From IMG/VR virus record IMGVR_UViG_3300036832_000539, positions 1 through 48,652 of that record: a stretch of DNA of 48,652 nt; one strand, written 5' to 3'. This document shows positions 1 to 48,652 of this stretch, one piece after another. The DNA is from a virus. Within the stretch, counting starts at the first letter, position 1, and the number at the start of each line of letters is the position of its first letter. The notes under the pieces are model-generated. The model had not been told where the DNA came from. It saw only the letters and a list, made by a program, of their open reading frames with translations, and made no database searches. A program made the position numbers and the translations under genes.

Positions 1-107
1 GGCGACGACAGCCAGGGCGACGACGACCAGGGCGACGACCAGGGCGATGGCCAAGGCGACGACAGCCAGGGCGACGACAGCCAGGGCGACGACGACCAGG
101 GCGACGA
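1..107. repeat. Terminal overlap: nt 1..107 are identical to nt 48546..48652 (circular or terminally redundant contig)
   Basis: Base-by-base comparison of the two ends shows an exact 107-nt match. The match lies in the same reading frame of the CobT-like gene. Confidence 0.9.
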
Positions 108-1101
108 CCAGGGCGATGGCCAAAGCGACGACCAGGGCGACGACCAGGGCAATGCCGGTGGCGATCCCAATGGCGCCGGAAGCGGGACCGATGGCCTAGA
201 CGATCGCGATTGGTTGTCGGGCTCCCCATCGGTGGACGATATCGCCGCTGACAAGTCAGCGGCGAACGATCCCCGCGCCACGCGCCGTTCCTTGCTGAAC
301 AGCTTTCGCGGCGCCGAGGTTAGCCCCGTTCGCAATAGCTACGGCAATAGCCCCACTACCACGGCGGAGATGCGGGACCGCGTGAAACGGCCGGCCGTGC
401 TGACCGACAGCATCGCGCGCCTCGTACTATCCGAGGCGCGCAACACGCGCGATCGTTACCTGTCGACAGGACGCTTTGACCGTCGCGCCATCGGACGCGC
501 CTCTTGGGGAGCGACCAACGTGTTCAGCCATCGCGAGTACGCGGAAGGCGTCGAAACGGCGGTATTCCTGCTAATCGACGGCAGCCAAAGCATGATGACG
601 CTGGGCCGCATGCGTGACGCACAATCGCTCGCCTATCACCTTGGCCACGCAATCGACGATGCCGGCGCGCAATGCGCCATCGGCGGTTTCTATTCCTGCG
701 ATCGCCTAGACCCTAACGGGTTTAGCATCGCCATGCGCATGGCCAAGCAATGGCGCGATCCTGTCGACGCGGTAAAACTGTCGCTGCTAGGCGCCACCGG
801 GACGACGCCCCTATCCCCCGCCATCATGGCAGCAAGCGACATGCTGGCCAGCGTGCGCGACGTCGGGCGCCGCATCCTGCTACCGCTAACCGATGGGTGT
901 TGCGACCTAGGAAGCGACGCGGTACGCGACGCGTGCGAATACGCTGGCAACCTCGACGTCGAGGTTGGCGGCATTGGTATCGGTGGCAACACGGACGTTG
1001 CCAACATCTTTCCGCTAGGCGTCGACCTTGGTCCCGGTGGCGACGTCGCGGAAGCTGGCCTGCGCCTGTTGGTCAACTTGCTGGAAAGGGAGCGCCGCTA
1101 G
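1..1101 (+). CDS. cobT: C-terminal part of a CobT-like protein: end of the acidic D/Q/G repeat linker plus a von Willebrand factor A (VWA) domain. It continues from 47673..48652 across the circular junction.
   Basis: Frame 1 is open from base 1 to the TAG at 1099-1101 and is in phase with the ORF that leaves the window at 48652. It has the MIDAS motif DGSQS (LLIDGSQSM, nt 577-591), followed by GTTPL and LTDG segments typical of VWA/CobT_C domains. The ORF track starts only at the internal TTG at 214. Confidence 0.8.
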   Translation, partial: GDDSQGDDDQGDDQGDGQGDDSQGDDSQGDDDQGDDQGDGQSDDQGDDQGNAGGDPNGAGSGTDGLDDRDWLSGSPSVDDIAADKSAANDPRATRRSLLNSFRGAEVSPVRNSYGNSPTTTAEMRDRVKRPAVLTDSIARLVLSEARNTRDRYLSTGRFDRRAIGRASWGATNVFSHREYAEGVETAVFLLIDGSQSMMTLGRMRDAQSLAYHLGHAIDDAGAQCAIGGFYSCDRLDPNGFSIAMRMAKQWRDPVDAVKLSLLGATGTTPLSPAIMAASDMLASVRDVGRRILLPLTDGCCDLGSDAVRDACEYAGNLDVEVGGIGIGGNTDVANIFPLGVDLGPGGDVAEAGLRLLVNLLERERR

Positions 1102-1236
1102 ATGCGCATCTTCACGCTGATTGTGGTGGCCATCGCCTTAGCGGCATGGCTGACCGAGCCTTGGCGTAAAGGCCACCCCTACACCAAGCCGGCGCCGGAA
1201 GCTGCACCGGAACCTCGCAAACCGATCCGCGAATAG
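1102..1236 (+). CDS. Small single-pass membrane protein, 44 aa
   Basis: The ATG at 1102 abuts the upstream stop (TAGATG). The N-terminus MRIFTLIVVAIALAAWL is hydrophobic and is followed by a basic/Pro-rich tail. The ORF is below the length cutoff of the ORF track. Confidence 0.5.
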   Translation: MRIFTLIVVAIALAAWLTEPWRKGHPYTKPAPEAAPEPRKPIRE

Positions 1237-1249
1237 GAGGAAAACCACT

Positions 1250-1447
1250 GTGGCCGAAAAGGATTTTGTTTCGCGAGCAAAACGAGAAATGGTCCCTGAT
1301 ATCGGGCAACTCGACCACACAGCCAAACTCGCGCTAGATCGCGCAGTACGTAGGGGCGAGATAAGAAAGTGGCGCGGCTGTTGGGATACAGGCGAGCTAT
1401 GGGGACTAGGGCGCCCGAGAACGTGTTACGGCCCTGTAGATCCCTAA
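1250..1447 (+). CDS. Hypothetical protein, 65 aa
   Basis: GTG start lies 9 nt after AGGAGG (1235-1240). The ORF is followed directly by an intrinsic terminator. Confidence 0.55.
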   Translation: MAEKDFVSRAKREMVPDIGQLDHTAKLALDRAVRRGEIRKWRGCWDTGELWGLGRPRTCYGPVDP

Positions 1448-1464
1448 AATCTAATCCCTCCGAC

Positions 1465-1498
1465 AATCCCCGCGCCTAGCCAGCGCGGGGATTTTTTG
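1465..1498 (+). terminator. Rho-independent terminator ending the cobS/cobT-like operon
   Basis: Stem AATCCCCGCGC/GCGCGGGGATT (1465-1475 / 1483-1493) with a 7-nt loop, followed by a T6 run. Confidence 0.8.
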
Positions 1499-1604
1499 TG
1501 CCATCGCCGCTAAGGCGCCTAGGAACGCGCTACAACGCGTGAAGCCTGTCCCGGCTATGGGTGTAGCCATGCCATCCCTTGGCGCGTCCCTGCGGCCGTT
1601 AGCG

Positions 1605-1770
1605 GGCGCCGGCGAGGCATCGCCGGCGCCTAGGTATCGGCGCCCGGGGAAACGGCCGCGCGGGGATCGATCCCCGGGGAGGCAAACCGGCGATGGGGCG
1701 ATCACCTGGCCGCGCCGGGCAATTGCCCGGCTGGCGCCCGGCGCCGCGTCGCAGGACACGGCGCCGCGTC
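1605..1770. repeat. Cluster of perfect palindromes/hairpins and a short direct repeat in a GC-rich non-coding island
   Basis: Hairpin GGCGCCGGCGA-GGCA-TCGCCGGCGCC (1605-1630). 16-bp palindrome CGGGGATCGATCCCCG (1661-1676). 18-bp palindrome GCCGGGCAATTGCCCGGC (1714-1731). 11-nt direct repeat GGCGCCGCGTC at 1740-1750 and 1760-1770. Confidence 0.7.
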
Positions 1771-1864
1771 CCGGGGACGTCCTAGCCACCGCTCCGGCGC
1801 CCATCGGCCGCCAGCCGCCCCAGCCGCGCGCTTGGCCCGGACCCCGGCCCCAGCCAAACACCAC

Positions 1865-2031
1865 TCACGGCGATTTTGCTCACGGCAATTTTGGATTTGT
1901 AGCACTGTAGCACTGATTTTCATTCTCCCTACCTTTCTACTTTTGTCTTCTCTTGTGTCTTTTTCCCCCTCCTTATTTTCTATAATTTACTAATACATTA
2001 TATATCAGTGCTACAGTGCTACAGTGCTACA
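1865..2031. promoter_or_regulatory. Putative replication origin: inverted octamer iteron arrays flanking a 90-bp AT-rich, pyrimidine-skewed tract
   Basis: TGTAGCAC x2 (1898-1913) and its reverse complement GTGCTACA x3 (2008-2031) bracket the AT-rich tract 1916-2005. There is also a 13-mer repeat TCACGGC(G/A)ATTTT at 1865-1877 and 1880-1892. The region lies immediately 3' of the primase-helicase gene. Confidence 0.5.
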
Positions 2032-2041
2032 AGGTTGTATA

Positions 2042-4363
2042 TTAAAAGGAATTTTGTAGCGGTGCGAAAAGCTGGCGGTGTTGCGTATACGCTTGCGTAA
2101 TCTCCTTTGTCGTGAAGCTCTCGAACCCAGAAGGACACCGCATAATCCACATTCGCATAGCCGCAAAATTTCCCAATCGCAGTGCTACACCGTCGCGCCA
2201 TTGTTTTGCCCCCAATCGCGACACGATTGGCGCCCACTTATTTGCGGTCGGGACGAACCCCAGGACGTGCCGGCCGGCGCGGTCGTAAGCGTCCTGAATG
2301 TCCCGCGACGTCATCAGGTCAGGCCAGTGCTTGTCCTCGATCTGCTCACGCGTCCAGGCCGTCAACCGATCCTCGCCCAACCGGATCATCGCCTGCTTAC
2401 CCGGGGTCATCGGAGCCTGTGCCATCAGTCGCGCCTTCTCCGCTGCGGTCAGCGCAGCGTAGCGGCGATGCAGATACTCGCTGATCAACCCCCAGCCCTC
2501 GCCTTCGAGCCACGTCTTCAAGTCGGCGTAGAACGCCCCAGGCAGCGGCTTCATCGGCGACATCACCACCAAAAACCGCCGATCGCTCTGCGACAGCGGC
2601 AGTGCATCCCCCGCGTTTGACGTGATCACCCACGCCGAGACGTTGGGGACGTGGTAGGGCGCCGTGTAGATCTTGCGGATCTCGATCATCCGGGACGTGT
2701 TCTCGGTCCACGGTTTGATCGTCTCGTAGATGTCGTGCGTCGTCGTCGCGCCCCGCGTGTTGCGCGCCAGGTCCGTGACGCTGACAAACCGCTTCTCGGC
2801 AAAGGGGTTAAACCCACCGCCCAGCGTCCCGGCCGCGGGCGTCGCATAGTTGCCGTCCCCGACACAGCGCAGGATCGGCCACAGCATCATGTCCTTGCCG
2901 ATCCCCTGGATATCCGACTGCAGCACCAGCCCCCAGCCCGGCTTGATATCCGGTGCGGCCACAATGAGTGCAAACCAATCCAGCACCCACTCGGCGACGT
3001 CAGGCCCCTCGGCCTCGCAGATCGCATCGACCAACTCGAGCCAGGGCGCGATCATCGTCTCGTCGACCGCGCGTCCCAGACAGGGACGTGGCGCCGGCCG
3101 ATACAGGTTGACCCGCAGCCGCCCGGCCTCGTCGAAGATAAACTCTCTCCCGGGCCAGTAGCTTTGCGCGTAGACGATCCGCCCCCGGCCCGGGCCGGTG
3201 AACCACGCATGCGGCGCTAACACCGCGACGGTATCCTTGCCGGCTTTCTTTGTCGCCACCGTCAGCCACGGTCGCAGTATCTCACGGCGAGCCGAGTTAA
3301 ACGCATCGATCGAGATCAGCCCCAGCCCGAGCCGATCAAAATAACGGTTCTCGGTTTCGACAAAGACGTACTGATCGAGAACCACGTCCCGGTAGAGCGG
3401 CCCCGACGTATCCGGGACCTTGTCGAACAACCCGCCGGCGACGCCGCCCGGCCATAAGCCAGACTTGTCGACGTACTCTTCCAGCCACTTCCGCAGATCC
3501 AGCCCGGTTCGACTAGCGCAATGCCCGTGGTGGCACTCAAACCCCCCGGTATCGGGGAAGTACGCCGCCCCCGTCTCGGTCTTGATCGTGTGTTCGTGCT
3601 CCCACGGGCAGACAATCTCCACCCCCAACCGCGACGGGATCATCCCCTTGACGTAACCCAAGCGGTACAACCACCCGCCCACGAGATCCTTGCCGATCAG
3701 ATCCAGCGTCGACTTGCCCACCCGAGACGTCAGCCCGGTGCCTGCACCGGGCACCACCACACCGCGGTCGATCACGTCCTGGGACAGCTTCAGGACGTCG
3801 TCAGGCCCCAGGTCGCCAGGCCCATCAGGGCCATCCTTGACCGCTGACATCAGCCGCGTCGCGAACTTGCCCCCGTAATCGGCCTTTGTGTTCGTCCCCA
3901 TCGGCAGCCGCATCACCCGCGTCACCGACTTGGCGTCCGACTTGATAAAATACCCGAGCTGCTTGGCCGTCACGACATCCGTGACGGCTGGCTTCAGCCG
4001 GTAGAACCATTGCTGGTTCCCCGGCGACGTCTCCCACGACCAGCCCGGGACGCCGAGCTTGGCCAGCGCGATACCCGGGTCGACCTTCTTGCCGATCCCC
4101 ACGTCGTCGAGTGCGACGACGTGGAGCGAGGTAAAAAAGACTTCTTGTCGTGGTCCCGAGAACAGCGAGACGCAGAAATAGTTGTTGTTGCCGGCCGGCA
4201 GGGGCCACCGTTTCTGCGCGATCAGGGAACCGACCCGCCACACTGGCCAGCCGGTCTTTTTGTCCGCGGGGCTTTCCGGGAAGCTCGTGACCAGCACATC
4301 CTGCCAGCGTGACCCAAAGGCCCACTTCAAGAAGCGCGTCGAGACGGAGGTATCGTCAGCCAT
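2042..4363 (-). CDS. Bifunctional primase-polymerase (AEP prim-pol) / SF3 (D5-like) helicase, 773 aa
   Basis: AEP motifs VVALDDVG, SPGNQQWFYRL and VMRLPMGTNTK. Cys/His cluster CPWEHEH...CHHGHC. P-loop LQSDIQGIGKDMM followed by DRRFLVVM (Walker B-like). Confidence 0.85.
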   Translation of the reverse strand: MADDTSVSTRFLKWAFGSRWQDVLVTSFPESPADKKTGWPVWRVGSLIAQKRWPLPAGNNNYFCVSLFSGPRQEVFFTSLHVVALDDVGIGKKVDPGIALAKLGVPGWSWETSPGNQQWFYRLKPAVTDVVTAKQLGYFIKSDAKSVTRVMRLPMGTNTKADYGGKFATRLMSAVKDGPDGPGDLGPDDVLKLSQDVIDRGVVVPGAGTGLTSRVGKSTLDLIGKDLVGGWLYRLGYVKGMIPSRLGVEIVCPWEHEHTIKTETGAAYFPDTGGFECHHGHCASRTGLDLRKWLEEYVDKSGLWPGGVAGGLFDKVPDTSGPLYRDVVLDQYVFVETENRYFDRLGLGLISIDAFNSARREILRPWLTVATKKAGKDTVAVLAPHAWFTGPGRGRIVYAQSYWPGREFIFDEAGRLRVNLYRPAPRPCLGRAVDETMIAPWLELVDAICEAEGPDVAEWVLDWFALIVAAPDIKPGWGLVLQSDIQGIGKDMMLWPILRCVGDGNYATPAAGTLGGGFNPFAEKRFVSVTDLARNTRGATTTHDIYETIKPWTENTSRMIEIRKIYTAPYHVPNVSAWVITSNAGDALPLSQSDRRFLVVMSPMKPLPGAFYADLKTWLEGEGWGLISEYLHRRYAALTAAEKARLMAQAPMTPGKQAMIRLGEDRLTAWTREQIEDKHWPDLMTSRDIQDAYDRAGRHVLGFVPTANKWAPIVSRLGAKQWRDGVALRLGNFAAMRMWIMRCPSGFESFTTKEITQAYTQHRQLFAPLQNSF

Positions 4364-4436
4364 GACCCAGGTCCCCTGTGAACCGTGTAGGTCACTGTAT
4401 TGTCACACACAAACCGACACCCGACGCAAGCGCCTC

Positions 4437-4465
4437 TTGATAACCACAGCCCTTAGTGCTATTTA
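4437..4465 (+). promoter_or_regulatory. Putative sigma70-type promoter: TTGATA, 17-nt spacer, TATTTA with an extended -10 TG
   Basis: TTGATA at 4437-4442, a 17-nt spacer, then TGCTATTTA at 4457-4465. It sits in the divergent intergenic region between the primase gene and the plus-strand small genes. The -10 element overlaps an AGTGCTA match to the iteron core. Confidence 0.3.
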
Positions 4466-4563
4466 GACAACCGGGCACTAGGTTTGGCGACGGTCCCTTG
4501 TTCAGGTCCCCTAACCGTAGCAACCGGCTTTTGTCAGCCTAGTGGCCCAGTAGATCCAAACTC

Positions 4564-4597
4564 GACGGCCCCGCGCCTTGCGGGGTCGTTCTTTTTT
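4564..4597 (+). terminator. Strong intrinsic terminator inside the 5' leader/intergenic region
   Basis: 10-11 bp stem (4564-4574 / 4580-4590, core CCCCGC/GCGGGG) with loop GCCTT, followed by CTTTTTT. Confidence 0.65.
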
Positions 4598-4643
4598 GCG
4601 GTACTCTCGCGTCCTGACGAACTCGTCAAGACAGGACCGGACA

Positions 4644-4820
4644 ATGAACGGCACCGAGCAGCACCGCGAAATGCCCGAGAAGGGCAGCCCCAAGGGCGGC
4701 GCCATCAACGAAACCTCCGACAGCAGCTCGTGGACCGGCCAGCCGCCGATCAGTGAGCCGGTGAAACCGTCCGGCACGCCGCCGTCCCACGGTGGCGACA
4801 AGGGCAGCGGGCGGCGTTAA
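4644..4820 (+). CDS. Hypothetical small, probably disordered protein, 58 aa
   Basis: Starts at ATG 4644 and shows strong G/C third-position bias (MNGTEQHREMPEKGSPKGG...). The longer ORF-track start at 4578 would run through the terminator hairpin. Confidence 0.5.
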   Translation: MNGTEQHREMPEKGSPKGGAINETSDSSSWTGQPPISEPVKPSGTPPSHGGDKGSGRR

Positions 4821-4985
4821 ATGCGCGGCCCGCGTCCCACGCGGTACGAGAAGACCCAGAGCGATCTTCGAGAAGATCGCCGAGGCGCGAAGCGCCTCGG
4901 CGTCTCGCTCAGCCAGTACGAGAAGACCCAGCGCGACAAGCGCGAGGATGCCGCCGGCCAGCGGCGCCTTGATAAACGCAAATAG
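4821..4985 (+). CDS. Hypothetical basic protein, 54 aa, with an internal YEKTQxDxRED duplication
   Basis: The ATG directly follows the TAA of the upstream ORF and is in the same frame. GC3 bias is present. The ORF contains two near-perfect palindromes and a 16-nt direct repeat, so a non-coding role is also possible. Confidence 0.4.
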   Translation: MRGPRPTRYEKTQSDLREDRRGAKRLGVSLSQYEKTQRDKREDAAGQRRLDKRK

Positions 4986-5013
4986 GGGCCGGCCCGTCTG
5001 CGATCCGGCCCCT
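4984..5013. terminator. GC-rich hairpin between convergent transcription units (possible bidirectional terminator)
   Basis: Stem AGGGGCCGG/CCGGCCCCT with a 12-nt loop. A partial T-rich tract follows only on the minus strand (TATTTGCGTTTAT). Confidence 0.4.
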
Positions 5014-5033
5014 ACCGCGAAATGTGCTACGCC

Positions 5034-5267
5034 TTACTGTAGTCTGTTGATCCGCCGCTCCATCTCGACCGGCCCCAGCCAAAGCCAGCCGGCGTCGCGC
5101 ATAGCGTGAAACTTAAAGGCGTCCCGCGCGGCATCGAGCCAGTGATAGCCGGCCAGTTCCTCGCCCTCCTGGCGGCGCCGTACCGCTTCCGCCTTGATCT
5201 GCGGCCACAGGATGCGGATATCGAGCCGGCGCGTTTGCCAGTACCACAGCCCAAGCAGCCAATTCAT
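5034..5267 (-). CDS. Hypothetical Trp-rich protein, 77 aa
   Basis: The internal ATG at 5267 overlaps the stop of the upstream small ORF (ATGA). Begins MNWLLGLWYWQTRRLD... Confidence 0.5.
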   Translation of the reverse strand: MNWLLGLWYWQTRRLDIRILWPQIKAEAVRRRQEGEELAGYHWLDAARDAFKFHAMRDAGWLWLGPVEMERRINRLQ

Positions 5268-5380
5268 CGGAACAGGCACTCGTTGCGCCAACGCCGTCGC
5301 TCCTTGTGCGCTGCCCACAGGATGCCGGTGATAAACCCTACCCAGAACACGATCCAGGCGGTCACCCCGATAGCGAGCAT
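5264..5380 (-). CDS. Tiny membrane protein, 38 aa
   Basis: Sequence MLAIGVTAWIVFWVGFITGILWAAHKERRRW. GGGAGGG lies upstream of the ATG at 5380. Its stop overlaps the next start. Confidence 0.45.
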   Translation of the reverse strand: MLAIGVTAWIVFWVGFITGILWAAHKERRRWRNECLFR

Positions 5381-5393
5381 GGCTCGCCCTCCC

Positions 5394-5543
5394 TCACGAC
5401 AAAAGAAACATAAACAGCCCCACCACCCCCAGCCCCACCACGGCAAACGCCGCGATAAAGCCTGCACTGCGGTAGCGAAACGCCCGCTCGACCACCAGCA
5501 GCACGATGATCAGAGCGACGATCGCCCAGAGCGCGCCGCTCAC
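5394..5543 (-). CDS. Tiny two-helix membrane protein, 49 aa
   Basis: The GTG start overlaps the upstream stop (GTGA). Sequence VSGALWAIVALIIVLLVVERAFRYRSAGFIAAFAVVGLGVVGLFMFLLS. Not in the ORF track (shorter than 60 aa). Confidence 0.4.
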   Translation of the reverse strand: MSGALWAIVALIIVLLVVERAFRYRSAGFIAAFAVVGLGVVGLFMFLLS

Positions 5544-5737
5544 GCTGCAGCCCTCTGCACGGCTGAGCCGGTCATTTGCTTGCGCAGCTTCTCGCGCTCG
5601 ACCGGGTCATCGACAAACTCGTTAAGGAACAGGCATGCCCCACACACCGGCTTGGGCGGCGGGTTCTGTTGCGGGAAGCTGTAGACGTCCCGGCCGCAGT
5701 CCCGACAGACAAAGAAATCGCAATCATGCTCTGACAT
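5540..5737 (-). CDS. Zinc-ribbon protein, 65 aa
   Basis: Two CxxC pairs (CRDCG ... CGAC). Confidence 0.55.
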   Translation of the reverse strand: MSEHDCDFFVCRDCGRDVYSFPQQNPPPKPVCGACLFLNEFVDDPVEREKLRKQMTGSAVQRAAA

Positions 5738-5738
5738 T

Positions 5739-6035
5739 TTATCTCCCCCTCATCCTTCGCCATTTGCGCTCGTACCCCAGCGCGAAGCCCACCCAGGTCA
5801 TGGTGTAGTTGTGCGGCCGGCGCGTCTTGCCCGACAGCCAGTTCTGGATCGTGCTATGGCCGACATTGTAGGCACCCCCGGTGGCCTCGCTGACTTCCTT
5901 GGTGATGTCGGCAACCGATAGCTCGCTCTCGTGGATCAAAGAGCAAAGCTCTTCCATCGCTGGGTCCCGATCGGTAAATCGGTAGCCCCGGTCCCGCTCA
6001 AGAAATTGCAGCTTGTGGACGGTTGCTTTGGCCAT
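5739..6035 (-). CDS. Putative HTH DNA-binding protein, 98 aa
   Basis: The ATG at 6035 lies 7 nt after AGGGAGGG. HTH-like segment LSVADITKEVSEATGGAYNVGHSTIQNWLSG. Confidence 0.5.
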   Translation of the reverse strand: MAKATVHKLQFLERDRGYRFTDRDPAMEELCSLIHESELSVADITKEVSEATGGAYNVGHSTIQNWLSGKTRRPHNYTMTWVGFALGYERKWRRMRGR

Positions 6036-6049
6036 CGGGGGTCCCTCCC

Positions 6050-7054
6050 TTAGAAGCACTTATCGGCGGCTGAGCGCAGCCGGCTGTCGGCCTGTCGGTG
6101 CCAATAGTGCGTCTCGATCATCTGGTAGGTGTCGCCGACCAACTCGGCCATCTCCGCGATCGTCACGCCACCACGCAGCCCCAGCGTGATAAAAGTATGC
6201 CGCATACAGTGCGCCGTCATCCACGGCCACGGCGTCGTCTTGACAAACGTCGCCCAACAGGACCGGATCTCGCCGGCGCCCACCACGCTTGCGTAGCGTT
6301 CCGCCGGCGGGATCGCTTCGAGGAAGCGCAGCAGGCGCTCGTTGATCACTGCGAGAACGCGACGCTTGTTGGTCACCTTGCGTCCCGGGACGCGGAAGTC
6401 GATCGTCCGCTCGATCAGGTTCACCCGGTCCCAGGTCAGGTCGAGGATCGCCTCGCGCCGGGCGCCGGTCCCCAATCCTAGGGCGACAAACCGCCCGACG
6501 CGTTTGTTTGACCAAACCAACGCCAGTTCGAGAAACCGCGCGGCATCGGCTTTCTCCAGAAAACTCCGCTCGACAAAGACCGCGGCTGACGGCCGGTCGA
6601 TCTCCGGGACCTTCTCGATCAGCTTGGCCTTGGCCGCCCAACCCAGCGCCGCCCGCAGCGCGCCTAGCTCACGGCGAAGCGTGCCGTCCGAGACGAGGCC
6701 GCCACGTTGCGCGACATAATCCTGCAGCGGCTGCCCCTCTAGGTTCTCGGCGTTGTTGTTACCCAGCAGGGCAAGGACCGGGACCAGCGTGTAGCTCTGG
6801 GACGTGCGCACGCCGCGGCGTCTGGCGTCTTCGAGGTAGCCGTCAACGATCTCGCTAACCGTCGCAGACGTTAACGCTTTGAGCGCGTCGCTTTGCGCTT
6901 TGCGCCATTCGACGTGGTAGCGCTCTGCCGCAGCCCGCGTAATCTGACCTGTGCTAGACGTGCGGCCATGCGCGCGGCCACGGGCGTCGCGATGCTGCCA
7001 CTTGATTTCCCAGATCCCTCGGTCGTTTTGCTTAAGGTACGTCTGCGGATGCAT
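6050..7054 (-). CDS. int: Tyrosine recombinase / phage integrase
   Basis: Catalytic signature TGARREAILDLTWDRV (Arg), HCMRHTF (HxxR) and ETHYWH (Tyr). Start chosen at MHPQTY (7054) because the upstream part of the ORF (to 7150) has poor third-position GC and overlaps the HTH domain of the upstream gene. Confidence 0.85.
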   Translation of the reverse strand: MHPQTYLKQNDRGIWEIKWQHRDARGRAHGRTSSTGQITRAAAERYHVEWRKAQSDALKALTSATVSEIVDGYLEDARRRGVRTSQSYTLVPVLALLGNNNAENLEGQPLQDYVAQRGGLVSDGTLRRELGALRAALGWAAKAKLIEKVPEIDRPSAAVFVERSFLEKADAARFLELALVWSNKRVGRFVALGLGTGARREAILDLTWDRVNLIERTIDFRVPGRKVTNKRRVLAVINERLLRFLEAIPPAERYASVVGAGEIRSCWATFVKTTPWPWMTAHCMRHTFITLGLRGGVTIAEMAELVGDTYQMIETHYWHRQADSRLRSAADKCF

Positions 7055-7266
7055 GCCAATAGATCCTGTATGTTGATGGTTATCGGTCTGCCCTTCACAA
7101 AGGGCAGTTCGCCGGCCTTTCGGAGCCGTTGAATTTTCTTTGTCGAGCAACGCAACAGCGTGGCGGCTTCCTCCTGTGTCAAGAACGCGACAGGTATAGA
7201 CCGTATCGCCGTATTGGTCTGCGCAGCAATTAGCTCTAGCAATTCAGTATTATTCGGATGCGTCAT
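6871..7266 (-). CDS. xis: Excisionase-like / MerR-type HTH protein. The recognisable domain ends near 7060; the tail overlaps int in another frame.
   Basis: Sequence LTQEEAATLLRCSTKKIQRLRKAGELPFVKGRPITINIQDL is typical of small phage excisionase/HTH_17 proteins, and the gene sits immediately upstream of int. Confidence 0.55.
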   Translation of the reverse strand: MTHPNNTELLELIAAQTNTAIRSIPVAFLTQEEAATLLRCSTKKIQRLRKAGELPFVKGRPITINIQDLLACIRRRTLSKTTEGSGKSSGSIATPVAARMAARLAQVRLRGLRQSATTSNGAKRKATRSKR

Positions 7267-7879
7267 CGGTTTCTGCCGCGGTTGATGCTTTCATCTCTTC
7301 AACGATTATGCCGAGTTCCATAGCTTTCTTAAAAGGTAATACGATGTTTATTTGGACTTGCATCAGATTAGGATTGTCGACCAGCAACGCGAATTGAACC
7401 GCAGAGTGCTGCCGGTTGCGTGTCAGGGGACGGTTCATCGCTTCTGCCCCCATCAGATCCTCGGGAGTGCAATCGAGAACCGTGGCAATCTTCTTGAGAT
7501 TATCCGGTTCCGGTAGCCCCGCGCCGGCCAGATAGGCCGAAATTCGATCCCTGTTCCTTGCGACCGAGTGTCCTCTACTGTCGGTCGTCGATCCCCAGAT
7601 CTCTCGGGCGAGCTGGCTCTGGGACAAGCCCTTCGCCGTCATGTAGCGTTCGAGTTGGACGGGAAAATCCGTCTGTTTGTTTTTGGCGGTTAGTGCCATC
7701 ATCGTCATGTTGGTTTTGGGGCCGCCTGGGTTGTAAGCAACCCAGGCGTCCGGGTTCATCTGAACTGGCATTTTTGGTTGCGCTCCCAGAGGATTAACTT
7801 TGTCTTTTTGTGTCCTGTCTTTTTTAGCGCTAACAGCTTTCGGGCGTCTTGTCGAGGGGGAAGTAGGAGTATTTTTCAT
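7250..7879 (-). CDS. XRE/CI-type HTH repressor, 209 aa
   Basis: Cro/C1-type HTH segments GLSQSQLAREIWG and ISAYLAGAGLPEPDNLKKIATVLDCTPEDL. It is divergent from the early plus-strand operon. Confidence 0.75.
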   Translation of the reverse strand: MKNTPTSPSTRRPKAVSAKKDRTQKDKVNPLGAQPKMPVQMNPDAWVAYNPGGPKTNMTMMALTAKNKQTDFPVQLERYMTAKGLSQSQLAREIWGSTTDSRGHSVARNRDRISAYLAGAGLPEPDNLKKIATVLDCTPEDLMGAEAMNRPLTRNRQHSAVQFALLVDNPNLMQVQINIVLPFKKAMELGIIVEEMKASTAAETDDASE

Positions 7880-7967
7880 GGTGCGTGTCCTCGCTGTCGA
7901 TCCTGAAGGGGGGGGAGGGGGGAGTAGGAGAATTTTTCATGACGCGTGTCCTTGCTGTAGATCCTGG
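7862..7967. repeat. 61-bp-period tandem duplication of the divergent start region (copies at 7862-7906 and 7923-7967), separated by G8 and G6 tracts
   Basis: AGTAGGAGTATTTTTCATGGTGCGTGTCCTCGCTGTCGATCCTG versus AGTAGGAGAATTTTTCATGACGCGTGTCCTTGCTGTAGATCCTG: 39 of 44 positions identical. G8 at 7908-7915 and G6 at 7917-7922. Confidence 0.85.
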
Positions 7968-8490
7968 GTTGACGGGAGCCTTGGCTTGTTACGATGACGA
8001 ATTGACCGGCCTTGTCCTGCAGGACATGCCGATCGCCCAACGCCGCACCGGCGGCGGAAGAGAAATTCTCGAAGCAGAGCTTGCACGGATCATCCGGTCC
8101 CTGTGTCCTGACGAAGCGGTCGTCGAGCGCGTCCACAGCCTCCCAAAGCAGGGTGTCGTCTCAACGTTTAATTTTGGTGTCGGGTATGGCATCGTCAAAG
8201 GCATCCTCGCGGCGTTGTCGGTCCCAACAACGTTTATGACCCCACAAGAATGGCGCCGGATTGCGCGCGTTGACGGTACGCCAGGCGACAAAGGGGCGTC
8301 CCGGATACGCGCGTCGCAGCTTTATCCTGCTCAGGCATCAATGTTCTTTCGCTCGAAGGACCACGGCCGGGCGGATGCCGCGCTTCTTGCATATGCGTAT
8401 ATGCAGTCTCGCAACAACGGTGCGCATTTTATACAAAATATCTTGCCCCCCTGTGAACCGGCCTGTGCCAAGCCTAGGATACGCGCCTAA
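7939..8490 (+). CDS. ruvC: RuvC-like Holliday junction resolvase
   Basis: MTRVLAVDPGLTGALA (catalytic Asp), VVERVHSL (Glu) and HGRADAALLAYA (Asp). The ATG at 7939 follows GGAGTAGGAG. Confidence 0.75.
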   Translation: MTRVLAVDPGLTGALACYDDELTGLVLQDMPIAQRRTGGGREILEAELARIIRSLCPDEAVVERVHSLPKQGVVSTFNFGVGYGIVKGILAALSVPTTFMTPQEWRRIARVDGTPGDKGASRIRASQLYPAQASMFFRSKDHGRADAALLAYAYMQSRNNGAHFIQNILPPCEPACAKPRIRA

Positions 8491-8541
8491 ACTTGCGAGA
8501 AAATTAACCCCCAAAATAATCTTGACGTCGCCCGCCGTAGG

Positions 8542-9996
8542 GTGTGTCATTCGGCGTCGCATCAAACACTCACCAACGGCCCGCCGATGCCCGTCGCCGC
8601 CCTCCCCCGCGGCGTCGACCAGCAAGTCGATGCCCTTCGTCCTTACCAGCAGCACGGTGTCCGCTGGTTGCGAAGCGCAACCTCGATTAACCCGCACCGC
8701 TTTCTGGTGTTTGAGGCGGGCCTGGGCAAGACCCGGGTCGCCATCCAGGCGGCCTATGAAATCAACGCGCAGAACGTCCTCGTGATCTGCCCGGCTGTCG
8801 CCCGTATCGTCTGGACTGCCGAACTCGATAAGTGGTGGCCCAAGTGGCCTGCCGGCCGGCCGCCAGCCTTGTTGGTGGTCGAGTCGGGACATGCGAACCG
8901 CTACAGGTTTCGCGATGTCCCGCGTCCTGGGTGGACGGTGATCGGTTATCCCAACCTGTCGATGAAAGACAACGCCTGGATCAAGGTTCTCGCCGCGAAA
9001 CAGTGGGACCTCCTGATCATCGACGAGTGCCAATATCTAAAGGGCAGCTCGAACCGCACCCATGCCGTGTACGGCAAAGGCTTTGCTGCCCTACCCGGTT
9101 CCCTCGCTGGCGCGGCGGACAGAGTATGGCTCCTGTCGGGCACCCCCGCGCCAAATCACGCGGGTGAGCTGTTCCCGCACATCAACGCGCTCTTTAAGGA
9201 GATCCTGCCGCCCGGGGTGCGGCACATTTGGGAGTTCGAGGATCGTTTCTGCAACGTCAGCAACACGGTCTTTGGCCGGCGGATCAGCGGCTCAAATGTG
9301 AACCGCCTGGCGGATCTGCGCACGCGTCTGGGACCCTACGTCTTGCGACGCCGACAGGACGACGTCCTGAAAGAGCTGCCGCCGATGGCGTTCTACGACA
9401 CACCGATCGACGCCAAGATCACCCCCATCAACAACCGTGTCGTCGACGCCAAGGACGACGACCACCTGATCCGCGCCTTGCGCGCCGAGGAAACCAACCT
9501 CGCGACTGACCGGCGCGAACTCGGTGAGAGCAAAGTACCCGGGGCCGTGGCATTCTGCGAGGAATTGCTGACTGAGATGCGGATTGGCCAGCAGAAATTA
9601 GTATGCTTTGCTTATCACAAAGCGGTGATCGCCGGTCTTGCCGCTGGCCTCCGCGATTGGGACCCGCAAGTCTTAGACGGCAGTACGTCACAACGCGAGC
9701 GCGCGGCAGCGATCTATGATTTCACCCACAACCAACACAACGCCAATGTGTTTATCGGTCAGATCCAAGCTGCGGGAACCGCGATCACACTGACATCTGC
9801 GTCGGTTTGTGTCTTTGTTGAAGTGTCCTGGGTGCCCGGCGAGAACTATCAAGCAGCGATGCGAGTGCATCGCCTCGGTCAGAGACGGGCGTGCGCAGCA
9901 TATTTCCTCTATGTCCCCGGTTCGCTCGATCAGCGGATCATGGGCGCCTACCGGCGCAAAGCCGGGCAGCTACTACAACTTTGGGACCGGCGTTGA
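8542..9996 (+). CDS. SNF2-family (SF2) DNA helicase/translocase
   Basis: LRPYQQHGVRWL, DExH box LIIDECQYLKG, LLSGTPAPNH, and C-terminal helicase motifs GQIQAAGTAITLT and AMRVHRLGQRR. The start is uncertain (GTG 8542 or ATG 8587). Confidence 0.85.
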   Translation: MCHSASHQTLTNGPPMPVAALPRGVDQQVDALRPYQQHGVRWLRSATSINPHRFLVFEAGLGKTRVAIQAAYEINAQNVLVICPAVARIVWTAELDKWWPKWPAGRPPALLVVESGHANRYRFRDVPRPGWTVIGYPNLSMKDNAWIKVLAAKQWDLLIIDECQYLKGSSNRTHAVYGKGFAALPGSLAGAADRVWLLSGTPAPNHAGELFPHINALFKEILPPGVRHIWEFEDRFCNVSNTVFGRRISGSNVNRLADLRTRLGPYVLRRRQDDVLKELPPMAFYDTPIDAKITPINNRVVDAKDDDHLIRALRAEETNLATDRRELGESKVPGAVAFCEELLTEMRIGQQKLVCFAYHKAVIAGLAAGLRDWDPQVLDGSTSQRERAAAIYDFTHNQHNANVFIGQIQAAGTAITLTSASVCVFVEVSWVPGENYQAAMRVHRLGQRRACAAYFLYVPGSLDQRIMGAYRRKAGQLLQLWDRR

Positions 9997-10023
9997 TGCC
10001 GGCCGGAACAGGGAGACTGAACC

Positions 10024-10512
10024 TTGCCAGATGACCATGACTATCATGTCGTTTCGCTCAACCTTCACGGTCGCACGATCGACGATCTCAAGGAGAATTT
10101 CTGCCGTGTCGGCGAGCAGTTTTTTGGCCTGAGTTTTGGCCCGGGTGGTAGTTCGTCGAACGGGCACGATGTCAACCCGACACCGCCGGCAGCGGCGGAG
10201 ACGCCGCCTGGGACGCGGCGCCGGCGGTCCCGCGAGGCGTCAGCCGCGGCCGATCCGCCGGCCCAGGTCGATGACGACAAGCCGCCGGTGCGTGATGAAG
10301 TCATCGACAAGCTGAAGCAGTGTTACAGCTTCTCCCCTGTCGGGGCCGAGAAGGTGATCGCCCTGCAAGTCAAGATGGGCGTCAAGCGCTTTAACGACGT
10401 GCCCGAAGGCAAGCTGGACGAACTGGCTGACCAAGCCAACCGGCTTTGGAACGAGCTGCACGGTGCGCCGCCGCCACCGCCGGCCCCCGCGGCGGATACC
10501 GGACCATTCTGA
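10024..10512 (+). CDS. Hypothetical protein, 162 aa, with a Pro/Ala-rich linker
   Basis: Consistent GC3 bias. TTG start. The stop abuts the next ATG. Confidence 0.5.
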   Translation: MPDDHDYHVVSLNLHGRTIDDLKENFCRVGEQFFGLSFGPGGSSSNGHDVNPTPPAAAETPPGTRRRRSREASAAADPPAQVDDDKPPVRDEVIDKLKQCYSFSPVGAEKVIALQVKMGVKRFNDVPEGKLDELADQANRLWNELHGAPPPPPAPAADTGPF

Positions 10513-11754
10513 ATGGTCGCGCACTCTGCCCTTGGTGCCTCGTCCGCTGCGCGTTGGATGACCTGCCCCGGCTCGTTTCGCGTCTCACAGAGCGTGAATG
10601 ACCGAGGTCGGTCATCCCTCTGGGCAGCGACCGGCAGCGTCGCCCACGGTGTCGCCGAGCGCGTGCTGCTCAATGGCGGCCCCGTCGACCGGGACCTGGG
10701 ACAGACCACCAACTACGACGGCCACGACATCACCATCGACCAAGAGATGATCGAGGCCGTCGAGATCTATCTAAACGCTGTCGACCCGATCATCGCCGAG
10801 GCGGATTACTGGAAAGCCGAACAGCGGGTCGAGTTGACCAGTTACTGGTATCCCAACAACCCGCCCGTCGATCTTTTTGGCACCTGTGATCTGCTTGCCT
10901 ACAATCGCAAGCGCCGCCGGCTGACGATCGCCGACTATAAGAATGGCGCCGGCGTCTACGTCGAGCATACCGACAACAAGCAGATGTTTTATTATGCCGC
11001 CGGCGCCCTGGCTCTTCTCAGGTGGGCCTTTCCCAACGAGGACCCCCTCGACGTCGAGATGATCATCGTCCAGCCGCGCGTCCCGGGCCACGAGCCTGTG
11101 CGCTCCTACGTCCTGCCGGTGATCGACATCCTGATCTGGGTCCGGGCTGAGCTGATGCCGGCGGTGGCTGCGACGCAGGCCACCGACGCCCCCCTGGTCC
11201 TGGGATCAGGCGATCACAATCATTGCCGCTGGTGCCCCGGCCGCGTGATCTGCCCGGCGATGCTGGCAACACGTGCCCAGCACGTGTTTGACCCGGTGAC
11301 CGAGGGCGACGGCCCCGAAGTTCACGACGCGACTGACGGTGAACTCGCGACCTTCCTCGATGACGCCGAACGCCTCGATGTGTGGATCGCCGCGGTGCGC
11401 GAGGAAGCCCTGCAGCGCATGCAGAACGACGGCGCCCGCGTCCCAGGTTGGGGCCTTACCCCGACACGTCCCAGGCGCGTCTGGCGCGACGAGGACGAAC
11501 TTGAGGAAGCCGTCAAGAAGCTGGTCCGCACCGGCGTCCCCGGCCCCTTTGGCGAGTTCTCGCCCTACAGCCCGGCCCAGATGGAGAAACACGTATCCGC
11601 CAAGACATGGCGCGAGCTTCAAGCCCTGGTCGATGTGCGCTCGTCAGGGGTCAAAATAGCGCGCACTAATCCACTACCGGAACCTTTTGACCCTACGAAA
11701 ACGAAGGAACCGGCATCATGGTCGACATTGCTCTCACGCCTACAGGTATTCTGA
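10513..11754 (+). CDS. PD-(D/E)XK nuclease, DUF2800/Cas4-like family
   Basis: N-terminal SALGASSAARWMTCPGS, nuclease core GTCDLLAY...IADYKNG, and C-terminal Cys cluster HCRWCPGRVICPA. It sits in the canonical position next to a DUF2815-like gene and PolA. Confidence 0.75.
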   Translation: MVAHSALGASSAARWMTCPGSFRVSQSVNDRGRSSLWAATGSVAHGVAERVLLNGGPVDRDLGQTTNYDGHDITIDQEMIEAVEIYLNAVDPIIAEADYWKAEQRVELTSYWYPNNPPVDLFGTCDLLAYNRKRRRLTIADYKNGAGVYVEHTDNKQMFYYAAGALALLRWAFPNEDPLDVEMIIVQPRVPGHEPVRSYVLPVIDILIWVRAELMPAVAATQATDAPLVLGSGDHNHCRWCPGRVICPAMLATRAQHVFDPVTEGDGPEVHDATDGELATFLDDAERLDVWIAAVREEALQRMQNDGARVPGWGLTPTRPRRVWRDEDELEEAVKKLVRTGVPGPFGEFSPYSPAQMEKHVSAKTWRELQALVDVRSSGVKIARTNPLPEPFDPTKTKEPASWSTLLSRLQVF

Positions 11755-12296
11755 GCTATCCGCATCTCTTCAAGGCGCGTGCCGTAAACGAGCAAAGCGA
11801 GCCGCGGTTTAGCTGCAACCTCATCTTTGATAAGACCGCGCAGAACACACCGGAGTTTCAGCAACTCCGTAAACTCGCGATGGCCGCGGCGGTCACCAAG
11901 TTTGGCCAAGCCAAGCTGGATGACCCCAAGTTTATCGCGCGGCTGCGCCGGCCGTTCCGGCCCTGTGCCGATCGTCCCGGCGTCATGGGCTACGACGTCC
12001 CGGACGGCGTTTTTATTAACCCCTGGTCGCAGTTGCCGCCCAAGGTTGTCGGTCCCGACGCCCAGGAGATCACGGTGCCCTCCGACGTCTTCCCCGGGCA
12101 AAAGGCACGCGTTCAGGTGAACGCGTTCGCCTACGACAACGCCGGCAACATCGGCGTGAGTTTTGGGCTGCAAGCGGTCCAGATCACCCGCCGCAACATG
12201 CCGCGGCTGGATGGCCGCACCATCCTCCCCTTTGACCGCTCGACGGAGGAAGACGATGACGTCTTTGGTGGAACCGGCGACGACATGCCGTTCTAA
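11718..12296 (+). CDS. DUF2815-type single-stranded-DNA-binding-like protein
   Basis: N-terminal ILSYPHLFKARAV and an acidic SSB-like C-terminal tip DDDVFGGTGDDMPF. Gene order with the DUF2800 nuclease and PolA supports the call. Confidence 0.65.
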   Translation: MVDIALTPTGILSYPHLFKARAVNEQSEPRFSCNLIFDKTAQNTPEFQQLRKLAMAAAVTKFGQAKLDDPKFIARLRRPFRPCADRPGVMGYDVPDGVFINPWSQLPPKVVGPDAQEITVPSDVFPGQKARVQVNAFAYDNAGNIGVSFGLQAVQITRRNMPRLDGRTILPFDRSTEEDDDVFGGTGDDMPF

Positions 12297-12462
12297 GCTA
12301 AAGGATGCTTTCGTTTTGCTCGATCGCGCCATCCGTGACTACCGTCACGCGACGGCCGATCAGCGACGCCAGCAGAGTACCGCGCTCTACGCCCCTGAAG
12401 AGCGCTGGGACATGGTCATCAAGGCGCGGCACGTCCTCGAAGAGATAGAGCCGCTTTTATGA
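12256..12462 (+). CDS. Hypothetical small protein (start uncertain)
   Basis: The ORF overlaps the SSB-like gene's end. The ATG at 12256 or the TTG at 12316 are possible starts. Its stop overlaps the next ATG (ATGA). Confidence 0.35.
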   Translation: MTSLVEPATTCRSKLKDAFVLLDRAIRDYRHATADQRRQQSTALYAPEERWDMVIKARHVLEEIEPLL

Positions 12463-12731
12463 CCAGCGCACTGTCCGCCAGCTTTTGCCTCAAGCTGGCC
12501 AAGGCTGGCGGACGCCTTACCCTGCGTGAGGCGATCATCCTGCACCGCGTCCTGACCACCCAGGAAGTCCTGACCGCGACCGATCTGGCCAGGACGCTGA
12601 TCGCCCCGCAGCCGAGCATTTCGCGCTGCATCGCGCGGCTCGAATTTCTCGGCTTTATCCGGCGCACGCGCGGCCACGCGAACACGCGTGCCCTGTTGGC
12701 TACCGTCAAAGGTCGGGAGTTGCTGATGTGA
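12459..12731 (+). CDS. MarR-like winged-helix transcriptional regulator, 90 aa
   Basis: LTLREAIILHRVL...LTATDLARTLIAPQPSISRCIARLEFLGFIRR matches the MarR HTH-wing pattern. Confidence 0.6.
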   Translation: MTSALSASFCLKLAKAGGRLTLREAIILHRVLTTQEVLTATDLARTLIAPQPSISRCIARLEFLGFIRRTRGHANTRALLATVKGRELLM

Positions 12732-13144
12732 TCGAAGAGAGCGATCTGAACCGGGCGAAAGCCCTGCTTGATAAAGTGGGGCGCGCTCATGGAAGGGAAG
12801 TCCACAGTCGCTACTACGAAGACAATCCGTTCGCTGTTAGAGCGGTGGTGAAAGCCTTCGCCGCCATCCGCGCCGAGGCCAAGGCCGAGCAGCTCGCAGC
12901 GGATGTGGCGGCGGTGCGGGACTTTGATGGTGATGGTATGGCGCACGAAACTGCTGCCGACTTCCTCGAACAGACGGGAGGCACCGTCGAGAAGGTAACA
13001 GCCCCGACCCCGCCAGCGGAGGATTGGGAAGAAGCACAACGGCGTGCGGATGCTGGAGTGCCGATGCCGGTAGCTCCGACCCCGCCAGCGAGCGATCCGC
13101 CAAGAGCCACACAGGCTGATGCCGATGATCGACGCGATCTTTAA
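12728..13144 (+). CDS. Hypothetical protein, 138 aa
   Basis: The GTG start overlaps the upstream stop. GC3 bias is present. Confidence 0.45.
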   Translation: MIEESDLNRAKALLDKVGRAHGREVHSRYYEDNPFAVRAVVKAFAAIRAEAKAEQLAADVAAVRDFDGDGMAHETAADFLEQTGGTVEKVTAPTPPAEDWEEAQRRADAGVPMPVAPTPPASDPPRATQADADDRRDL

Positions 13145-13946
13145 CCCTCTCAACCAGTGGGCCGTGCCGATGAAACCGCTTTACTGGACACTCAACGAGG
13201 ACGAACAGAAGATCTACCGCGAACTCCTGAAAAAGCGCCCTGACGGCTGGGAGAATTACCCCGAATTTGAGGAAGATCTGCGACAGGCGATTGATAAATG
13301 GAAGTACCAAGCCATGTGGCGCGCGCGCGAGCGACTAGAAGCTGAGCGGCGAAAGGAAGAGATCCGGCGGAACAATTTTTATTATCGCCATAAACGTGAA
13401 GAGACAGAAGCAGACCGGCAAAAAGCCGCTGAATTTCAAAAACACGTTAAGCAGCTAGCCGTGCGGCGAGCCGAGCTACACGCCGTCTTGAAAGACGAGT
13501 TCACCGCGCATGGCGGCCGTACCAATTGGATTTTGCACGAGAAACAGACGCGCACTTATAAATCGATTGGCGATCAGCTTGGTATAACCGGCTGGCGCGT
13601 CCGGGAGATCTGTCACAAGGAAGCGCGTATTCGCGAATGGCGCCGGCTGCACCCTCACCCACCACCGCCGCAGCCTAAGCTGGAAGAGATGATCCCCGAG
13701 GAAATTCTACAGTATCCGGCCGAGGACCTTGAGCTGTCGGTTCGCCCGGCCAACTGTCTGAAAAACGAGAACATCAGAACGATTGGCGAGCTGCTTAAAT
13801 ACTCGCCAGCCATGCTGTTGCGTGTGCCCAATTTCGGCAAAGTCTCATTGCGAGAGATCCAGCAGCTTCTCGGGGATCTGGGCCTTTCACTGCCACCGAA
13901 CTGGCATCCAAGAGATGGAGATGATTGGCCACCGTCTGATTATTGA
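13119..13946 (+). CDS. Fusion protein: coiled-coil N-terminus, sigma70 region-4-like HTH, Pro linker, RNA polymerase alpha C-terminal domain (alpha-CTD)-like domain
   Basis: TYKSIGDQLGITGWRVREICHKEARIREW resembles sigma region 4.2. DLELSVRPANCLKNENIRTIGELLKYSPAMLLRVPNFGKVSLREIQQLLGDLGLSL closely resembles E. coli RpoA alpha-CTD ([56 protein letters not shown], recalled from memory). An alternative start lies at 13170. Confidence 0.75.
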   Translation: MPMIDAIFNPLNQWAVPMKPLYWTLNEDEQKIYRELLKKRPDGWENYPEFEEDLRQAIDKWKYQAMWRARERLEAERRKEEIRRNNFYYRHKREETEADRQKAAEFQKHVKQLAVRRAELHAVLKDEFTAHGGRTNWILHEKQTRTYKSIGDQLGITGWRVREICHKEARIREWRRLHPHPPPPQPKLEEMIPEEILQYPAEDLELSVRPANCLKNENIRTIGELLKYSPAMLLRVPNFGKVSLREIQQLLGDLGLSLPPNWHPRDGDDWPPSDY

Positions 13947-15918
13947 TATCGAGACGGCCTCGCTCGCCGAACTGCCGGCGGTGGGGGCCGATTGCTACGC
14001 CGAGGACATGACGACACGCGTCCTGTGCCTGGCCTACCAATATGACGACGACCCGATCCGCGGCTGGGCGCCGGCCCAACCGCCAATTCGGTGGGATGCT
14101 CCCTTTGACTACATCGCCCCGGACGTGACCGTGGTGGCGCACAACGCGGCGTTCGAGATCGCCGTCTGGACCCACATTCTTTGCAAGAAGCTCCACTGGC
14201 CCCCGTGCCCACCGCTGCATCAGTGGTCGTGCACGATGGCCCGGGCGCAGTACCACGGGCTGCCGGCCGGCCTTGAGGACGTCGCCCTCGCGCTGCACTT
14301 TCCGCCGCACCTTCAGAAGGACGCGGCTGGGCGCCGCATCATGATGCAGCTCGCCAAGCCGCGGGACGTCAACCCGCTGCGCTGGTGGCATGAGGATGAC
14401 CCCCTCAAGTTTCAGGCCCTACGGGAGTATTGCAAGCGGGACGTGCTGGTCGAAGCAAAGCTAGACCACGTCCTGCCCGAGCTGCCGCCGCGCGAGGCCG
14501 AACTGTGGCGTATCAATCAGGCGATGAACACCGAGGGAGTGTGCCTCGATCAGGACCTGATCCGCCGGCTGCGGACGATCGTGCAGAGCGAGATGAACCG
14601 CCTCAACGGCGAACTGTTCACAATCGCCAAAGGGGAAATCACATCAGTCAACCAAGTGACCGCCATAAGAAACTTTCTCCTGAAAGAAAGTGGCCTCGAT
14701 CTTTCTGTCCTAGACAAGAACACCGTGGCCCACGTCCTGGCGACAGACCCGTTCCTTGACCGCCGGAGCGAGCGGATCTTGGAGATCCGGGCCGAAGCGG
14801 CGAAGACTTCGACCGCCAAGCTCAATGCGATGCTGCGGTCGGTCAGCGACGACGGCCAGGCGCGTGGCCTCTTCCGCTACTACGGGGCCAACCGCACGGG
14901 GCGCTACTCGTCCCAGCGCATCCAGTTGCAGAACATGGCCCGGCCGTCGATCGGCGACCCCAACCGGGTGATAGGCGTCATTAAGGCTCCTGGGACGCCG
15001 CTGGATGGCCTAACCGCTCTCTGGGGCGATACCATGCTGGGGATCGTCGCAAGCTGTCTGCGCGGCTGCATCGTGGCCCGGGAGGGCTATCTCCTGCCGG
15101 TCGCCGATCTGTCGCAGATCGAGGCGCGCGTCATCGCTTGGCTTGCCGGCCAGGCGGATATCCTTGACGTCTTTGCCGCCGGCCGGGACGTCTATACGTG
15201 GACCGCCAACAATGTCGGCTCGTCGAACCGCCAACTCGGCAAGGTCATGGTCCTGGCGCTGGGGTTTGGCATGGGCGCCGGCAAGTTCCGCGACACCGCG
15301 GCGAAGTACGACATCCTGATGGCCCCTGATACGGCCCAGATGCTGGTCAACGATTGGCGCGCAGCTAACGCCGATATCGTGCAGTTCTGGTGGGATCTGG
15401 AAGCTGCCGCGCTACGTGTCGCAGCGAAGGCTGACGGCTATCAGGAACAGGCCGGGCGTATCTGGCTGGAGAAGCGCCGGCAGGCGATGGTTATGCGGCT
15501 GCCGTCAGGCCGCGAGCTGTTTTACCAACGTGTCGCCAGCGAGTGGGTCGAGATCAAGACCAAGATGCTCGACGCTGCCGGCGAGCCGATCATCAAGAAA
15601 AAGCTCGCCGTGACCTATGAGGGGGTCAACCAGTACACGCGGCGGTGGGAGCGGCTGCGCGCCTGGGCCGGCCGCCTGGCCGAAAACGCTACCCAGGCGG
15701 TGGCCCGGGACGTCCTGACCGATGCTCTCCGACAGTTGAACAAGATGGGGCTGCGGGTGATCGGCACCGTCCACGACGAGCTTATCGCCGAGGTCCCGGC
15801 CCCGGACGCCGATCGCTGGCTGGTGTGCATGCTCGACATTATGCGACAATCGCCCCGGTGGGCAAACAGCCTACCCGTAGGGGCCGAGGGAAAGGTCTTA
15901 GCGCGCTATGGCAAGTGA
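13915..15918 (+). CDS. Family A DNA polymerase with 3'-5' exonuclease domain
   Basis: Exo motifs IIDIETAS and VVAHNAAFEIAVW. Pol motif A ADLSQIEARVIAWLAG, motif B RQLGKVMVLALGFGMG, motif C GTVHDELIAEV. Start set at MEMIGHRL, because the upstream part of the ORF overlaps the preceding gene. Confidence 0.9.
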   Translation: MEMIGHRLIIDIETASLAELPAVGADCYAEDMTTRVLCLAYQYDDDPIRGWAPAQPPIRWDAPFDYIAPDVTVVAHNAAFEIAVWTHILCKKLHWPPCPPLHQWSCTMARAQYHGLPAGLEDVALALHFPPHLQKDAAGRRIMMQLAKPRDVNPLRWWHEDDPLKFQALREYCKRDVLVEAKLDHVLPELPPREAELWRINQAMNTEGVCLDQDLIRRLRTIVQSEMNRLNGELFTIAKGEITSVNQVTAIRNFLLKESGLDLSVLDKNTVAHVLATDPFLDRRSERILEIRAEAAKTSTAKLNAMLRSVSDDGQARGLFRYYGANRTGRYSSQRIQLQNMARPSIGDPNRVIGVIKAPGTPLDGLTALWGDTMLGIVASCLRGCIVAREGYLLPVADLSQIEARVIAWLAGQADILDVFAAGRDVYTWTANNVGSSNRQLGKVMVLALGFGMGAGKFRDTAAKYDILMAPDTAQMLVNDWRAANADIVQFWWDLEAAALRVAAKADGYQEQAGRIWLEKRRQAMVMRLPSGRELFYQRVASEWVEIKTKMLDAAGEPIIKKKLAVTYEGVNQYTRRWERLRAWAGRLAENATQAVARDVLTDALRQLNKMGLRVIGTVHDELIAEVPAPDADRWLVCMLDIMRQSPRWANSLPVGAEGKVLARYGK

Positions 15919-16141
15919 CCAACCCGCCACGAATGGCACGATCCCCGGTATGGTGTCGCGGCTTGGCCAATCGCTGATAACCGCCCTTCCTGCCCAGTTC
16001 CTAATGCTCTGTCTGATAAACGCGGTGTTCATTTTCGCGGTCCTGTATTTCGTGGACGATCAGCTTGATCAGCGGACCCATCTCGTCGGTAAGCTGGTCG
16101 ACCGCTGCATGGATCTTGCCGTGAAAAAGGGAGAACCCTGA
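15908..16141 (+). CDS. Small membrane protein, 77 aa
   Basis: Hydrophobic helix LITALPAQFLMLCLINAVFIFAVLYFV. Its start overlaps the end of the pol gene. Confidence 0.55.
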   Translation: MASDQPATNGTIPGMVSRLGQSLITALPAQFLMLCLINAVFIFAVLYFVDDQLDQRTHLVGKLVDRCMDLAVKKGEP

Positions 16142-16458
16142 TGGGTGAAGCCAAGCGACGCAGCCGCGCGCAGCAGGATTGGGAAGCATCGGGCCGGCGG
16201 CTGGGCGACGGCCCGGTCGAAGAGGAACACCACGCCAAGATGGTCGCCACCGTGCAAGCGCTCGACGAGCTGTACAATGGGCGGGTTGGTGGCCCGGGAC
16301 GCAAATTCGGGTTTGTGTTGATGGTGTTCCCGTTCGACGGTTTTGATGGGCGCTGCAACTACATGAGCAACGGCGCCGATCGCGAGGATATCGTGACCCT
16401 CATGAAGGAAATGATCGCCCGGTTCGAGGGTCAAGCAGAGGTTAAGGGGACCGCCTGA
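16141..16458 (+). CDS. Hypothetical protein, 105 aa
   Basis: TGATG overlap with the upstream gene. GC3 bias is present. Confidence 0.5.
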   Translation: MGEAKRRSRAQQDWEASGRRLGDGPVEEEHHAKMVATVQALDELYNGRVGGPGRKFGFVLMVFPFDGFDGRCNYMSNGADREDIVTLMKEMIARFEGQAEVKGTA

Positions 16459-16647
16459 ATGACCGGCCAAACGTTCTGCTGCCCGATCTGTGGGATCGTC
16501 AGCCACAACCCCCATGATGCCGCGCATCGGTACTGCGGACGGTGCCACGTTTTTGTCGATGACGAGTTGGCGCGACGGGATTTAGTAAACCAGCAAAAGC
16601 GTCCCGATATGTCCACTTACAGCCCGACACCACGCCAGACACGCTAA
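16459..16647 (+). CDS. Zinc-ribbon protein, 62 aa
   Basis: CPICG ... CGRCH. The ATG abuts the upstream stop. Confidence 0.55.
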   Translation: MTGQTFCCPICGIVSHNPHDAAHRYCGRCHVFVDDELARRDLVNQQKRPDMSTYSPTPRQTR

Positions 16648-16999
16648 CGGATAAAGATAGTAGGCTCTTGTAATGATTGGTGTAGATGGTGTCGTTTCAC
16701 GTCCTCAGGACCCCCACCCATCACTCCCCTTGATGGGGGAAGGGCATGGGGCGCACAGGGTTTTCCATCAGCTTGAAAACATTACACAATCCGGTGTCGT
16801 TTTAAAACCGACAAAACCGGAAGTATGGCGCACGTCGGGTGTCTTTCTGTGTCCTGACAAATCGTCGACACTAGGCGTGTCCTGATGAAAAAGACGAGAG
16901 GCCATGATGAGTGTCCTTTTTCGTCCCTACACACACCCGTTGAAATCATTGAGCTATTTTGCGCCGCACTTTATCCACAAGACACACAGGAGGTCTAAG

Positions 17000-17176
17000 A
17001 TGGCTAAGAAGTTCGTCGACGTGCCGATCCCCAAAAAGATTGACAACCAACGTGTCACGCGGGGCCTGGTCGATCAACCGCCAAAGCCGCGAGATGTCGG
17101 CTCGGGACGTGTCAGGCACGACGTCGCGGAAGCCCGCAGCAAGCCGCGCGGCACTGGGACGAGGTCACCGCTATGA
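17000..17176 (+). CDS. Hypothetical basic protein, 58 aa
   Basis: The ATG at 17000 follows AGGAGG (16989-16994). The ORF-track start at 16904 lacks an RBS. Confidence 0.5.
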   Translation: MAKKFVDVPIPKKIDNQRVTRGLVDQPPKPRDVGSGRVRHDVAEARSKPRGTGTRSPL

Positions 17177-17463
17177 TCAGCCGCTCTCGCCTCGATGCCG
17201 CAGTGGCCGCTTTCAAGACTGTTTCGGTTGCCGTGCGGGACGACGTCCTAGAGACAGCGCTTCTCGCCGCGCTCAGCGCCGCCGACACGACGGTCGAGAC
17301 GCTGCCGATGCCGGTGGCGCCTTATCGTTATAACAGCCTGGGCGAACCGCTACTTGAAGAGCTTAGCGCCAAACCGGAGGATTGCGGGAGCAGCCCGCTT
17401 GACGGCGCGGGCAGCCGGGGGGATGAAATCATCGACGGCGCCCATGAGGCTACTACTGGGTAA
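17173..17463 (+). CDS. Hypothetical protein, 96 aa; its 3' end overlaps the convergent giant gene
   Basis: ATGA overlap with the upstream ORF. GC3 bias is present. The last 114 nt overlap the 3' end of the minus-strand gene 17350..24483. Confidence 0.4.
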   Translation: MISRSRLDAAVAAFKTVSVAVRDDVLETALLAALSAADTTVETLPMPVAPYRYNSLGEPLLEELSAKPEDCGSSPLDGAGSRGDEIIDGAHEATTG

Positions 17464-20400
17464 CGCTGACCCCTCCGCTGTTCGCTGCTTGTCATCGGGC
17501 GGCATGAACTCTTTCAGCCGGTCGTCGTCGGGCGGCATGTACTCTTTCATGCGCTCCTTCTCGGCCTCGTCGGGCGTCATGTTGGTCTTCTCGCCCTTGG
17601 GGCCGGCCATCATCGTCGCAACGGTGTCAGCCGCCGACTGCGACAGGAAGGTCTGGCCCGCCCCGGACCACATCCACGACTTGATGGGACCGGCCGGCGC
17701 CAGCGCCATGCCCAGCGCGGCGACCGGCATGCCGAAAAGCTGGTACATGCCGCGCCAGGCCCGATAGCGCGCGGTGTTGGTGTTAGGGCTGCCGCTGGTG
17801 AGCGGGGCCAGGATGTCGGTGATCGCCTGGACGTATTGGTTCATCTGCGCGCCCAGGAACAGGCTGCTGATCTCGTGTTCGTACTTGATCGCGTTGATCG
17901 CGTTGACCAGGGGATCGGCCACACCGCCAACGCCGGTGCGCTGAAAGGCGAGGCCAAAAATCTTTTCCATATAGACCCCGTCCTTGCGCCATTGCGCCGC
18001 GCGCTTGTGGTCGAAAATCTCCTGGCGCACGATCGCCATCGGGACTTGCCCGATCATCATCATGCCGATTGCGGTGGCCGCAAAAGTCGCCCATTTAGCG
18101 GCGCCGACAGCCATGCCCGCGCCCTTGCCCAAGCGGCCTTGCTCGTAGCCGATGGTCTTCCCCAGGCGATCAAACGCCGGGTTGAGGACCGCGCGCTGAA
18201 ACATGAAGTTGTAGCTCTGCAACCCGTAGAGGAACCGGCCCCACGGTGTATTGGCCTTGAACGCCTTCTCGGCCGCGGTGTTTTCCAGTACCACCTTTTC
18301 GACAAAGCGGGTCGTGGCCTCGCCCCAACGCTGCCCCATCGGTGTCTGCAGGATCTCGTTGATGGTCGGCAGCCGGCCGTTGAGGCTCTGATACCATTTG
18401 GAAAATTCATCATGCTCGGCGTTGGGGATACCCATCTCGCGCATCTCGGCGTGCGGGTCGAAGAGCGCGCCGCGCCGGCCCGCGAGAATATCACGGGCGT
18501 ACATCCCCAGCGCGACATGGGCCGCCCAGCGCGCGCCCACCTTGTTGCCGTTTGTTGTCTGGGTGAGGCCGGTTCGCCGGTAGAAGTTCGCCATCATGTG
18601 GCCCGGCGACCACGAAAACGCCTCGGTGCGCCCTGTCAGCATCGCCTCCTGCAGCCGGGTCGACGTCGTCCCCAGGACGCGGGAGATGTCGGCCAGGTGC
18701 TGCACTCGCTCGGACCCTTTGATCAGCCCGATCTGCCGCATGATGTCCTGCATCGCGATCGAGAAGCCGCCGGCTGCCGCCCGCGCGCTGCCGCTCTGGG
18801 CAAACGCCACCATCGGCTCGCTGATCGACGACCACGCGGCGTGCGACATCAGTGCCATCGTTCCCAGCGCCCGCATCCAGACGGCGGCCTTGTGACCGAC
18901 ATCGATCTCGTTTGAGCGCAGCATGCCGAGAGCGCTCTGGATCGTGCCGCGGATCTGCTCGCGATCCTCTTGCAGGACGCCGGCCTCGTGAAGGTCGCTC
19001 ATCGCCTTTTCGAGGACTTCGCCCTGGTGGCCAAAGAGGTCGCCAAAAGCGAGCTTGCGGCCCATCTGGTGAAAATAGTAGGGCAGCAGCTCGCTGGGAC
19101 GCGTGACGATGTAGCCGGCGTTAGCGAGGATATCCCGGGCCTCGGCCGACAGGACGCGCTGCCGCAGCGGGTCGGAAGTTGGCATCGTCCCCGACTTGTT
19201 GCCGGGACGCGCCCACGGGACGTCGGTCCTTGAGTGAACCCAATCGCTGCTGCGCTGCTGCGCCCAGGCTTCGCGGATCGGGTCGGTGACCCGGCTGAGA
19301 AGGTCTTGCTGTTGCCGGTCGAGCGCGGCGAGCTTGCCGGGGTCCGTCTCCGTGCGCATCGCCTCTTGGACGCGCGCCAGTTCCTCCATGTCGGCTTGAA
19401 CGCCTTTATCAATGCCGGCGCGCGGAAGGGCGCCATAGGCTTCGTGGATAAAGGTATTGTCCTTGATTTGCTTCGAGTTGAAGTCGGCGCGCATCGCATC
19501 GGCGATGACGTCCTTGGCCTTAACCCCGTCGCGGATGATCGCCTGGTCGTCGTAGACGATCGGGATATAGTTCTCATCGCGCGGCATCCCGACATTGATC
19601 CCGGCGCGCTCGATCCGATACCACATATCTTTAAGCACGGCGTCGATCCCGGCGGCCGCCCGCTGGATATTGGCCGGGACGACAGGTGTGTTGCCCTGCG
19701 CGTCCCGGCCGCGCAGCGCGTCGAAGAGCATCTTCTCGTTGTCGAGGTTCAGCCGGTTGGTCGGCATCCCGTTGTCGTTGAGGATCTTGTCGATCTTGTT
19801 GACTTCCGGGTTGGTGATCCGGTTGGCCGCGCGCTCGAAGGGGGTCACCTGTAGCCGGCCCTCGCCGTAGCGATAGCCGAGTTTGTCGAGAAGGTTGCTG
19901 ATGATCGCGGCGGCACGGTGGTTGCCCAGCGCCTCGTAGCGCTCGCGGTAGACGTCGAGCTGCCCCATATTTGTATAAATATGGGGGGTGATGATGTCCT
20001 TGACGTTGATCGCCCCGTGCTGGACGCCCTTCCAGCTAAAGGTGGGGACGCCCTGCGCGCCGGCGCGCTCGGCCATTTCCTGCAGTGTTCGTTGCCGCCA
20101 GTTGCGGGTCACGTTGACCGCCCGGCGCAACCCGTTGGTCAACTGGGGATTGGACTGCGGGTTGTTGGTGTACTGCCAGTAGACCGGGTCGAGGATGTCG
20201 TAATCGCCGGGACGTGCGGCCTTGTTGCGCGACCCCAGGATATTGTCCCGCTGCAGGATCGCGTGCATGTCGTTCATCGCGTTAAAGATCGCGTCCCGGT
20301 CGGCGGCTTGCGGGTAGTGGTCGGCAAACCGCTGGGTGGCGCCGGCCAGATACTCTTGGTCCCCCTTGGTGATGAACTCGTTGCTGCCGCCCTGTTGCTC

Positions 20401-23400
20401 GGCAAGGTGCGCGACATACGCCTCGCCCGCCCGGGCCAGCATTTCCTCGGGTGATGCCCAGTAGTTCCGGGGCGACAATTGCTGGGACCCGGTCACCAGA
20501 CCTGTCGGCTGGATCGGGGTCTTTGGCTTGCCACCGGCGATGATCCGCTGGGCCTCGGCTGCAGCGGCGCGACGCGTGTTGGCGTTGGGGTGCGTTTGCG
20601 CCGTCATGTTGAGATCGGCGATGCGCGCGGCTTCCGCGGCGCGATCGTGGAAGATCGCCCGCATGACATTGGCGACCGCCTCTTCCAGCGTCCCGGGATG
20701 CACGTTAGTCAAGGCCCCGGTGTGCGCGATTTGCGACGTCAGCGCTTTACGGACAGCCGGATTGCGGTTTACGAACCGCAGCAGATAGTGATCGAGCGCG
20801 TGCGTCCACTCATGGGCAAAGCTGTTCGATCGATCCGGCATGTGGATGCTGATCTCTCCCTTGGCGTTGATCGACATCATGCCGAGATAGGCTTTCTTGG
20901 GGTTGGGCTGCCACGGCTCGAACCGCAGATTGATCTCACCGTGAAGCGACATGCCCTTGAGGCTCGCGCCCAGCAGATGCGCCATCATCTGCATGTTGCG
21001 GTAGCCGTCGAGCATGCTGTCGATCGCCTTCTGCGGCTGCATCTTGGGATCGACGTGGACCTTGAAGCCAAAAGTCTTCTCGATGTGGTTGCCCAGGATC
21101 TGCAGCCGCCGGGCGGGGGTAAATAGGGCCGCGACATCAGGGTCGTAGCCCGCGTCCCGGTACGCCTGACGGAACAGCGAGGGCCGGTCGGTGATGTCGG
21201 GCGCCTCCCTTCCCGGTATGCGCCTTGTTGTCGGGACGCGGTAGAGGCCGCCCAACCGTGGCTGGCCAGGACGTAGCTGCGCCTGATATGCGTCTGCCGC
21301 GCGCTCGCCCGCCGGTGTCATGCCGCGCTCGGCCTGGTAGGCCACGTCCCGCTGTTGCTGCAGCCCGCCCATGTCGCGGATGATCTGCGCCCGCTCGGTC
21401 GGATCGCTGGTCGCCTCGTAGCGGTCCCGCAGATCGGTGATCTTGTTGGTCAGGCTCTCGACTGTTTCGGCGCCCGGCCGCGGCGGGATCGCTAGGCCCT
21501 CATCGCCGGTACGCGTGTCCTGGGGCGCCAACGGCAACTCGCCCTGCTCGCGGGCCTCGGTCATGGTGATCGGCTCACCCGACGTTGCCTGCGCCGCTTG
21601 CGGCGCCTCCTTGCCCGGCTCCGCGTAGAACGGCCGGCTCTCGCTCGTCGTGGTGTCGACCGGCACCGGCTCGGTCGCGCCCGTGGCCGTTGCCGCCGCA
21701 TCACGCGTTTCGAGCGTCAAATCCACCGGCCGCGTTTCGTGGCTGATCGGCTGGCCCTGCGCGATGGCGACGACTTGTTGGGTCTGGGGGTCGCGCACGG
21801 CGACGATCGGCGCCTCGCCAGGACGCGACGTCAGATAGGTGTTCGCCCCGACGTCCCCGTACTTCGAGAGGACCGCGTAGCGGTCGGCGTCCAGCTCGAC
21901 CGTGTGGCCATCGGCGGTGTGCCCGTGAACGACCTCGGTGCCATCGGGGGTCGTTGTCGTGTCGGTCCAGGCGATCCCGTGCCGGGCCTCGGTGTTGGCC
22001 GACGTGACAATCGCGTCGATCGGCTTGACGTCCTTCAGCTCGACATTCTCGCGCGCGGTGGCCGTGCCAAAATGCTGGTCGACCTCGGGGTTGGTGCCCT
22101 CGCGCACGAGGACGCCGGCGTGGCCCACCCATGTCGTGCCGGTGCTGTCGGTCGCCCGCACCAGGCGCCCCTCGGGGGGCGGGGTGGTGATCCCGGTCGC
22201 GACCTTGCTCTCGTCTGCCGGCGGAGCCGGGGGGCGTGTCGCGGACCAGAGGTCTTGCAGATGCTTGCTGATTGCCTCCTGGGTCGACTTCCAGGCTGCC
22301 GCGAGGGCCTTGGGTCCCGGCTGGCCCATGCTTTTGGCGACGCCGACAGCACCCGGGATCGTGCCGGCGACAAAGGCCGGGATCATTTCCTCGGGCTGGC
22401 CCAGCCCCTCGGTGACCGACTTCTCGGGCTGCGTCGTCGCCTTGTCGACGATGTTGTTGACGAGATGCTGCAACTGGCCGACGCCGGTCATCAGCGTGCC
22501 GTCCTCGGCCATGTGGACGATCGCCGCGACAGCCGCGCGCTTCTCGATCGGGCCTAGCGCCGACAGCCAGCGCGTCGCCGGGACGGCAAACAGCCCGGAC
22601 GCGGCAATCGCCTTGGCACCGGCGTTGACCGCTGCGTCCTCCGGGGACGCGCCGGCCTTGATCTGCTCCTGATAGCTCTGCGCGTAGGTCTGGGACGCAG
22701 CAATTCCCATTGCTGCCGGCACCCCGCCGGCCAGCAGCGAGCCGACATAGACCGGCAGCGAGCCGATCGCCTTGCCGATATTGGTCGACATGGCGTTCTC
22801 GTAGCCCGCTGGTGGGGTGATCTTCTGACCCTGCGTGTTGATCCACTCGCCGGGAACAGCCACCGTCTCGCCCACCGCAGAGCCACCCTTGGCCAACAAC
22901 CGGCCACCCTGGTAGATCACCGATTGCTCGGGCGGCGCCATCTGCGAAAGGTCTTGCTCGTACTGCGCCCGGAACGCCTGGCGTTGCTCGGGCGTCATGT
23001 CTTGGTAACCGTAGAGATCGGTCGGACCCTGCCCTGGCTGGCCCACGGTCGCGGCGGGGAACCGCTCGCCCTTGTCGATCCGGTCCATGATCGCAAGCTG
23101 GTCGCGCGCCTGTTGCTGCGCGTTGTAGGGCGCGGCTTCGAGCGCGTGGCCGGCGAGCGCGGTCCCGCCGGTGATCAAGTGCCCTGGCCCCGCCGCGACC
23201 TGGCCGACAGTCGTGACCGCGCCTTGGCCGGCGCCCGCTATCGCTGCAGTCAGCGGCTCGGTGGGCATCTGCGGCACGCCCTGCGGCGACAGGATCGCCT
23301 CGGGCGGGACATCCGGGATGATGATCGGCTCTTGCGGCTCGGCCGGTGGCGTCTGTGGCGCCGGCACCGCTGCCTGTTGCGTCGCTGGTGCTGACAATTG

Positions 23401-24483
23401 CGCCGGTGTGGCTTGCAGATCCGGCGGGGCCAGGGGTTTGTTAAGCTGCGCCGCGGCGTCGGGAACCTCGGGAAGTTCGAGACGAGATTGCTGTTGCTGC
23501 TGCTGCCACGGGAACGCCCCGGTGGCCGGCGCGGCCTGGGACGTGGGTTGTTCAGGCTGAGCTGCTGCCGGCTGAGTTTCCCACGGGAACGCCCCGGTGG
23601 CCGGCGCGTCCTGGGACGTGGCGGGTTGCTCGGGCTGCTCGGGCTGCTGCTGCTCGGGCTGGGCTTCCCACGGGAACGCCCCGGTCGCCCCCTGCTGCGG
23701 CGCCGGTGGTGTCGTTGTCGTGTTGCCCTGCTGGGCGAATTGTGCACGCAGGCGATTGGCTTCAGCGTAAATGCCTAGGGGGTCGCCAAAACCGGGTGAC
23801 GCCCGCGCGCCACCCGTGTCGGCGTGCATAATGTCGCGCTGCCCGCTGCCCTTCTGCGTCTCGAAATAATTGCCCCAGGCGAACTTGTGCTGCGCATAGC
23901 CCTGCGGGTTGAGGTAGGCGTAGTTGACCAGCGCCTGCACGATAACGTGGTGAAAGATGCCGGTCTTGTCCGGGCCTCTGTTGGGGACCTCGGACCCGTC
24001 GTCCCGGTAGATGTGCCAATCCTCGGCCCGACCAAAAGCGTGCTGCGAGCTTGGGTTGTCCAGCCGCACACCCGACGACATGCGCGCGGTCCAGCCCGGT
24101 GGCAGGGTCGCCGCAAACGCTGCGTGCATCGCCGTGTGGAGATCGGGGTCGACACCCGGAGGTCCCGGGCCACGCTGCAGCGGAGTGTGTGCTGGCGCCG
24201 GCGGTGGCGGCGCAACCGTAGGCGCCTCTTGTGTCGGGGCTTGCGGCGGGACGAGCGGGGTCGGCGGCCCGGTCGCCTCGGGTTGGTCGGTAGGTGCCGC
24301 CGGCGCCGGGGGAGGGGGAGGGTTTGGCGCCGGCGGCTGGGACGTCGCAGTGCTTGTGTCCTGGGACGCCCACGGGAACGCGCCGGTCGCAACCGGCTGC
24401 GCGTTTTGCTCAGGCTGATCGTCGGGTGGCTTGGTGTCCCACGGAAAGGGACCCGTATACGAAAGACTACTGTCGAGCGGCAT
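17350..24483 (-). CDS. Giant polyvalent internal virion (ejected) protein, 2377 aa, with an N-terminal peptidase M15-like peptidoglycan hydrolase domain and a central HExxH zincin-like domain
   Basis: Exact LAS/M15 signature SxHxxGxAxD (SSQHAFGRAEDW) plus a downstream MHAD. HEWTH at nt 20800-20814 (SFAHEWTHALDHY). It is the last gene of the internal-virion-protein block, the position occupied by gp16 in T7-like layouts. Confidence 0.7.
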   Translation of the reverse strand: MPLDSSLSYTGPFPWDTKPPDDQPEQNAQPVATGAFPWASQDTSTATSQPPAPNPPPPPAPAAPTDQPEATGPPTPLVPPQAPTQEAPTVAPPPPAPAHTPLQRGPGPPGVDPDLHTAMHAAFAATLPPGWTARMSSGVRLDNPSSQHAFGRAEDWHIYRDDGSEVPNRGPDKTGIFHHVIVQALVNYAYLNPQGYAQHKFAWGNYFETQKGSGQRDIMHADTGGARASPGFGDPLGIYAEANRLRAQFAQQGNTTTTPPAPQQGATGAFPWEAQPEQQQPEQPEQPATSQDAPATGAFPWETQPAAAQPEQPTSQAAPATGAFPWQQQQQQSRLELPEVPDAAAQLNKPLAPPDLQATPAQLSAPATQQAAVPAPQTPPAEPQEPIIIPDVPPEAILSPQGVPQMPTEPLTAAIAGAGQGAVTTVGQVAAGPGHLITGGTALAGHALEAAPYNAQQQARDQLAIMDRIDKGERFPAATVGQPGQGPTDLYGYQDMTPEQRQAFRAQYEQDLSQMAPPEQSVIYQGGRLLAKGGSAVGETVAVPGEWINTQGQKITPPAGYENAMSTNIGKAIGSLPVYVGSLLAGGVPAAMGIAASQTYAQSYQEQIKAGASPEDAAVNAGAKAIAASGLFAVPATRWLSALGPIEKRAAVAAIVHMAEDGTLMTGVGQLQHLVNNIVDKATTQPEKSVTEGLGQPEEMIPAFVAGTIPGAVGVAKSMGQPGPKALAAAWKSTQEAISKHLQDLWSATRPPAPPADESKVATGITTPPPEGRLVRATDSTGTTWVGHAGVLVREGTNPEVDQHFGTATARENVELKDVKPIDAIVTSANTEARHGIAWTDTTTTPDGTEVVHGHTADGHTVELDADRYAVLSKYGDVGANTYLTSRPGEAPIVAVRDPQTQQVVAIAQGQPISHETRPVDLTLETRDAAATATGATEPVPVDTTTSESRPFYAEPGKEAPQAAQATSGEPITMTEAREQGELPLAPQDTRTGDEGLAIPPRPGAETVESLTNKITDLRDRYEATSDPTERAQIIRDMGGLQQQRDVAYQAERGMTPAGERAADAYQAQLRPGQPRLGGLYRVPTTRRIPGREAPDITDRPSLFRQAYRDAGYDPDVAALFTPARRLQILGNHIEKTFGFKVHVDPKMQPQKAIDSMLDGYRNMQMMAHLLGASLKGMSLHGEINLRFEPWQPNPKKAYLGMMSINAKGEISIHMPDRSNSFAHEWTHALDHYLLRFVNRNPAVRKALTSQIAHTGALTNVHPGTLEEAVANVMRAIFHDRAAEAARIADLNMTAQTHPNANTRRAAAAEAQRIIAGGKPKTPIQPTGLVTGSQQLSPRNYWASPEEMLARAGEAYVAHLAEQQGGSNEFITKGDQEYLAGATQRFADHYPQAADRDAIFNAMNDMHAILQRDNILGSRNKAARPGDYDILDPVYWQYTNNPQSNPQLTNGLRRAVNVTRNWRQRTLQEMAERAGAQGVPTFSWKGVQHGAINVKDIITPHIYTNMGQLDVYRERYEALGNHRAAAIISNLLDKLGYRYGEGRLQVTPFERAANRITNPEVNKIDKILNDNGMPTNRLNLDNEKMLFDALRGRDAQGNTPVVPANIQRAAAGIDAVLKDMWYRIERAGINVGMPRDENYIPIVYDDQAIIRDGVKAKDVIADAMRADFNSKQIKDNTFIHEAYGALPRAGIDKGVQADMEELARVQEAMRTETDPGKLAALDRQQQDLLSRVTDPIREAWAQQRSSDWVHSRTDVPWARPGNKSGTMPTSDPLRQRVLSAEARDILANAGYIVTRPSELLPYYFHQMGRKLAFGDLFGHQGEVLEKAMSDLHEAGVLQEDREQIRGTIQSALGMLRSNEIDVGHKAAVWMRALGTMALMSHAAWSSISEPMVAFAQSGSARAAAGGFSIAMQDIMRQIGLIKGSERVQHLADISRVLGTTSTRLQEAMLTGRTEAFSWSPGHMMANFYRRTGLTQTTNGNKVGARWAAHVALGMYARDILAGRRGALFDPHAEMREMGIPNAEHDEFSKWYQSLNGRLPTINEILQTPMGQRWGEATTRFVEKVVLENTAAEKAFKANTPWGRFLYGLQSYNFMFQRAVLNPAFDRLGKTIGYEQGRLGKGAGMAVGAAKWATFAATAIGMMMIGQVPMAIVRQEIFDHKRAAQWRKDGVYMEKIFGLAFQRTGVGGVADPLVNAINAIKYEHEISSLFLGAQMNQYVQAITDILAPLTSGSPNTNTARYRAWRGMYQLFGMPVAALGMALAPAGPIKSWMWSGAGQTFLSQSAADTVATMMAGPKGEKTNMTPDEAEKERMKEYMPPDDDRLKEFMPPDDKQRTAEGSALPSSSLMGAVDDFIPPAARAVKRAAPAILRFGAKLFK

Positions 24484-24657
24484 CTAGCGCCCGATGCCGC
24501 GTGGCCGAGGCAGTGGTTTCTTTGCCAGGGGTCGCGGGGGCCGTTTCGCCGCGCGTGGTGGTGGTTCCACTGGAAGGCGTGGCGCGCTTGGCAAGCCAGG
24601 CGGCGCCAGGCCACCACCGAGAGGCGGGCGGGGGATGGAGATCCGGGGGGTCTTCAT
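24484..24657 (-). CDS. Pro/Arg-rich micro-protein, 57 aa
   Basis: Its ATG overlaps the upstream stop (ATGA at 24654-24657) and its TAG directly abuts the ATG of the giant gene, so it fills the inter-gene gap exactly. Confidence 0.4.
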   Translation of the reverse strand: MKTPRISIPRPPLGGGLAPPGLPSAPRLPVEPPPRAAKRPPRPLAKKPLPRPRGIGR

Positions 24658-26144
24658 TGGTAGAACATACCTTTCTGTTGAGCGGCTTTTGTCTCGGCCG
24701 GCTGGGCTGGGCGCCATGAATTTTGATTGCTGATGTCGCCGCCGGTGTACATCCGGCCCTGGACGACAAGACCCGGAACCTGTTTCTGCGCCGGGATATC
24801 GGCAAAGCTCTTGGCCACCGGCGCGGCAGCCGGCGCCGGCGCCGCTTGGCGGCGCACGGCCGGCGGCTTGGCCGGGGCTGGCGCTGGTATGGCTGACGTC
24901 CCTGACGACGGCAGCGGTGTCGCCGCCGGCGCCGTCGTCGGCCGGGACGTCGACGGCAACGGTGTCTGATCTGTCGATGGTGGTGGCGCAAACCCCGGGG
25001 CGTAGTCCACGACCGGCGGTTCACGCGATACAGGGTTATTGGCAAATTTGATCTTAGAGCTATCGTTTATGAAAGGGGTGACGACATCGTTCCACGCTTG
25101 CGTCACCGCCGAACCGGGCTGTTGATAGGTCGCCTGGTTTGCCCGGTTACGATAATACTGGTTTGCTCGCGCGGTGACTGCGGCAAGCATCCCCGGTCCA
25201 AGCTCGTAGGGCGTGCCAAGCAGGGTTTTGCCGGTCTGGCTCATCTTGAGCTGCGCCAGCGCGGTATTGAGATCCGCCTGGGACAGGTTTGTTGAGGCGC
25301 CCTTGGTGACGTTCCCCGCTAACGTTTGACCGTAAGGTGGCTGTTGCGCCCCGCTCTGCGGCGGCGGCGTTGTCGACGGCTGCGGCTGGGTTGCTGTCGG
25401 CGGCGGCGGTTGGCCGTGGCTCGCTGGTGGGGTCTTTGGCGTAACGCCGCGCTGTTCATCGGTCTGATAGACAACCATCCCGGTCGCGGGGTCTTGATAG
25501 GTCGGGCTATAACCTTGGCCCGATGTCCGCATGTCGCCCTTTGTCGTAATGCGGTCGCCCTGTGGCGTGCGCACGATGACTTGCGTTCTGTCGTCGATAT
25601 CTTGCTGGGTCTGCGAGCGGATTTGCTCGGACCCGATCTGTCCGCCAGCCGAGATTGTCGCAGCGCCTGTCGTCGCACCGGCCTGGATACGGGCGATCCC
25701 GGTCTGATTGGCCAGACCGGCGGCGACACCGCTTGGCGTGTTCTGGTACGGGACCATGCCGGAACGCCCGACAAACGTGTCGACGTCCTGCCCGGGCATA
25801 TTGGTGTTGGTCATGACCGGGGCAAGATTGTCGTGCCAGGTCTTTTGTTCCTCGGGCGGCAGACGCGCCATCCACGAGAAGATCTGTGCACGGTTGGCCG
25901 GATCAGCCGCGTAGTTGGGGTCTTTTAGCGCCCCGGCAAGACCCTGCCGGGCGTTGGCCTGATCGATGAGAAGACCGCTTTGCAGGTTCTTGTATTTGGC
26001 CTCGGCCATCGCAGTCGGGTCAGGGAACAGCGCGCGTCCCAGATTACTGATCCCCGCGGCCCAGCCTTCCGATGCCGATCCCGGGCTGGTGTTGGTTGGG
26101 TTGGGGACGTAGACCGATGGGCCAAAGGGGTCTTGCGTGGGCAT
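24654..26144 (-). CDS. Internal virion protein (hypothetical), 496 aa
   Basis: Called from its position in the internal-protein block. It has long Pro/Thr/Gln-rich linkers. No catalytic motif was recognised. Confidence 0.5.
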   Translation of the reverse strand: MPTQDPFGPSVYVPNPTNTSPGSASEGWAAGISNLGRALFPDPTAMAEAKYKNLQSGLLIDQANARQGLAGALKDPNYAADPANRAQIFSWMARLPPEEQKTWHDNLAPVMTNTNMPGQDVDTFVGRSGMVPYQNTPSGVAAGLANQTGIARIQAGATTGAATISAGGQIGSEQIRSQTQQDIDDRTQVIVRTPQGDRITTKGDMRTSGQGYSPTYQDPATGMVVYQTDEQRGVTPKTPPASHGQPPPPTATQPQPSTTPPPQSGAQQPPYGQTLAGNVTKGASTNLSQADLNTALAQLKMSQTGKTLLGTPYELGPGMLAAVTARANQYYRNRANQATYQQPGSAVTQAWNDVVTPFINDSSKIKFANNPVSREPPVVDYAPGFAPPPSTDQTPLPSTSRPTTAPAATPLPSSGTSAIPAPAPAKPPAVRRQAAPAPAAAPVAKSFADIPAQKQVPGLVVQGRMYTGGDISNQNSWRPAQPAETKAAQQKGMFYQ

Positions 26145-26155
26145 CTAATCGTTAC

Positions 26156-27172
26156 CTAGGAGAAGATGTTTTTGAGGTCAGAGATCGCGCTGTTGCCGGC
26201 GCCAAACCGGCCGGCGCTATAAAGACCGATCTGGCCCAGGCTGCCGACGATCCCGGGGGTCGGGTCCGAAGCGACTTGCCAGGCTTTGATCGCCGCGGCG
26301 TTCTGCGCGGCGGTCGCCGTGTCCGCTTGCTGAAGGTCAGCATTGGTGATCTGGCCGTTGGCGATCGTCTCGGAGACATTCTTGCGGCCTTGTGTGCGCG
26401 CCTCAATCGCCTTCAGGAGGTTCTGGTAGTAGTTCGAGGCGTTGCCGTAGCTGACCGTGCTGGGGGCCAGATAGGCCGGCAACCCGCTCTCCACCCGTTT
26501 CTGGGCAAAGGCCAGCGGGCCGGCAGCGGTGGCCAGGTCCGTGCCCGCTGTCTGCATCGCGGTCAGCGGTGCCTGGTAGGACGCCAGTTGCGCTTTGTTG
26601 GCGGTGTCGGTTCGCGTTGCTGCCGCGGCCTGGGCGAGGCGCGTCGCTATCGCGGACTGTGTCTGGTTGTCGGTCGAAGCGACCGGCGCGGCGACCGGGC
26701 CAGCGTTTGTTGTCGCTGTCCCGGACGCGATGCTTGCTGTCCCGGGACTTGCCAACTCTTGGATCTGCTGGGCCTGGCGGGTCTGGGCGGCAGCCAGGTT
26801 CTCGGGCGAGACTTGGCTCTCGGTCTGCTGGACGAGCTGCTGGGCCTTGCTGCCGATCGCTTGGGTCTGGTCGTTGGCCTGCTGGATTTGCGCCTCGCGC
26901 TGCGCCCGCGCCTGGTTCTGCTGGTCGGCAAGCTGCTGCTGCGCCTGGTTCTGCGCGTCGATTGCCGATTGCTGGATGGCGGCATCGCGCTGGTTCTGGT
27001 CCTGCTGCGCCGTCATACGGGTAAAAAAGCCTTGCTCCTGCGCCCGCTGCGTCTCCATCGCCGCATTCATCTGGGCCTGGGCGACCGACTTCTGGGCGTT
27101 GGCCTGCATGATGCCGCCGGCAACAGTGGCGACGGCGCTGATGCCGGCAATGGCGATGGCGGGGGTGCACAT
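26156..27172 (-). CDS. Gln-rich coiled-coil internal virion protein, 338 aa, with a hydrophobic N-terminus
   Basis: MCTPAIAIAGISAVATVAGGIM followed by a long Q/A-rich heptad-like region. Confidence 0.5.
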   Translation of the reverse strand: MCTPAIAIAGISAVATVAGGIMQANAQKSVAQAQMNAAMETQRAQEQGFFTRMTAQQDQNQRDAAIQQSAIDAQNQAQQQLADQQNQARAQREAQIQQANDQTQAIGSKAQQLVQQTESQVSPENLAAAQTRQAQQIQELASPGTASIASGTATTNAGPVAAPVASTDNQTQSAIATRLAQAAAATRTDTANKAQLASYQAPLTAMQTAGTDLATAAGPLAFAQKRVESGLPAYLAPSTVSYGNASNYYQNLLKAIEARTQGRKNVSETIANGQITNADLQQADTATAAQNAAAIKAWQVASDPTPGIVGSLGQIGLYSAGRFGAGNSAISDLKNIFS

Positions 27173-27175
27173 GGC

Positions 27176-28066
27176 TTAGCTCGGTTTCTGCGCGGTCGGC
27201 CCGGTGCCGGCACCGGCGGTTCCGGTTCCCGCATTGGCGACGTTAAAGGCTTGGTTGCCTGAGAGGAAATTCGCGACCCCGCTGCCCACTGCGCCAAAGA
27301 TATTGCCCAGTGTCGACGACGACGGGAGTTGGCCGATGCTGGCGAGTTGGTCCTGCCCGGTTAGCTGGATGTTGTTGATCGCCCGGTTGGTCTGATCAAT
27401 CGACGCGTTGACCTGATCGATCTGGTTTGGCGCCACCGGCTGGCCCAGCGCCCCGGTCGAGAGGATCTGCCCCAGAAGCGATTGCCGGTGGTCGGCGACC
27501 TGTTGCTTGAGCGTCTGGGACGCCTGGGACGCCTGGGTGGCGAGATCCGAAAAAGCGCGTCCCCGCGTCTCGTCGAGCAGACCTTGTTGGTCGGCATGGG
27601 CCTGCGAACCAAGGTTGCCGCCGCGTGCCAGGCCAAACAACAGATTGCCGCGCGCCTGGGTGTATTGCCGGTCGATTTCCGGCGACAGGGTGGCCATGTA
27701 CTGCTTGGCGAAGTCGTTGTAATAATTGTCGTCGTACTTCGAGAAGGTGTTGTTGACCCAATCGGTGGCTTGTTGCTGCAGTTGATTGCGCGAAGTGTCG
27801 TAGGCTTGCTGACGGACCTGTTGGTCAAGCGCCTCGCCCCTGGACAGTGCGGCCTGATCCTGTTGAAAACCGAGTGCCCGGGCCGCCTGGTCTTCTTGCG
27901 CGGCAGCGATACTCGTCTGCAGCTCGGCGTTCTGATTGGCGATATCCTGTTCCGCCATCAGTTGCGCCTGGGCCATCGTCTGAGCGCCGCGTGCCGCGTA
28001 TTCCGGCGGGGGCGGATCTACGGGGGGTGAGCTGCTACCGCCGCCGCCGCCGAAACACAAAGTCAA
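27176..28066 (-). CDS. Internal virion protein (hypothetical), 296 aa
   Basis: The TTG start overlaps the stop of the HNH gene. The protein is Q-rich and coiled-coil-like. Called from its position. Confidence 0.45.
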   Translation of the reverse strand: MTLCFGGGGGSSSPPVDPPPPEYAARGAQTMAQAQLMAEQDIANQNAELQTSIAAAQEDQAARALGFQQDQAALSRGEALDQQVRQQAYDTSRNQLQQQATDWVNNTFSKYDDNYYNDFAKQYMATLSPEIDRQYTQARGNLLFGLARGGNLGSQAHADQQGLLDETRGRAFSDLATQASQASQTLKQQVADHRQSLLGQILSTGALGQPVAPNQIDQVNASIDQTNRAINNIQLTGQDQLASIGQLPSSSTLGNIFGAVGSGVANFLSGNQAFNVANAGTGTAGAGTGPTAQKPS

Positions 28067-28464
28067 GCCCTCGCTTGTCGAGCTTTCCGGTTACGTTCAT
28101 GCAAGCATTTTTTGCATAAACGATGACCCGGTCGGCTTGGGTAAACGTAAATGTTATCAATAGTCAGTCGATGGCCTTTATAACAATAGGTACGACGTAT
28201 CATTCTATCGCGAATGTTATCATTATTAGTTCCGAGATAAAGATGCGCAGGATTGACACACAGCGCCATGTCACAAGTATGCAAGACGTGTTTCTTGCCA
28301 GGATTGCCATAGAAGGTTTGCCACACTGCGCGCGCAGCAATTTGGTTCCTTCCAACTATAGCGCGAGGCTGTTTATTTTTATCCCGCTTTACACCGCCCA
28401 GCCAAAGCCAGCATCCGCTGTTCGGTTCCGGGATACTGTTTAGCTCGATCCAACCGGATAACAT
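28063..28464 (-). CDS. HNH homing endonuclease
   Basis: NSGCWLWLGG ... HVLHTCDMALCVNPAHLYLGTNNDN is the HNH_3-type signature. The gene lies in a locally AT-rich patch (about 28100-28440) inside a GC-rich operon. Confidence 0.8.
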   Translation of the reverse strand: MLSGWIELNSIPEPNSGCWLWLGGVKRDKNKQPRAIVGRNQIAARAVWQTFYGNPGKKHVLHTCDMALCVNPAHLYLGTNNDNIRDRMIRRTYCYKGHRLTIDNIYVYPSRPGHRLCKKCLHERNRKARQARA

Positions 28465-28936
28465 CGTCCGGGGTCCACACGTAAGAGATGAAGTCCTCAC
28501 CGTGGCGTCCGATGCCGCGGCGAACCCCCTCTTCGCGGGCGCCTAGCGCCTCGATCCAGCGCCGGCTATCCCTGTGCGTTGCGAGTGCAAGTGCTTCCGC
28601 CCGATGAAACCGGGCGCGCAAGAGTGCGGGGATGATAAAGCGTCTTGAGTGCTTTGTCATGGCCAACACGACATGCGGCCACTCATCGGTGCCAAAGGCC
28701 CAACAAGACCAGACACCGGGACGCACGGCCCATGTGCCCTGTAGGGATACCGGGACGCCGTCCCAGCGCCACACCCAGGTCATCGCCCCGGCCCAGAGCA
28801 TGACCTCGCTGACCAGCTTGGCCTCGTCATCGTCCCAGCGCAGGGCAAAGATCTCGTCCCGATCGCGCTGGCGCAGACGGGTGACGATGTATTCGACATC
28901 CGCCCGCTCGATAGGCGTGTGGCGCGTAGCGCTCAC
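28379..28936 (-). CDS. Hypothetical virion protein, 185 aa (possibly the T7 gp13-like position)
   Basis: The GTG at 28936 lies 4 nt after the collagen-like gene's stop. The N-terminal part of ORF-track entry 28379..29287 is only the alternate frame of the collagen-like gene. The 3' end runs into the HNH gene. Confidence 0.45.
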   Translation of the reverse strand: MSATRHTPIERADVEYIVTRLRQRDRDEIFALRWDDDEAKLVSEVMLWAGAMTWVWRWDGVPVSLQGTWAVRPGVWSCWAFGTDEWPHVVLAMTKHSRRFIIPALLRARFHRAEALALATHRDSRRWIEALGAREEGVRRGIGRHGEDFISYVWTPDDVIRLDRAKQYPGTEQRMLALAGRCKAG

Positions 28937-28940
28937 ACTT

Positions 28941-29303
28941 TTAGTAGGTGCCGCAATCGATCGCGGCGACGGCGATCGTGTTGGGTGTTGTTCCGGTGTC
29001 AAGGCTAAGACCCGCGCCGACTTGCCAGTTTGACCCCGCCGGGCCTGCCGGCCCGGTCGCGCCGGCAGGACCCGCTGGGCCGGCAGCACCTTGCGGTCCT
29101 TGGGCACCTGTCGCCCCAGGCGGCCCTGCGGCACCTGGCGTGCCGGGTGGCCCTTGCGGCCCCGCGGGGCCGGGCACAGTACCGATGTTAGAAATTTGCG
29201 TGGCGAGTTTGCGTTGGACGATCGCCAGATGCGGCACATCCCCGGGATGCGATCGAAGGTTAGCAAGGTCGGCAGCGACCGTATCACGCAGGGTCTTGAC
29301 CAT
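28941..29303 (-). CDS. Collagen-like (Gly-X-Y repeat) fibre protein, 120 aa
   Basis: About 20 uninterrupted GXY triplets ([46 protein letters not shown]). The C-terminal AIDCGTY motif is shared with gene 42366..42992. Confidence 0.7.
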
Positions 29304-30718
29304 CAGCCGGCCGCCCCGCCTTTGACTTCGCCGTCTTGGTAGTTGATGTTGATCGAGCCGATCCGCCCCTGTGTCGCGTCCTGGGACGTGAGCTGTAGCC
29401 CGATATGGGTGCCATACCCGGCGAACCTGATCTTCTGGTTTGAGAACGTCTCCCCGGTAAAAATCCCGCAGCGTTCATAGGTGAAGGGCGCTGCCGGGTT
29501 CATCCCGATATCCAACGCCCAAGTGCCTTGGATCTGCAGGTCGATCGACGCGATGCGCTTCCAGATTGTCGGCGACTGATTGTGGTGCATCGGCGTGCGG
29601 ATAATCGCCGGGGTGCTATCGTAGGTCTGCCCGTTGGCCCCGCCGTAAAGGTAGAGATTATCGCCCGAACGGATGTAGACCTGATTGTTGACGTAGACCA
29701 TGTGGTCAATGTTAAACGGCAGGGTAAAGGTCGACCAGGCGCTGATCTTGGCTGAGGGGAAGTACGACAGCACGTAGATCGTCGAGCCGATCGCCAGCCA
29801 GTACCGGCCAAATATGGGTTCAATCACACCGATCGCGGCTTGCGTTGCTCCGGGGTTGGTGACGCCGAGTTGCGTCAGGATCGGGTCGATCGGTGAGCCG
29901 ACATCGATAACCGCCGCGGCCATCGAGATGTTCATCGCACGCAGGCTGCGGACACCACTGTCCGCTAGAAACATCACGTCGCCGGTGCCAAACTGCACCG
30001 CGGAGCGTGGTGCGATCGTGCCGATGCGCAAGGTCTGCAACAGGTTGTTTTGGGTCGGATCGGGGTCGAGATACCAGATCAGCGTGACCAGCCGCGCCAT
30101 GACCGCGACACGGTCGTAGTAGATCTCGATTGCGTTGATGCTCTCGGCCTCGGCATCGTTCTCGGCCTGGTCGATAAACCCGGCGCCCAGCGGGGCATCG
30201 AGGGCATCGTCCCACGTCCCGGGATCGCCGACATCGCTAAACCGCAGATATTGCCCGCTGGCGATATACATCTTGGAGCGGTGGGTACGGGCAAAGCTGC
30301 CGTAATAGGGTACGTTGACCTGACCGGCTGGCCCCAGCCACATCGGTTGCACCCGCCCCGCGCCGTCATCGACAGCGATGATAAAGGGGTAGTTCGAGTA
30401 AGTGTCGTAATCAGTGACCCGGGTCAGGTTGATGCCGGTGACCTGATGCACGTTGACCGGCAAGGGCACACCGGGCATCGAGATCTGGCCGGTGCCGATC
30501 GACGATGAGAAGACCGTGATCTGGTTGTTCCACGCCGCCAGCCCCGCCGTCCCCGCCGGCAGCGTCCCGACATTGACAAATGCCTTGCGCCGCTCGATCT
30601 CGGCGCCGTTTGTGAGAACGGCGTCCTGAAGCTGCTGCAGGCTGCCCGGCGGCGCTGTTAAGGGTGATTTGCGGAGGTCGAGGCCGTGGGTGAAGTCCTC
30701 GATAAGAAGGATCGGCAC
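29303..30718 (-). CDS. Tail tube / nozzle protein (tail tubular protein B-like position), 471 aa
   Basis: Called only from size and position downstream of the capsid and adaptor genes. GTG start. Confidence 0.4.
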
Positions 30719-30722
30719 GCCA

Positions 30723-30881
30723 CTATCGCAGGCCAGGGATAAAGAGAAAGAGCGCCAACAACAAGGCGGCGATCCACGCCAGCCAACTCGATGCTGCTGG
30801 CCATTGCGGCACCCCGGGGATCGGCAGCAGGCAGAGGAACCACAAAAAGAGATCCACGATCAGCAAAATTTCGAGAACCAT
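30723..30881 (-). CDS. Two-helix membrane protein, 52 aa
   Basis: The ATG lies 6 nt after GGGGAGG. Sequence MVLEILLIVDLFLWFLCLLPIPGVPQWPAASSWLAWIAALLLALFLFIPGLR. Not in the ORF track. It fills the gap between two structural genes. Confidence 0.5.
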   Translation of the reverse strand: MVLEILLIVDLFLWFLCLLPIPGVPQWPAASSWLAWIAALLLALFLFIPGLR

Positions 30882-30895
30882 TGCCGGCCTCCCCA

Positions 30896-31615
30896 TCATG
30901 GCCTTGCCGGGCCGGAGCCATAACCAGGCGGGATATAGTCGATGCCCAGGCGCGGTTGACGCAGATCGCCGGTGCCGCCCCCTCCGACGACAAAGGGCCG
31001 CCGCTTGTGGGCGGTCTGACGCGTTTGCAGGCGTCTCAAATAGGCTTGAGCCTTTTGCAGCTTCATCGGCGCGTCTTTGGCGTTCTCGCGCGCCAGCAGC
31101 TCAGCCGCGGTAAACAGCGTGATCAACGTCGGGTCGAGCGTGCAGTTGTCGCCCGACGCGATCATCTCGGGGACTTCCTTAAAACCCCGCATGCGCAGAT
31201 TGCCGTCCTGCGACGGGATCGGCCACAGCTCAAACTGGTTGCTGTCGTAGTTGTGCAACCAGCGCTGCACCGGCCACGAGACAAACCCCAGGTCGGAGTT
31301 CCAGATGGCAAAATGCTCGGGGTAGATCCCGTATTCGAGTACGTTCCAGACGCTGTTCAGCAACACCCACATATTGCCGACTTGCTCAAACGGCATGTCG
31401 TCCGGGTAGATGTAATAGCGCTGATTGGCGACCAGACTGACATCGCGATCGATCTGCAGATTGGGCCAATCAAACGCATAGGCGAGTTCATTCTGCGTAC
31501 GGTTGATCAGATAGCTGACCGTCGCGATGTCATTGACCCCCATCGACACATTTGTCGAGTGGCCCGCTTCAAGCCGTGTGGCGTTGATCAGGTCACTCAG
31601 CAAACGGCCCGGCAT
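30896..31615 (-). CDS. Head-to-tail adaptor / tail tubular protein A-like protein, 239 aa
   Basis: Called from its position between the capsid-associated genes and the tail tube gene. No motif was recognised. Confidence 0.35.
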   Translation of the reverse strand: MPGRLLSDLINATRLEAGHSTNVSMGVNDIATVSYLINRTQNELAYAFDWPNLQIDRDVSLVANQRYYIYPDDMPFEQVGNMWVLLNSVWNVLEYGIYPEHFAIWNSDLGFVSWPVQRWLHNYDSNQFELWPIPSQDGNLRMRGFKEVPEMIASGDNCTLDPTLITLFTAAELLARENAKDAPMKLQKAQAYLRRLQTRQTAHKRRPFVVGGGGTGDLRQPRLGIDYIPPGYGSGPARP

Positions 31616-32117
31616 CGTCGGCGTCCTTGTGCTGCTGCCGGGCGTGGCGGCGGCGGGCTGTTTCCGTCTCGGGTTGCGGCTCCGGGACCTTCATGTTCTC
31701 GGTGCTGGGCGCCGGGCCTGGTGTCTCGGGATGGCGCAGCGCGTGGGCCTCCTGGCGCCGGGCCTCGCGCTTGGCGTCCTCGGCATCCCGCGTTTCACGG
31801 GACGCCTGGGCATCCATCAGGACGGCGCGGGACTTGGGGAACTCGTCACTCCGCACCGGAAGATTGGGACGTGCCCCCGGGAAACTCTGGGCCACTGCCT
31901 CCTGCGGGTAGGTTAGTCGCAGATGGTGCACGAGATCGTTGTTCGACATGGCGAGGGTGCCGACTTCCTCGATCTCGTCGACCGCATCGTCCCCGTGCAT
32001 AAACTGCATGATGAGGACTTCCGGGTAGCTCAGAGGATTGTGCGCGCCGCGGTAGACGACACTGTCCTTTGACCCCGCCAGCATGATGCGGCAGCTCAGA
32101 AGTTGGAAGTCGGCCAT
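31593..32117 (-). CDS. Hypothetical structural protein, 174 aa, with a charged C-terminal tail
   Basis: Lies immediately downstream of the major capsid gene. GC3 bias is present. Confidence 0.45.
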   Translation of the reverse strand: MADFQLLSCRIMLAGSKDSVVYRGAHNPLSYPEVLIMQFMHGDDAVDEIEEVGTLAMSNNDLVHHLRLTYPQEAVAQSFPGARPNLPVRSDEFPKSRAVLMDAQASRETRDAEDAKREARRQEAHALRHPETPGPAPSTENMKVPEPQPETETARRRHARQQHKDADDAGPFAE

Positions 32118-32128
32118 AGCCCTCCCCT

Positions 32129-33211
32129 TTAGGCGATGTCGTAGACACCGCTCTGGTTAAGTTGCTGCGCCACCATCTGCCCCGTGCACGTCAGCGATTT
32201 GTACATGACAAAGCTGTTGTAGGGCCTCGCCGGCGTGAACAGGTGGCGCCACTCGTCGTCCATCTTCATCAAATAAATGTGCCTGGGATCAAACCAGTAG
32301 GCGCGTTTCGAGTGGTTCAGATCGTCGAGCCACGGGTCGTATTGGATGGTGATGCCGTTAAACATCATTCCGCCGATCGAACCGTCCTGCGGCCCCTTGA
32401 ACCCGCGCTGGGTGTAGATGCCGTTCGCCCGCATCTCGACTTCCATAGCATTAATAAATGCACTGCCGGCCAGGAACTCGGTCGGGTCGCCACCGTAGCG
32501 GATGAGCTGCCGATACTCTTGCTGCAGGAACTGCAACAGCGCGCCGCCATTGGCGGTGTTTGACGTGATCACGCCCTGACCGCCGGCCGTGCCGTTAGCC
32601 GCGGTTGCCGCGCGGTTGCGCCACCAAGTCGACACCGCGGCGTCGATACCACCAACGACGCCTGTCGTGGGGTTGTCGCGGATGATCGACTGAATACCCG
32701 CCAGCGCCTTGGGGTCGGCTGTCCCGTCACCCCACAGAAGCCGTGTCATCGACCGGGCGTATTGCTCGCCAAAGTCGTTGAGCTTGTCCTCAAGGAGATT
32801 GACGAGGACCGTCATCTCGCGCTGCGTATGGCGCGACAGTGACGAACCGCTGCCCTCTTCATCGGTGACAGAGATGCCATCGATCTTGAGTTCAGTGTGG
32901 GTCAGCGTGAGGCCGATATGGTGTTCACGCCACGGATAGTTGGCGCGTTTGATATTGGCGGGCGTGTAGAAGTTCACCGCATCATTGTGGGTGTAACCCA
33001 CCACGCTATCGTTCACGCCGGCGGCACCAAAGTCGCCCTTGACCGCAAGACTGATATTGCCTTTACCGCCCGGGAAAGACTTGGCCACCCGTTCCTCTAG
33101 ATTGAGCAACGGCTTTGATTGGATCGTCTGCTTGAAGGTGTCGCCTCGGTTAAAATAGAAGTCCAGTGCCGCGTTGCCGATGTTGGTGATCTCTGCTGCC
33201 GTAAAAGCCAT
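32129..33211 (-). CDS. Major capsid protein
   Basis: A 360-aa protein directly after the scaffold-like gene in the portal-scaffold-capsid order, with no low-complexity sequence. Called from synteny and size rather than from a motif. Confidence 0.7.
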   Translation of the reverse strand: MAFTAAEITNIGNAALDFYFNRGDTFKQTIQSKPLLNLEERVAKSFPGGKGNISLAVKGDFGAAGVNDSVVGYTHNDAVNFYTPANIKRANYPWREHHIGLTLTHTELKIDGISVTDEEGSGSSLSRHTQREMTVLVNLLEDKLNDFGEQYARSMTRLLWGDGTADPKALAGIQSIIRDNPTTGVVGGIDAAVSTWWRNRAATAANGTAGGQGVITSNTANGGALLQFLQQEYRQLIRYGGDPTEFLAGSAFINAMEVEMRANGIYTQRGFKGPQDGSIGGMMFNGITIQYDPWLDDLNHSKRAYWFDPRHIYLMKMDDEWRHLFTPARPYNSFVMYKSLTCTGQMVAQQLNQSGVYDIA

Positions 33212-33231
33212 GACCTAGTCCCTTTCTGGGG

Positions 33232-34308
33232 CTAGTGCATGCGCGCATTGCCTCTCTGTAGACCCTGGATGGCTGCCTCCATCAGGGTGCGGGGTTCAGG
33301 GGCGGCGCCATTGCCGTTCGCGCTGTGGACACCGGAGGGGTTTGGTCGCGTTGCTTGCGGCTGCGGGCGCAGCCGGGCGACAACACGATTGGCTTCCTCG
33401 TAGGCTTCCTGTGCCATCGCCACCGCCTGTTGCGGCGTGGCCGGTCGCCCCCGGGTCTGCACCAGGGACTGCGAAAACCTTTCCACGATGTCCTGCTTTG
33501 ACGCCCAATCGGGATCGCGTGCCCGTGTCGCCACTTCCCATTCAGAGATCGCGTTGTAGATCGTGCCAGCAACTTGTTGCTGGCCGACCAACTCGGCGTT
33601 CTGACGATAAGTGTCGGCTTCCGTCCGCAGTCGCGCCTCGTTGACCCGGGACATGCCAATCTCGCGGGCCGTCTCTTCCGGGATGACCCCTTCGTCGACT
33701 TGGCTCTGCAGATCCGCCGGCAGGATCATGCCGACAGCCTGTTGAGACACATCGATGTAGGGCATCGCGATATTGAGAAAGCCTTGGAAGTCCCCCCGCC
33801 GCAGAGCGGCGCCCGCCTCCATCAGGAGGTTGACGTCGTCATTCTCTAGCTGGCGCGAGGTCTGGTAGTCGCGAAACTGGGCAAACGCCCGGGCATCGGC
33901 CTCGTAACGTTCGGAGGTCTGACGTGCCTCGTTGCGCTGGGCCAAAAGTTGCTCGATCCGCCGGCGCGTGTCGGGCTTGTACGTGTCAAGCTCGACATCC
34001 GTTGGATCGGACTGCAGAGGGTCGTCGGGTCTGGGTTCTCCCGTGGGCGGGGAAGGTGGCGCACCATCTGGCTCGCGGATGTCGGGGGACGGCTCGCCAA
34101 CGATAGGGTCGGGGTCGAGCTTAACGACGTCCTGAACAGCCTTGAGCAGTTCCTGATGCTGGGCTTCCCGTGTGCCTGGCGGGGGCTGATGGTCGCCTGG
34201 TGACGGCGCCGATCCCGTCTCTTGCGGCGTAGATGACGGTGCCTGATCGCCGGTCCCAGGCGGGGCCGGCTCGCTCGACGGCGGCGAATTTACGTCTGGA
34301 TCTGGCAT
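33232..34308 (-). CDS. Scaffolding protein
   Basis: Disordered acidic Pro-rich N-terminus followed by a long helical, charged region. Lies between the portal and capsid genes. Confidence 0.55.
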   Translation of the reverse strand: MPDPDVNSPPSSEPAPPGTGDQAPSSTPQETGSAPSPGDHQPPPGTREAQHQELLKAVQDVVKLDPDPIVGEPSPDIREPDGAPPSPPTGEPRPDDPLQSDPTDVELDTYKPDTRRRIEQLLAQRNEARQTSERYEADARAFAQFRDYQTSRQLENDDVNLLMEAGAALRRGDFQGFLNIAMPYIDVSQQAVGMILPADLQSQVDEGVIPEETAREIGMSRVNEARLRTEADTYRQNAELVGQQQVAGTIYNAISEWEVATRARDPDWASKQDIVERFSQSLVQTRGRPATPQQAVAMAQEAYEEANRVVARLRPQPQATRPNPSGVHSANGNGAAPEPRTLMEAAIQGLQRGNARMH

Positions 34309-34356
34309 CGCTAGGCCAAGAGCCTAGCGATGTCCTGTCGTGTTGTCTAGGACGTA

Positions 34357-34554
34357 TCAGGACGCAGGATGCTGGGACGTGGGCCAGTTGACCGGGACCG
34401 CCCGCCACAGCAGCCCTGTCACGTCAGAATGTGGAGCGATATCAAGCCATTTGCCAAACCAGTGGCGCCCGCCGGTGGCCTGGTAAAGAAACTCGACGAC
34501 GTCGTGACGGTAGGGGTATTCCTGCGCGTCGATCGAGTGCCAGGGTTCCATCAC
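34357..34554 (-). CDS. Hypothetical protein, 65 aa
   Basis: Compact ORF in the late operon. Confidence 0.4.
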   Translation of the reverse strand: MMEPWHSIDAQEYPYRHDVVEFLYQATGGRHWFGKWLDIAPHSDVTGLLWRAVPVNWPTSQHPAS

Positions 34555-34560
34555 TTGCCC

Positions 34561-34761
34561 TTACGACTTGCCTTTACGGCTCGTCGGCTTGCCACCGTGG
34601 TAGTTAGGGCCACCAGGCGCGGCGCCAGCCGCGCGGGCGAGGTTACCGATAACGCCGCCTGGGACGCCCTGCGCCTTCAATTGCGCCGCGCGTCCCCCGT
34701 GCCCCAGCGTGTTGCTCTTGCCCTTATACGTCCCGGTCGTCTTGATGGAGCCTCTTGCCAT
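34561..34761 (-). CDS. Small basic Gly-rich protein, 66 aa
   Basis: Sequence MARGSIKTTGTYKGKSNTLGHGG... Its start overlaps the upstream stop. Confidence 0.45.
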   Translation of the reverse strand: MARGSIKTTGTYKGKSNTLGHGGRAAQLKAQGVPGGVIGNLARAAGAAPGGPNYHGGKPTSRKGKS

Positions 34762-35024
34762 TATTCGATCCCTCCCTCGTCAAGCAACTCAGCAAGGTTG
34801 TCACGCTCCTGGCGAATGTAGTCACGGATCAGCGCCATCGCCTCGGGGTCCTGACGGATACGCCGGGCCTCACGCAAAACCAGCACGTATTGCTGGGTCT
34901 GATAGCGCTGTTTTTCTGCGTACAAATCGCTGCCGGCGCCAAGGCCACTGCCATACCACGGCACGCTATAGGGACTTTGTTGCGCTGCTACCTTACAGTT
35001 CGCCTGCTCTTGGTTATCGGGCAT
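34761..35024 (-). CDS. Hypothetical protein, 87 aa
   Basis: Compact ORF downstream of the portal gene. Confidence 0.45.
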   Translation of the reverse strand: MPDNQEQANCKVAAQQSPYSVPWYGSGLGAGSDLYAEKQRYQTQQYVLVLREARRIRQDPEAMALIRDYIRQERDNLAELLDEGGIE

Positions 35025-35034
35025 TTTTCATCTC

Positions 35035-37398
35035 CTAGGGTGTCGCCTGGCCTGTCTGGTTGGTCGTACGGGGGCCGCCGCCCGGTGTGCCGGGGGTCAT
35101 CCCGGATGACCCTGGCGGTGGCGGCACCAATCGAATTGGTGCCGGGATGCGCGGCGCGGTGATGCCCGATGTCGGCGGGCCGCCAGGAGCGTTGTGTTGC
35201 CCCTGCGGCCCCTGCAGATGCGGTGCGTCCGCAGGACGCATCCCAGGATGACCGCCGTCGCTGGCGCTCCCTGGCTGGCCTGGGGACGGCGCATTGGGCG
35301 CCCCGGGGCCACCCCCTGCCGGCATGCCGTTGGCTGCCATCCCGGCCGAGTTCATCGCTTCCATCGACGGCAGATGCTCGGCAAAAGCATCGCTGAGATC
35401 GAGGCGATCATCCATCCGCTTGATCAGCTCGTTGGCCAGCCACTCGGGGCTGATGCCTGGGACGCGCTGCAGGAGGGGCACGAGCTGCACCGCATTCTGC
35501 ACTTCCTGGGCCTTGTTCGGGCGTCCCGTGCTGCCGGCCTGGACTTCGAGGTAGACATTGCGCGAAATGGTGTCGCGATCCATGTCGGGCCACACCGCAC
35601 CGTCACCGACAATCTTGTTGACGGTATCTTGGCTGACATTCATCAACAGGATCTGCCCGCCGTCGTGGGCCATTTGCGTTAGCAAACCGTCCATGTCGTC
35701 CATCGTCGATGCGAGGTCGCTGCCGCGCGCGGCCTGGGCGACCGCGGTTTCCGTGGCCGTCGCGCGGTCGGTCTGCCCGGTATCCGCCTGCTGCTGCCCC
35801 AGGACGCGCAGCATATCCTCCATGCTGGGGTTGGTGTCATAGAGCGCCGGATCGATCGGCGGCATCTTGAACGGCTGCAGCAAGTCGTCGATCTTCTCGC
35901 CGACTTGCAACGCATTGAGTTCAATGACAGCATTGGCCGGATGCGTGCGCAGCTTGGCCTTGTCTTCCTCTTCGAGCCGCCCGCCGGCGACAGCGATCTT
36001 GGGGCGGTTCGCCTGGCGGTGCTCGCGCAGGCCCTGGCGCGCGCGGTTGAGTTCGAGCTGCATGTTCCACAGCAACTCGATGTCACTCGGCGGGAAGATG
36101 CGATCGGAATGATAACACTCATTAAAAACGAGTGGGTACCAGGGCCAGAAGCGGTCTGTGTAGACATCCGGCTCGGACGGCTCCTGCAGGAAGTCGGGGT
36201 ATCCATCGCATACTGTGTAGATCAGGCGATCCTTCCGGTTGTAGATCTGCCAAACAATCGCGTAGACGTTCGACTGCATGTCCTGATAGCGCGCGTCCCG
36301 GGTGACATCGATGTAGGGCAGCGTTCCCTGGTCGGTATTATCCGGCTCGTTCAGCCCCTCGGCTTTCCACGCTCGATAGTTCTGACCAACATCGACCTTG
36401 TAGATCTCTTCAATCTGCTCGGGCAGCAGCATGTATTCCTCGGCCACCCAATCGGCACCCAAGAACTCGCGGAGGTTCTTGCACTTGAGGTCAGGGATGA
36501 CCGCGGTGCTTTCGGGGTAGTCGAAGACCAGCCCCTCGCGGACGATGAGCTGCGGTTCATTCGCCAGCGCTTTGATCGCCAGACGGAGTTCTTCCGCCTT
36601 GGCTTCCTCCATCTGGAACTTTTCGTCGGCTAGGTCGGCCGCCAATCTTTCGATTGTCGCTAGTTGCTCGCTCATATCGGCGATCCGCGCCTCGATGTCG
36701 GGGCGCATCCGCATGGCGCGTTGAAAACCCAACTTGACGTAGGCCACCCCGGAGATGATGCCGCGGCGTACCGCCAGCTTCATCATGACTTTAAAGTTAT
36801 GGACCTGGGCGTCGACATTGTAGTTGTAGAGAAGGCGTAAGCTATTCGCGACGCGGTCGAGCATCGTGTTGTACTGGTGAACACGGGTGGCGTCCTCAAG
36901 GATCGCCTGGGACGCCTGGTCGGGCGGCTGGCCCAGTGTCTGAGCCATCTGGATGTTTTGTTGCGCGATGGCCAGCGACTGCAGCGTCCCGTCCCAGACG
37001 ACATTCACCATGCGCTCGCGGCGCTTTGCGGTGATCGTCGGGTTGCTGGCGTAGATCGCCGCGGTGCGTGACGAGACGTGTCGCAGCGCGATGTTGCAGA
37101 TGTAGCGATCGTCCTGCATCCCGGTCGAGTTGGGCCACTGCTTGCCCAGCGCAAAATCCTGGCACATGCGCATGCGCTCAAAATACGGCTTCCAGTGCTG
37201 GCGGGCGCGCATAACGCGGGCGTTCCACACTTTGACCAGTTCGGCCCGGGCGCGCGGCGGATCGGGCCGGTCGCGCTTGATGACAGTCGGCCTGTCGCGC
37301 CCGGAGGGCAGATCCTCATAGGGCGCCTCGGGCTGCCAATCCTGGCTTTCGGGATCGAGCGAGCCGGGGGCGCGCGGGCCTCTGCTGTCGGAACCCAT
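35035..37398 (-). CDS. Portal protein
   Basis: A 787-aa protein whose ATG at 37398 lies one nt after the TerL stop. It has a long Pro/Gly-rich C-terminal tail. Called from position and size. Confidence 0.75.
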   Translation of the reverse strand: MGSDSRGPRAPGSLDPESQDWQPEAPYEDLPSGRDRPTVIKRDRPDPPRARAELVKVWNARVMRARQHWKPYFERMRMCQDFALGKQWPNSTGMQDDRYICNIALRHVSSRTAAIYASNPTITAKRRERMVNVVWDGTLQSLAIAQQNIQMAQTLGQPPDQASQAILEDATRVHQYNTMLDRVANSLRLLYNYNVDAQVHNFKVMMKLAVRRGIISGVAYVKLGFQRAMRMRPDIEARIADMSEQLATIERLAADLADEKFQMEEAKAEELRLAIKALANEPQLIVREGLVFDYPESTAVIPDLKCKNLREFLGADWVAEEYMLLPEQIEEIYKVDVGQNYRAWKAEGLNEPDNTDQGTLPYIDVTRDARYQDMQSNVYAIVWQIYNRKDRLIYTVCDGYPDFLQEPSEPDVYTDRFWPWYPLVFNECYHSDRIFPPSDIELLWNMQLELNRARQGLREHRQANRPKIAVAGGRLEEEDKAKLRTHPANAVIELNALQVGEKIDDLLQPFKMPPIDPALYDTNPSMEDMLRVLGQQQADTGQTDRATATETAVAQAARGSDLASTMDDMDGLLTQMAHDGGQILLMNVSQDTVNKIVGDGAVWPDMDRDTISRNVYLEVQAGSTGRPNKAQEVQNAVQLVPLLQRVPGISPEWLANELIKRMDDRLDLSDAFAEHLPSMEAMNSAGMAANGMPAGGGPGAPNAPSPGQPGSASDGGHPGMRPADAPHLQGPQGQHNAPGGPPTSGITAPRIPAPIRLVPPPPGSSGMTPGTPGGGPRTTNQTGQATP

Positions 37399-37399
37399 C

Positions 37400-38962
37400 T
37401 CACCACCCCGCCGCTTGCTCGCCCAGGACCGTCCAGCGGTCATGCTTGGCGCGTTGGTCTTTTAGCCAGCCCCAGGTGTAGGGCTTTAGCCCCTCGTCCT
37501 TCTCGCGCGGTTTGCTGACCGCGGCCTGCTGATCGAGGCCCAGGCCGATATAAGCCAAGGCATCGACAAAATCGTCGTGGGCGTCGTGGGGGAAGCGCAG
37601 GATCTGGTCCCGCGCCTCGGGCCACCAGGCGGCCAGTTCGGGGAAGTGCACTTTACCCATCGACATACGACCCGCAATGGATTGCGCTCGGGTTTGCTTG
37701 TCGGCGATCGGTGTCACTTCGACGATCGAACAGTAAGTGTGTTCCTCCTGCATGCGTTTCCGAAGGAACGGCCCGATCGACTTGCTGATATGGGATTTTT
37801 CCGCCCACCAGAAAAGTGGTCGCTGGGTGCGCATCTGCTTGAGCATGGCCTCCACGACAACATTCGTCGCCGCCTGGCGCCACCACACATTGCCCAAGAT
37901 CCAGATATCGTCGTCTTCGTCGACACCAACGGGCACGATGCACGTCTTGTCGCGGCCTTGAAGGAGAGAAACCGCGTGATCGCTGGCCACATAGTAGCGC
38001 AGGCGCTTGGGCAACTGGTTGGGCCGGTAGGTCTTTAGATGCTCGACGCGGAAGAAAGCGCCGCCCTCGGGGGTCGGCCGGTTCTGGTAGAGGGCGGTAA
38101 AGCCCCGGGTGTCGGCTTTCTGAAGGTTGAGTAAATACTCCCGGCCAAAACGGCTGGGCCACAGGGCTTCGCCTCTTCGACGTCCCAGGACGTCGTTGTC
38201 CTCGGCCAAGGCCGGAAGGTTGATGATCTTCCAGCGCCGGGCTTCCTCTTGGTTATAATAATCGTTCACCGGGTCGATCAGGCGCCCGACGAGATCATCC
38301 ATGTGCCAGCGCGTGGTGACGATAAGGGCGCGGCCCCGGTCGTCCATCAAGCGGGTCATGACCACTTGGTTGAACCACATCCACAGATGGTCACGGATCG
38401 TCAGGCTGTCGGCTTCCAGGCGGTCCTTGAGCAAGTCGTCCAGAAGGACGATATGGCCGCCGCGGCCGGTGAGCGAGCCTTTCTTGGAGCTGAACATGAG
38501 CTGCCCACCCTGGTGGGTGCGCAAGCGTTCAGCCGATTTGCTGTCGTTGCGCAGCTCGACACCCGGAAAGACCTGGGTGTAGGCCGGCGACTGCATGACG
38601 TCCCGGACAGCACGACCGATGTCCTGGGAGTAGGTTTCGTTGTACGTCCCATGAATGACGTGGCGGGTCGGCTGCCGACCGATAAACCACGCCGGCAACA
38701 TGATCGAGACGAGCTGCGTCTTACCGTGGCGTGGCGGCAGGGTGATGATAAGGCGCGGGATGCGCCCGGCCTCGAACTCTTCGAGCGCGGCACCCATGAC
38801 TTTGTGGAATTTCTGCGCGTCGTAGAGCGAGCGGTCGACGTCGTCGGGCATCGACGGGAACGGCATCATCAGCCGGGTGAAGGCAATAAGGTCGTTCTGC
38901 GCCTTGTCGATCGTGATCAGGCGCTTGAGTAAAGTCTCGTAACGATCCGTCTCGTCGTTCAT
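37400..38962 (-). CDS. terL: Terminase large subunit
   Basis: Walker A LPPRHGKTQ, Walker B HIVLLDDLLKD, TTRWHMDDL, and C-terminal nuclease Asp residues (VASDHA, HDAHDDFVDALAY). Confidence 0.9.
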   Translation of the reverse strand: MNDETDRYETLLKRLITIDKAQNDLIAFTRLMMPFPSMPDDVDRSLYDAQKFHKVMGAALEEFEAGRIPRLIITLPPRHGKTQLVSIMLPAWFIGRQPTRHVIHGTYNETYSQDIGRAVRDVMQSPAYTQVFPGVELRNDSKSAERLRTHQGGQLMFSSKKGSLTGRGGHIVLLDDLLKDRLEADSLTIRDHLWMWFNQVVMTRLMDDRGRALIVTTRWHMDDLVGRLIDPVNDYYNQEEARRWKIINLPALAEDNDVLGRRRGEALWPSRFGREYLLNLQKADTRGFTALYQNRPTPEGGAFFRVEHLKTYRPNQLPKRLRYYVASDHAVSLLQGRDKTCIVPVGVDEDDDIWILGNVWWRQAATNVVVEAMLKQMRTQRPLFWWAEKSHISKSIGPFLRKRMQEEHTYCSIVEVTPIADKQTRAQSIAGRMSMGKVHFPELAAWWPEARDQILRFPHDAHDDFVDALAYIGLGLDQQAAVSKPREKDEGLKPYTWGWLKDQRAKHDRWTVLGEQAAGW

Positions 38963-39516
38963 CGCCCGCGGCGCAGGCTGGCCCGCGGCAAGGTGTTAGA
39001 GGTAGGGCGCCGCGGCAGGACGGCGAGGTTGGGCTGGGTTGGCATGGCAACACCGCGGGCGCCGGCGCCGGGCGGGGTCATGGGGCTGAGCGCCGGCATG
39101 CCCGGCGGGCGGGGCGCCGTCGCCGGGCCGGCGGGCGACGCCATTCCCATCGGTGTCCCGGACGCGCCGTAACTCGGGACGCCGGGACCGCCCGGAATAC
39201 CAGGCGGACTACCGCCAAAAGGCGGCGACCCGCTTGGCGGCCCGCCTGGCGGCGCGCCACCGGCTTGCGGCGTCCCCATGCCTTGCGGCGGCATCAGGGA
39301 CGTGGGACCGGAGGGCAGAGAGGGGGCGCCGGGCGGCATCTGACTTGGAATACCCGCCGAGGCGGGCATCATACCGCGCGGCGCCTGGCCGGGCATCGGC
39401 ATCCCCGCGCTGCCGGGGCCAGGGGCCGCTGGTGTCGGCATGCCGCCGGCGCCGCCCCCCATGCCAAACTGCGCCATCATCGCCTGCATCTGCTGCATAA
39501 ACTGCGGGGTGCACAT
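38959..39516 (-). CDS. Met/Pro/Gly-rich low-complexity protein, 185 aa, translationally coupled to terL
   Basis: Its stop overlaps the terL ATG (ATGA). Its ATG lies 3 nt after the upstream stop. The composition is extreme (MPxP/GGxP runs) with a basic C-terminus RRPTSNTLPRASLRRGR. Confidence 0.55.
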   Translation of the reverse strand: MCTPQFMQQMQAMMAQFGMGGGAGGMPTPAAPGPGSAGMPMPGQAPRGMMPASAGIPSQMPPGAPSLPSGPTSLMPPQGMGTPQAGGAPPGGPPSGSPPFGGSPPGIPGGPGVPSYGASGTPMGMASPAGPATAPRPPGMPALSPMTPPGAGARGVAMPTQPNLAVLPRRPTSNTLPRASLRRGR

Positions 39517-39519
39517 GGC

Positions 39520-39870
39520 TCAGGTCCGGTTGCGGTGGTGACCGCCGCGGTGATGCTCGGTTGACGTCTCGGCGGTTACACCGCCAGCGGCGGCTTCGAG
39601 CGCGGCGACACGCGTCTCAAGATCGGTGATCGTCGTCGCCATTGCATCGACTTGGGTCTGCAGCGCATCGAGATCGTCTTGGCTGGCGCCACCGTCACCG
39701 CCGATCGGGACCACGGTATTGTCAAAACTGCCGGCCCATAATTTGGGCGACGCAGAGCCATCACCCATCTCGATGTAGAACTCGCCGGCTGCCAGACTGT
39801 CGGGCACCGGCGGGGCAAAACCGACACGATAGGCCGGCAGGATGATGACGGTTTCGGGATCGACAGGCAT
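39520..39870 (-). CDS. Small fibre-like/coiled-coil protein, 116 aa
   Basis: The ATG at 39870 follows GGAGAG. GEFYIEMGDGSASPKLWAG resembles the N-terminal motifs of the neighbouring fibre proteins. It has a coiled-coil segment LDALQTQVDAMATTITDLETRVAALE. Confidence 0.5.
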   Translation of the reverse strand: MPVDPETVIILPAYRVGFAPPVPDSLAAGEFYIEMGDGSASPKLWAGSFDNTVVPIGGDGGASQDDLDALQTQVDAMATTITDLETRVAALEAAAGGVTAETSTEHHRGGHHRNRT

Positions 39871-39896
39871 CGTGATCTCTCCTTCCACGACAGCAT

Positions 39897-40055
39897 TTAG
39901 ACCGGGCCATAGATGGCCGGTGTGCCGCCGGCAGTGACCCAGTTGCGGTGGGCGGTCTTGAGGACGCGCAGGACGCCGATCCCGGCGGGCTGCGGTGGCG
40001 CGACCAGGAGTTCCGGCGCAGGCGGCGGGGTATCGGGGGTGGTTTCGTCAGCCAT
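39897..40055 (-). CDS. Hypothetical protein, 52 aa
   Basis: The ATG lies 8 nt after GAGGGAG. Strong GC3 bias. Not in the ORF track. Confidence 0.45.
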   Translation of the reverse strand: MADETTPDTPPPAPELLVAPPQPAGIGVLRVLKTAHRNWVTAGGTPAIYGPV

Positions 40056-40076
40056 CAATTATGCTCCCTCTCGCTG

Positions 40077-40958
40077 CTATCGCGCCCGCCGGGCGAAGAT
40101 ATGGCCGCCAGCGGAAACGGAGCCGCTGCTGAACCCGCTCTGCACGTTGAGAAAAACGGTCTGCCCGCCCGAGGTATTGATACGCTGGTAGGGGATTGGC
40201 CCTTGCCAGCCGCCGATACTGTTGGTGGTCAAGGCCACCAGCACTTCAGCGCCGCCGATTGTGGTCGCGACGGTATTGATGCAGGCGACGATGCTGCCCG
40301 CAACGGTACCGCTCATTGAAAAGATGAAGTCGCCCCAGACATCCCAATCCCCTGCCGTCAACGCCAGTGATCCGGCATTGGCAGCGACGTTGTTGGTTAG
40401 GCCGACAAACCCGATGCTTATACCGAGAAATTCGCCGACCTGACCGGCAGCGGCGTTGCTGGCGTTGGTTACGCCGACGATCCCGCCCGATGGCGTCACC
40501 GGACCCGTAAAACTAGCTGTACCGCCGAACGTCGCGTTGCCGGTGTGGGTTGAAGTCGTCGTAACACTGAGCGAGTTAGCCGTCAGCGCCCCCGTAACTG
40601 TTTCCGCCCCGTTAACGGTCAAAGGGCCGGCGATGCCGCCGCTGGCGGTCAGGGCGCCGGTCACGCCCAAAGTGCCTGTGACCGTCTCGTTACCGTTGAC
40701 GGTCAAGGGACCGGCGATACCGCCGCTGGCGGTCAAGGCCCCGGCAACGCTGGTCGCGCCACCGATCGTCATCGTGCCGGTGACCGTCTCGTTGCCGGTA
40801 ATCGCCAGTGGGCCAGGATTGATCGTGCCGCCGCTGAGGGGCAGATAAAGACCGCTCGCGCCCTGGACGACCCATTTTGTGCCGTCCCAGGTCCACGTCG
40901 TACCGCCGCTGGTGAATTGCTGGCCGTTGGTCGGGCTGGCGGGGAAATCGAGGGCCAT
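40077..40958 (-). CDS. Tail fibre protein with a beta-helical repeat shaft, 293 aa
   Basis: N-terminal FPASPTNGQQFTSGGTTWTWDGTKW, then repeated GNETVTG...LTASGGIAGPLTVNG units. Confidence 0.7.
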   Translation of the reverse strand: MALDFPASPTNGQQFTSGGTTWTWDGTKWVVQGASGLYLPLSGGTINPGPLAITGNETVTGTMTIGGATSVAGALTASGGIAGPLTVNGNETVTGTLGVTGALTASGGIAGPLTVNGAETVTGALTANSLSVTTTSTHTGNATFGGTASFTGPVTPSGGIVGVTNASNAAAGQVGEFLGISIGFVGLTNNVAANAGSLALTAGDWDVWGDFIFSMSGTVAGSIVACINTVATTIGGAEVLVALTTNSIGGWQGPIPYQRINTSGGQTVFLNVQSGFSSGSVSAGGHIFARRAR

Positions 40959-42355
40959 CAGCGTGCCCCCTCAAGCGCTTCGAGCCGGGCCAAGAGTTCT
41001 TTAACCGCGTTGCACAACGCGTAGATCAGCGGGCCACTGTCGATGGTGTCGACTTGCGCCTCGCCGATGGTCGCGGTTCCTTTCAACTCGTCGAGCGCCA
41101 CATTTTCGTGGATGAGGCCGACAAAACTTCGATCGGTCGGCAAGCCGTGCTCGCCGCTATAACGGTAGCTGACGGGTTCGAGCGCGAGCACCGCCGCCAG
41201 CCCTTCCGACCACGGCGCGATGTCGGTCTTGACCGTAGCCGAAGACGGCGCCGACCACGAACCGCCGCCGGGCTTGACCGCCAGGCTGGAAGTCACGCCA
41301 AACGAGCCATCATTTGGCAAGTACATCGAACTGTTTGGCCCCGGGGATGTATTGGTTAGCTGCAACTGACCGGAACTATTGAAGAACTGCAGCGTGGCGC
41401 GGATCGATGCCGAGGGATCGAAAAGAACAAGCGCCGGGTCCGTCGCCGATGCTGTGCCGTGAACACCAACATTATTGTTGCAAGCAACAGTACCGGAAAA
41501 CGTCGCCTGCCCGTTCCCCGCGATCCGCAGCGTCTCGGTCAGCGTCGCGTCGGCCGTGGCGCGCCGGGTCGAGAAAACGATGTCGCCTTGCGTGTTGCCC
41601 CCGCCGTTGGTGGCCCAACCTTGGATCGCGGCAAACCGCCACGACTGGTTCGCCGCGCTAAACAGGATCGCGCCGCCCTGACCGGCGGCCGCCGTCGCAT
41701 CGTCCAGTTCCAGGGTGTTGGCGAGATTGCCGACCGTGTTGAAGCCAACCGGACCCTGACCCGGGCCGGATACCAAGACCCTGGCGTTATTGACGCTGGT
41801 CGCCGCGCTAACGGCATTCACATTGCCGGCCAGCGTCGCATTGCCCGACAGGTTGAGCGTGGTGCCGGAAATCGCCGCCAGCGTTGTCGCGCCGGTCACG
41901 CCGAGCGTACCGCCCACGGTGAGGTTGCCGGGGCCGGCCAGGGCGCCGCCGGTTCTGGGCAGGTAGGGCGTGGCGACATCGATGGTCGGCGGGTTGGTCC
42001 CGCTGTTGAGGGTGAGGCCGGGGCCGGCTTGGAGGTTTAACGCGCCCTGCGGCACGGTGACGGCAACCCACTGGGTTGAATTTCCGTCGTTATAACGGAT
42101 GAAAAGCTGCCCGCTGACGGTGTCAAACCAGGCGACCCCGGGATAGGCGTTTGCGGGGGCTGCCGCGGCGACGACCACGTAGCCACCCAGGCTGACGTCA
42201 CTGGCATTGGATGAAAGTAGGAGGCGGTTGCCGCCGGCGGCACCCATCCACAGGCGCGTATCGGTGCCGAGTTCAACGCTAAAACTGCCCGGCAGCAAGG
42301 CCGCCGGCGGGTTGTTTGTCGTGGTGCGTAGGATCTGGACGGTCTGTTGCGCCAT
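40958..42355 (-). CDS. Tail fibre/spike with a C-terminal peptidase S74 intramolecular chaperone domain
   Basis: SSATVKTDIAPWSEGLAAVLALEPVSYRY...FVGLIHENV matches the S74 chaperone-of-endosialidase pattern (nt about 40958-41245). The ATG at 42355 lies 6 nt after GAGGA. Confidence 0.75.
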   Translation of the reverse strand: MAQQTVQILRTTTNNPPAALLPGSFSVELGTDTRLWMGAAGGNRLLLSSNASDVSLGGYVVVAAAAPANAYPGVAWFDTVSGQLFIRYNDGNSTQWVAVTVPQGALNLQAGPGLTLNSGTNPPTIDVATPYLPRTGGALAGPGNLTVGGTLGVTGATTLAAISGTTLNLSGNATLAGNVNAVSAATSVNNARVLVSGPGQGPVGFNTVGNLANTLELDDATAAAGQGGAILFSAANQSWRFAAIQGWATNGGGNTQGDIVFSTRRATADATLTETLRIAGNGQATFSGTVACNNNVGVHGTASATDPALVLFDPSASIRATLQFFNSSGQLQLTNTSPGPNSSMYLPNDGSFGVTSSLAVKPGGGSWSAPSSATVKTDIAPWSEGLAAVLALEPVSYRYSGEHGLPTDRSFVGLIHENVALDELKGTATIGEAQVDTIDSGPLIYALCNAVKELLARLEALEGAR

Positions 42356-42365
42356 GTCAAATCCT

Positions 42366-42992
42366 CTAGTACGTGCCGCAGTCGATGGCACCAGCGCTCA
42401 GCGCTGTCGCGGCGCCGTTGCCGGTGATCGACATGCCATCGGTCGTGACCGGATGGTTGTCGACGTAGCTCTTGGTAACCGCCTGGTTGGCTTGGGTCGG
42501 GGCGCTGGCCGGGAGGATCAGGGCGTTGGTCAGGGTGCCGCCGCTGAGTTGGAGATAGGTTAGGTTAGCCTGGGTCAGGGTCAGGACCTGGGTCCATGCC
42601 CCAGCGTGCCTGCCATAAGTGTTAGTATCATTTGGCGCATCGCTAAAAGCGTGGGCGTCGACATATTGTTTGGTGGCGGCTTCGAGGGCGACACCGGGAT
42701 CTTTTGATAAGATCAAAGATCCCAGCATGGTGCCGCCGGCGAGGGGCACCGTCTCGATCCACCCGCCATTATGCCGGCCGTAGACGTTGCCATCAGAGGG
42801 GGCATCGGTGCCCCCCGTCGCGGACGGGACAGCCCAGTAGACGACACCGGCTCCGCTGGTGGTCAGGACTTCGCCGTTCGTACCGCCGCCAATATCAAGA
42901 AATTGCGGGTCGCTGATATTGATCGTGCCTTGCGCGGCCGAGGTTGTGGTGGGGGTGTTGCGCCCCAGCGCGAGTTGCCAGTTGATACTCAT
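42366..42992 (-). CDS. Tail fibre-like protein, 208 aa
   Basis: The internal ATG shares one base with the upstream stop (TGATG). Repeated LSKDP...ATKQYVD and AVTKSYVD motifs are typical of fibre proteins. C-terminal AIDCGTY. Confidence 0.6.
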   Translation of the reverse strand: MSINWQLALGRNTPTTTSAAQGTINISDPQFLDIGGGTNGEVLTTSGAGVVYWAVPSATGGTDAPSDGNVYGRHNGGWIETVPLAGGTMLGSLILSKDPGVALEAATKQYVDAHAFSDAPNDTNTYGRHAGAWTQVLTLTQANLTYLQLSGGTLTNALILPASAPTQANQAVTKSYVDNHPVTTDGMSITGNGAATALSAGAIDCGTY

Positions 42993-44710
42993 CAGGCGGT
43001 GCCTGCCGGGGCGGCATCGATGAGGGCGATGCGGCTTTCGAGGGTGGCGATGCGGGCGTTGAGACCGGCGAGCGTCGTGCCGCTGGCGACTTGCAGGCTG
43101 ATCACCATCCAGGCATTGGCGTCGCTCTGTGGGGGCGTGGAGAACTGGATAAACCCGGGGATGATCGTGTAATCGGTGCCGGGCTGTTGAATGATCCCGT
43201 TGAGCGATACCAGGCAAGCCGTTGAAGATGGCGGGGATAAGGTATCCCCCGCGGCATTCTGCAGGGAGAATTGCTGGGTTGTGCCGTCGAAATGCCAGAT
43301 GGCTGTATTGACCGGCGCGGCAGAGGCTTGCATGGGGAGGCCGACAAGCATCCACTTGTCCGCGTCCGCTTGCGGCGCGGTGGTAAACGTGATGCTGCCG
43401 GCGCTGACCGTGAAATCGACAGTGGATTGCTGGATCACGCCGTTGAGCGAGACGACGCAGTCTTCGGCGCTTGGCGGGGTCAGGAGTTTGCCGGCGCTGT
43501 CGTAGAGCGAAAAAGCTGTCGTTGTGCCGTCAAAGGTCCAGCGATTGGTGTCGACCTTGGCGGCGCTGGGGACCGGGGGCAGGACGACAGGGACCTGGCC
43601 GATGACGACGATCTGCACCGTGTTCGGTGCAGCGATCGCGCCGATGACAAACGTGACGCTGTTGGTGCCCAGAGTATAATCCAGGGTTTCCAGTTGCTTG
43701 ACGCCATTGAGGTAAACCAGAACTTCAGCCGCGGTGACGTCAAACGCGAGGGTGTTGCCGTTGTAATCGACCCCGCTAAAGGTCGTGGTGGGGGTCGTTG
43801 GGAGATAGAGAAATTGGTCGGCGTTGCCGGGAACCGGCTGGACGATGGGGTGCCAGGTTGAGCCGTCCCAGACCTTGGTGACCTGTTCGGTAAGATCGTA
43901 ATACATAGCTCCTTGGGCGATCGGCTCACCGCAAGTATTTTGGGTGGGCGGAGAAGAATAGGCACCCAGCCAATAGTTCTGGATCTCGCAGATGGCTTCC
44001 TGGGTGTCTTGGTCGACGATGAGATGTGCCTGATTGGCCCACCATCTTGACGACCAGTGATCGCCGGTTATGTTCATGACCGCCAGAATATTGGGCGGGA
44101 TCGTGTCGGGCATGTGTTCTGCCCAGGCTTGGGAAACAACGCTGTATTCCTCGCAGAGGTTGGCGTCATAATCGGCATCATTGGCGGAATTGCTGGCGTT
44201 TGTGGCCTGATTGGTGGCCGTTGCCGCCGCGCCCTGCGCGGTTGCGGCAGCAGTTTGAGCGGTGTTGCTGGCGTTGCCGGCAACGCCAGCGCTGGCGCTG
44301 GCCCCGGCGGCGCTGGCTTGGGCGCTGGTGGCCGAACTGCCGGCGGTATTGGCGGATGTGTTGGAAGCGCTCGCATAACTGCTCGCCTGGTCGACAAGCG
44401 GTTGAACCTCGGCCTCGACGTCGCTGGTGATGTCGTCGACGATGCTGGGGTCGAGCTGCGCCTTGCCGACGCTCCCGGGGATGAGCGTGCCATCGGTGTT
44501 GAAGACCGCAGCGTTGAACGTGATCAGTTGGCTAACGGCTTGATTTGTCCGGTCATATTCCGCATCCATGCGGTCGCCGGGCTGGGGGGTGGTGGGGAGG
44601 TTGGTGGAGTGGTCGGTAAACGAAAACTGACGGGAGGGCGGGGCCGGCAGGGCGGCCCTAATGGTGCTGCCGCCGGGGGCTATGCTAAAGGGTTTGGGGT
44701 TTGCCGCCAT
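42992..44710 (-). CDS. Tail fibre/receptor-binding protein with three tandem roughly 75-aa beta-sandwich-like repeats, 572 aa
   Basis: The ATG at 44710 lies 7 nt after GGAGG. It has an Ala/Ser/Thr/Asn-rich shaft and three repeats of the pattern F(S/D)G...V(Y/S)LNG(V/I)(K/I)Q...(D)(Y/F)T...(V/I)(T/Q)F. Confidence 0.65.
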   Translation of the reverse strand: MAANPKPFSIAPGGSTIRAALPAPPSRQFSFTDHSTNLPTTPQPGDRMDAEYDRTNQAVSQLITFNAAVFNTDGTLIPGSVGKAQLDPSIVDDITSDVEAEVQPLVDQASSYASASNTSANTAGSSATSAQASAAGASASAGVAGNASNTAQTAAATAQGAAATATNQATNASNSANDADYDANLCEEYSVVSQAWAEHMPDTIPPNILAVMNITGDHWSSRWWANQAHLIVDQDTQEAICEIQNYWLGAYSSPPTQNTCGEPIAQGAMYYDLTEQVTKVWDGSTWHPIVQPVPGNADQFLYLPTTPTTTFSGVDYNGNTLAFDVTAAEVLVYLNGVKQLETLDYTLGTNSVTFVIGAIAAPNTVQIVVIGQVPVVLPPVPSAAKVDTNRWTFDGTTTAFSLYDSAGKLLTPPSAEDCVVSLNGVIQQSTVDFTVSAGSITFTTAPQADADKWMLVGLPMQASAAPVNTAIWHFDGTTQQFSLQNAAGDTLSPPSSTACLVSLNGIIQQPGTDYTIIPGFIQFSTPPQSDANAWMVISLQVASGTTLAGLNARIATLESRIALIDAAPAGTA

Positions 44711-44865
44711 GCGTTGGCCTCCGTCGTGGCCAACTGTAAAATACGCTGGCCAACAGCGCAATACGCGGTTAGGGTTGGGGTGGTAGTGGATACCAATGAC
44801 TTGAAGGCGCCGCGATCGGTGGGGGCACTCCTGGCGGCGCCTTCTCTTTGTGCTAAACTCCTGAA

Positions 44866-45078
44866 ATGACCGACGAACTGCACTGCTCAGCCTGTGGCGG
44901 CACGGAGCGCCTACGCCCCTATTCGCCGTGGCACAACATCCCGATCTGCCGGCCCTGTTTCATGGTCTGGTATGACCCCACGGAAAGCATCGATGTGACT
45001 GACCCGAAAGCGGTGGGCGAGCTGAGCCTGAGACTGAAGGCGGCGGGTAAGTGGCCGTGGACAAAAGATAATCTGTGA
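44866..45078 (+). CDS. Zinc-ribbon protein, 70 aa; the only plus-strand gene inside the late region
   Basis: CSACGG ... CRPC. Good GC3 bias. No Shine-Dalgarno sequence. TGCTAAACT (44851-44859) ends 7 nt before the ATG. Confidence 0.55.
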   Translation: MTDELHCSACGGTERLRPYSPWHNIPICRPCFMVWYDPTESIDVTDPKAVGELSLRLKAAGKWPWTKDNL

Positions 45079-45110
45079 AAATTTCCCCGCGAAGGGGGTG
45101 ATAGACCACG

Positions 45111-45171
45111 CGGCCCGCGGGCCGATCCCCCGGGGGTGCGGACTAGCCCGCTGGCTGGCGTCCCGGGACGC
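45111..45171. repeat. Second GC-rich palindrome cluster
   Basis: CGGCCCGCGGGCCG (45111-45124), CCCCCGGGGG (45127-45136) and GCGTCCCGGGACGC (45158-45171). Confidence 0.7.
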
Positions 45172-45216
45172 GGCGCCGTCCCGGGCGCCGGCCGTGGCGC
45201 CGCGCGCAATGGTTTG

Positions 45217-45240
45217 CGGCCGGCGCCTAGGGCCGTTTTT
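45217..45240 (+). terminator. Weak intrinsic terminator for the plus-strand zinc-ribbon gene
   Basis: CGGCC / 9-nt loop / GGCCG followed by TTTTT. Confidence 0.35.
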
Positions 45241-45292
45241 GCACGCAACCATCCCTACGATAGGGGAAGGTTTATCGCGTCCTGCCAATGGG

Positions 45293-45793
45293 TTACGCGT
45301 CCTGTCGCGCCACAATGCCGCGCAATCTGTCCAATTCCGCCTCTAATTGCTCCCGGGATAGGGTCGACAGCGGCGCCTCTACCGTATCGCCCGAACGATC
45401 CTGCAGCCGGCCAATGTGGCCATCCATTTCCGCCAACGTTCTCAATGCTGTAACGCGAGCGGAAGCCGGCGCCCGGGGATCTTTGGTCAACTTGGTCAAC
45501 TCGCGCCGGATAGCGTTATCTGGTTTACGCTCCGGTGGCGTTTCCTTATCCCCAAAAAGTGCTTGAAATTGCTTATCTTTCGACAAGTCGGGGAGCGGCG
45601 CCGGCCGTTCACTCTGGTTCGCTTGCGCATTCCTTATTTGCGACGCCTTTAAGCGTTGGTTTCGCTTGTTTTCTCGCCACATAGCGCGGCGACTAGCATC
45701 GCGTTTTTCCTTCGCTTGCCTCGCCGCTCCGACCTTGCGCCGATCAATCTCGCGCATACGGTCTAAGACCGCGTCCCTGTCCTGTCCTGTCAT
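45293..45793 (-). CDS. Possible small terminase subunit / DNA-binding protein, 166 aa
   Basis: Highly basic N-terminal half, then ARVTALRTLAEMDGHIG and a C-terminal coiled coil LSREQLEAELDRLRGI, which I recall being common in small terminases. Weak evidence. Confidence 0.3.
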   Translation of the reverse strand: MTGQDRDAVLDRMREIDRRKVGAARQAKEKRDASRRAMWRENKRNQRLKASQIRNAQANQSERPAPLPDLSKDKQFQALFGDKETPPERKPDNAIRRELTKLTKDPRAPASARVTALRTLAEMDGHIGRLQDRSGDTVEAPLSTLSREQLEAELDRLRGIVARQDA

Positions 45794-46179
45794 GTCCTGG
45801 CGTCCTGTAATGATCTAATCCAACCGCTAGGGTCGATATCGCGCTGCAGGAAGCGCACGAGCATCGCCTTAGCGCGTAAGGCGCCGATACGATGCTGCGC
45901 ACGCAAGTCTCGCCATACCGACAAGCGCGCTAAATCCACCGGGATCAAACCTTCACGCTCCAACTGGCGTAGAACCGCGTGCGCTCGCTTATGTGGATTT
46001 AGCATTGCGTGCGCGTGTCCCCGGCCAGCATGACGATAGCAGACGTCCCGGCCGCGAAGCGTTGGACGTCTACAAACATGGCATTTCGGGAGGTACTGAA
46101 AACCGCTCCGATGTTCCGGCGCGATAACGTGGCGCGTCATGCGTCCTGGCCTAGTCCTGTCCTGTCCGTTATTTGCCAT
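45790..46179 (-). CDS. Hypothetical Cys/His-containing protein, 129 aa; first gene of the late arm
   Basis: CHVC...CYRH cluster. ATGA overlap with the next gene. Confidence 0.5.
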   Translation of the reverse strand: MANNGQDRTRPGRMTRHVIAPEHRSGFQYLPKCHVCRRPTLRGRDVCYRHAGRGHAHAMLNPHKRAHAVLRQLEREGLIPVDLARLSVWRDLRAQHRIGALRAKAMLVRFLQRDIDPSGWIRSLQDART

Positions 46180-46216
46180 ATGGACAAAACCAACGGCAAC
46201 TGATAAAGATATATTC

Positions 46217-46240
46217 GGTTTCGTATGTATTTACGAAGCC
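46217..46240. promoter_or_regulatory. Imperfect 24-bp palindrome in the AT-rich divergent intergenic region (candidate operator)
   Basis: GGTTTCGTA-TGTATT-TACGAAGCC: 8 of 9 arm positions pair. It lies between the late-arm start (46179) and the cobS-like start (46273). Confidence 0.35.
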
Positions 46241-46272
46241 TAATACAAACCAACTAAATAAAGGATCTACTA

Positions 46273-47670
46273 ATGACTAGGTTGACTAACGAACAGCGCA
46301 CGGCCCTACGCCGCGCAATCAACGCGCATCCCGACAAGGAAAAAATTGCACCGAACGTGCACGTTTCTTCGCTGAATAAGGACGCGTTACTTGAACTTGC
46401 GAGCAAGCTGAACCTGAACATCATTTGGGATGGCAGCGTTGCTCCAAAATTGGAAAGCGAGCCAATGACGCCACCGGACAACGTCCCGGCCGTTACGGGC
46501 GATGCGATCGATCAGGCAATCGAAGATGAGGTAGGCCGCATTCGTGGCCTACTGGCCACCGGCGGTTTCGCGCAACTTGACAGCGTCCTAAAAGACCTTG
46601 TGCGGGACGCGCGCAAGCCGGCCGAAATCATCTATCAGCCGGTGGCGCAGCAAGTCGGCGCCGCATCCCCGCTACCCATCGCCAAGCCGGTGAAGCAAGC
46701 GACATGGGGTGTCACCTTTGGCCTACGGGGAGCGCTCGCGTCCCGCAACGTTTCCATTTGGGATGCGCAGGACGCGCCGGCGATCGATCCCGACTATGTA
46801 TGGCCAGCGTCGACAGGCGCCGTATTGTCACAAATGGCGCGCAAGCGTCACGTTTGGCTATATGGCCCTAAGGGGACAGGCAAAACGACGTTTGCCGAAC
46901 AGATTGCCGCGCGCCTTCACCGGCCGTTATCGGTGATTAGTTGCGACGGTGGCATAGAAGCCATCGAGCTGATTGGCCAGAACCTCCCCAAAGATGGCGG
47001 TTTCGTTTGGCAGAATGGCCAGTTGCTGCAAGCGATCCAACGTCCCGGCTGCGTCATCCTAATAGATGAGCCTAGCGTTGCGCGGCCTAGCGCGCTGTTC
47101 GTCTTTCAACACTTGCTGCAGTTTCGCGAGATTTACATTCGCGAAACGGGACAGCGCGTGCAATGCGCGCCGGGAGTGTTGTTTATCGCGGCGGACAACA
47201 CAAACGGGACAGGTGGCGGGAACAAGCACGGCTATACCGACACCAATCGCTTGAACGCGGCGACCTTAGACCGGTTTAGCATCATGGTCCCGATTGACTA
47301 TCTGTCCCCGACCAAGGAACAGCGCGTCCTAGTATCCCGCACGGGATGCACGCCAGCGTTGGCGGATATCCTTGTGAAGGCGGCCGGGTTAACCCGGGCG
47401 ATTGCCGCTAGCGGCAACATCGTCGCGCCCATCGGCTTGCGCCAAATGTTTGGTTGGGCAGAAACGCTAACAGACGGGATCGATCCTAAGGACGCGCTAG
47501 AGTTCGCGATCATTAGCAAGGCGCCCGAACAAGACCGGGAGACGCTACGGCAACAGTGCCTACTCGCGGTCGACCGTGCGGCGATTGCTGCAGCAATCAG
47601 CAACACGCCGGCGCCGGCGCCCGTAGTCCCCGGGACGTTCGCTCCCGTCATCGATGACGAAGGGAATTGA
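46273..47670 (+). CDS. cobS: CobS/MoxR-like AAA+ ATPase, 465 aa
   Basis: Walker A LYGPKGTGKTT, Walker B VILIDEPS, and AADNTNG...TLDRF (sensor/Arg finger region). The ATG lies 7 nt after AAGGA. The N-terminal LNKDALLELASKLNL segment resembles a SAP/Rho-N-like helix pair. Confidence 0.8.
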   Translation: MTRLTNEQRTALRRAINAHPDKEKIAPNVHVSSLNKDALLELASKLNLNIIWDGSVAPKLESEPMTPPDNVPAVTGDAIDQAIEDEVGRIRGLLATGGFAQLDSVLKDLVRDARKPAEIIYQPVAQQVGAASPLPIAKPVKQATWGVTFGLRGALASRNVSIWDAQDAPAIDPDYVWPASTGAVLSQMARKRHVWLYGPKGTGKTTFAEQIAARLHRPLSVISCDGGIEAIELIGQNLPKDGGFVWQNGQLLQAIQRPGCVILIDEPSVARPSALFVFQHLLQFREIYIRETGQRVQCAPGVLFIAADNTNGTGGGNKHGYTDTNRLNAATLDRFSIMVPIDYLSPTKEQRVLVSRTGCTPALADILVKAAGLTRAIAASGNIVAPIGLRQMFGWAETLTDGIDPKDALEFAIISKAPEQDRETLRQQCLLAVDRAAIAAAISNTPAPAPVVPGTFAPVIDDEGN

Positions 47671-47672
47671 GC

Positions 47673-48652
47673 ATGTTTGACAGCAACCATATCCCCTACT
47701 CGCGTGTCGTCTCGGCGGCACGCGATACGGCCGAAAAGATTTGCGCGCACGGCTCGCGCCGCGTTTCCGTCAACGTCACGACGCTAGGCGGCACTACCGC
47801 GAGCGTGAAGTGGGACTATGACACGGCAACGCTAAACCTCCCGACCATCCCCGCGTGTCAAATCATGTCGCGCGCGGAAGCAAACCAGATTGTCGGCCTA
47901 ATCGCGCACGAGTGTTGCCACATTATGCACAGTGATTGGCAAGCGTGGGTCAACGCTGTCGCCGATGGCAAGGCGCTAAAGGAATTAACCAACGGAATTG
48001 AAGACGTCCGCATTGAACGGACAGAAATCAAACGTAGGAACCTCCCCGGGCTGCAGGACGCGTTGTCCGACACAATGGTTATGATGCACGGCAAATCACT
48101 TGCTGCAGCCATGCGCATGGGCCAAACGATCGGCACGCGTCCCGAACATGCCGCATATGTCATCGCCATCATGGGGCGCCTAGCCAATGGCTACGCGATC
48201 CCTAACGCGGCCGATGTTGGCCTAGGGATCGCGCCCGAATATCGGCCGGCGATTGACTACGCGTTGGCCAAGCTCCCCGGCTTGGCCAATACCTACGGCG
48301 CCGCGATGCTGGCTAGGGAAGTGCTGGCCATGCTGGCTGCAGCCAAACCAGACGATAGCCAGGGCGACGACCAGGGCGATGGCCACCAGGGCGACGACCA
48401 GGGCGATGGCCAAGGCGACGACAGCCAGGGCGACGACCAGGGCGACCAGGGCGACGACCAGGGCGATGGCCACCAGGGCGACGACAGCCAGGGCGACGAC
48501 GACCAGGGCGACGACCAGGGCGACGACCAGGGCGATGGCCACCAGGGCGACGACAGCCAGGGCGACGACGACCAGGGCGACGACCAGGGCGATGGCCAAG
48601 GCGACGACAGCCAGGGCGACGACAGCCAGGGCGACGACGACCAGGGCGACGA
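47673..48652 (+). CDS. cobT: N-terminal part of the CobT-like protein (HExxH-containing domain plus acidic repeat); runs off the window end and continues at 1..1101
   Basis: The ATG at 47673 lies 2 nt after the cobS-like stop. The frame is open to the window end. IAHECCHIMHSD contains HExxH at nt 47907-47921. Absent from the ORF track because no stop falls inside the window. Confidence 0.75.
   Translation, partial: MFDSNHIPYSRVVSAARDTAEKICAHGSRRVSVNVTTLGGTTASVKWDYDTATLNLPTIPACQIMSRAEANQIVGLIAHECCHIMHSDWQAWVNAVADGKALKELTNGIEDVRIERTEIKRRNLPGLQDALSDTMVMMHGKSLAAAMRMGQTIGTRPEHAAYVIAIMGRLANGYAIPNAADVGLGIAPEYRPAIDYALAKLPGLANTYGAAMLAREVLAMLAAAKPDDSQGDDQGDGHQGDDQGDGQGDDSQGDDQGDQGDDQGDGHQGDDSQGDDDQGDDQGDDQGDGHQGDDSQGDDDQGDDQGDGQGDDSQGDDSQGDDDQGD
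48352..48652 (+). repeat. Imperfect in-frame tandem repeat encoding (D-D-[S/D]-Q-G / D-G-[H]-Q-G)n, continuing at 1..~150
   Basis: Repeated GGCGACGAC(AGC/GAC)CAGGGC and GGCGATGGCCA(C/A) units. The minus-strand ORF 48222..48599 (ALVV repeats) is its antisense artefact. Confidence 0.9.

Follow-up and report, generated by a model that had tools for sequence, protein, structure and literature searches.

Why would a phage carry, directly before its DNA polymerase gene, a protein that ends in a domain of bacterial RNA polymerase (RNAP)? The question is raised by one gene in the window, the whole 48,652-nt stretch of DNA that was analysed, which comes from a tailed phage of about 49 kb. The open reading frame at 13119..13946 on the plus strand is present as a first-pass annotation of the sequence had described it, and its translation, followed by a stop codon, is the 275-residue protein quoted there. 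The gene may start at ATG 13119 or at ATG 13125. The second start gives a 273-residue form that is identical to P0001, a database protein; the orthologues also start at the second methionine (MIDAIFNP or MLSAIFNP), with the opening MIDAIFNPLNQ common to the orthologues P0028 and P0029. In libraries of 5.8 and 1.84 billion proteins, the sole full-length match is the sequence itself.

The gene follows a replication module on the same strand that encodes an SNF2 helicase (8542-9996), a 162-aa ORF (within 8542..12296), a DUF2800/PD-(D/E)XK nuclease (10513-11754), and an Enc34-type ssDNA-binding protein (11718-12296). A small MarR-type winged-helix protein (12459..12731, plus strand) belongs to the same operon as the 275-residue protein, as does a 138-aa ORF (12728..13144, plus strand), because the latter overlaps the start of our gene by 26 nt. 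Downstream, the gene overlaps the start of the family A DNA polymerase PolA (13915..15918, plus strand; start ATG 13915 or 13921) by 26-32 nt in a different frame, an arrangement also seen in the orthologue loci, which confirms the earlier placement in a replication module just before PolA. The module is syntenic with L009-L011 and with Microcystis phage Mae-Yong1326-1. We considered whether this closest cultured relative has a member of the same protein family before PolA and rejected the idea, as Mae-Yong1326-1 carries an unrelated 76-aa ORF. The position in a replication operon, with translational coupling to PolA, fits a role in replication at least as well as one in transcription.

Domain architecture of the 275-residue protein

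The domain layout was taken from an alignment-based AlphaFold2 model with a mean pLDDT of 87.8. It replaced a single-sequence AlphaFold model, which was uninformative for the C-terminal domain (pLDDT 30-40). The N-terminal segment (residues 1-47; 13119..13259) is modelled with low to medium confidence and is followed by a single long helix (residues 48-130; 13260..13508) in which 47% of residues are charged and the heptad pattern is only moderate, so that it may be either a coiled coil or a single-alpha-helix spacer. Its final 40 or so residues are kept in a family of phage helix-turn-helix (HTH) proteins (RR.KLHAALQHEF). After the HTH (residues 134-177; 13518..13649) comes a linker (residues 178-193; 13650..13697) in which homology to the tail-motif family described below ends and which contains a PHPPPPQP stretch; the PPPPQP noted earlier is indeed there, at residues 181-186. 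The RNAP-like domain occupies residues 194-258 (13698..13892), and a disordered tail, PPNWHPRDGDDWPPSDY (residues 259-275; 13893..13943), completes the protein. The PNW.P of this tail aligns with the RpoA tail (VPNWPPEN in Caulobacter). All of these features are on the plus strand.

The domain at residues 194-258 is a bona fide RNAP alpha C-terminal domain (alpha-CTD). Pfam RNA_pol_A_CTD (PF03118) matches residues 195-251 over model positions 9-65 of 67, with 69.1 bits (E 2.6e-19) against a gathering score of 23.8. In a phmmer search of the PDB the protein matched 50 or more RpoA chains, the top ones being the Caulobacter alpha-CTD 9zum_A (1.4e-16), 7ye1_A, and E. coli 2jzb and 1coo (about 1e-15), and its identity to the Caulobacter and E. 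coli alpha-CTDs is 52-58%. The model is confident here (pLDDT about 93-97 over residues 190-259), and Foldseek superimposes it on E. coli 1lb2_E and 8y5t_A2 with a TM score of 0.94 and an rmsd of 0.7-0.8 A over 65 columns at 52% identity. Like these solved domains, the modelled domain is compact and helical and contains two helix-hairpin-helix motifs. The alpha-CTD match reported earlier at residues of about 193-258 is therefore well founded.

Upstream promoter DNA and many activators dock on bacterial RNAP chiefly through the alpha-CTD. With residues mapped from E. coli through the phmmer-PDB alignment, six of the seven positions of the 265 determinant are kept by sequence: R265 (R209), N268 (N212), and C269 (C213), as had been claimed, together with N294 (N238), G296 (G240), and S299 (S243). 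The seventh, K298, which is one of the strongest UP-element contacts, is not conserved and is replaced by V242. The "GK-S" loop of the first-pass annotation thus stands in its glycine, lysine (K297, K241 here), and serine, but the loop reads G-K-V-S. Because K298 is a valine and the domain has a net charge of -2, DNA binding by this copy of the alpha-CTD may be weak. The 287 determinant, which contacts CAP, has diverged (T285S, E286P, V287A, E288M). The pair D259/E261, which in the E. coli alpha-CTD touches sigma region 4, is retained as D203 and E205. This retention does not prove a contact with sigma region 4, because these are plain proteobacterial RpoA residues and the two positions are only 55-67% acidic across phage alpha-CTDs. 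In the closest solved homologue, the Caulobacter crescentus alpha-CTD with AT-rich DNA (9zum), the key DNA contacts are Arg266, Asn269, Asn295, and Lys299 (PMC13004042); three of these four are kept in the phage domain.

The assignment of the second domain rests more on its family than on the protein itself. The model places three helices at residues 134-142, 147-154, and 158-177, and the domain has a net charge of +6 and contains the family core AYGGRN.WI.H...TRT..SIGDQIG....RV..I. On its own, the 275-residue protein reaches only 14.7-15.4 bits (E 0.021 at 14.7 bits) with Pfam Sigma70_r4 (PF04545) over residues 143-166, below the gathering score of 24.1. However, when a profile of the HTH family was compared with the PDB, 37 of the 38 matches were sigma-factor chains over region 4.2, all in one register (best E 0.019), five of seven family members match Sigma70_r4 (best E 1.7e-4), and collinear relatives of the 275-residue protein exceed the Sigma70_r4 threshold. 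Family profile and collinear relatives together support a domain of the sigma-region-4.2 type. The earlier claim of sigma region 4.2 therefore holds through the profile, the relatives, and the predicted helices, though not through the protein's own Pfam score of 14.7; its coordinates need correction, as the quoted string TYKSIGDQ... covers residues 146-174 rather than 143-175. For the 275-residue protein, no match to the Mor family (PF08765) was found at E <= 10.

The residues of sigma70 that read the -35 element are R584, E585, R586, R588, and Q589. Their equivalents in the phage protein are G158, W159, R160, R162, and E163. Because only two of the five, the arginines equivalent to R586 and R588, are kept, the DNA specificity of the HTH probably differs from that of sigma70, and the earlier description as a -35-type DNA reader is not borne out by these residues.

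Neither domain makes the protein a known RNAP component. Pfam found no Sigma70_r2 or Sigma70_r3 in it, and its N-terminal half is one long helix; lacking sigma regions 2 and 3, it is not a sigma factor. Likewise, no alpha N-terminal domain (PF01000/PF01193) was matched even at E <= 10, and the N-terminal 190 residues match the phage HTH family only. A protein without this domain cannot be an RNAP core subunit, and the gene is thus not rpoA.

Orthologues with a different C-terminus and recurrence in phages

The closest relatives of the protein end differently. The proteins P0025-P0039 show homology to it at residues of about 90-180 (single-sequence phmmer matches spanning residues 88-181 have E values from 8e-10 to 8e-6), have a common MxxAIFNP start, fall outside any Pfam family, and end in R[PV]xDMGGPRDVW[LM]. 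P0028 lies between an Enc34-type ssDNA-binding protein and PolA in syntenic 49-kb contigs, in the order SNF2, DUF2800, ssDNA-binding protein, P0028, PolA, and an LPD1 giant protein, the same slot as that of the 275-residue protein. The orthologues have no alpha-CTD, and their motif occurs neither in the 275-residue protein nor in any of the six reading frames of the 48,652-nt window. As the helix, the HTH, and the slot are common to these proteins and the C-terminus is different, the alpha-CTD in place of a near-invariant peptide is, judged from sequence and position, a C-terminal module swap. What appears to be new here is that an alpha-CTD stands where the closest relatives have another conserved C-terminal module.

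The orthologue peptide does not look DNA-binding and resembles a partner-binding motif, which suggests that the C-terminal module serves as an effector and not as a further DNA reader. An AT-hook reading of the motif (KGRP) was rejected, since its G and P vary (SRP, GRV, SRV), and the motif had no sequence match in the PDB. A separate suggestion, that the PRDGDDWPPSD tail of the 275-residue protein is a remnant of GPRDVWLTFFPSPD, was not supported (HMM E 2.7; the PNW.P aligns with the RpoA tail). With both modules on one HTH scaffold and in one slot, this natural swap lends itself directly to experiment, and the partner of the DMGGPRDVW peptide would be a strong hint to the purpose of the alpha-CTD.

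Fusions of an HTH to an alpha-CTD are not unique to this protein, and some are already annotated automatically in UniProt. A scan of IMG/VR with two narrow patterns found at least 128 viral contigs that encode alpha-CTD proteins, several dozen proteins with an HTH and an alpha-CTD or with a double alpha-CTD were present in the protein libraries, and BFVD holds phage proteins automatically annotated as "RNA polymerase alpha subunit C-terminal domain-containing". The earlier statement that this is not a standard phage function therefore overstated its uniqueness. Pfam recognised the alpha-CTD in all 66 of the viral proteins scanned, with the alpha N-terminal domain in none of the 19 families matched. 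Sigma70_r4 was present in 11 of the 66, and others carried HTH_17, Mor, HTH_3, KorA, or RHH. A large number of phage alpha-CTD proteins are only 72-140 aa long and have no recognisable DNA reader. For viral alpha-CTD proteins in general, the neighbouring genes mostly serve replication or recombination. Across the 66 domains, R265, N294, and G296 are invariant and S299 is present in 65, a conservation partly built in by the search patterns.

Three loci resemble ours in detail. In L047 (DUF2800, a 183-aa ORF, then the alpha-CTD gene), the gene occupies the same genomic slot and its product is collinear with the 275-residue protein from the HTH to the alpha-CTD (36% identity over 136 aa). In L025, a protein with Sigma70_r4 (33.7 bits) and an alpha-CTD (69.5 bits) is encoded between SNF2 and DUF2800. 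P0007 combines Sigma70_r4 (30.0 bits) with an alpha-CTD (58 bits) in a RecT/YqaJ/helicase context. The Mor model, with a gathering score of 24.9, gave below-threshold matches to P0007 (21.2 bits) and L042 (19.9 bits). The design is thus common in uncultured phages, and databases name such proteins "RNA polymerase alpha subunit". We found no functional study of phage-encoded alpha-CTD proteins in a literature search that covered few subscription-journal papers.

Other searches yielded nothing informative. Among 50,697 phage records, megablast of positions 8000-24000 had no match, tblastn of the orthologue P0028 returned nothing, and tblastn of the 275-residue protein returned only RpoA matches (annotated rpoA in bacterial or large-assembly records, and unannotated short records) and no standalone relative. 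PHROGs held no family with E < 0.1 for the protein, and the tail-motif family had no relative in the genomes of 185,579 species. The alpha-CTD alone gave three uninformative matches in species genomes, at 45-54% identity in unrelated MAG or draft bacterial genomes.

Proposed function and rival readings

We tentatively propose, from the domain content, that the 275-residue protein is a site-specific early/replication-module regulator that supplies an alpha-CTD in trans. The HTH would anchor the protein at specific phage sites, with the long charged helix as a spacer or possibly a dimerisation coiled coil. At the anchored site the tethered domain would act as an alpha-CTD in trans, binding the adjoining narrow A/T-rich minor groove, or sigma region 4 bound at a promoter, or both. 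The effect would be to bring RNAP to certain phage promoters, such as those of the replication or late genes, or to keep it away from them. A scan for sigma70 promoters was near background and yielded nothing attributable to the protein. If the proposal is true, a phage alpha-CTD joined to a DNA reader of its own would rewire promoter recognition economically, with neither a new sigma factor nor a phage polymerase.

An alternative, and the leading idea of the first-pass annotation, is that the phage domain acts as a competitor or decoy, occupying UP elements or AT-rich upstream DNA (for example at rRNA promoters) or soaking up activators or further factors that bind the alpha-CTD, and so redirecting host transcription. 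The alpha-CTD is genuine and keeps R265, N268, C269, N294, G296, and S299; the many short phage alpha-CTD proteins with no reader fit a free decoy for those members; and translation from an internal ATG (M190, nt 13686), which follows GGAAGAG and coincides with the start of the alpha-CTD, could in principle give a free domain. Phages are also known to target the alpha subunit, as in T4, whose Alt and ModA ADP-ribosylate alpha R265. In phiKMV, Rac targets the RNAP alpha subunit (PMC7552054). Nevertheless, we consider a decoy unlikely. In our protein the link to a sequence-specific HTH speaks for action that is local and not global, the valine in place of K298 should weaken UP-element binding, and the 287 determinant through which activators make contact has diverged. 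Moreover, the orthologues do without an alpha-CTD, so what is conserved in the function of this gene is not a shut-off of the host by mimicry of alpha. In our view, activation or regulation targeted to phage DNA is more probable than a decoy that acts freely and globally, because every lineage in which the alpha-CTD occurs with an HTH has it joined to a sequence-specific reader.

Rather than contacting RNAP, the protein could combine a major-groove reader (the HTH) with a minor-groove reader (the (HhH)2 fold) in order to mark an origin or organise DNA for the SNF2, DUF2800, ssDNA-binding, and PolA proteins, the alpha-CTD serving purely as a handy module for binding DNA. Without exception, the gene and its orthologues are part of replication modules and overlap PolA or lie close to it, and other HTH-alpha-CTD genes are found amid replication and recombination genes; in addition, conservation among the phage alpha-CTDs is highest at the DNA-contact residues, and the 63% GC genome has strongly AT-rich islands at 1968-2061, 8421-8523, and 46198-46279. 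Yet early or replication operons commonly contain the genes for regulators that act on later genes, so position is not decisive, and HTHs of the sigma-r4/Mor type are typical of transcription factors. The likeness of the orthologue peptide to a partner-binding motif suggests an effector module, and a direct-repeat search over the window found no origin-like iterons and no operator-like repeats. On balance, this replication or architectural role seems somewhat improbable, and its significance would be modest, as one more use of the (HhH)2 DNA-binding module. That the protein is an evolutionary accident, a recent chimera whose alpha-CTD is decaying or functionless, is far less credible. It is effectively a singleton, matched at full length only by the identical sequence in two very large libraries, it has lost K298, and its gene (54% GC, 62% GC3) lies below its neighbours in both GC and GC3, the GC3 of the neighbours being 73-82%. 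However, the hydrophobic core of the 69-bit alpha-CTD is intact and its model is confident, base composition is even across the three parts of the gene, which argues against a fresh splice, and many other phages, L047 in the same slot among them, have acquired or retained this architecture. A recent splice of host rpoA was likewise not supported, given RpoA identity of only 52-58% and uniform GC and GC3 along the gene.

Targeted regulation in trans, the reading we favour, may extend beyond this gene. Phages may repeatedly have captured the host alpha-CTD and fused it to HTH readers that deliver it in trans, with the unrelated DMGGPRDVW peptide, in the present lineage, a functionally interchangeable module that would also dock RNAP or engage the same partner. 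A captured alpha-CTD would supply UP-element or sigma-4 contacts that a promoter lacks, or would evict host alpha-CTDs. This broader suggestion is a doubtful one; if true, it would point to a widespread and unstudied mode of phage control over host transcription.

Comparison with known systems

The nearest counterpart of the C-terminal domain is the alpha-CTD of RpoA, represented by E. coli 1LB2 and 3N97 and C. crescentus 9ZUM, with which it has in common the PF03118 family, the fold, R265, N268, C269, N294, G296, S299, D259, and E261, and the PNW.P tail. It differs in having an HTH and a Pro-rich linker, in being phage-encoded beside PolA, and in the valine at K298 and the diverged 287 determinant. 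The HTH resembles sigma-70 region 4.2 and Mor/C of phage Mu in its three helices and in the pattern T..(E/S)IG...G(I/V)(S/T)..R(V/I)RQI, whereas it lacks most of the -35-reading residues of sigma-70. Mor-type activators are described as working together with sigma region 4 and the alpha-CTD of the host (PMC4287176). Unlike Mor, the 275-residue protein has its own alpha-CTD and not (only) a contact to that of the host.

Among phage proteins, those with standalone or fused alpha-CTDs (from uncultured Caudovirales, Rhodococcus phage Finch, and Mycobacterium phage Mithril; L014-L093) are alike in this domain, and a subset of those in UniProt/BFVD and L014-L093 has an N-terminal Sigma70_r4 or other HTH, often in replication or recombination modules. 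These proteins bear automatic names only, and they differ from the 275-residue protein in its long helix and in its family HTH, which otherwise occurs with another C-terminal module. The DMGGPRDVW proteins (P0025-P0039) match it in the helix and HTH core, the start, and the slot before PolA, but have their motif where it has a linker and an alpha-CTD.

A conceptual analogue is sigma appropriation by T4 MotA/AsiA, in which a phage adaptor equips host RNAP with a new promoter contact upstream. The binding partners of MotA are the C-terminus of sigma and a MotA box. Both would be phage adaptors for host RNAP, the role of the 275-residue protein being a proposed one; the folds are unrelated, and the effector in the 275-residue protein is a copy of an RNAP domain.

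An RNA polymerase alpha C-terminal domain behind a helix-turn-helix

The ORF at 13119-13946 (+) translates to the 275-aa protein given in the first-pass annotation, and its C-terminal domain belongs to PF03118 (RNA_pol_A_CTD). The Pfam scan matched residues 195-251 with 69.1 bits (E 2.6e-19; gathering score 23.8), and a phmmer search of the PDB matched more than 50 RpoA sequences, led by the Caulobacter crescentus alpha-CTD (9zum_A, 7ye1_A), with E. coli 2jzb, 1coo and 1lb2 ranking shortly after. A single-sequence AlphaFold model was poor over the alpha-CTD. A better model, whose input was a hand-trimmed alignment, had a mean pLDDT of 87.8, and Foldseek superposed its C-terminal domain on the E. 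coli alpha-CTD with a TM score of 0.94 and an rmsd of 0.7-0.8 Å (52% identity, 65 columns). By profile match, superposed fold and RpoA matches this is a genuine alpha-CTD, as the first-pass annotation observed. In the phmmer alignment, D259, E261, R265, N268, C269, N294, G296, K297 and S299 (E. coli numbering) are kept, K298 is replaced by Val, and the CAP-contacting "287 determinant" (T285, E286, V287, E288) reads S-P-A-M. The key contacts in the crystal structure of the Caulobacter alpha-CTD with AT-rich DNA are Arg266, Asn269, Asn295 and Lys299 (PMC13004042), three of which are kept in the window protein. Within 13672-13688, the ATG of Met190 (nt 13686), which coincides exactly with the start of the alpha-CTD, is preceded by GGAAGAG at a short Shine-Dalgarno spacing; its use as an internal start would yield a free 86-aa alpha-CTD.

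Upstream of this domain, the alignment-based model shows a single 83-residue helix followed by three helices (134-142, 147-154 and 158-177) that form a basic HTH (net charge +6). The suggestion that this segment resembles sigma region 4.2 is supported at the level of the family: 37 of the 38 PDB matches of an N-terminal family profile (best E 0.019) were sigma-factor chains, all aligned at region 4.2 in one register, and five of seven family members individually matched Sigma70_r4 (best 1.7e-4), but the window protein itself scored 14.7 bits, under the 24.1-bit cut-off. Because only two of the five residues with which sigma70 reads the -35 hexamer are kept, we describe it as a sigma-4.2-type HTH that is probably not a -35 reader, contrary to the first-pass annotation.

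Genome and operon context

In all likelihood the window covers the whole genome of a tailed phage, approximately 49 kb long. Both of its ends (1-200 and 48348-48652) carry one and the same 15-nt tandem repeat, GGCGACGACAGCCAG with variants (18 copies), suggesting that the genome is probably circular or terminally redundant and that the assembly broke inside a repeat-coding gene. A 773-aa DUF5906 protein (2042-4363, -) and an AAA_5/CbbQ-type (MoxR-like) ATPase (46273-47670, +) stand on either side of the junction that forms when the window ends are joined. The minus strand encodes a terminase, a tail-fibre chaperone domain and a 2377-aa LPD1 "large polyvalent protein" (17350-24483) with internal coding repeats at 23497-23708; its position is kept in related contigs (2319 aa).

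The plus-strand replication operon encodes a SNF2 helicase (8542-9996), a DUF2800/PD-(D/E)XK nuclease (10513-11754) and an Enc34-type ssDNA-binding protein (SSB; 11718-12296), followed by a 90-aa MarR-type winged-helix HTH (12459-12731) and a 138-aa ORF without assigned function (12728-13144) that overlaps the start of the alpha-CTD gene. The family A DNA polymerase (PolA) begins at ATG 13915 or 13921, inside the last 26-32 nt of the alpha-CTD gene, in agreement with the earlier placement just before PolA in a replication module. In orthologous contigs, no gene is called in the interval occupied here by the MarR-type and 138-aa ORFs. Judged by PolA, the nearest deposited phage is Microcystis phage Mae-Yong1326-1 (41% identity), whose module is ordered alike but which carries an unrelated 76-aa ORF ahead of PolA; its counterpart of the LPD1 protein is annotated as a peptidoglycan transglycosylase.

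The most AT-rich island, at 1968-2061 (up to 92% AT in 24 nt versus 37% overall), follows directly downstream of the DUF5906 gene and might serve as an origin, an att site or a strong regulatory element. Smaller islands precede SNF2 (8421-8523) and occupy a divergent intergenic region (46198-46279). None of the computations located a binding site of the window protein, and for this role the three islands are no more than candidates.

Exchange of the C-terminal module

Only one sequence among 5.8 billion clustered proteins, the identical P0001, matched over the full length. When residues 1-192 were compared exhaustively with 1.84 billion representatives by HMMER, six relatives spanning residues ~90-180 were found, and a profile search added eight. 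All of these lack an alpha-CTD and terminate in R[PV]xDMGGPRDVW[LM]x[FY]..DPRxDN. This tail peptide is near-invariant, with much stronger conservation than the other parts of 14 otherwise diverged phage replication-module HTH proteins (P0025-P0039, e.g. L009:8001-8621), and is present behind other HTH types too. It matched nothing in Pfam or the PDB, its family had no relative in the genomes of 185,579 species or in deposited phages, and it is absent from the rest of the window. The peptide has the look of a docking motif for a conserved partner.

One of these relatives, P0028, begins with MxxAIFNP, as does the window protein, and is encoded at precisely the corresponding position in 49-kb contigs of shared synteny (SNF2, DUF2800, further genes, Enc34-type SSB, P0028, PolA with a 23-nt overlap, and the 2319-aa LPD1 protein). 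Similarity of the tail family to the window protein ends near residue 178, at the start of the Pro-rich linker. In this phage, then, an alpha-CTD has taken the place of the C-terminal module that this conserved HTH protein of replication modules normally carries. The gene has the lowest GC content (54.4%; GC3 62%, versus 73-82% in the operon's large replication genes). Both measures, though below those of its neighbors, are uniform across its three parts, which argues against a very recent splice.

Phage alpha-CTD proteins and possible roles

A scan of IMG/VR with two alpha-CTD peptide patterns only found at least 128 viral contigs; in the 80 that were kept, the ORFs range from 59 to 322 aa. 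All 66 proteins scanned against Pfam matched the alpha-CTD, and none of the 19 families matched was an alpha-NTD family. Sigma70_r4 was found in 11 (best 2.6e-12), and other proteins of the set had domains such as HTH_17, Mor, Sigma70_r4_2, HTH_3, KorA, RHH and GerE. The neighbors of 15 HTH-alpha-CTD genes were mostly replication and recombination genes (DUF2800, PD-(D/E)XK, DUF6378, UvrD, RecT, RdgC, SSB, SNF2 and AEP primase), with a few terminases. For example, in contig L025 a protein with Sigma70_r4 (33.7 bits) and alpha-CTD (69.5 bits) lies between SNF2 and DUF2800. In L047, DUF2800 and a 183-aa ORF precede an HTH-alpha-CTD protein that aligns continuously with the window protein from HTH through alpha-CTD (36% identity, 136 residues), and P0007 (Sigma70_r4 30 bits, alpha-CTD 58 bits) is encoded among RecT, YqaJ, methylase, helicase and NusG. 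A profile built on eight such proteins retrieved further metagenomic HTH-alpha-CTD proteins, as well as double alpha-CTD proteins of alphaproteobacterial type. The latter architecture is seen in metagenomic P0040-P0049 (190-270 aa, two tandem alphaproteobacterial-type alpha-CTDs, no alpha N-terminal domain), and bacterial P0002 and P0003 combine TPR repeats with two alpha-CTDs; the domain is thereby used in further proteins that are not RpoA.

BFVD also holds phage proteins automatically named [quoted passage not shown], e.g. from Rhodococcus phage Finch and Mycobacterium phage Mithril. In the collection of phage records, several that matched the alpha-CTD are bacterial or contaminated assemblies with the host's rpoA, e.g. 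240-kb records named "Acinetobacter phage MD-2021a" and contigs of Salmonella enterica, and their matches do not count as phage alpha-CTD genes. No functional work on phage alpha-CTD proteins was found in the literature searched. The window protein joins a broad class that has been annotated automatically and is functionally unstudied. The IMG/VR contigs and BFVD entries contradict the uniqueness supposed for it; of the earlier interpretation, architecture and context stand, uniqueness does not, and the -35 reader role is doubtful.

The protein is modular: a long helix rich in charged residues comes first, then a basic HTH of the sigma-4.2 type, a flexible linker rich in Pro and finally an alpha-CTD that keeps most DNA contacts together with D259 and E261. 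In E. coli, alpha D259 and E261 touch R603 of sigma70; 3N97 is present among the Foldseek matches of the modelled domain. We tentatively favor a role as a transcription regulator, because its HTH type is typical of transcription factors, numerous lineages join an alpha-CTD to a sequence-specific reader, the tail peptide of its orthologues looks less like a DNA reader than like a motif for docking to a partner, and early operons commonly encode regulators of later genes. The HTH would anchor the protein at specific phage DNA sites, and the tethered alpha-CTD, supplied in trans, would work locally by binding an adjacent narrow A/T-rich minor groove, touching sigma region 4 of promoter-bound holoenzyme, or both.

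A role as an origin-binding or architectural DNA-binding protein that makes no RNA polymerase contact, which we consider rather doubtful, is supported by the gene's overlap with PolA and by how strictly it is tied to replication modules. Competition for host alpha-CTD sites or partners, the decoy function suggested in the first-pass annotation, is unlikely, weakened as it is by the K298V substitution, the diverged 287 determinant and the tether. That the gene encodes a functionless chimera seems very improbable.

The favored regulator would be a phage HTH protein with an RNA polymerase-derived effector domain, and not categorically new. A single gene is one example, yet it points to what may be a common, unexplored phage strategy, and the natural swap of alpha-CTD for tail peptide makes its function experimentally approachable. 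Compared with known systems, the window protein is not RpoA, as it lacks the alpha N-terminal domain, and it is not a sigma factor. Its HTH can be likened to both sigma region 4.2 and Mor-type HTHs, yet misses the Pfam thresholds for both, and by homology and position the protein is a member of the DMGGPRDVW-tail family without that family's defining tail.

What the first reader, a model, noticed from the sequence alone, without database searches (positions are those of the whole stretch)
46273..48652. CobS/MoxR-like AAA+ ATPase paired with an HExxH, acidic-repeat, VWA (CobT-like) protein spanning the genome junction
Gene 46273..47670 is an AAA+ ATPase with GPKGTGKT and ILIDE motifs. The next gene (47673..48652, joined to 1..1101, about 657 aa after removing the 107-nt overlap) has three parts:
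- an N-terminal domain carrying an HExxH motif (IAHECCHIMH, nt 47907-47921);
- a roughly 100-residue D/Q/G/S acidic tandem repeat;
- a complete MIDAS VWA domain (DGSQS...T...D).

No other cobalamin-pathway gene is present, so chelatase activity is unlikely. The pair looks like a MoxR-VWA remodelling or conflict-type module with a possible metallopeptidase head. It forms its own operon with a 44-aa membrane protein and a 65-aa protein, ends at a strong terminator, and is transcribed divergently from the late arm. The function of such pairs in phages is unresolved.
Basis: partly seen in the sequence, partly recalled or inferred. Interest (0 to 1): 0.65.

Follow-up and report, generated by a model that had tools for sequence, protein, structure and literature searches.

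The report
Phage CobS/CobT-like AAA+–VWA pair
This temperate phage carries the widespread viral "CobS/CobT-like" gene pair: an ATP-driven motor plus an adaptor that, unlike the true vitamin-B12 enzyme subunit, keeps an intact zinc-protease motif. The pair is real and conserved, but it has already been described and its job in phages is still untested.

Summary
Gene A (46273..47670) is a MoxR/CobS-class AAA+ ATPase. Gene B reads through the contig ends as one 657-aa ORF once the 107-nt end overlap is removed. B has an N-domain with HECCH, a 117-residue D/G/Q/S linker with net charge about -46, and a finger-bearing VWA domain with a full MIDAS.

The "genome junction" is an assembly break inside a 69-bp tandem repeat, so the repeat copy number is uncertain. 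It stays in frame either way.

B belongs to a large, almost purely viral or mobile family. In 93 full-length representatives, H79, E80, H83, N107, D111 and E115 are invariant; E110 and R113 are nearly so. In 74 of 77 viral loci an AAA+ gene sits directly upstream. Four canonical CobT sequences have the same architecture but lack HExxH.

The most likely mechanism is a NorQD/CobST-type finger-in-pore remodelling machine whose N-domain is a live zincin. Cobalt chelation is less likely. Protease activity is inferred, not shown.

The pair is already in the literature as the viral cobST cluster (PMC8651126) and as a MoxR-vWA-metallopeptidase pair (PMC7824862). This is therefore a new member of a known kind with unresolved function.

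The parts
46180..46272 (.). AT-rich divergent intergenic region upstream of gene A; presumed promoter region, with an AAAGGA ribosome-binding site 8 nt before the ATG
   Evidence: Read directly from the sequence. The consensus sigma-70 scan found no site here, so the promoter is inferred only.
46273..47670 (+). Gene A: 465-aa MoxR/CobS-class AAA+ ATPase. It has a phage-specific N-terminal extension (aa 1-~165), a CobS-like N-terminal motif (aa ~169-190), the AAA_5 core and a CbbQ_C lid (aa 349-417).
   Evidence: Pfam AAA_5 E = 7e-19 and CbbQ_C; phrog_249 E = 4.5e-51. PDB sequence hits: midasin 2e-30, CobS 9ujv 4e-25, NorQ 2e-21, CbbQ. 31% identity to S. meliloti CobS over 267 aa. N-terminal extension.
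46864..46887 (+). Walker A motif GPKGTGKT (aa 198-205)
47056..47070 (+). Walker B motif ILIDE (aa 262-266)
47673..48356 (+). Gene B N-domain (aa 1-228): zincin-like, CobT_N-like fold (helix, three-stranded sheet, helical bundle)
   Evidence: AF2 pLDDT 96.2. BFVD hits to viral CobT/VWFA proteins at E down to 5e-10. Weak PDB hits are enriched in minigluzincins and M48 peptidases. The secondary structure matches the published CobT_N description.
47907..47921 (+). HECCH (H79, E80, H83), the putative zinc-binding and catalytic motif
   Evidence: Invariant in 93 of 93 full-length representatives; two carry a one-residue insertion giving HExxGH.
47991..48017 (+). NGIEDVRIE (aa 107-115): second signature on helix 100-121. 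E110 and E115 are the candidate third metal ligands.
   Evidence: N107, D111 and E115 are invariant; E110 is present in 92 of 93 and R113 in 91 of 93. Canonical CobT partly retains it as EQARVE.
48357..48652 (+). First part of the acidic D/G/Q/S tandem-repeat linker (B aa 229 onward). The last 107 nt duplicate window 1-107.
1..162 (+). Rest of the acidic repeat linker (to B aa 345). Nt 1-107 are the assembly overlap.
202..1101 (+). Gene B C-terminal region (aa 359-657 plus stop): beta0-alpha0'-alpha0 wrap, finger, and VWA domain with MIDAS
   Evidence: AF2 pLDDT 85. Foldseek PDB best hit is the NorD VWA domain in the NorQD complex, 9qh6_G, E = 1.9e-13; next is the midasin MIDAS domain 8ql1.
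439..543 (+). Beta-hairpin 'finger/shaft' with a short tip helix (aa 438-472), carrying the G448-R449-x-D451 tip motif. Predicted to insert into the AAA+ pore.
   Evidence: Model secondary structure. G448 is invariant and R449/D451 are at least 90% conserved. Analogy to the CobT shaft and the NorD finger.
577..591 (+). MIDAS DGSQS (D484, S486, S488). The remaining ligands are T560 (nt 805-807) and D589 (nt 892-894).
1102..1236 (+). 44-aa ORF with an N-terminal transmembrane helix and a Pro-rich tail. Its start codon abuts B's stop codon.
   Evidence: A homologous 46-aa ORF sits in the same position in L005. Small transmembrane ORFs lie downstream of B in Mae-Yong1326-1, L006, L011 and L032.
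1250..1447 (+). 65-aa ORF (GTG start, AGGAGG upstream), function unknown
   Evidence: No family hit and no detectable conservation.
1465..1500 (+). Intrinsic terminator-like hairpin (11-bp stem, 8 GC pairs) followed by a T-run, ending the four-gene unit

Best explanation
A and B form a virus-type CobS/CobT-like machine of the MoxR-AAA+/VWA class.

**Shown here.**
- A has a complete AAA+ module with the CbbQ_C lid.
- B has the same four-part layout as cobaltochelatase CobT and as NorD: an N-domain, a long disordered acidic linker, a beta-hairpin finger and a VWA domain with a full MIDAS.
- The two genes are translationally coupled, and homologues are almost always adjacent.

**Inferred by analogy to the CobSTN and NorQD cryo-EM structures.**
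- A forms a hexamer.
- B's finger (aa 438-472) inserts into A's pore, and B's N-domain docks on A's lid subdomain.
- ATP-driven rotation of the finger and VWA domain relative to the N-domain twists and stretches the acidic linker.
- This strains a client protein held between the MIDAS site and the N-domain.

**Difference from the chelatase, and the step I commit to.**
- B's N-domain is a catalytically intact zincin (HExxH plus a downstream NxxEDxRIE helix).
- The machine therefore most likely cleaves, or at least grips through a metal, a peptide of its client. That would make it an ATP-driven, MIDAS-targeted remodelling protease acting on a phage or host protein during infection.
- It is probably not a cobalt-insertion subunit.
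- The client is unknown.
For: **Class and fold.**
- Pfam and PDB hits for A and 31% identity to CobS.
- The C-terminal model matches the NorD VWA domain with finger at E = 1.9e-13.
- The MIDAS residues are invariant.
- The N-domain model has pLDDT 96, and its secondary structure matches the published CobT_N description.

**Mechanistic templates.** The CobT shaft inserts into the CobS pore and CobT_N binds the CobS lid. NorQD shows a finger-in-pore arrangement with linker twisting.

**Live zincin.**
- H79, E80 and H83 are invariant in 93 of 93 representatives. E80 is the general base in zincins and is not a metal ligand.
- N107, D111 and E115 are invariant; E110 and R113 are nearly so.
- The same signature occurs in pMT1 (HEVAH...NALEDVFIE; hhalign E = 2e-15), in the cyanophage S-RIM8 'peptidase' and in Mae-Yong1326-1.

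**Not a standard chelatase.**
- Four canonical CobT sequences, including the crystallised one, have GLGDSMALR-type sequence in place of HExxH.
- NCBIfam CobS scores 90 bits against a 558 cut-off, and CobT 27 bits against 759.
- About 1000 homologues sit on ~110-kb plasmids of Klebsiella, E. coli, Acinetobacter, Yersinia and Salmonella.
- From established knowledge, not tested here: these are SSU5/pMT1-type phage-plasmids, and their enterobacterial hosts lack CobN because E. coli has no de novo corrin pathway and Salmonella/Klebsiella use the anaerobic CbiK route.

**Obligate pairing.** An AAA+ gene lies directly upstream in 74 of 77 viral loci, with a median gap of 4 nt.
Against: - No enzymatic or genetic data exist for any member; literature searches found none.
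- Foldseek found no significant solved zincin for the N-domain (best E = 0.4).
- I could not inspect metal-site geometry because the model coordinates are not exposed.
- The E..R.E part of the second motif is also kept in canonical CobT, which lacks HExxH. It may therefore be structural or an interface rather than a metal ligand.
- The domain-by-domain identity with true CobT, and CobS being the closest characterised ATPase, keep a chelatase-type or metal-insertion role possible.
- HExxH could be conserved for metal binding without proteolysis.
Confidence: 0.5

Rival explanations
1. Genuine auxiliary cobaltochelatase subunits. The viral CobS/CobT pair with host CobN to boost cobalamin synthesis, for example to supply B12-dependent enzymes during replication. 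This is the proposal of Liu et al. 2021.
For: - B has the same N-domain/linker/shaft/VWA-MIDAS layout as CobT.
- A is 31% identical to CobS and hits PDB CobS at 4e-25.
- Some family N-domains hit Pfam CobT at 7e-16.
- The proposal is published in PMC8651126.
- TerL relatives infect Rhizobium. From established knowledge, that group has CobN.
Against: - HExxH and the catalytic Glu are invariant in the viral family but absent from four canonical CobT sequences.
- Scores are far below the NCBIfam equivalog cut-offs.
- A has a ~165-aa N-terminal extension absent from CobS.
- Family members are abundant on plasmids of Enterobacteriaceae and Acinetobacter. From established knowledge, the enterobacterial hosts lack CobN.
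- No cob gene was seen among the annotated window ORFs.
- A rhizobial host would already have its own CobST.
Confidence: 0.17
2. A non-proteolytic metal-insertion or maturation chaperone for another client (phage or host metalloprotein), in the manner of NorQD, CoxDE or MoxR. In this reading the HExxH site holds or hands over a metal ion rather than hydrolysing a peptide.
For: - From established knowledge, characterised MoxR-VWA pairs are mostly metal-cofactor insertases: NorQD (Fe), CobST (Co), ChlID (Mg).
- The best structural match of the C-domain is NorD.
- Conserved His and Glu residues are compatible with plain metal binding.
Against: - E80 is invariant. In zincins this residue is the catalytic base, not a ligand, so pure metal storage would not need it.
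- No obvious metalloenzyme client is encoded nearby.
Confidence: 0.2
3. A prophage-borne moron acting in conflict: superinfection exclusion, defence or anti-defence. It would be expressed from its own promoter and terminator in the lysogen.
For: - It is a self-contained unit with its own terminator. It lies between the late arm and the minus-strand primase gene, a few kb from the integrase and repressor genes.
- PHROG lists phrog_249 under 'moron, AMG and host takeover'.
- ATPase-plus-protease pairs such as IetAS exist among defence systems (my own knowledge).
Against: - PADLOC gives only P-loop-level hits for A and nothing for B or for four homologues.
- From established knowledge, the pair is core in strictly lytic T4-like cyanophages. 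It sits beside replication genes in S-RIM8 (clamp, clamp loader) and in pMT1 (dnaE).
- Its position is syntenic in ~50-kb relatives.
Confidence: 0.08
4. A virion-assembly chaperone-protease that folds and processes structural proteins. This is the proposal of Iyer et al. 2021 for jumbo phages, by analogy to the ATV MoxR-vWA pair needed for tail development.
For: - Published proposal, PMC7824862.
- The gene lies next to the start of the late arm. The phage has a 2377-aa probable tape-measure protein and tail fibres that might need chaperoning.
Against: - It is transcribed divergently from the late genes.
- In other phages it sits with replication genes.
- No virion-proteomic or genetic support was found.
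- This is a sub-case of the best explanation (the client would be a structural protein).
Confidence: 0.15

Closest known systems
Aerobic cobaltochelatase CobS/CobT (CobSTN; PDB 9uka, 21vu, 21vt; bioRxiv 10.64898/2026.07.21.739949)
   Same: - AAA_5 ATPase with a CbbQ_C-type lid.
- CobT layout: M48C-like N-domain, a ~90-130-aa disordered acidic linker, a shaft that enters the ATPase pore, and a VWA domain with a DxSxS...T...D MIDAS.
- Adjacent genes in cobS-cobT order.
   Different: - The viral N-domain keeps HExxH with the catalytic Glu, whereas canonical CobT has GLGDSMALR-type sequence there.
- Scores are far below the equivalog cut-offs.
- The viral ATPase has a ~165-aa (up to ~400-aa) N-terminal extension.
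- There is no CobN or cob pathway context.
NorQ/NorD (PMC13036017; PDB 9qh6)
   Same: - Best structural match of B's C-domain, with the VWA finger in the AAA+ pore.
- The N-terminal domain binds the ATPase lid.
- A long unresolved linker is proposed to be twisted and stretched.
   Different: - NorD serves Fe insertion into cNOR and has no HExxH head (my own knowledge).
- The fingertip motif is GRxLL/I in NorD against GR[LF]DRR here.
Viral cobST cluster / T4-like cyanophage 'peptidase' plus CobS (PMC8651126; S-RIM8 YP_007518220 and YP_007518223)
   Same: The same HExxH...NxLEDxRIE signature, acidic linker and VWA domain, next to or near a CobS-like ATPase. Widely distributed in tailed viruses of bacteria and archaea.
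   Different: - Sequence identity is low (phrog_459 hit E = 0.0076 only).
- In S-RIM8 the two genes are separated by two small ORFs and sit in a replication cluster of a lytic myovirus.
MoxR-vWA pair with an N-terminal metallopeptidase in group 2.2 jumbo phages (Iyer et al. 2021, PMC7824862)
   Same: The same architectural description and the same chaperone-plus-peptidase interpretation.
   Different: - It was described for jumbo phages and assigned to virion assembly, whereas this is a ~48.5-kb temperate siphovirus-like genome.
- I did not compare sequences with ASV44728/ASV44729.
SSU5/pMT1-type phage-plasmid 'porphyrin biosynthesis protein' plus AAA ATPase (Y. pestis WP_002211766/WP_002211767)
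   Same: HEVAH + NALEDVFIE, a ~200-aa acidic linker and a VWA-MIDAS domain. hhalign against the family profile gives E = 2e-15.
   Different: - The gene order is reversed (VWA gene first).
- The pair is adjacent to dnaE.
- R113 is replaced by F.
M48/minigluzincin zincins (selecase 4qhf, jannalysin 4jix, abylysin 4jiu, ZMPSTE24, BepA)
   Same: - HExxH on a long helix followed by helices carrying conserved Glu residues.
- These are the recurring, though weak, Foldseek hits.
- The authors of the CobT_N crystal structure call it M48C-like.
   Different: - Foldseek E is 0.4 or worse, with only ~75-90 aligned residues.
- An extra short helix lies between the HExxH helix and the Glu helix.
- No activity has been shown.

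Membership tests
Canonical cobaltochelatase CobS (TIGR01650) / CobT (TIGR01651) | Score at or above the NCBIfam equivalog cut-offs | tested here: not met
   CobS scores 90.2 bits against a 558.55 cut-off. CobT scores 27.2 bits against 759.05, and that hit covers aa 63-310, which includes the acidic linker. The N-domain alone gives no hit.
Canonical cobaltochelatase CobS/CobT | CobT architecture: N-domain, disordered acidic linker, shaft, VWA with MIDAS | tested here: met
   compared with the published description
Canonical cobaltochelatase CobS/CobT | Pathway context: CobN or other cob genes in the genome, and complementation of CobN | tested here: not met
   No cob-related hit among 28 window ORFs scanned with Pfam or PHROGs, other than A and B themselves. 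Host CobN could not be assessed because the host is unknown.
Canonical cobaltochelatase CobS/CobT | N-domain sequence of canonical type (RG-x-x-D-S/A-x-A-L-R, no HExxH) | tested here: not met
   The window has GLIAHECCH. Four canonical CobT sequences, including PDB 9uka, lack HExxH.
MoxR-class (clade 7, AAA_5) AAA+ ATPase | Walker A and B, AAA_5 domain and CbbQ_C lid above the Pfam cut-offs | tested here: met
   AAA_5 68.7 bits against 22; CbbQ_C 26.5 bits against 20.6; motifs located
MoxR-class AAA+ ATPase | Helix-2 insert and pre-sensor-1 hairpin that grip the partner's finger | tested here: inconclusive
   The BLASTP alignment to CobS covers the H2-insert region, but it is 4 residues shorter in A. 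No structure of A was predicted.
VWA/MIDAS adaptor of AAA+ (NorD/CobT/midasin type) | DxSxS...T...D MIDAS and a VWA fold with a beta-hairpin finger preceding beta1 | tested here: met
   Invariant D484, S486, S488, T560 and D589. Model and Foldseek hit to NorD, E = 1.9e-13 over 288 columns.
Viral CobT-like family (phrog_1576; HExxH...NxxEDxRIE signature) | Profile match, signature residues, and an adjacent AAA+ partner | tested here: met
   phrog_1576 E = 3e-13. 273 representatives at E <= 1e-3, with the signature present throughout. Partner adjacent in 74 of 77 loci.
Zincin (gluzincin, M48-like) metallopeptidase | HExxH with the catalytic Glu | tested here: met
   H79, E80 and H83 are invariant in 93 of 93
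Zincin (gluzincin, M48-like) metallopeptidase | Third metal ligand (Glu) on a following helix, correctly placed | tested here: inconclusive
   The candidates E110 and E115 lie on helix 100-121. Geometry could not be measured. These residues are also kept in the HExxH-less canonical CobT.
Zincin (gluzincin, M48-like) metallopeptidase | Significant fold match to a solved zincin | tested here: inconclusive
   Best Foldseek E = 0.4-0.6 (selecase, jannalysin, abylysin), probability 0.5-0.7 over 75-116 columns. The M48C resemblance of CobT_N is reported by others. The CobT_N crystal entry 21vu did not appear among the hits; the library holds entries released up to 2026-04-08.
Zincin metallopeptidase | Metal content and peptidase activity | not testable with these tools
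   Needs biochemistry
Known anti-phage defence systems (PADLOC 2.0) | Profile match of both components | tested here: not met
   A gives only ~40-aa P-loop matches to IetA (E = 4e-7). B and four homologues give none.

The most novel reading that the evidence does not exclude
The viral CobT-like proteins are the catalytically live form of the adaptor that cobaltochelatase later domesticated. Together with their AAA+ partner they would form a previously uncharacterised type of ATP-driven, MIDAS-targeted zinc protease. It would cleave a specific host or phage protein early in infection. Hundreds of 'cobS/cobT/porphyrin biosynthesis' auxiliary-metabolic-gene annotations in phages and phage-plasmids would then be wrong.
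Probability: 0.35. Interest if true: 0.6.

Novelty: new member of a known kind. Interest (0 to 1): 0.38.

Why it matters
- This gene pair is among the more widespread function-unknown modules in tailed viruses. It is reported as core in T4-like cyanophages (PMC8651126). Here it was found in haloarchaeal viruses, in about 1000 plasmids of clinical Enterobacteriaceae and Acinetobacter, and in many ~50-kb metagenomic phages.
- It is routinely counted as a vitamin-B12 auxiliary metabolic gene. The invariant HExxH, absent from four canonical CobT sequences, argues that this annotation is at best incomplete.
- The 2026 CobSTN and NorQD structures now give a concrete mechanical frame for experiments: finger in pore, N-domain on the lid, and a stretched linker.
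- This particular window adds one more member and no new experimental handle. Cultured relatives such as phage-plasmids in E. coli or Salmonella and Mae-Yong1326-1 are the better test beds.

Tried and rejected
1. PDB sequence searches with B and with a 34-sequence N-domain profile found no CobT or zincin. Canonical CobT is in the PDB but is too diverged for HMMER from this side.
2. Foldseek of the N-domain against the PDB gave no significant hit. The CobT_N crystal entry 21vu did not appear among the hits; the library holds entries released up to 2026-04-08.
3. Pfam and NCBIfam on the isolated N-domain gave nothing. The full-length 'CobT' hits cover the acidic linker and vanish when the N-domain is scanned alone.
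4. The first genome-contig scan, with close-relative patterns, found nothing. The 40-sequence alignment was too diverse to derive patterns.
5. PADLOC supports no defence-system membership.
6. tblastn of the 44-aa and 65-aa ORFs against 81 loci found no hits. Manual inspection then found a 46-aa homologue of the 44-aa ORF in L005.
7. Literature searches for any functional, knockout or anti-defence study of phage CobS/CobT found none.
8. Rfam and tRNA scans of the window were empty.
11. I considered that the N and C halves might be separate genes joined by a mis-assembly. I rejected this because 46 related loci carry both halves in one ORF and none is split.


Full report
**1. Observation**

The window ends overlap by 107 nt; a second, 38-nt overlap is 69 nt shorter. 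The overlap lies inside a tandem array of 69-bp period that occupies 48351-48652 and 1-144. With the overlap removed, 47673..48652 plus 108..1101 is one 657-aa ORF. Without removal the reading frame breaks. Because 69 is a multiple of 3, any error in copy number changes the protein by whole 23-aa units. So the "genome junction" is an assembly breakpoint in a repeat, not a biological end. Twelve of 77 related IMG/VR contigs end at the same place, just after the N-domain.

- Walker A GPKGTGKT at aa 198-205 and Walker B ILIDE at aa 262-266 in gene A.
- HECCH at nt 47907-47921 in gene B.
- An acidic repeat of 117 residues (D46, G33, Q26, S7, H3, no basic residue).
- MIDAS DGSQS...T560...D589.

Gene B starts 2 nt after A's stop codon. 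A 44-aa ORF starts directly after B's stop codon. A 65-aa ORF follows with an AGGAGG upstream. An 11-bp-stem hairpin with a T-run closes the unit at 1465-1500. Upstream lies a 93-nt AT-rich divergent intergenic region in a ~62% GC genome.

**2. What the proteins are**

*Gene A.* A matches Pfam AAA_5 (E = 7e-19) and the CbbQ/NorQ C-terminal lid, and PHROG 249 "porphyrin biosynthesis", which is the phage CobS family (E = 4.5e-51). Its PDB sequence relatives are midasin, CobS (9ujv), NorQ and CbbQ. It is 31% identical to S. meliloti CobS over the whole AAA+ module. It scores 90 bits against the NCBIfam CobS cut-off of 558. It also carries about 165 extra N-terminal residues, as do its phage homologues.

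*Gene B, family level.* B matches PHROG 1576 (function unknown, E = 3e-13) and only marginally CobT models. Those CobT hits span the acidic linker, and the isolated N-domain hits nothing.

*Gene B, N-domain.* The AF2 model has pLDDT 96. It shows a helix, a three-stranded sheet and then a helical bundle. This is the topology published for the crystal structure of CobT_N, which its authors call M48C-peptidase-like.
- Foldseek against viral models finds "CobT" and "VWFA" proteins of many phages and haloarchaeal viruses, with E down to 5e-10.
- Against the PDB nothing is significant. The weak top hits are zincins: selecase, jannalysin, abylysin, ZMPSTE24, BepA, MATCAP and SPRTN.

*Gene B, C-terminal region.* The model (pLDDT 85) is a VWA domain preceded by a wrap and a beta-hairpin finger with a tip helix. 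Its best PDB match is the NorD VWA domain in the NorQD complex (E = 1.9e-13), followed by the midasin MIDAS domain.

**3. The family**

A profile of the N-domain found 273 representative proteins at E <= 1e-3 among 1.84 billion.
- In the 93 full-length ones (about 530-840 aa), H79, E80, H83, P57, N107, D111 and E115 are invariant. E110 is present in 92 of 93 and R113 in 91 of 93. Two proteins carry a one-residue insertion giving HExxGH.
- Nearly all have a D/E-rich stretch (median 37.5% D+E in the most acidic 40-aa window), in most cases around residues 220-330. All have a DxSxS MIDAS near residue 430-480.
- The repeat units differ between close relatives, so the linker keeps its composition but not its sequence.
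- In 74 of 77 IMG/VR loci an AAA+ homologue lies directly upstream on the same strand. The three exceptions start at a contig edge. The median gap is 4 nt.
- N- and C-domains are in one ORF in all 46 loci where both are detectable.

The same signature is found elsewhere:
- Microcystis phage Mae-Yong1326-1, the nearest isolate, which is syntenic and has 54% TerL identity.
- The 'peptidase' of cyanophage S-RIM8, near its CobS gene.
- The 'porphyrin biosynthesis protein' of Y. pestis pMT1; hhalign against the family profile gives E = 2e-15.

About 1000 plasmid records of ~110 kb in Klebsiella, E. coli, Acinetobacter, Enterobacter, Yersinia and Salmonella carry such a gene. Only 23 hits with the exact motif occur among 185,579 species genomes. 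Eleven of them (nine assigned to Methylomonas) share a multi-copy AAA_5 / unknown 253-aa / DUF3150 / CobT-like arrangement. The family is therefore essentially viral or mobile.

**4. Relation to true CobT**

Four canonical CobT sequences (S. meliloti, the crystallised 9uka protein, Sphingomonas and Methylobacterium) have RG[LFN][GA]D[SA][MF]ALR where the viral family has G[YF]xxHExxH. They keep [FY]DAVE[QT]AR[VI]E where the viral family has NxLEDxRIE. Profile-profile comparison gives E = 1.6e-4 and aligns the LP and E..R.E landmarks. Five of 40 viral N-domains hit Pfam CobT at E down to 7e-16. The domains are therefore homologous. The chelatase adaptor has lost the zincin site and the viral proteins have kept it, including the Glu that is a catalytic base rather than a ligand.

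**5. Mechanism**

The CobSTN preprint shows three things. The CobT shaft sits in the CobS pore, gripped by helix-2 inserts. CobT_N sits on the CobS lid. CobN is clamped between CobT_N and the MIDAS face. The NorQD paper shows the same finger-in-pore geometry, and proposes that ATP-driven 60-degree steps rotate the VWA domain relative to the lid-bound N-domain and stretch the linker to remodel the client.

B has every one of these elements, including an invariant G448 and nearly invariant R449 and D451 at the fingertip. I therefore infer the same mechanics. Because the N-domain retains the full zincin signature, I add that the client is probably cleaved or metal-gripped there.

This is inference. 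No member has been studied experimentally, as far as the searchable literature shows.

**6. Rivals**

- *CobN hijack (PMC8651126).* This is weakened by the HExxH pattern, the sub-threshold scores, the ATPase extension, and abundance on plasmids of enterobacteria. That those hosts lack CobN is established knowledge, not tested here. It is not excluded, particularly for cyanophages.
- *Non-proteolytic metal-insertase.* This remains plausible.
- *Defence or moron role.* This has only positional support; PADLOC is negative.
- *Virion-assembly role (PMC7824862).* This is a special case of the preferred model.

**7. Context of the window**

The phage looks temperate. It has an integrase, a CI-like repressor, a T7-like replication set (primase-helicase, helicase, exonuclease, gp2.5-like SSB, family A polymerase, resolvase), TerL and tail fibres. 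The A-B unit lies between the divergent late-arm genes (U129 and U166, conserved in relatives) and the convergent primase gene. This order is shared by ~50-kb relatives. Related prophage hosts and the nearest TerL relatives point to Proteobacteria, possibly Alphaproteobacteria.

**8. Novelty and score**

The architecture and both interpretations are already published. What this analysis adds:
- A quantified conservation of the zincin signature.
- Its absence from four canonical CobT sequences.
- A mapping onto the 2026 structures.

The verdict is a new member of a known kind. The function is genuinely unresolved and the family is large, but this window offers no special leverage. Interest is 0.38.

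Noticed in passing
window 1898-2031: The octamer CAGTGCTA occurs as three direct copies (2006-2031) and two inverted copies (1898-1917). They flank an 86-nt spacer inside a ~540-nt non-coding stretch between the operon terminator and the 3' end of the primase gene. It looks like an iteron or operator array, perhaps an origin or a regulator-binding site.
   Followed up: partly
window 17350-24483 (-): A 2377-aa ORF with no PHROG hit. It is probably the tape-measure protein. The related phage Mae-Yong1326-1 has a ~340-nm tail, which would fit a protein of this length.
   Followed up: no
window 6050-7150 (-) and 7250-7879 (-): An integrase (phrog_1, E = 2.9e-28) and a CI-like repressor. The phage is probably temperate. 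The replication module is T7-like: gp2.5-like SSB, family A polymerase, exonuclease and helicase.
   Followed up: partly
window 46273-46770 (gene A aa 1-~165); loci L005-L081: The AAA+ partners of this family carry N-terminal extensions of about 150-400 aa that canonical CobS lacks. Walker A is at a median position of 277, against 198 in this window and about 60 in S. meliloti CobS. A short conserved helix-hairpin-like motif (L..L..L...LG.D) lies near the N-terminus. No family hit was found.
   Followed up: partly
loci L009, L012, L016, L022-L024, L027-L031, L034: Twelve related IMG/VR contigs, eight of them ~48-51 kb, end right after the N-domain of the CobT-like gene, inside the acidic repeat. 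The low-complexity linker is a recurrent assembly breakpoint. Database fragments P0005 and P0006 look like products of such breaks or frameshifts.
   Followed up: yes
L096 2676-7653 (Methylomonas methanica); also L097-L100 and L103-L106: A cellular or mobile four-gene variant: AAA_5+CbbQ_C ATPase, a 253-aa protein with no Pfam hit, DUF3150, and a CobT-like HExxH/acidic/VWA protein. It occurs in two copies in two of the Methylomonas genomes (M. methanica R-45363 and M. defluvii OY6). There are no PADLOC hits.
   Followed up: partly
window 1102-1236; L005 11878-12018; L001 4558-4647: A small single-pass membrane ORF directly downstream of the CobT-like gene recurs in L005 (clear homologue: GEHPYTLPAP against GHPYTKPAP), in Mae-Yong1326-1 (29 aa) and in a few other relatives. 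It may be a membrane anchor or partner.
   Followed up: partly
L001 (Mae-Yong1326-1, OP028995): This phage is published as infecting Microcystis aeruginosa. Its proteins are Ala/Arg/Gly-rich, suggesting a high-GC genome, and its best BLAST relatives are alphaproteobacterial (Devosia, Roseicella, per the paper's own table). The recorded host may deserve a second look.
   Followed up: no
L005 ~12050-12290: The nearest relative carries another perfect tandem repeat just downstream of the operon (translated as GLDSQ x9 in one frame). Repeat-rich non-coding DNA after the operon may be a feature of this phage group.
   Followed up: no
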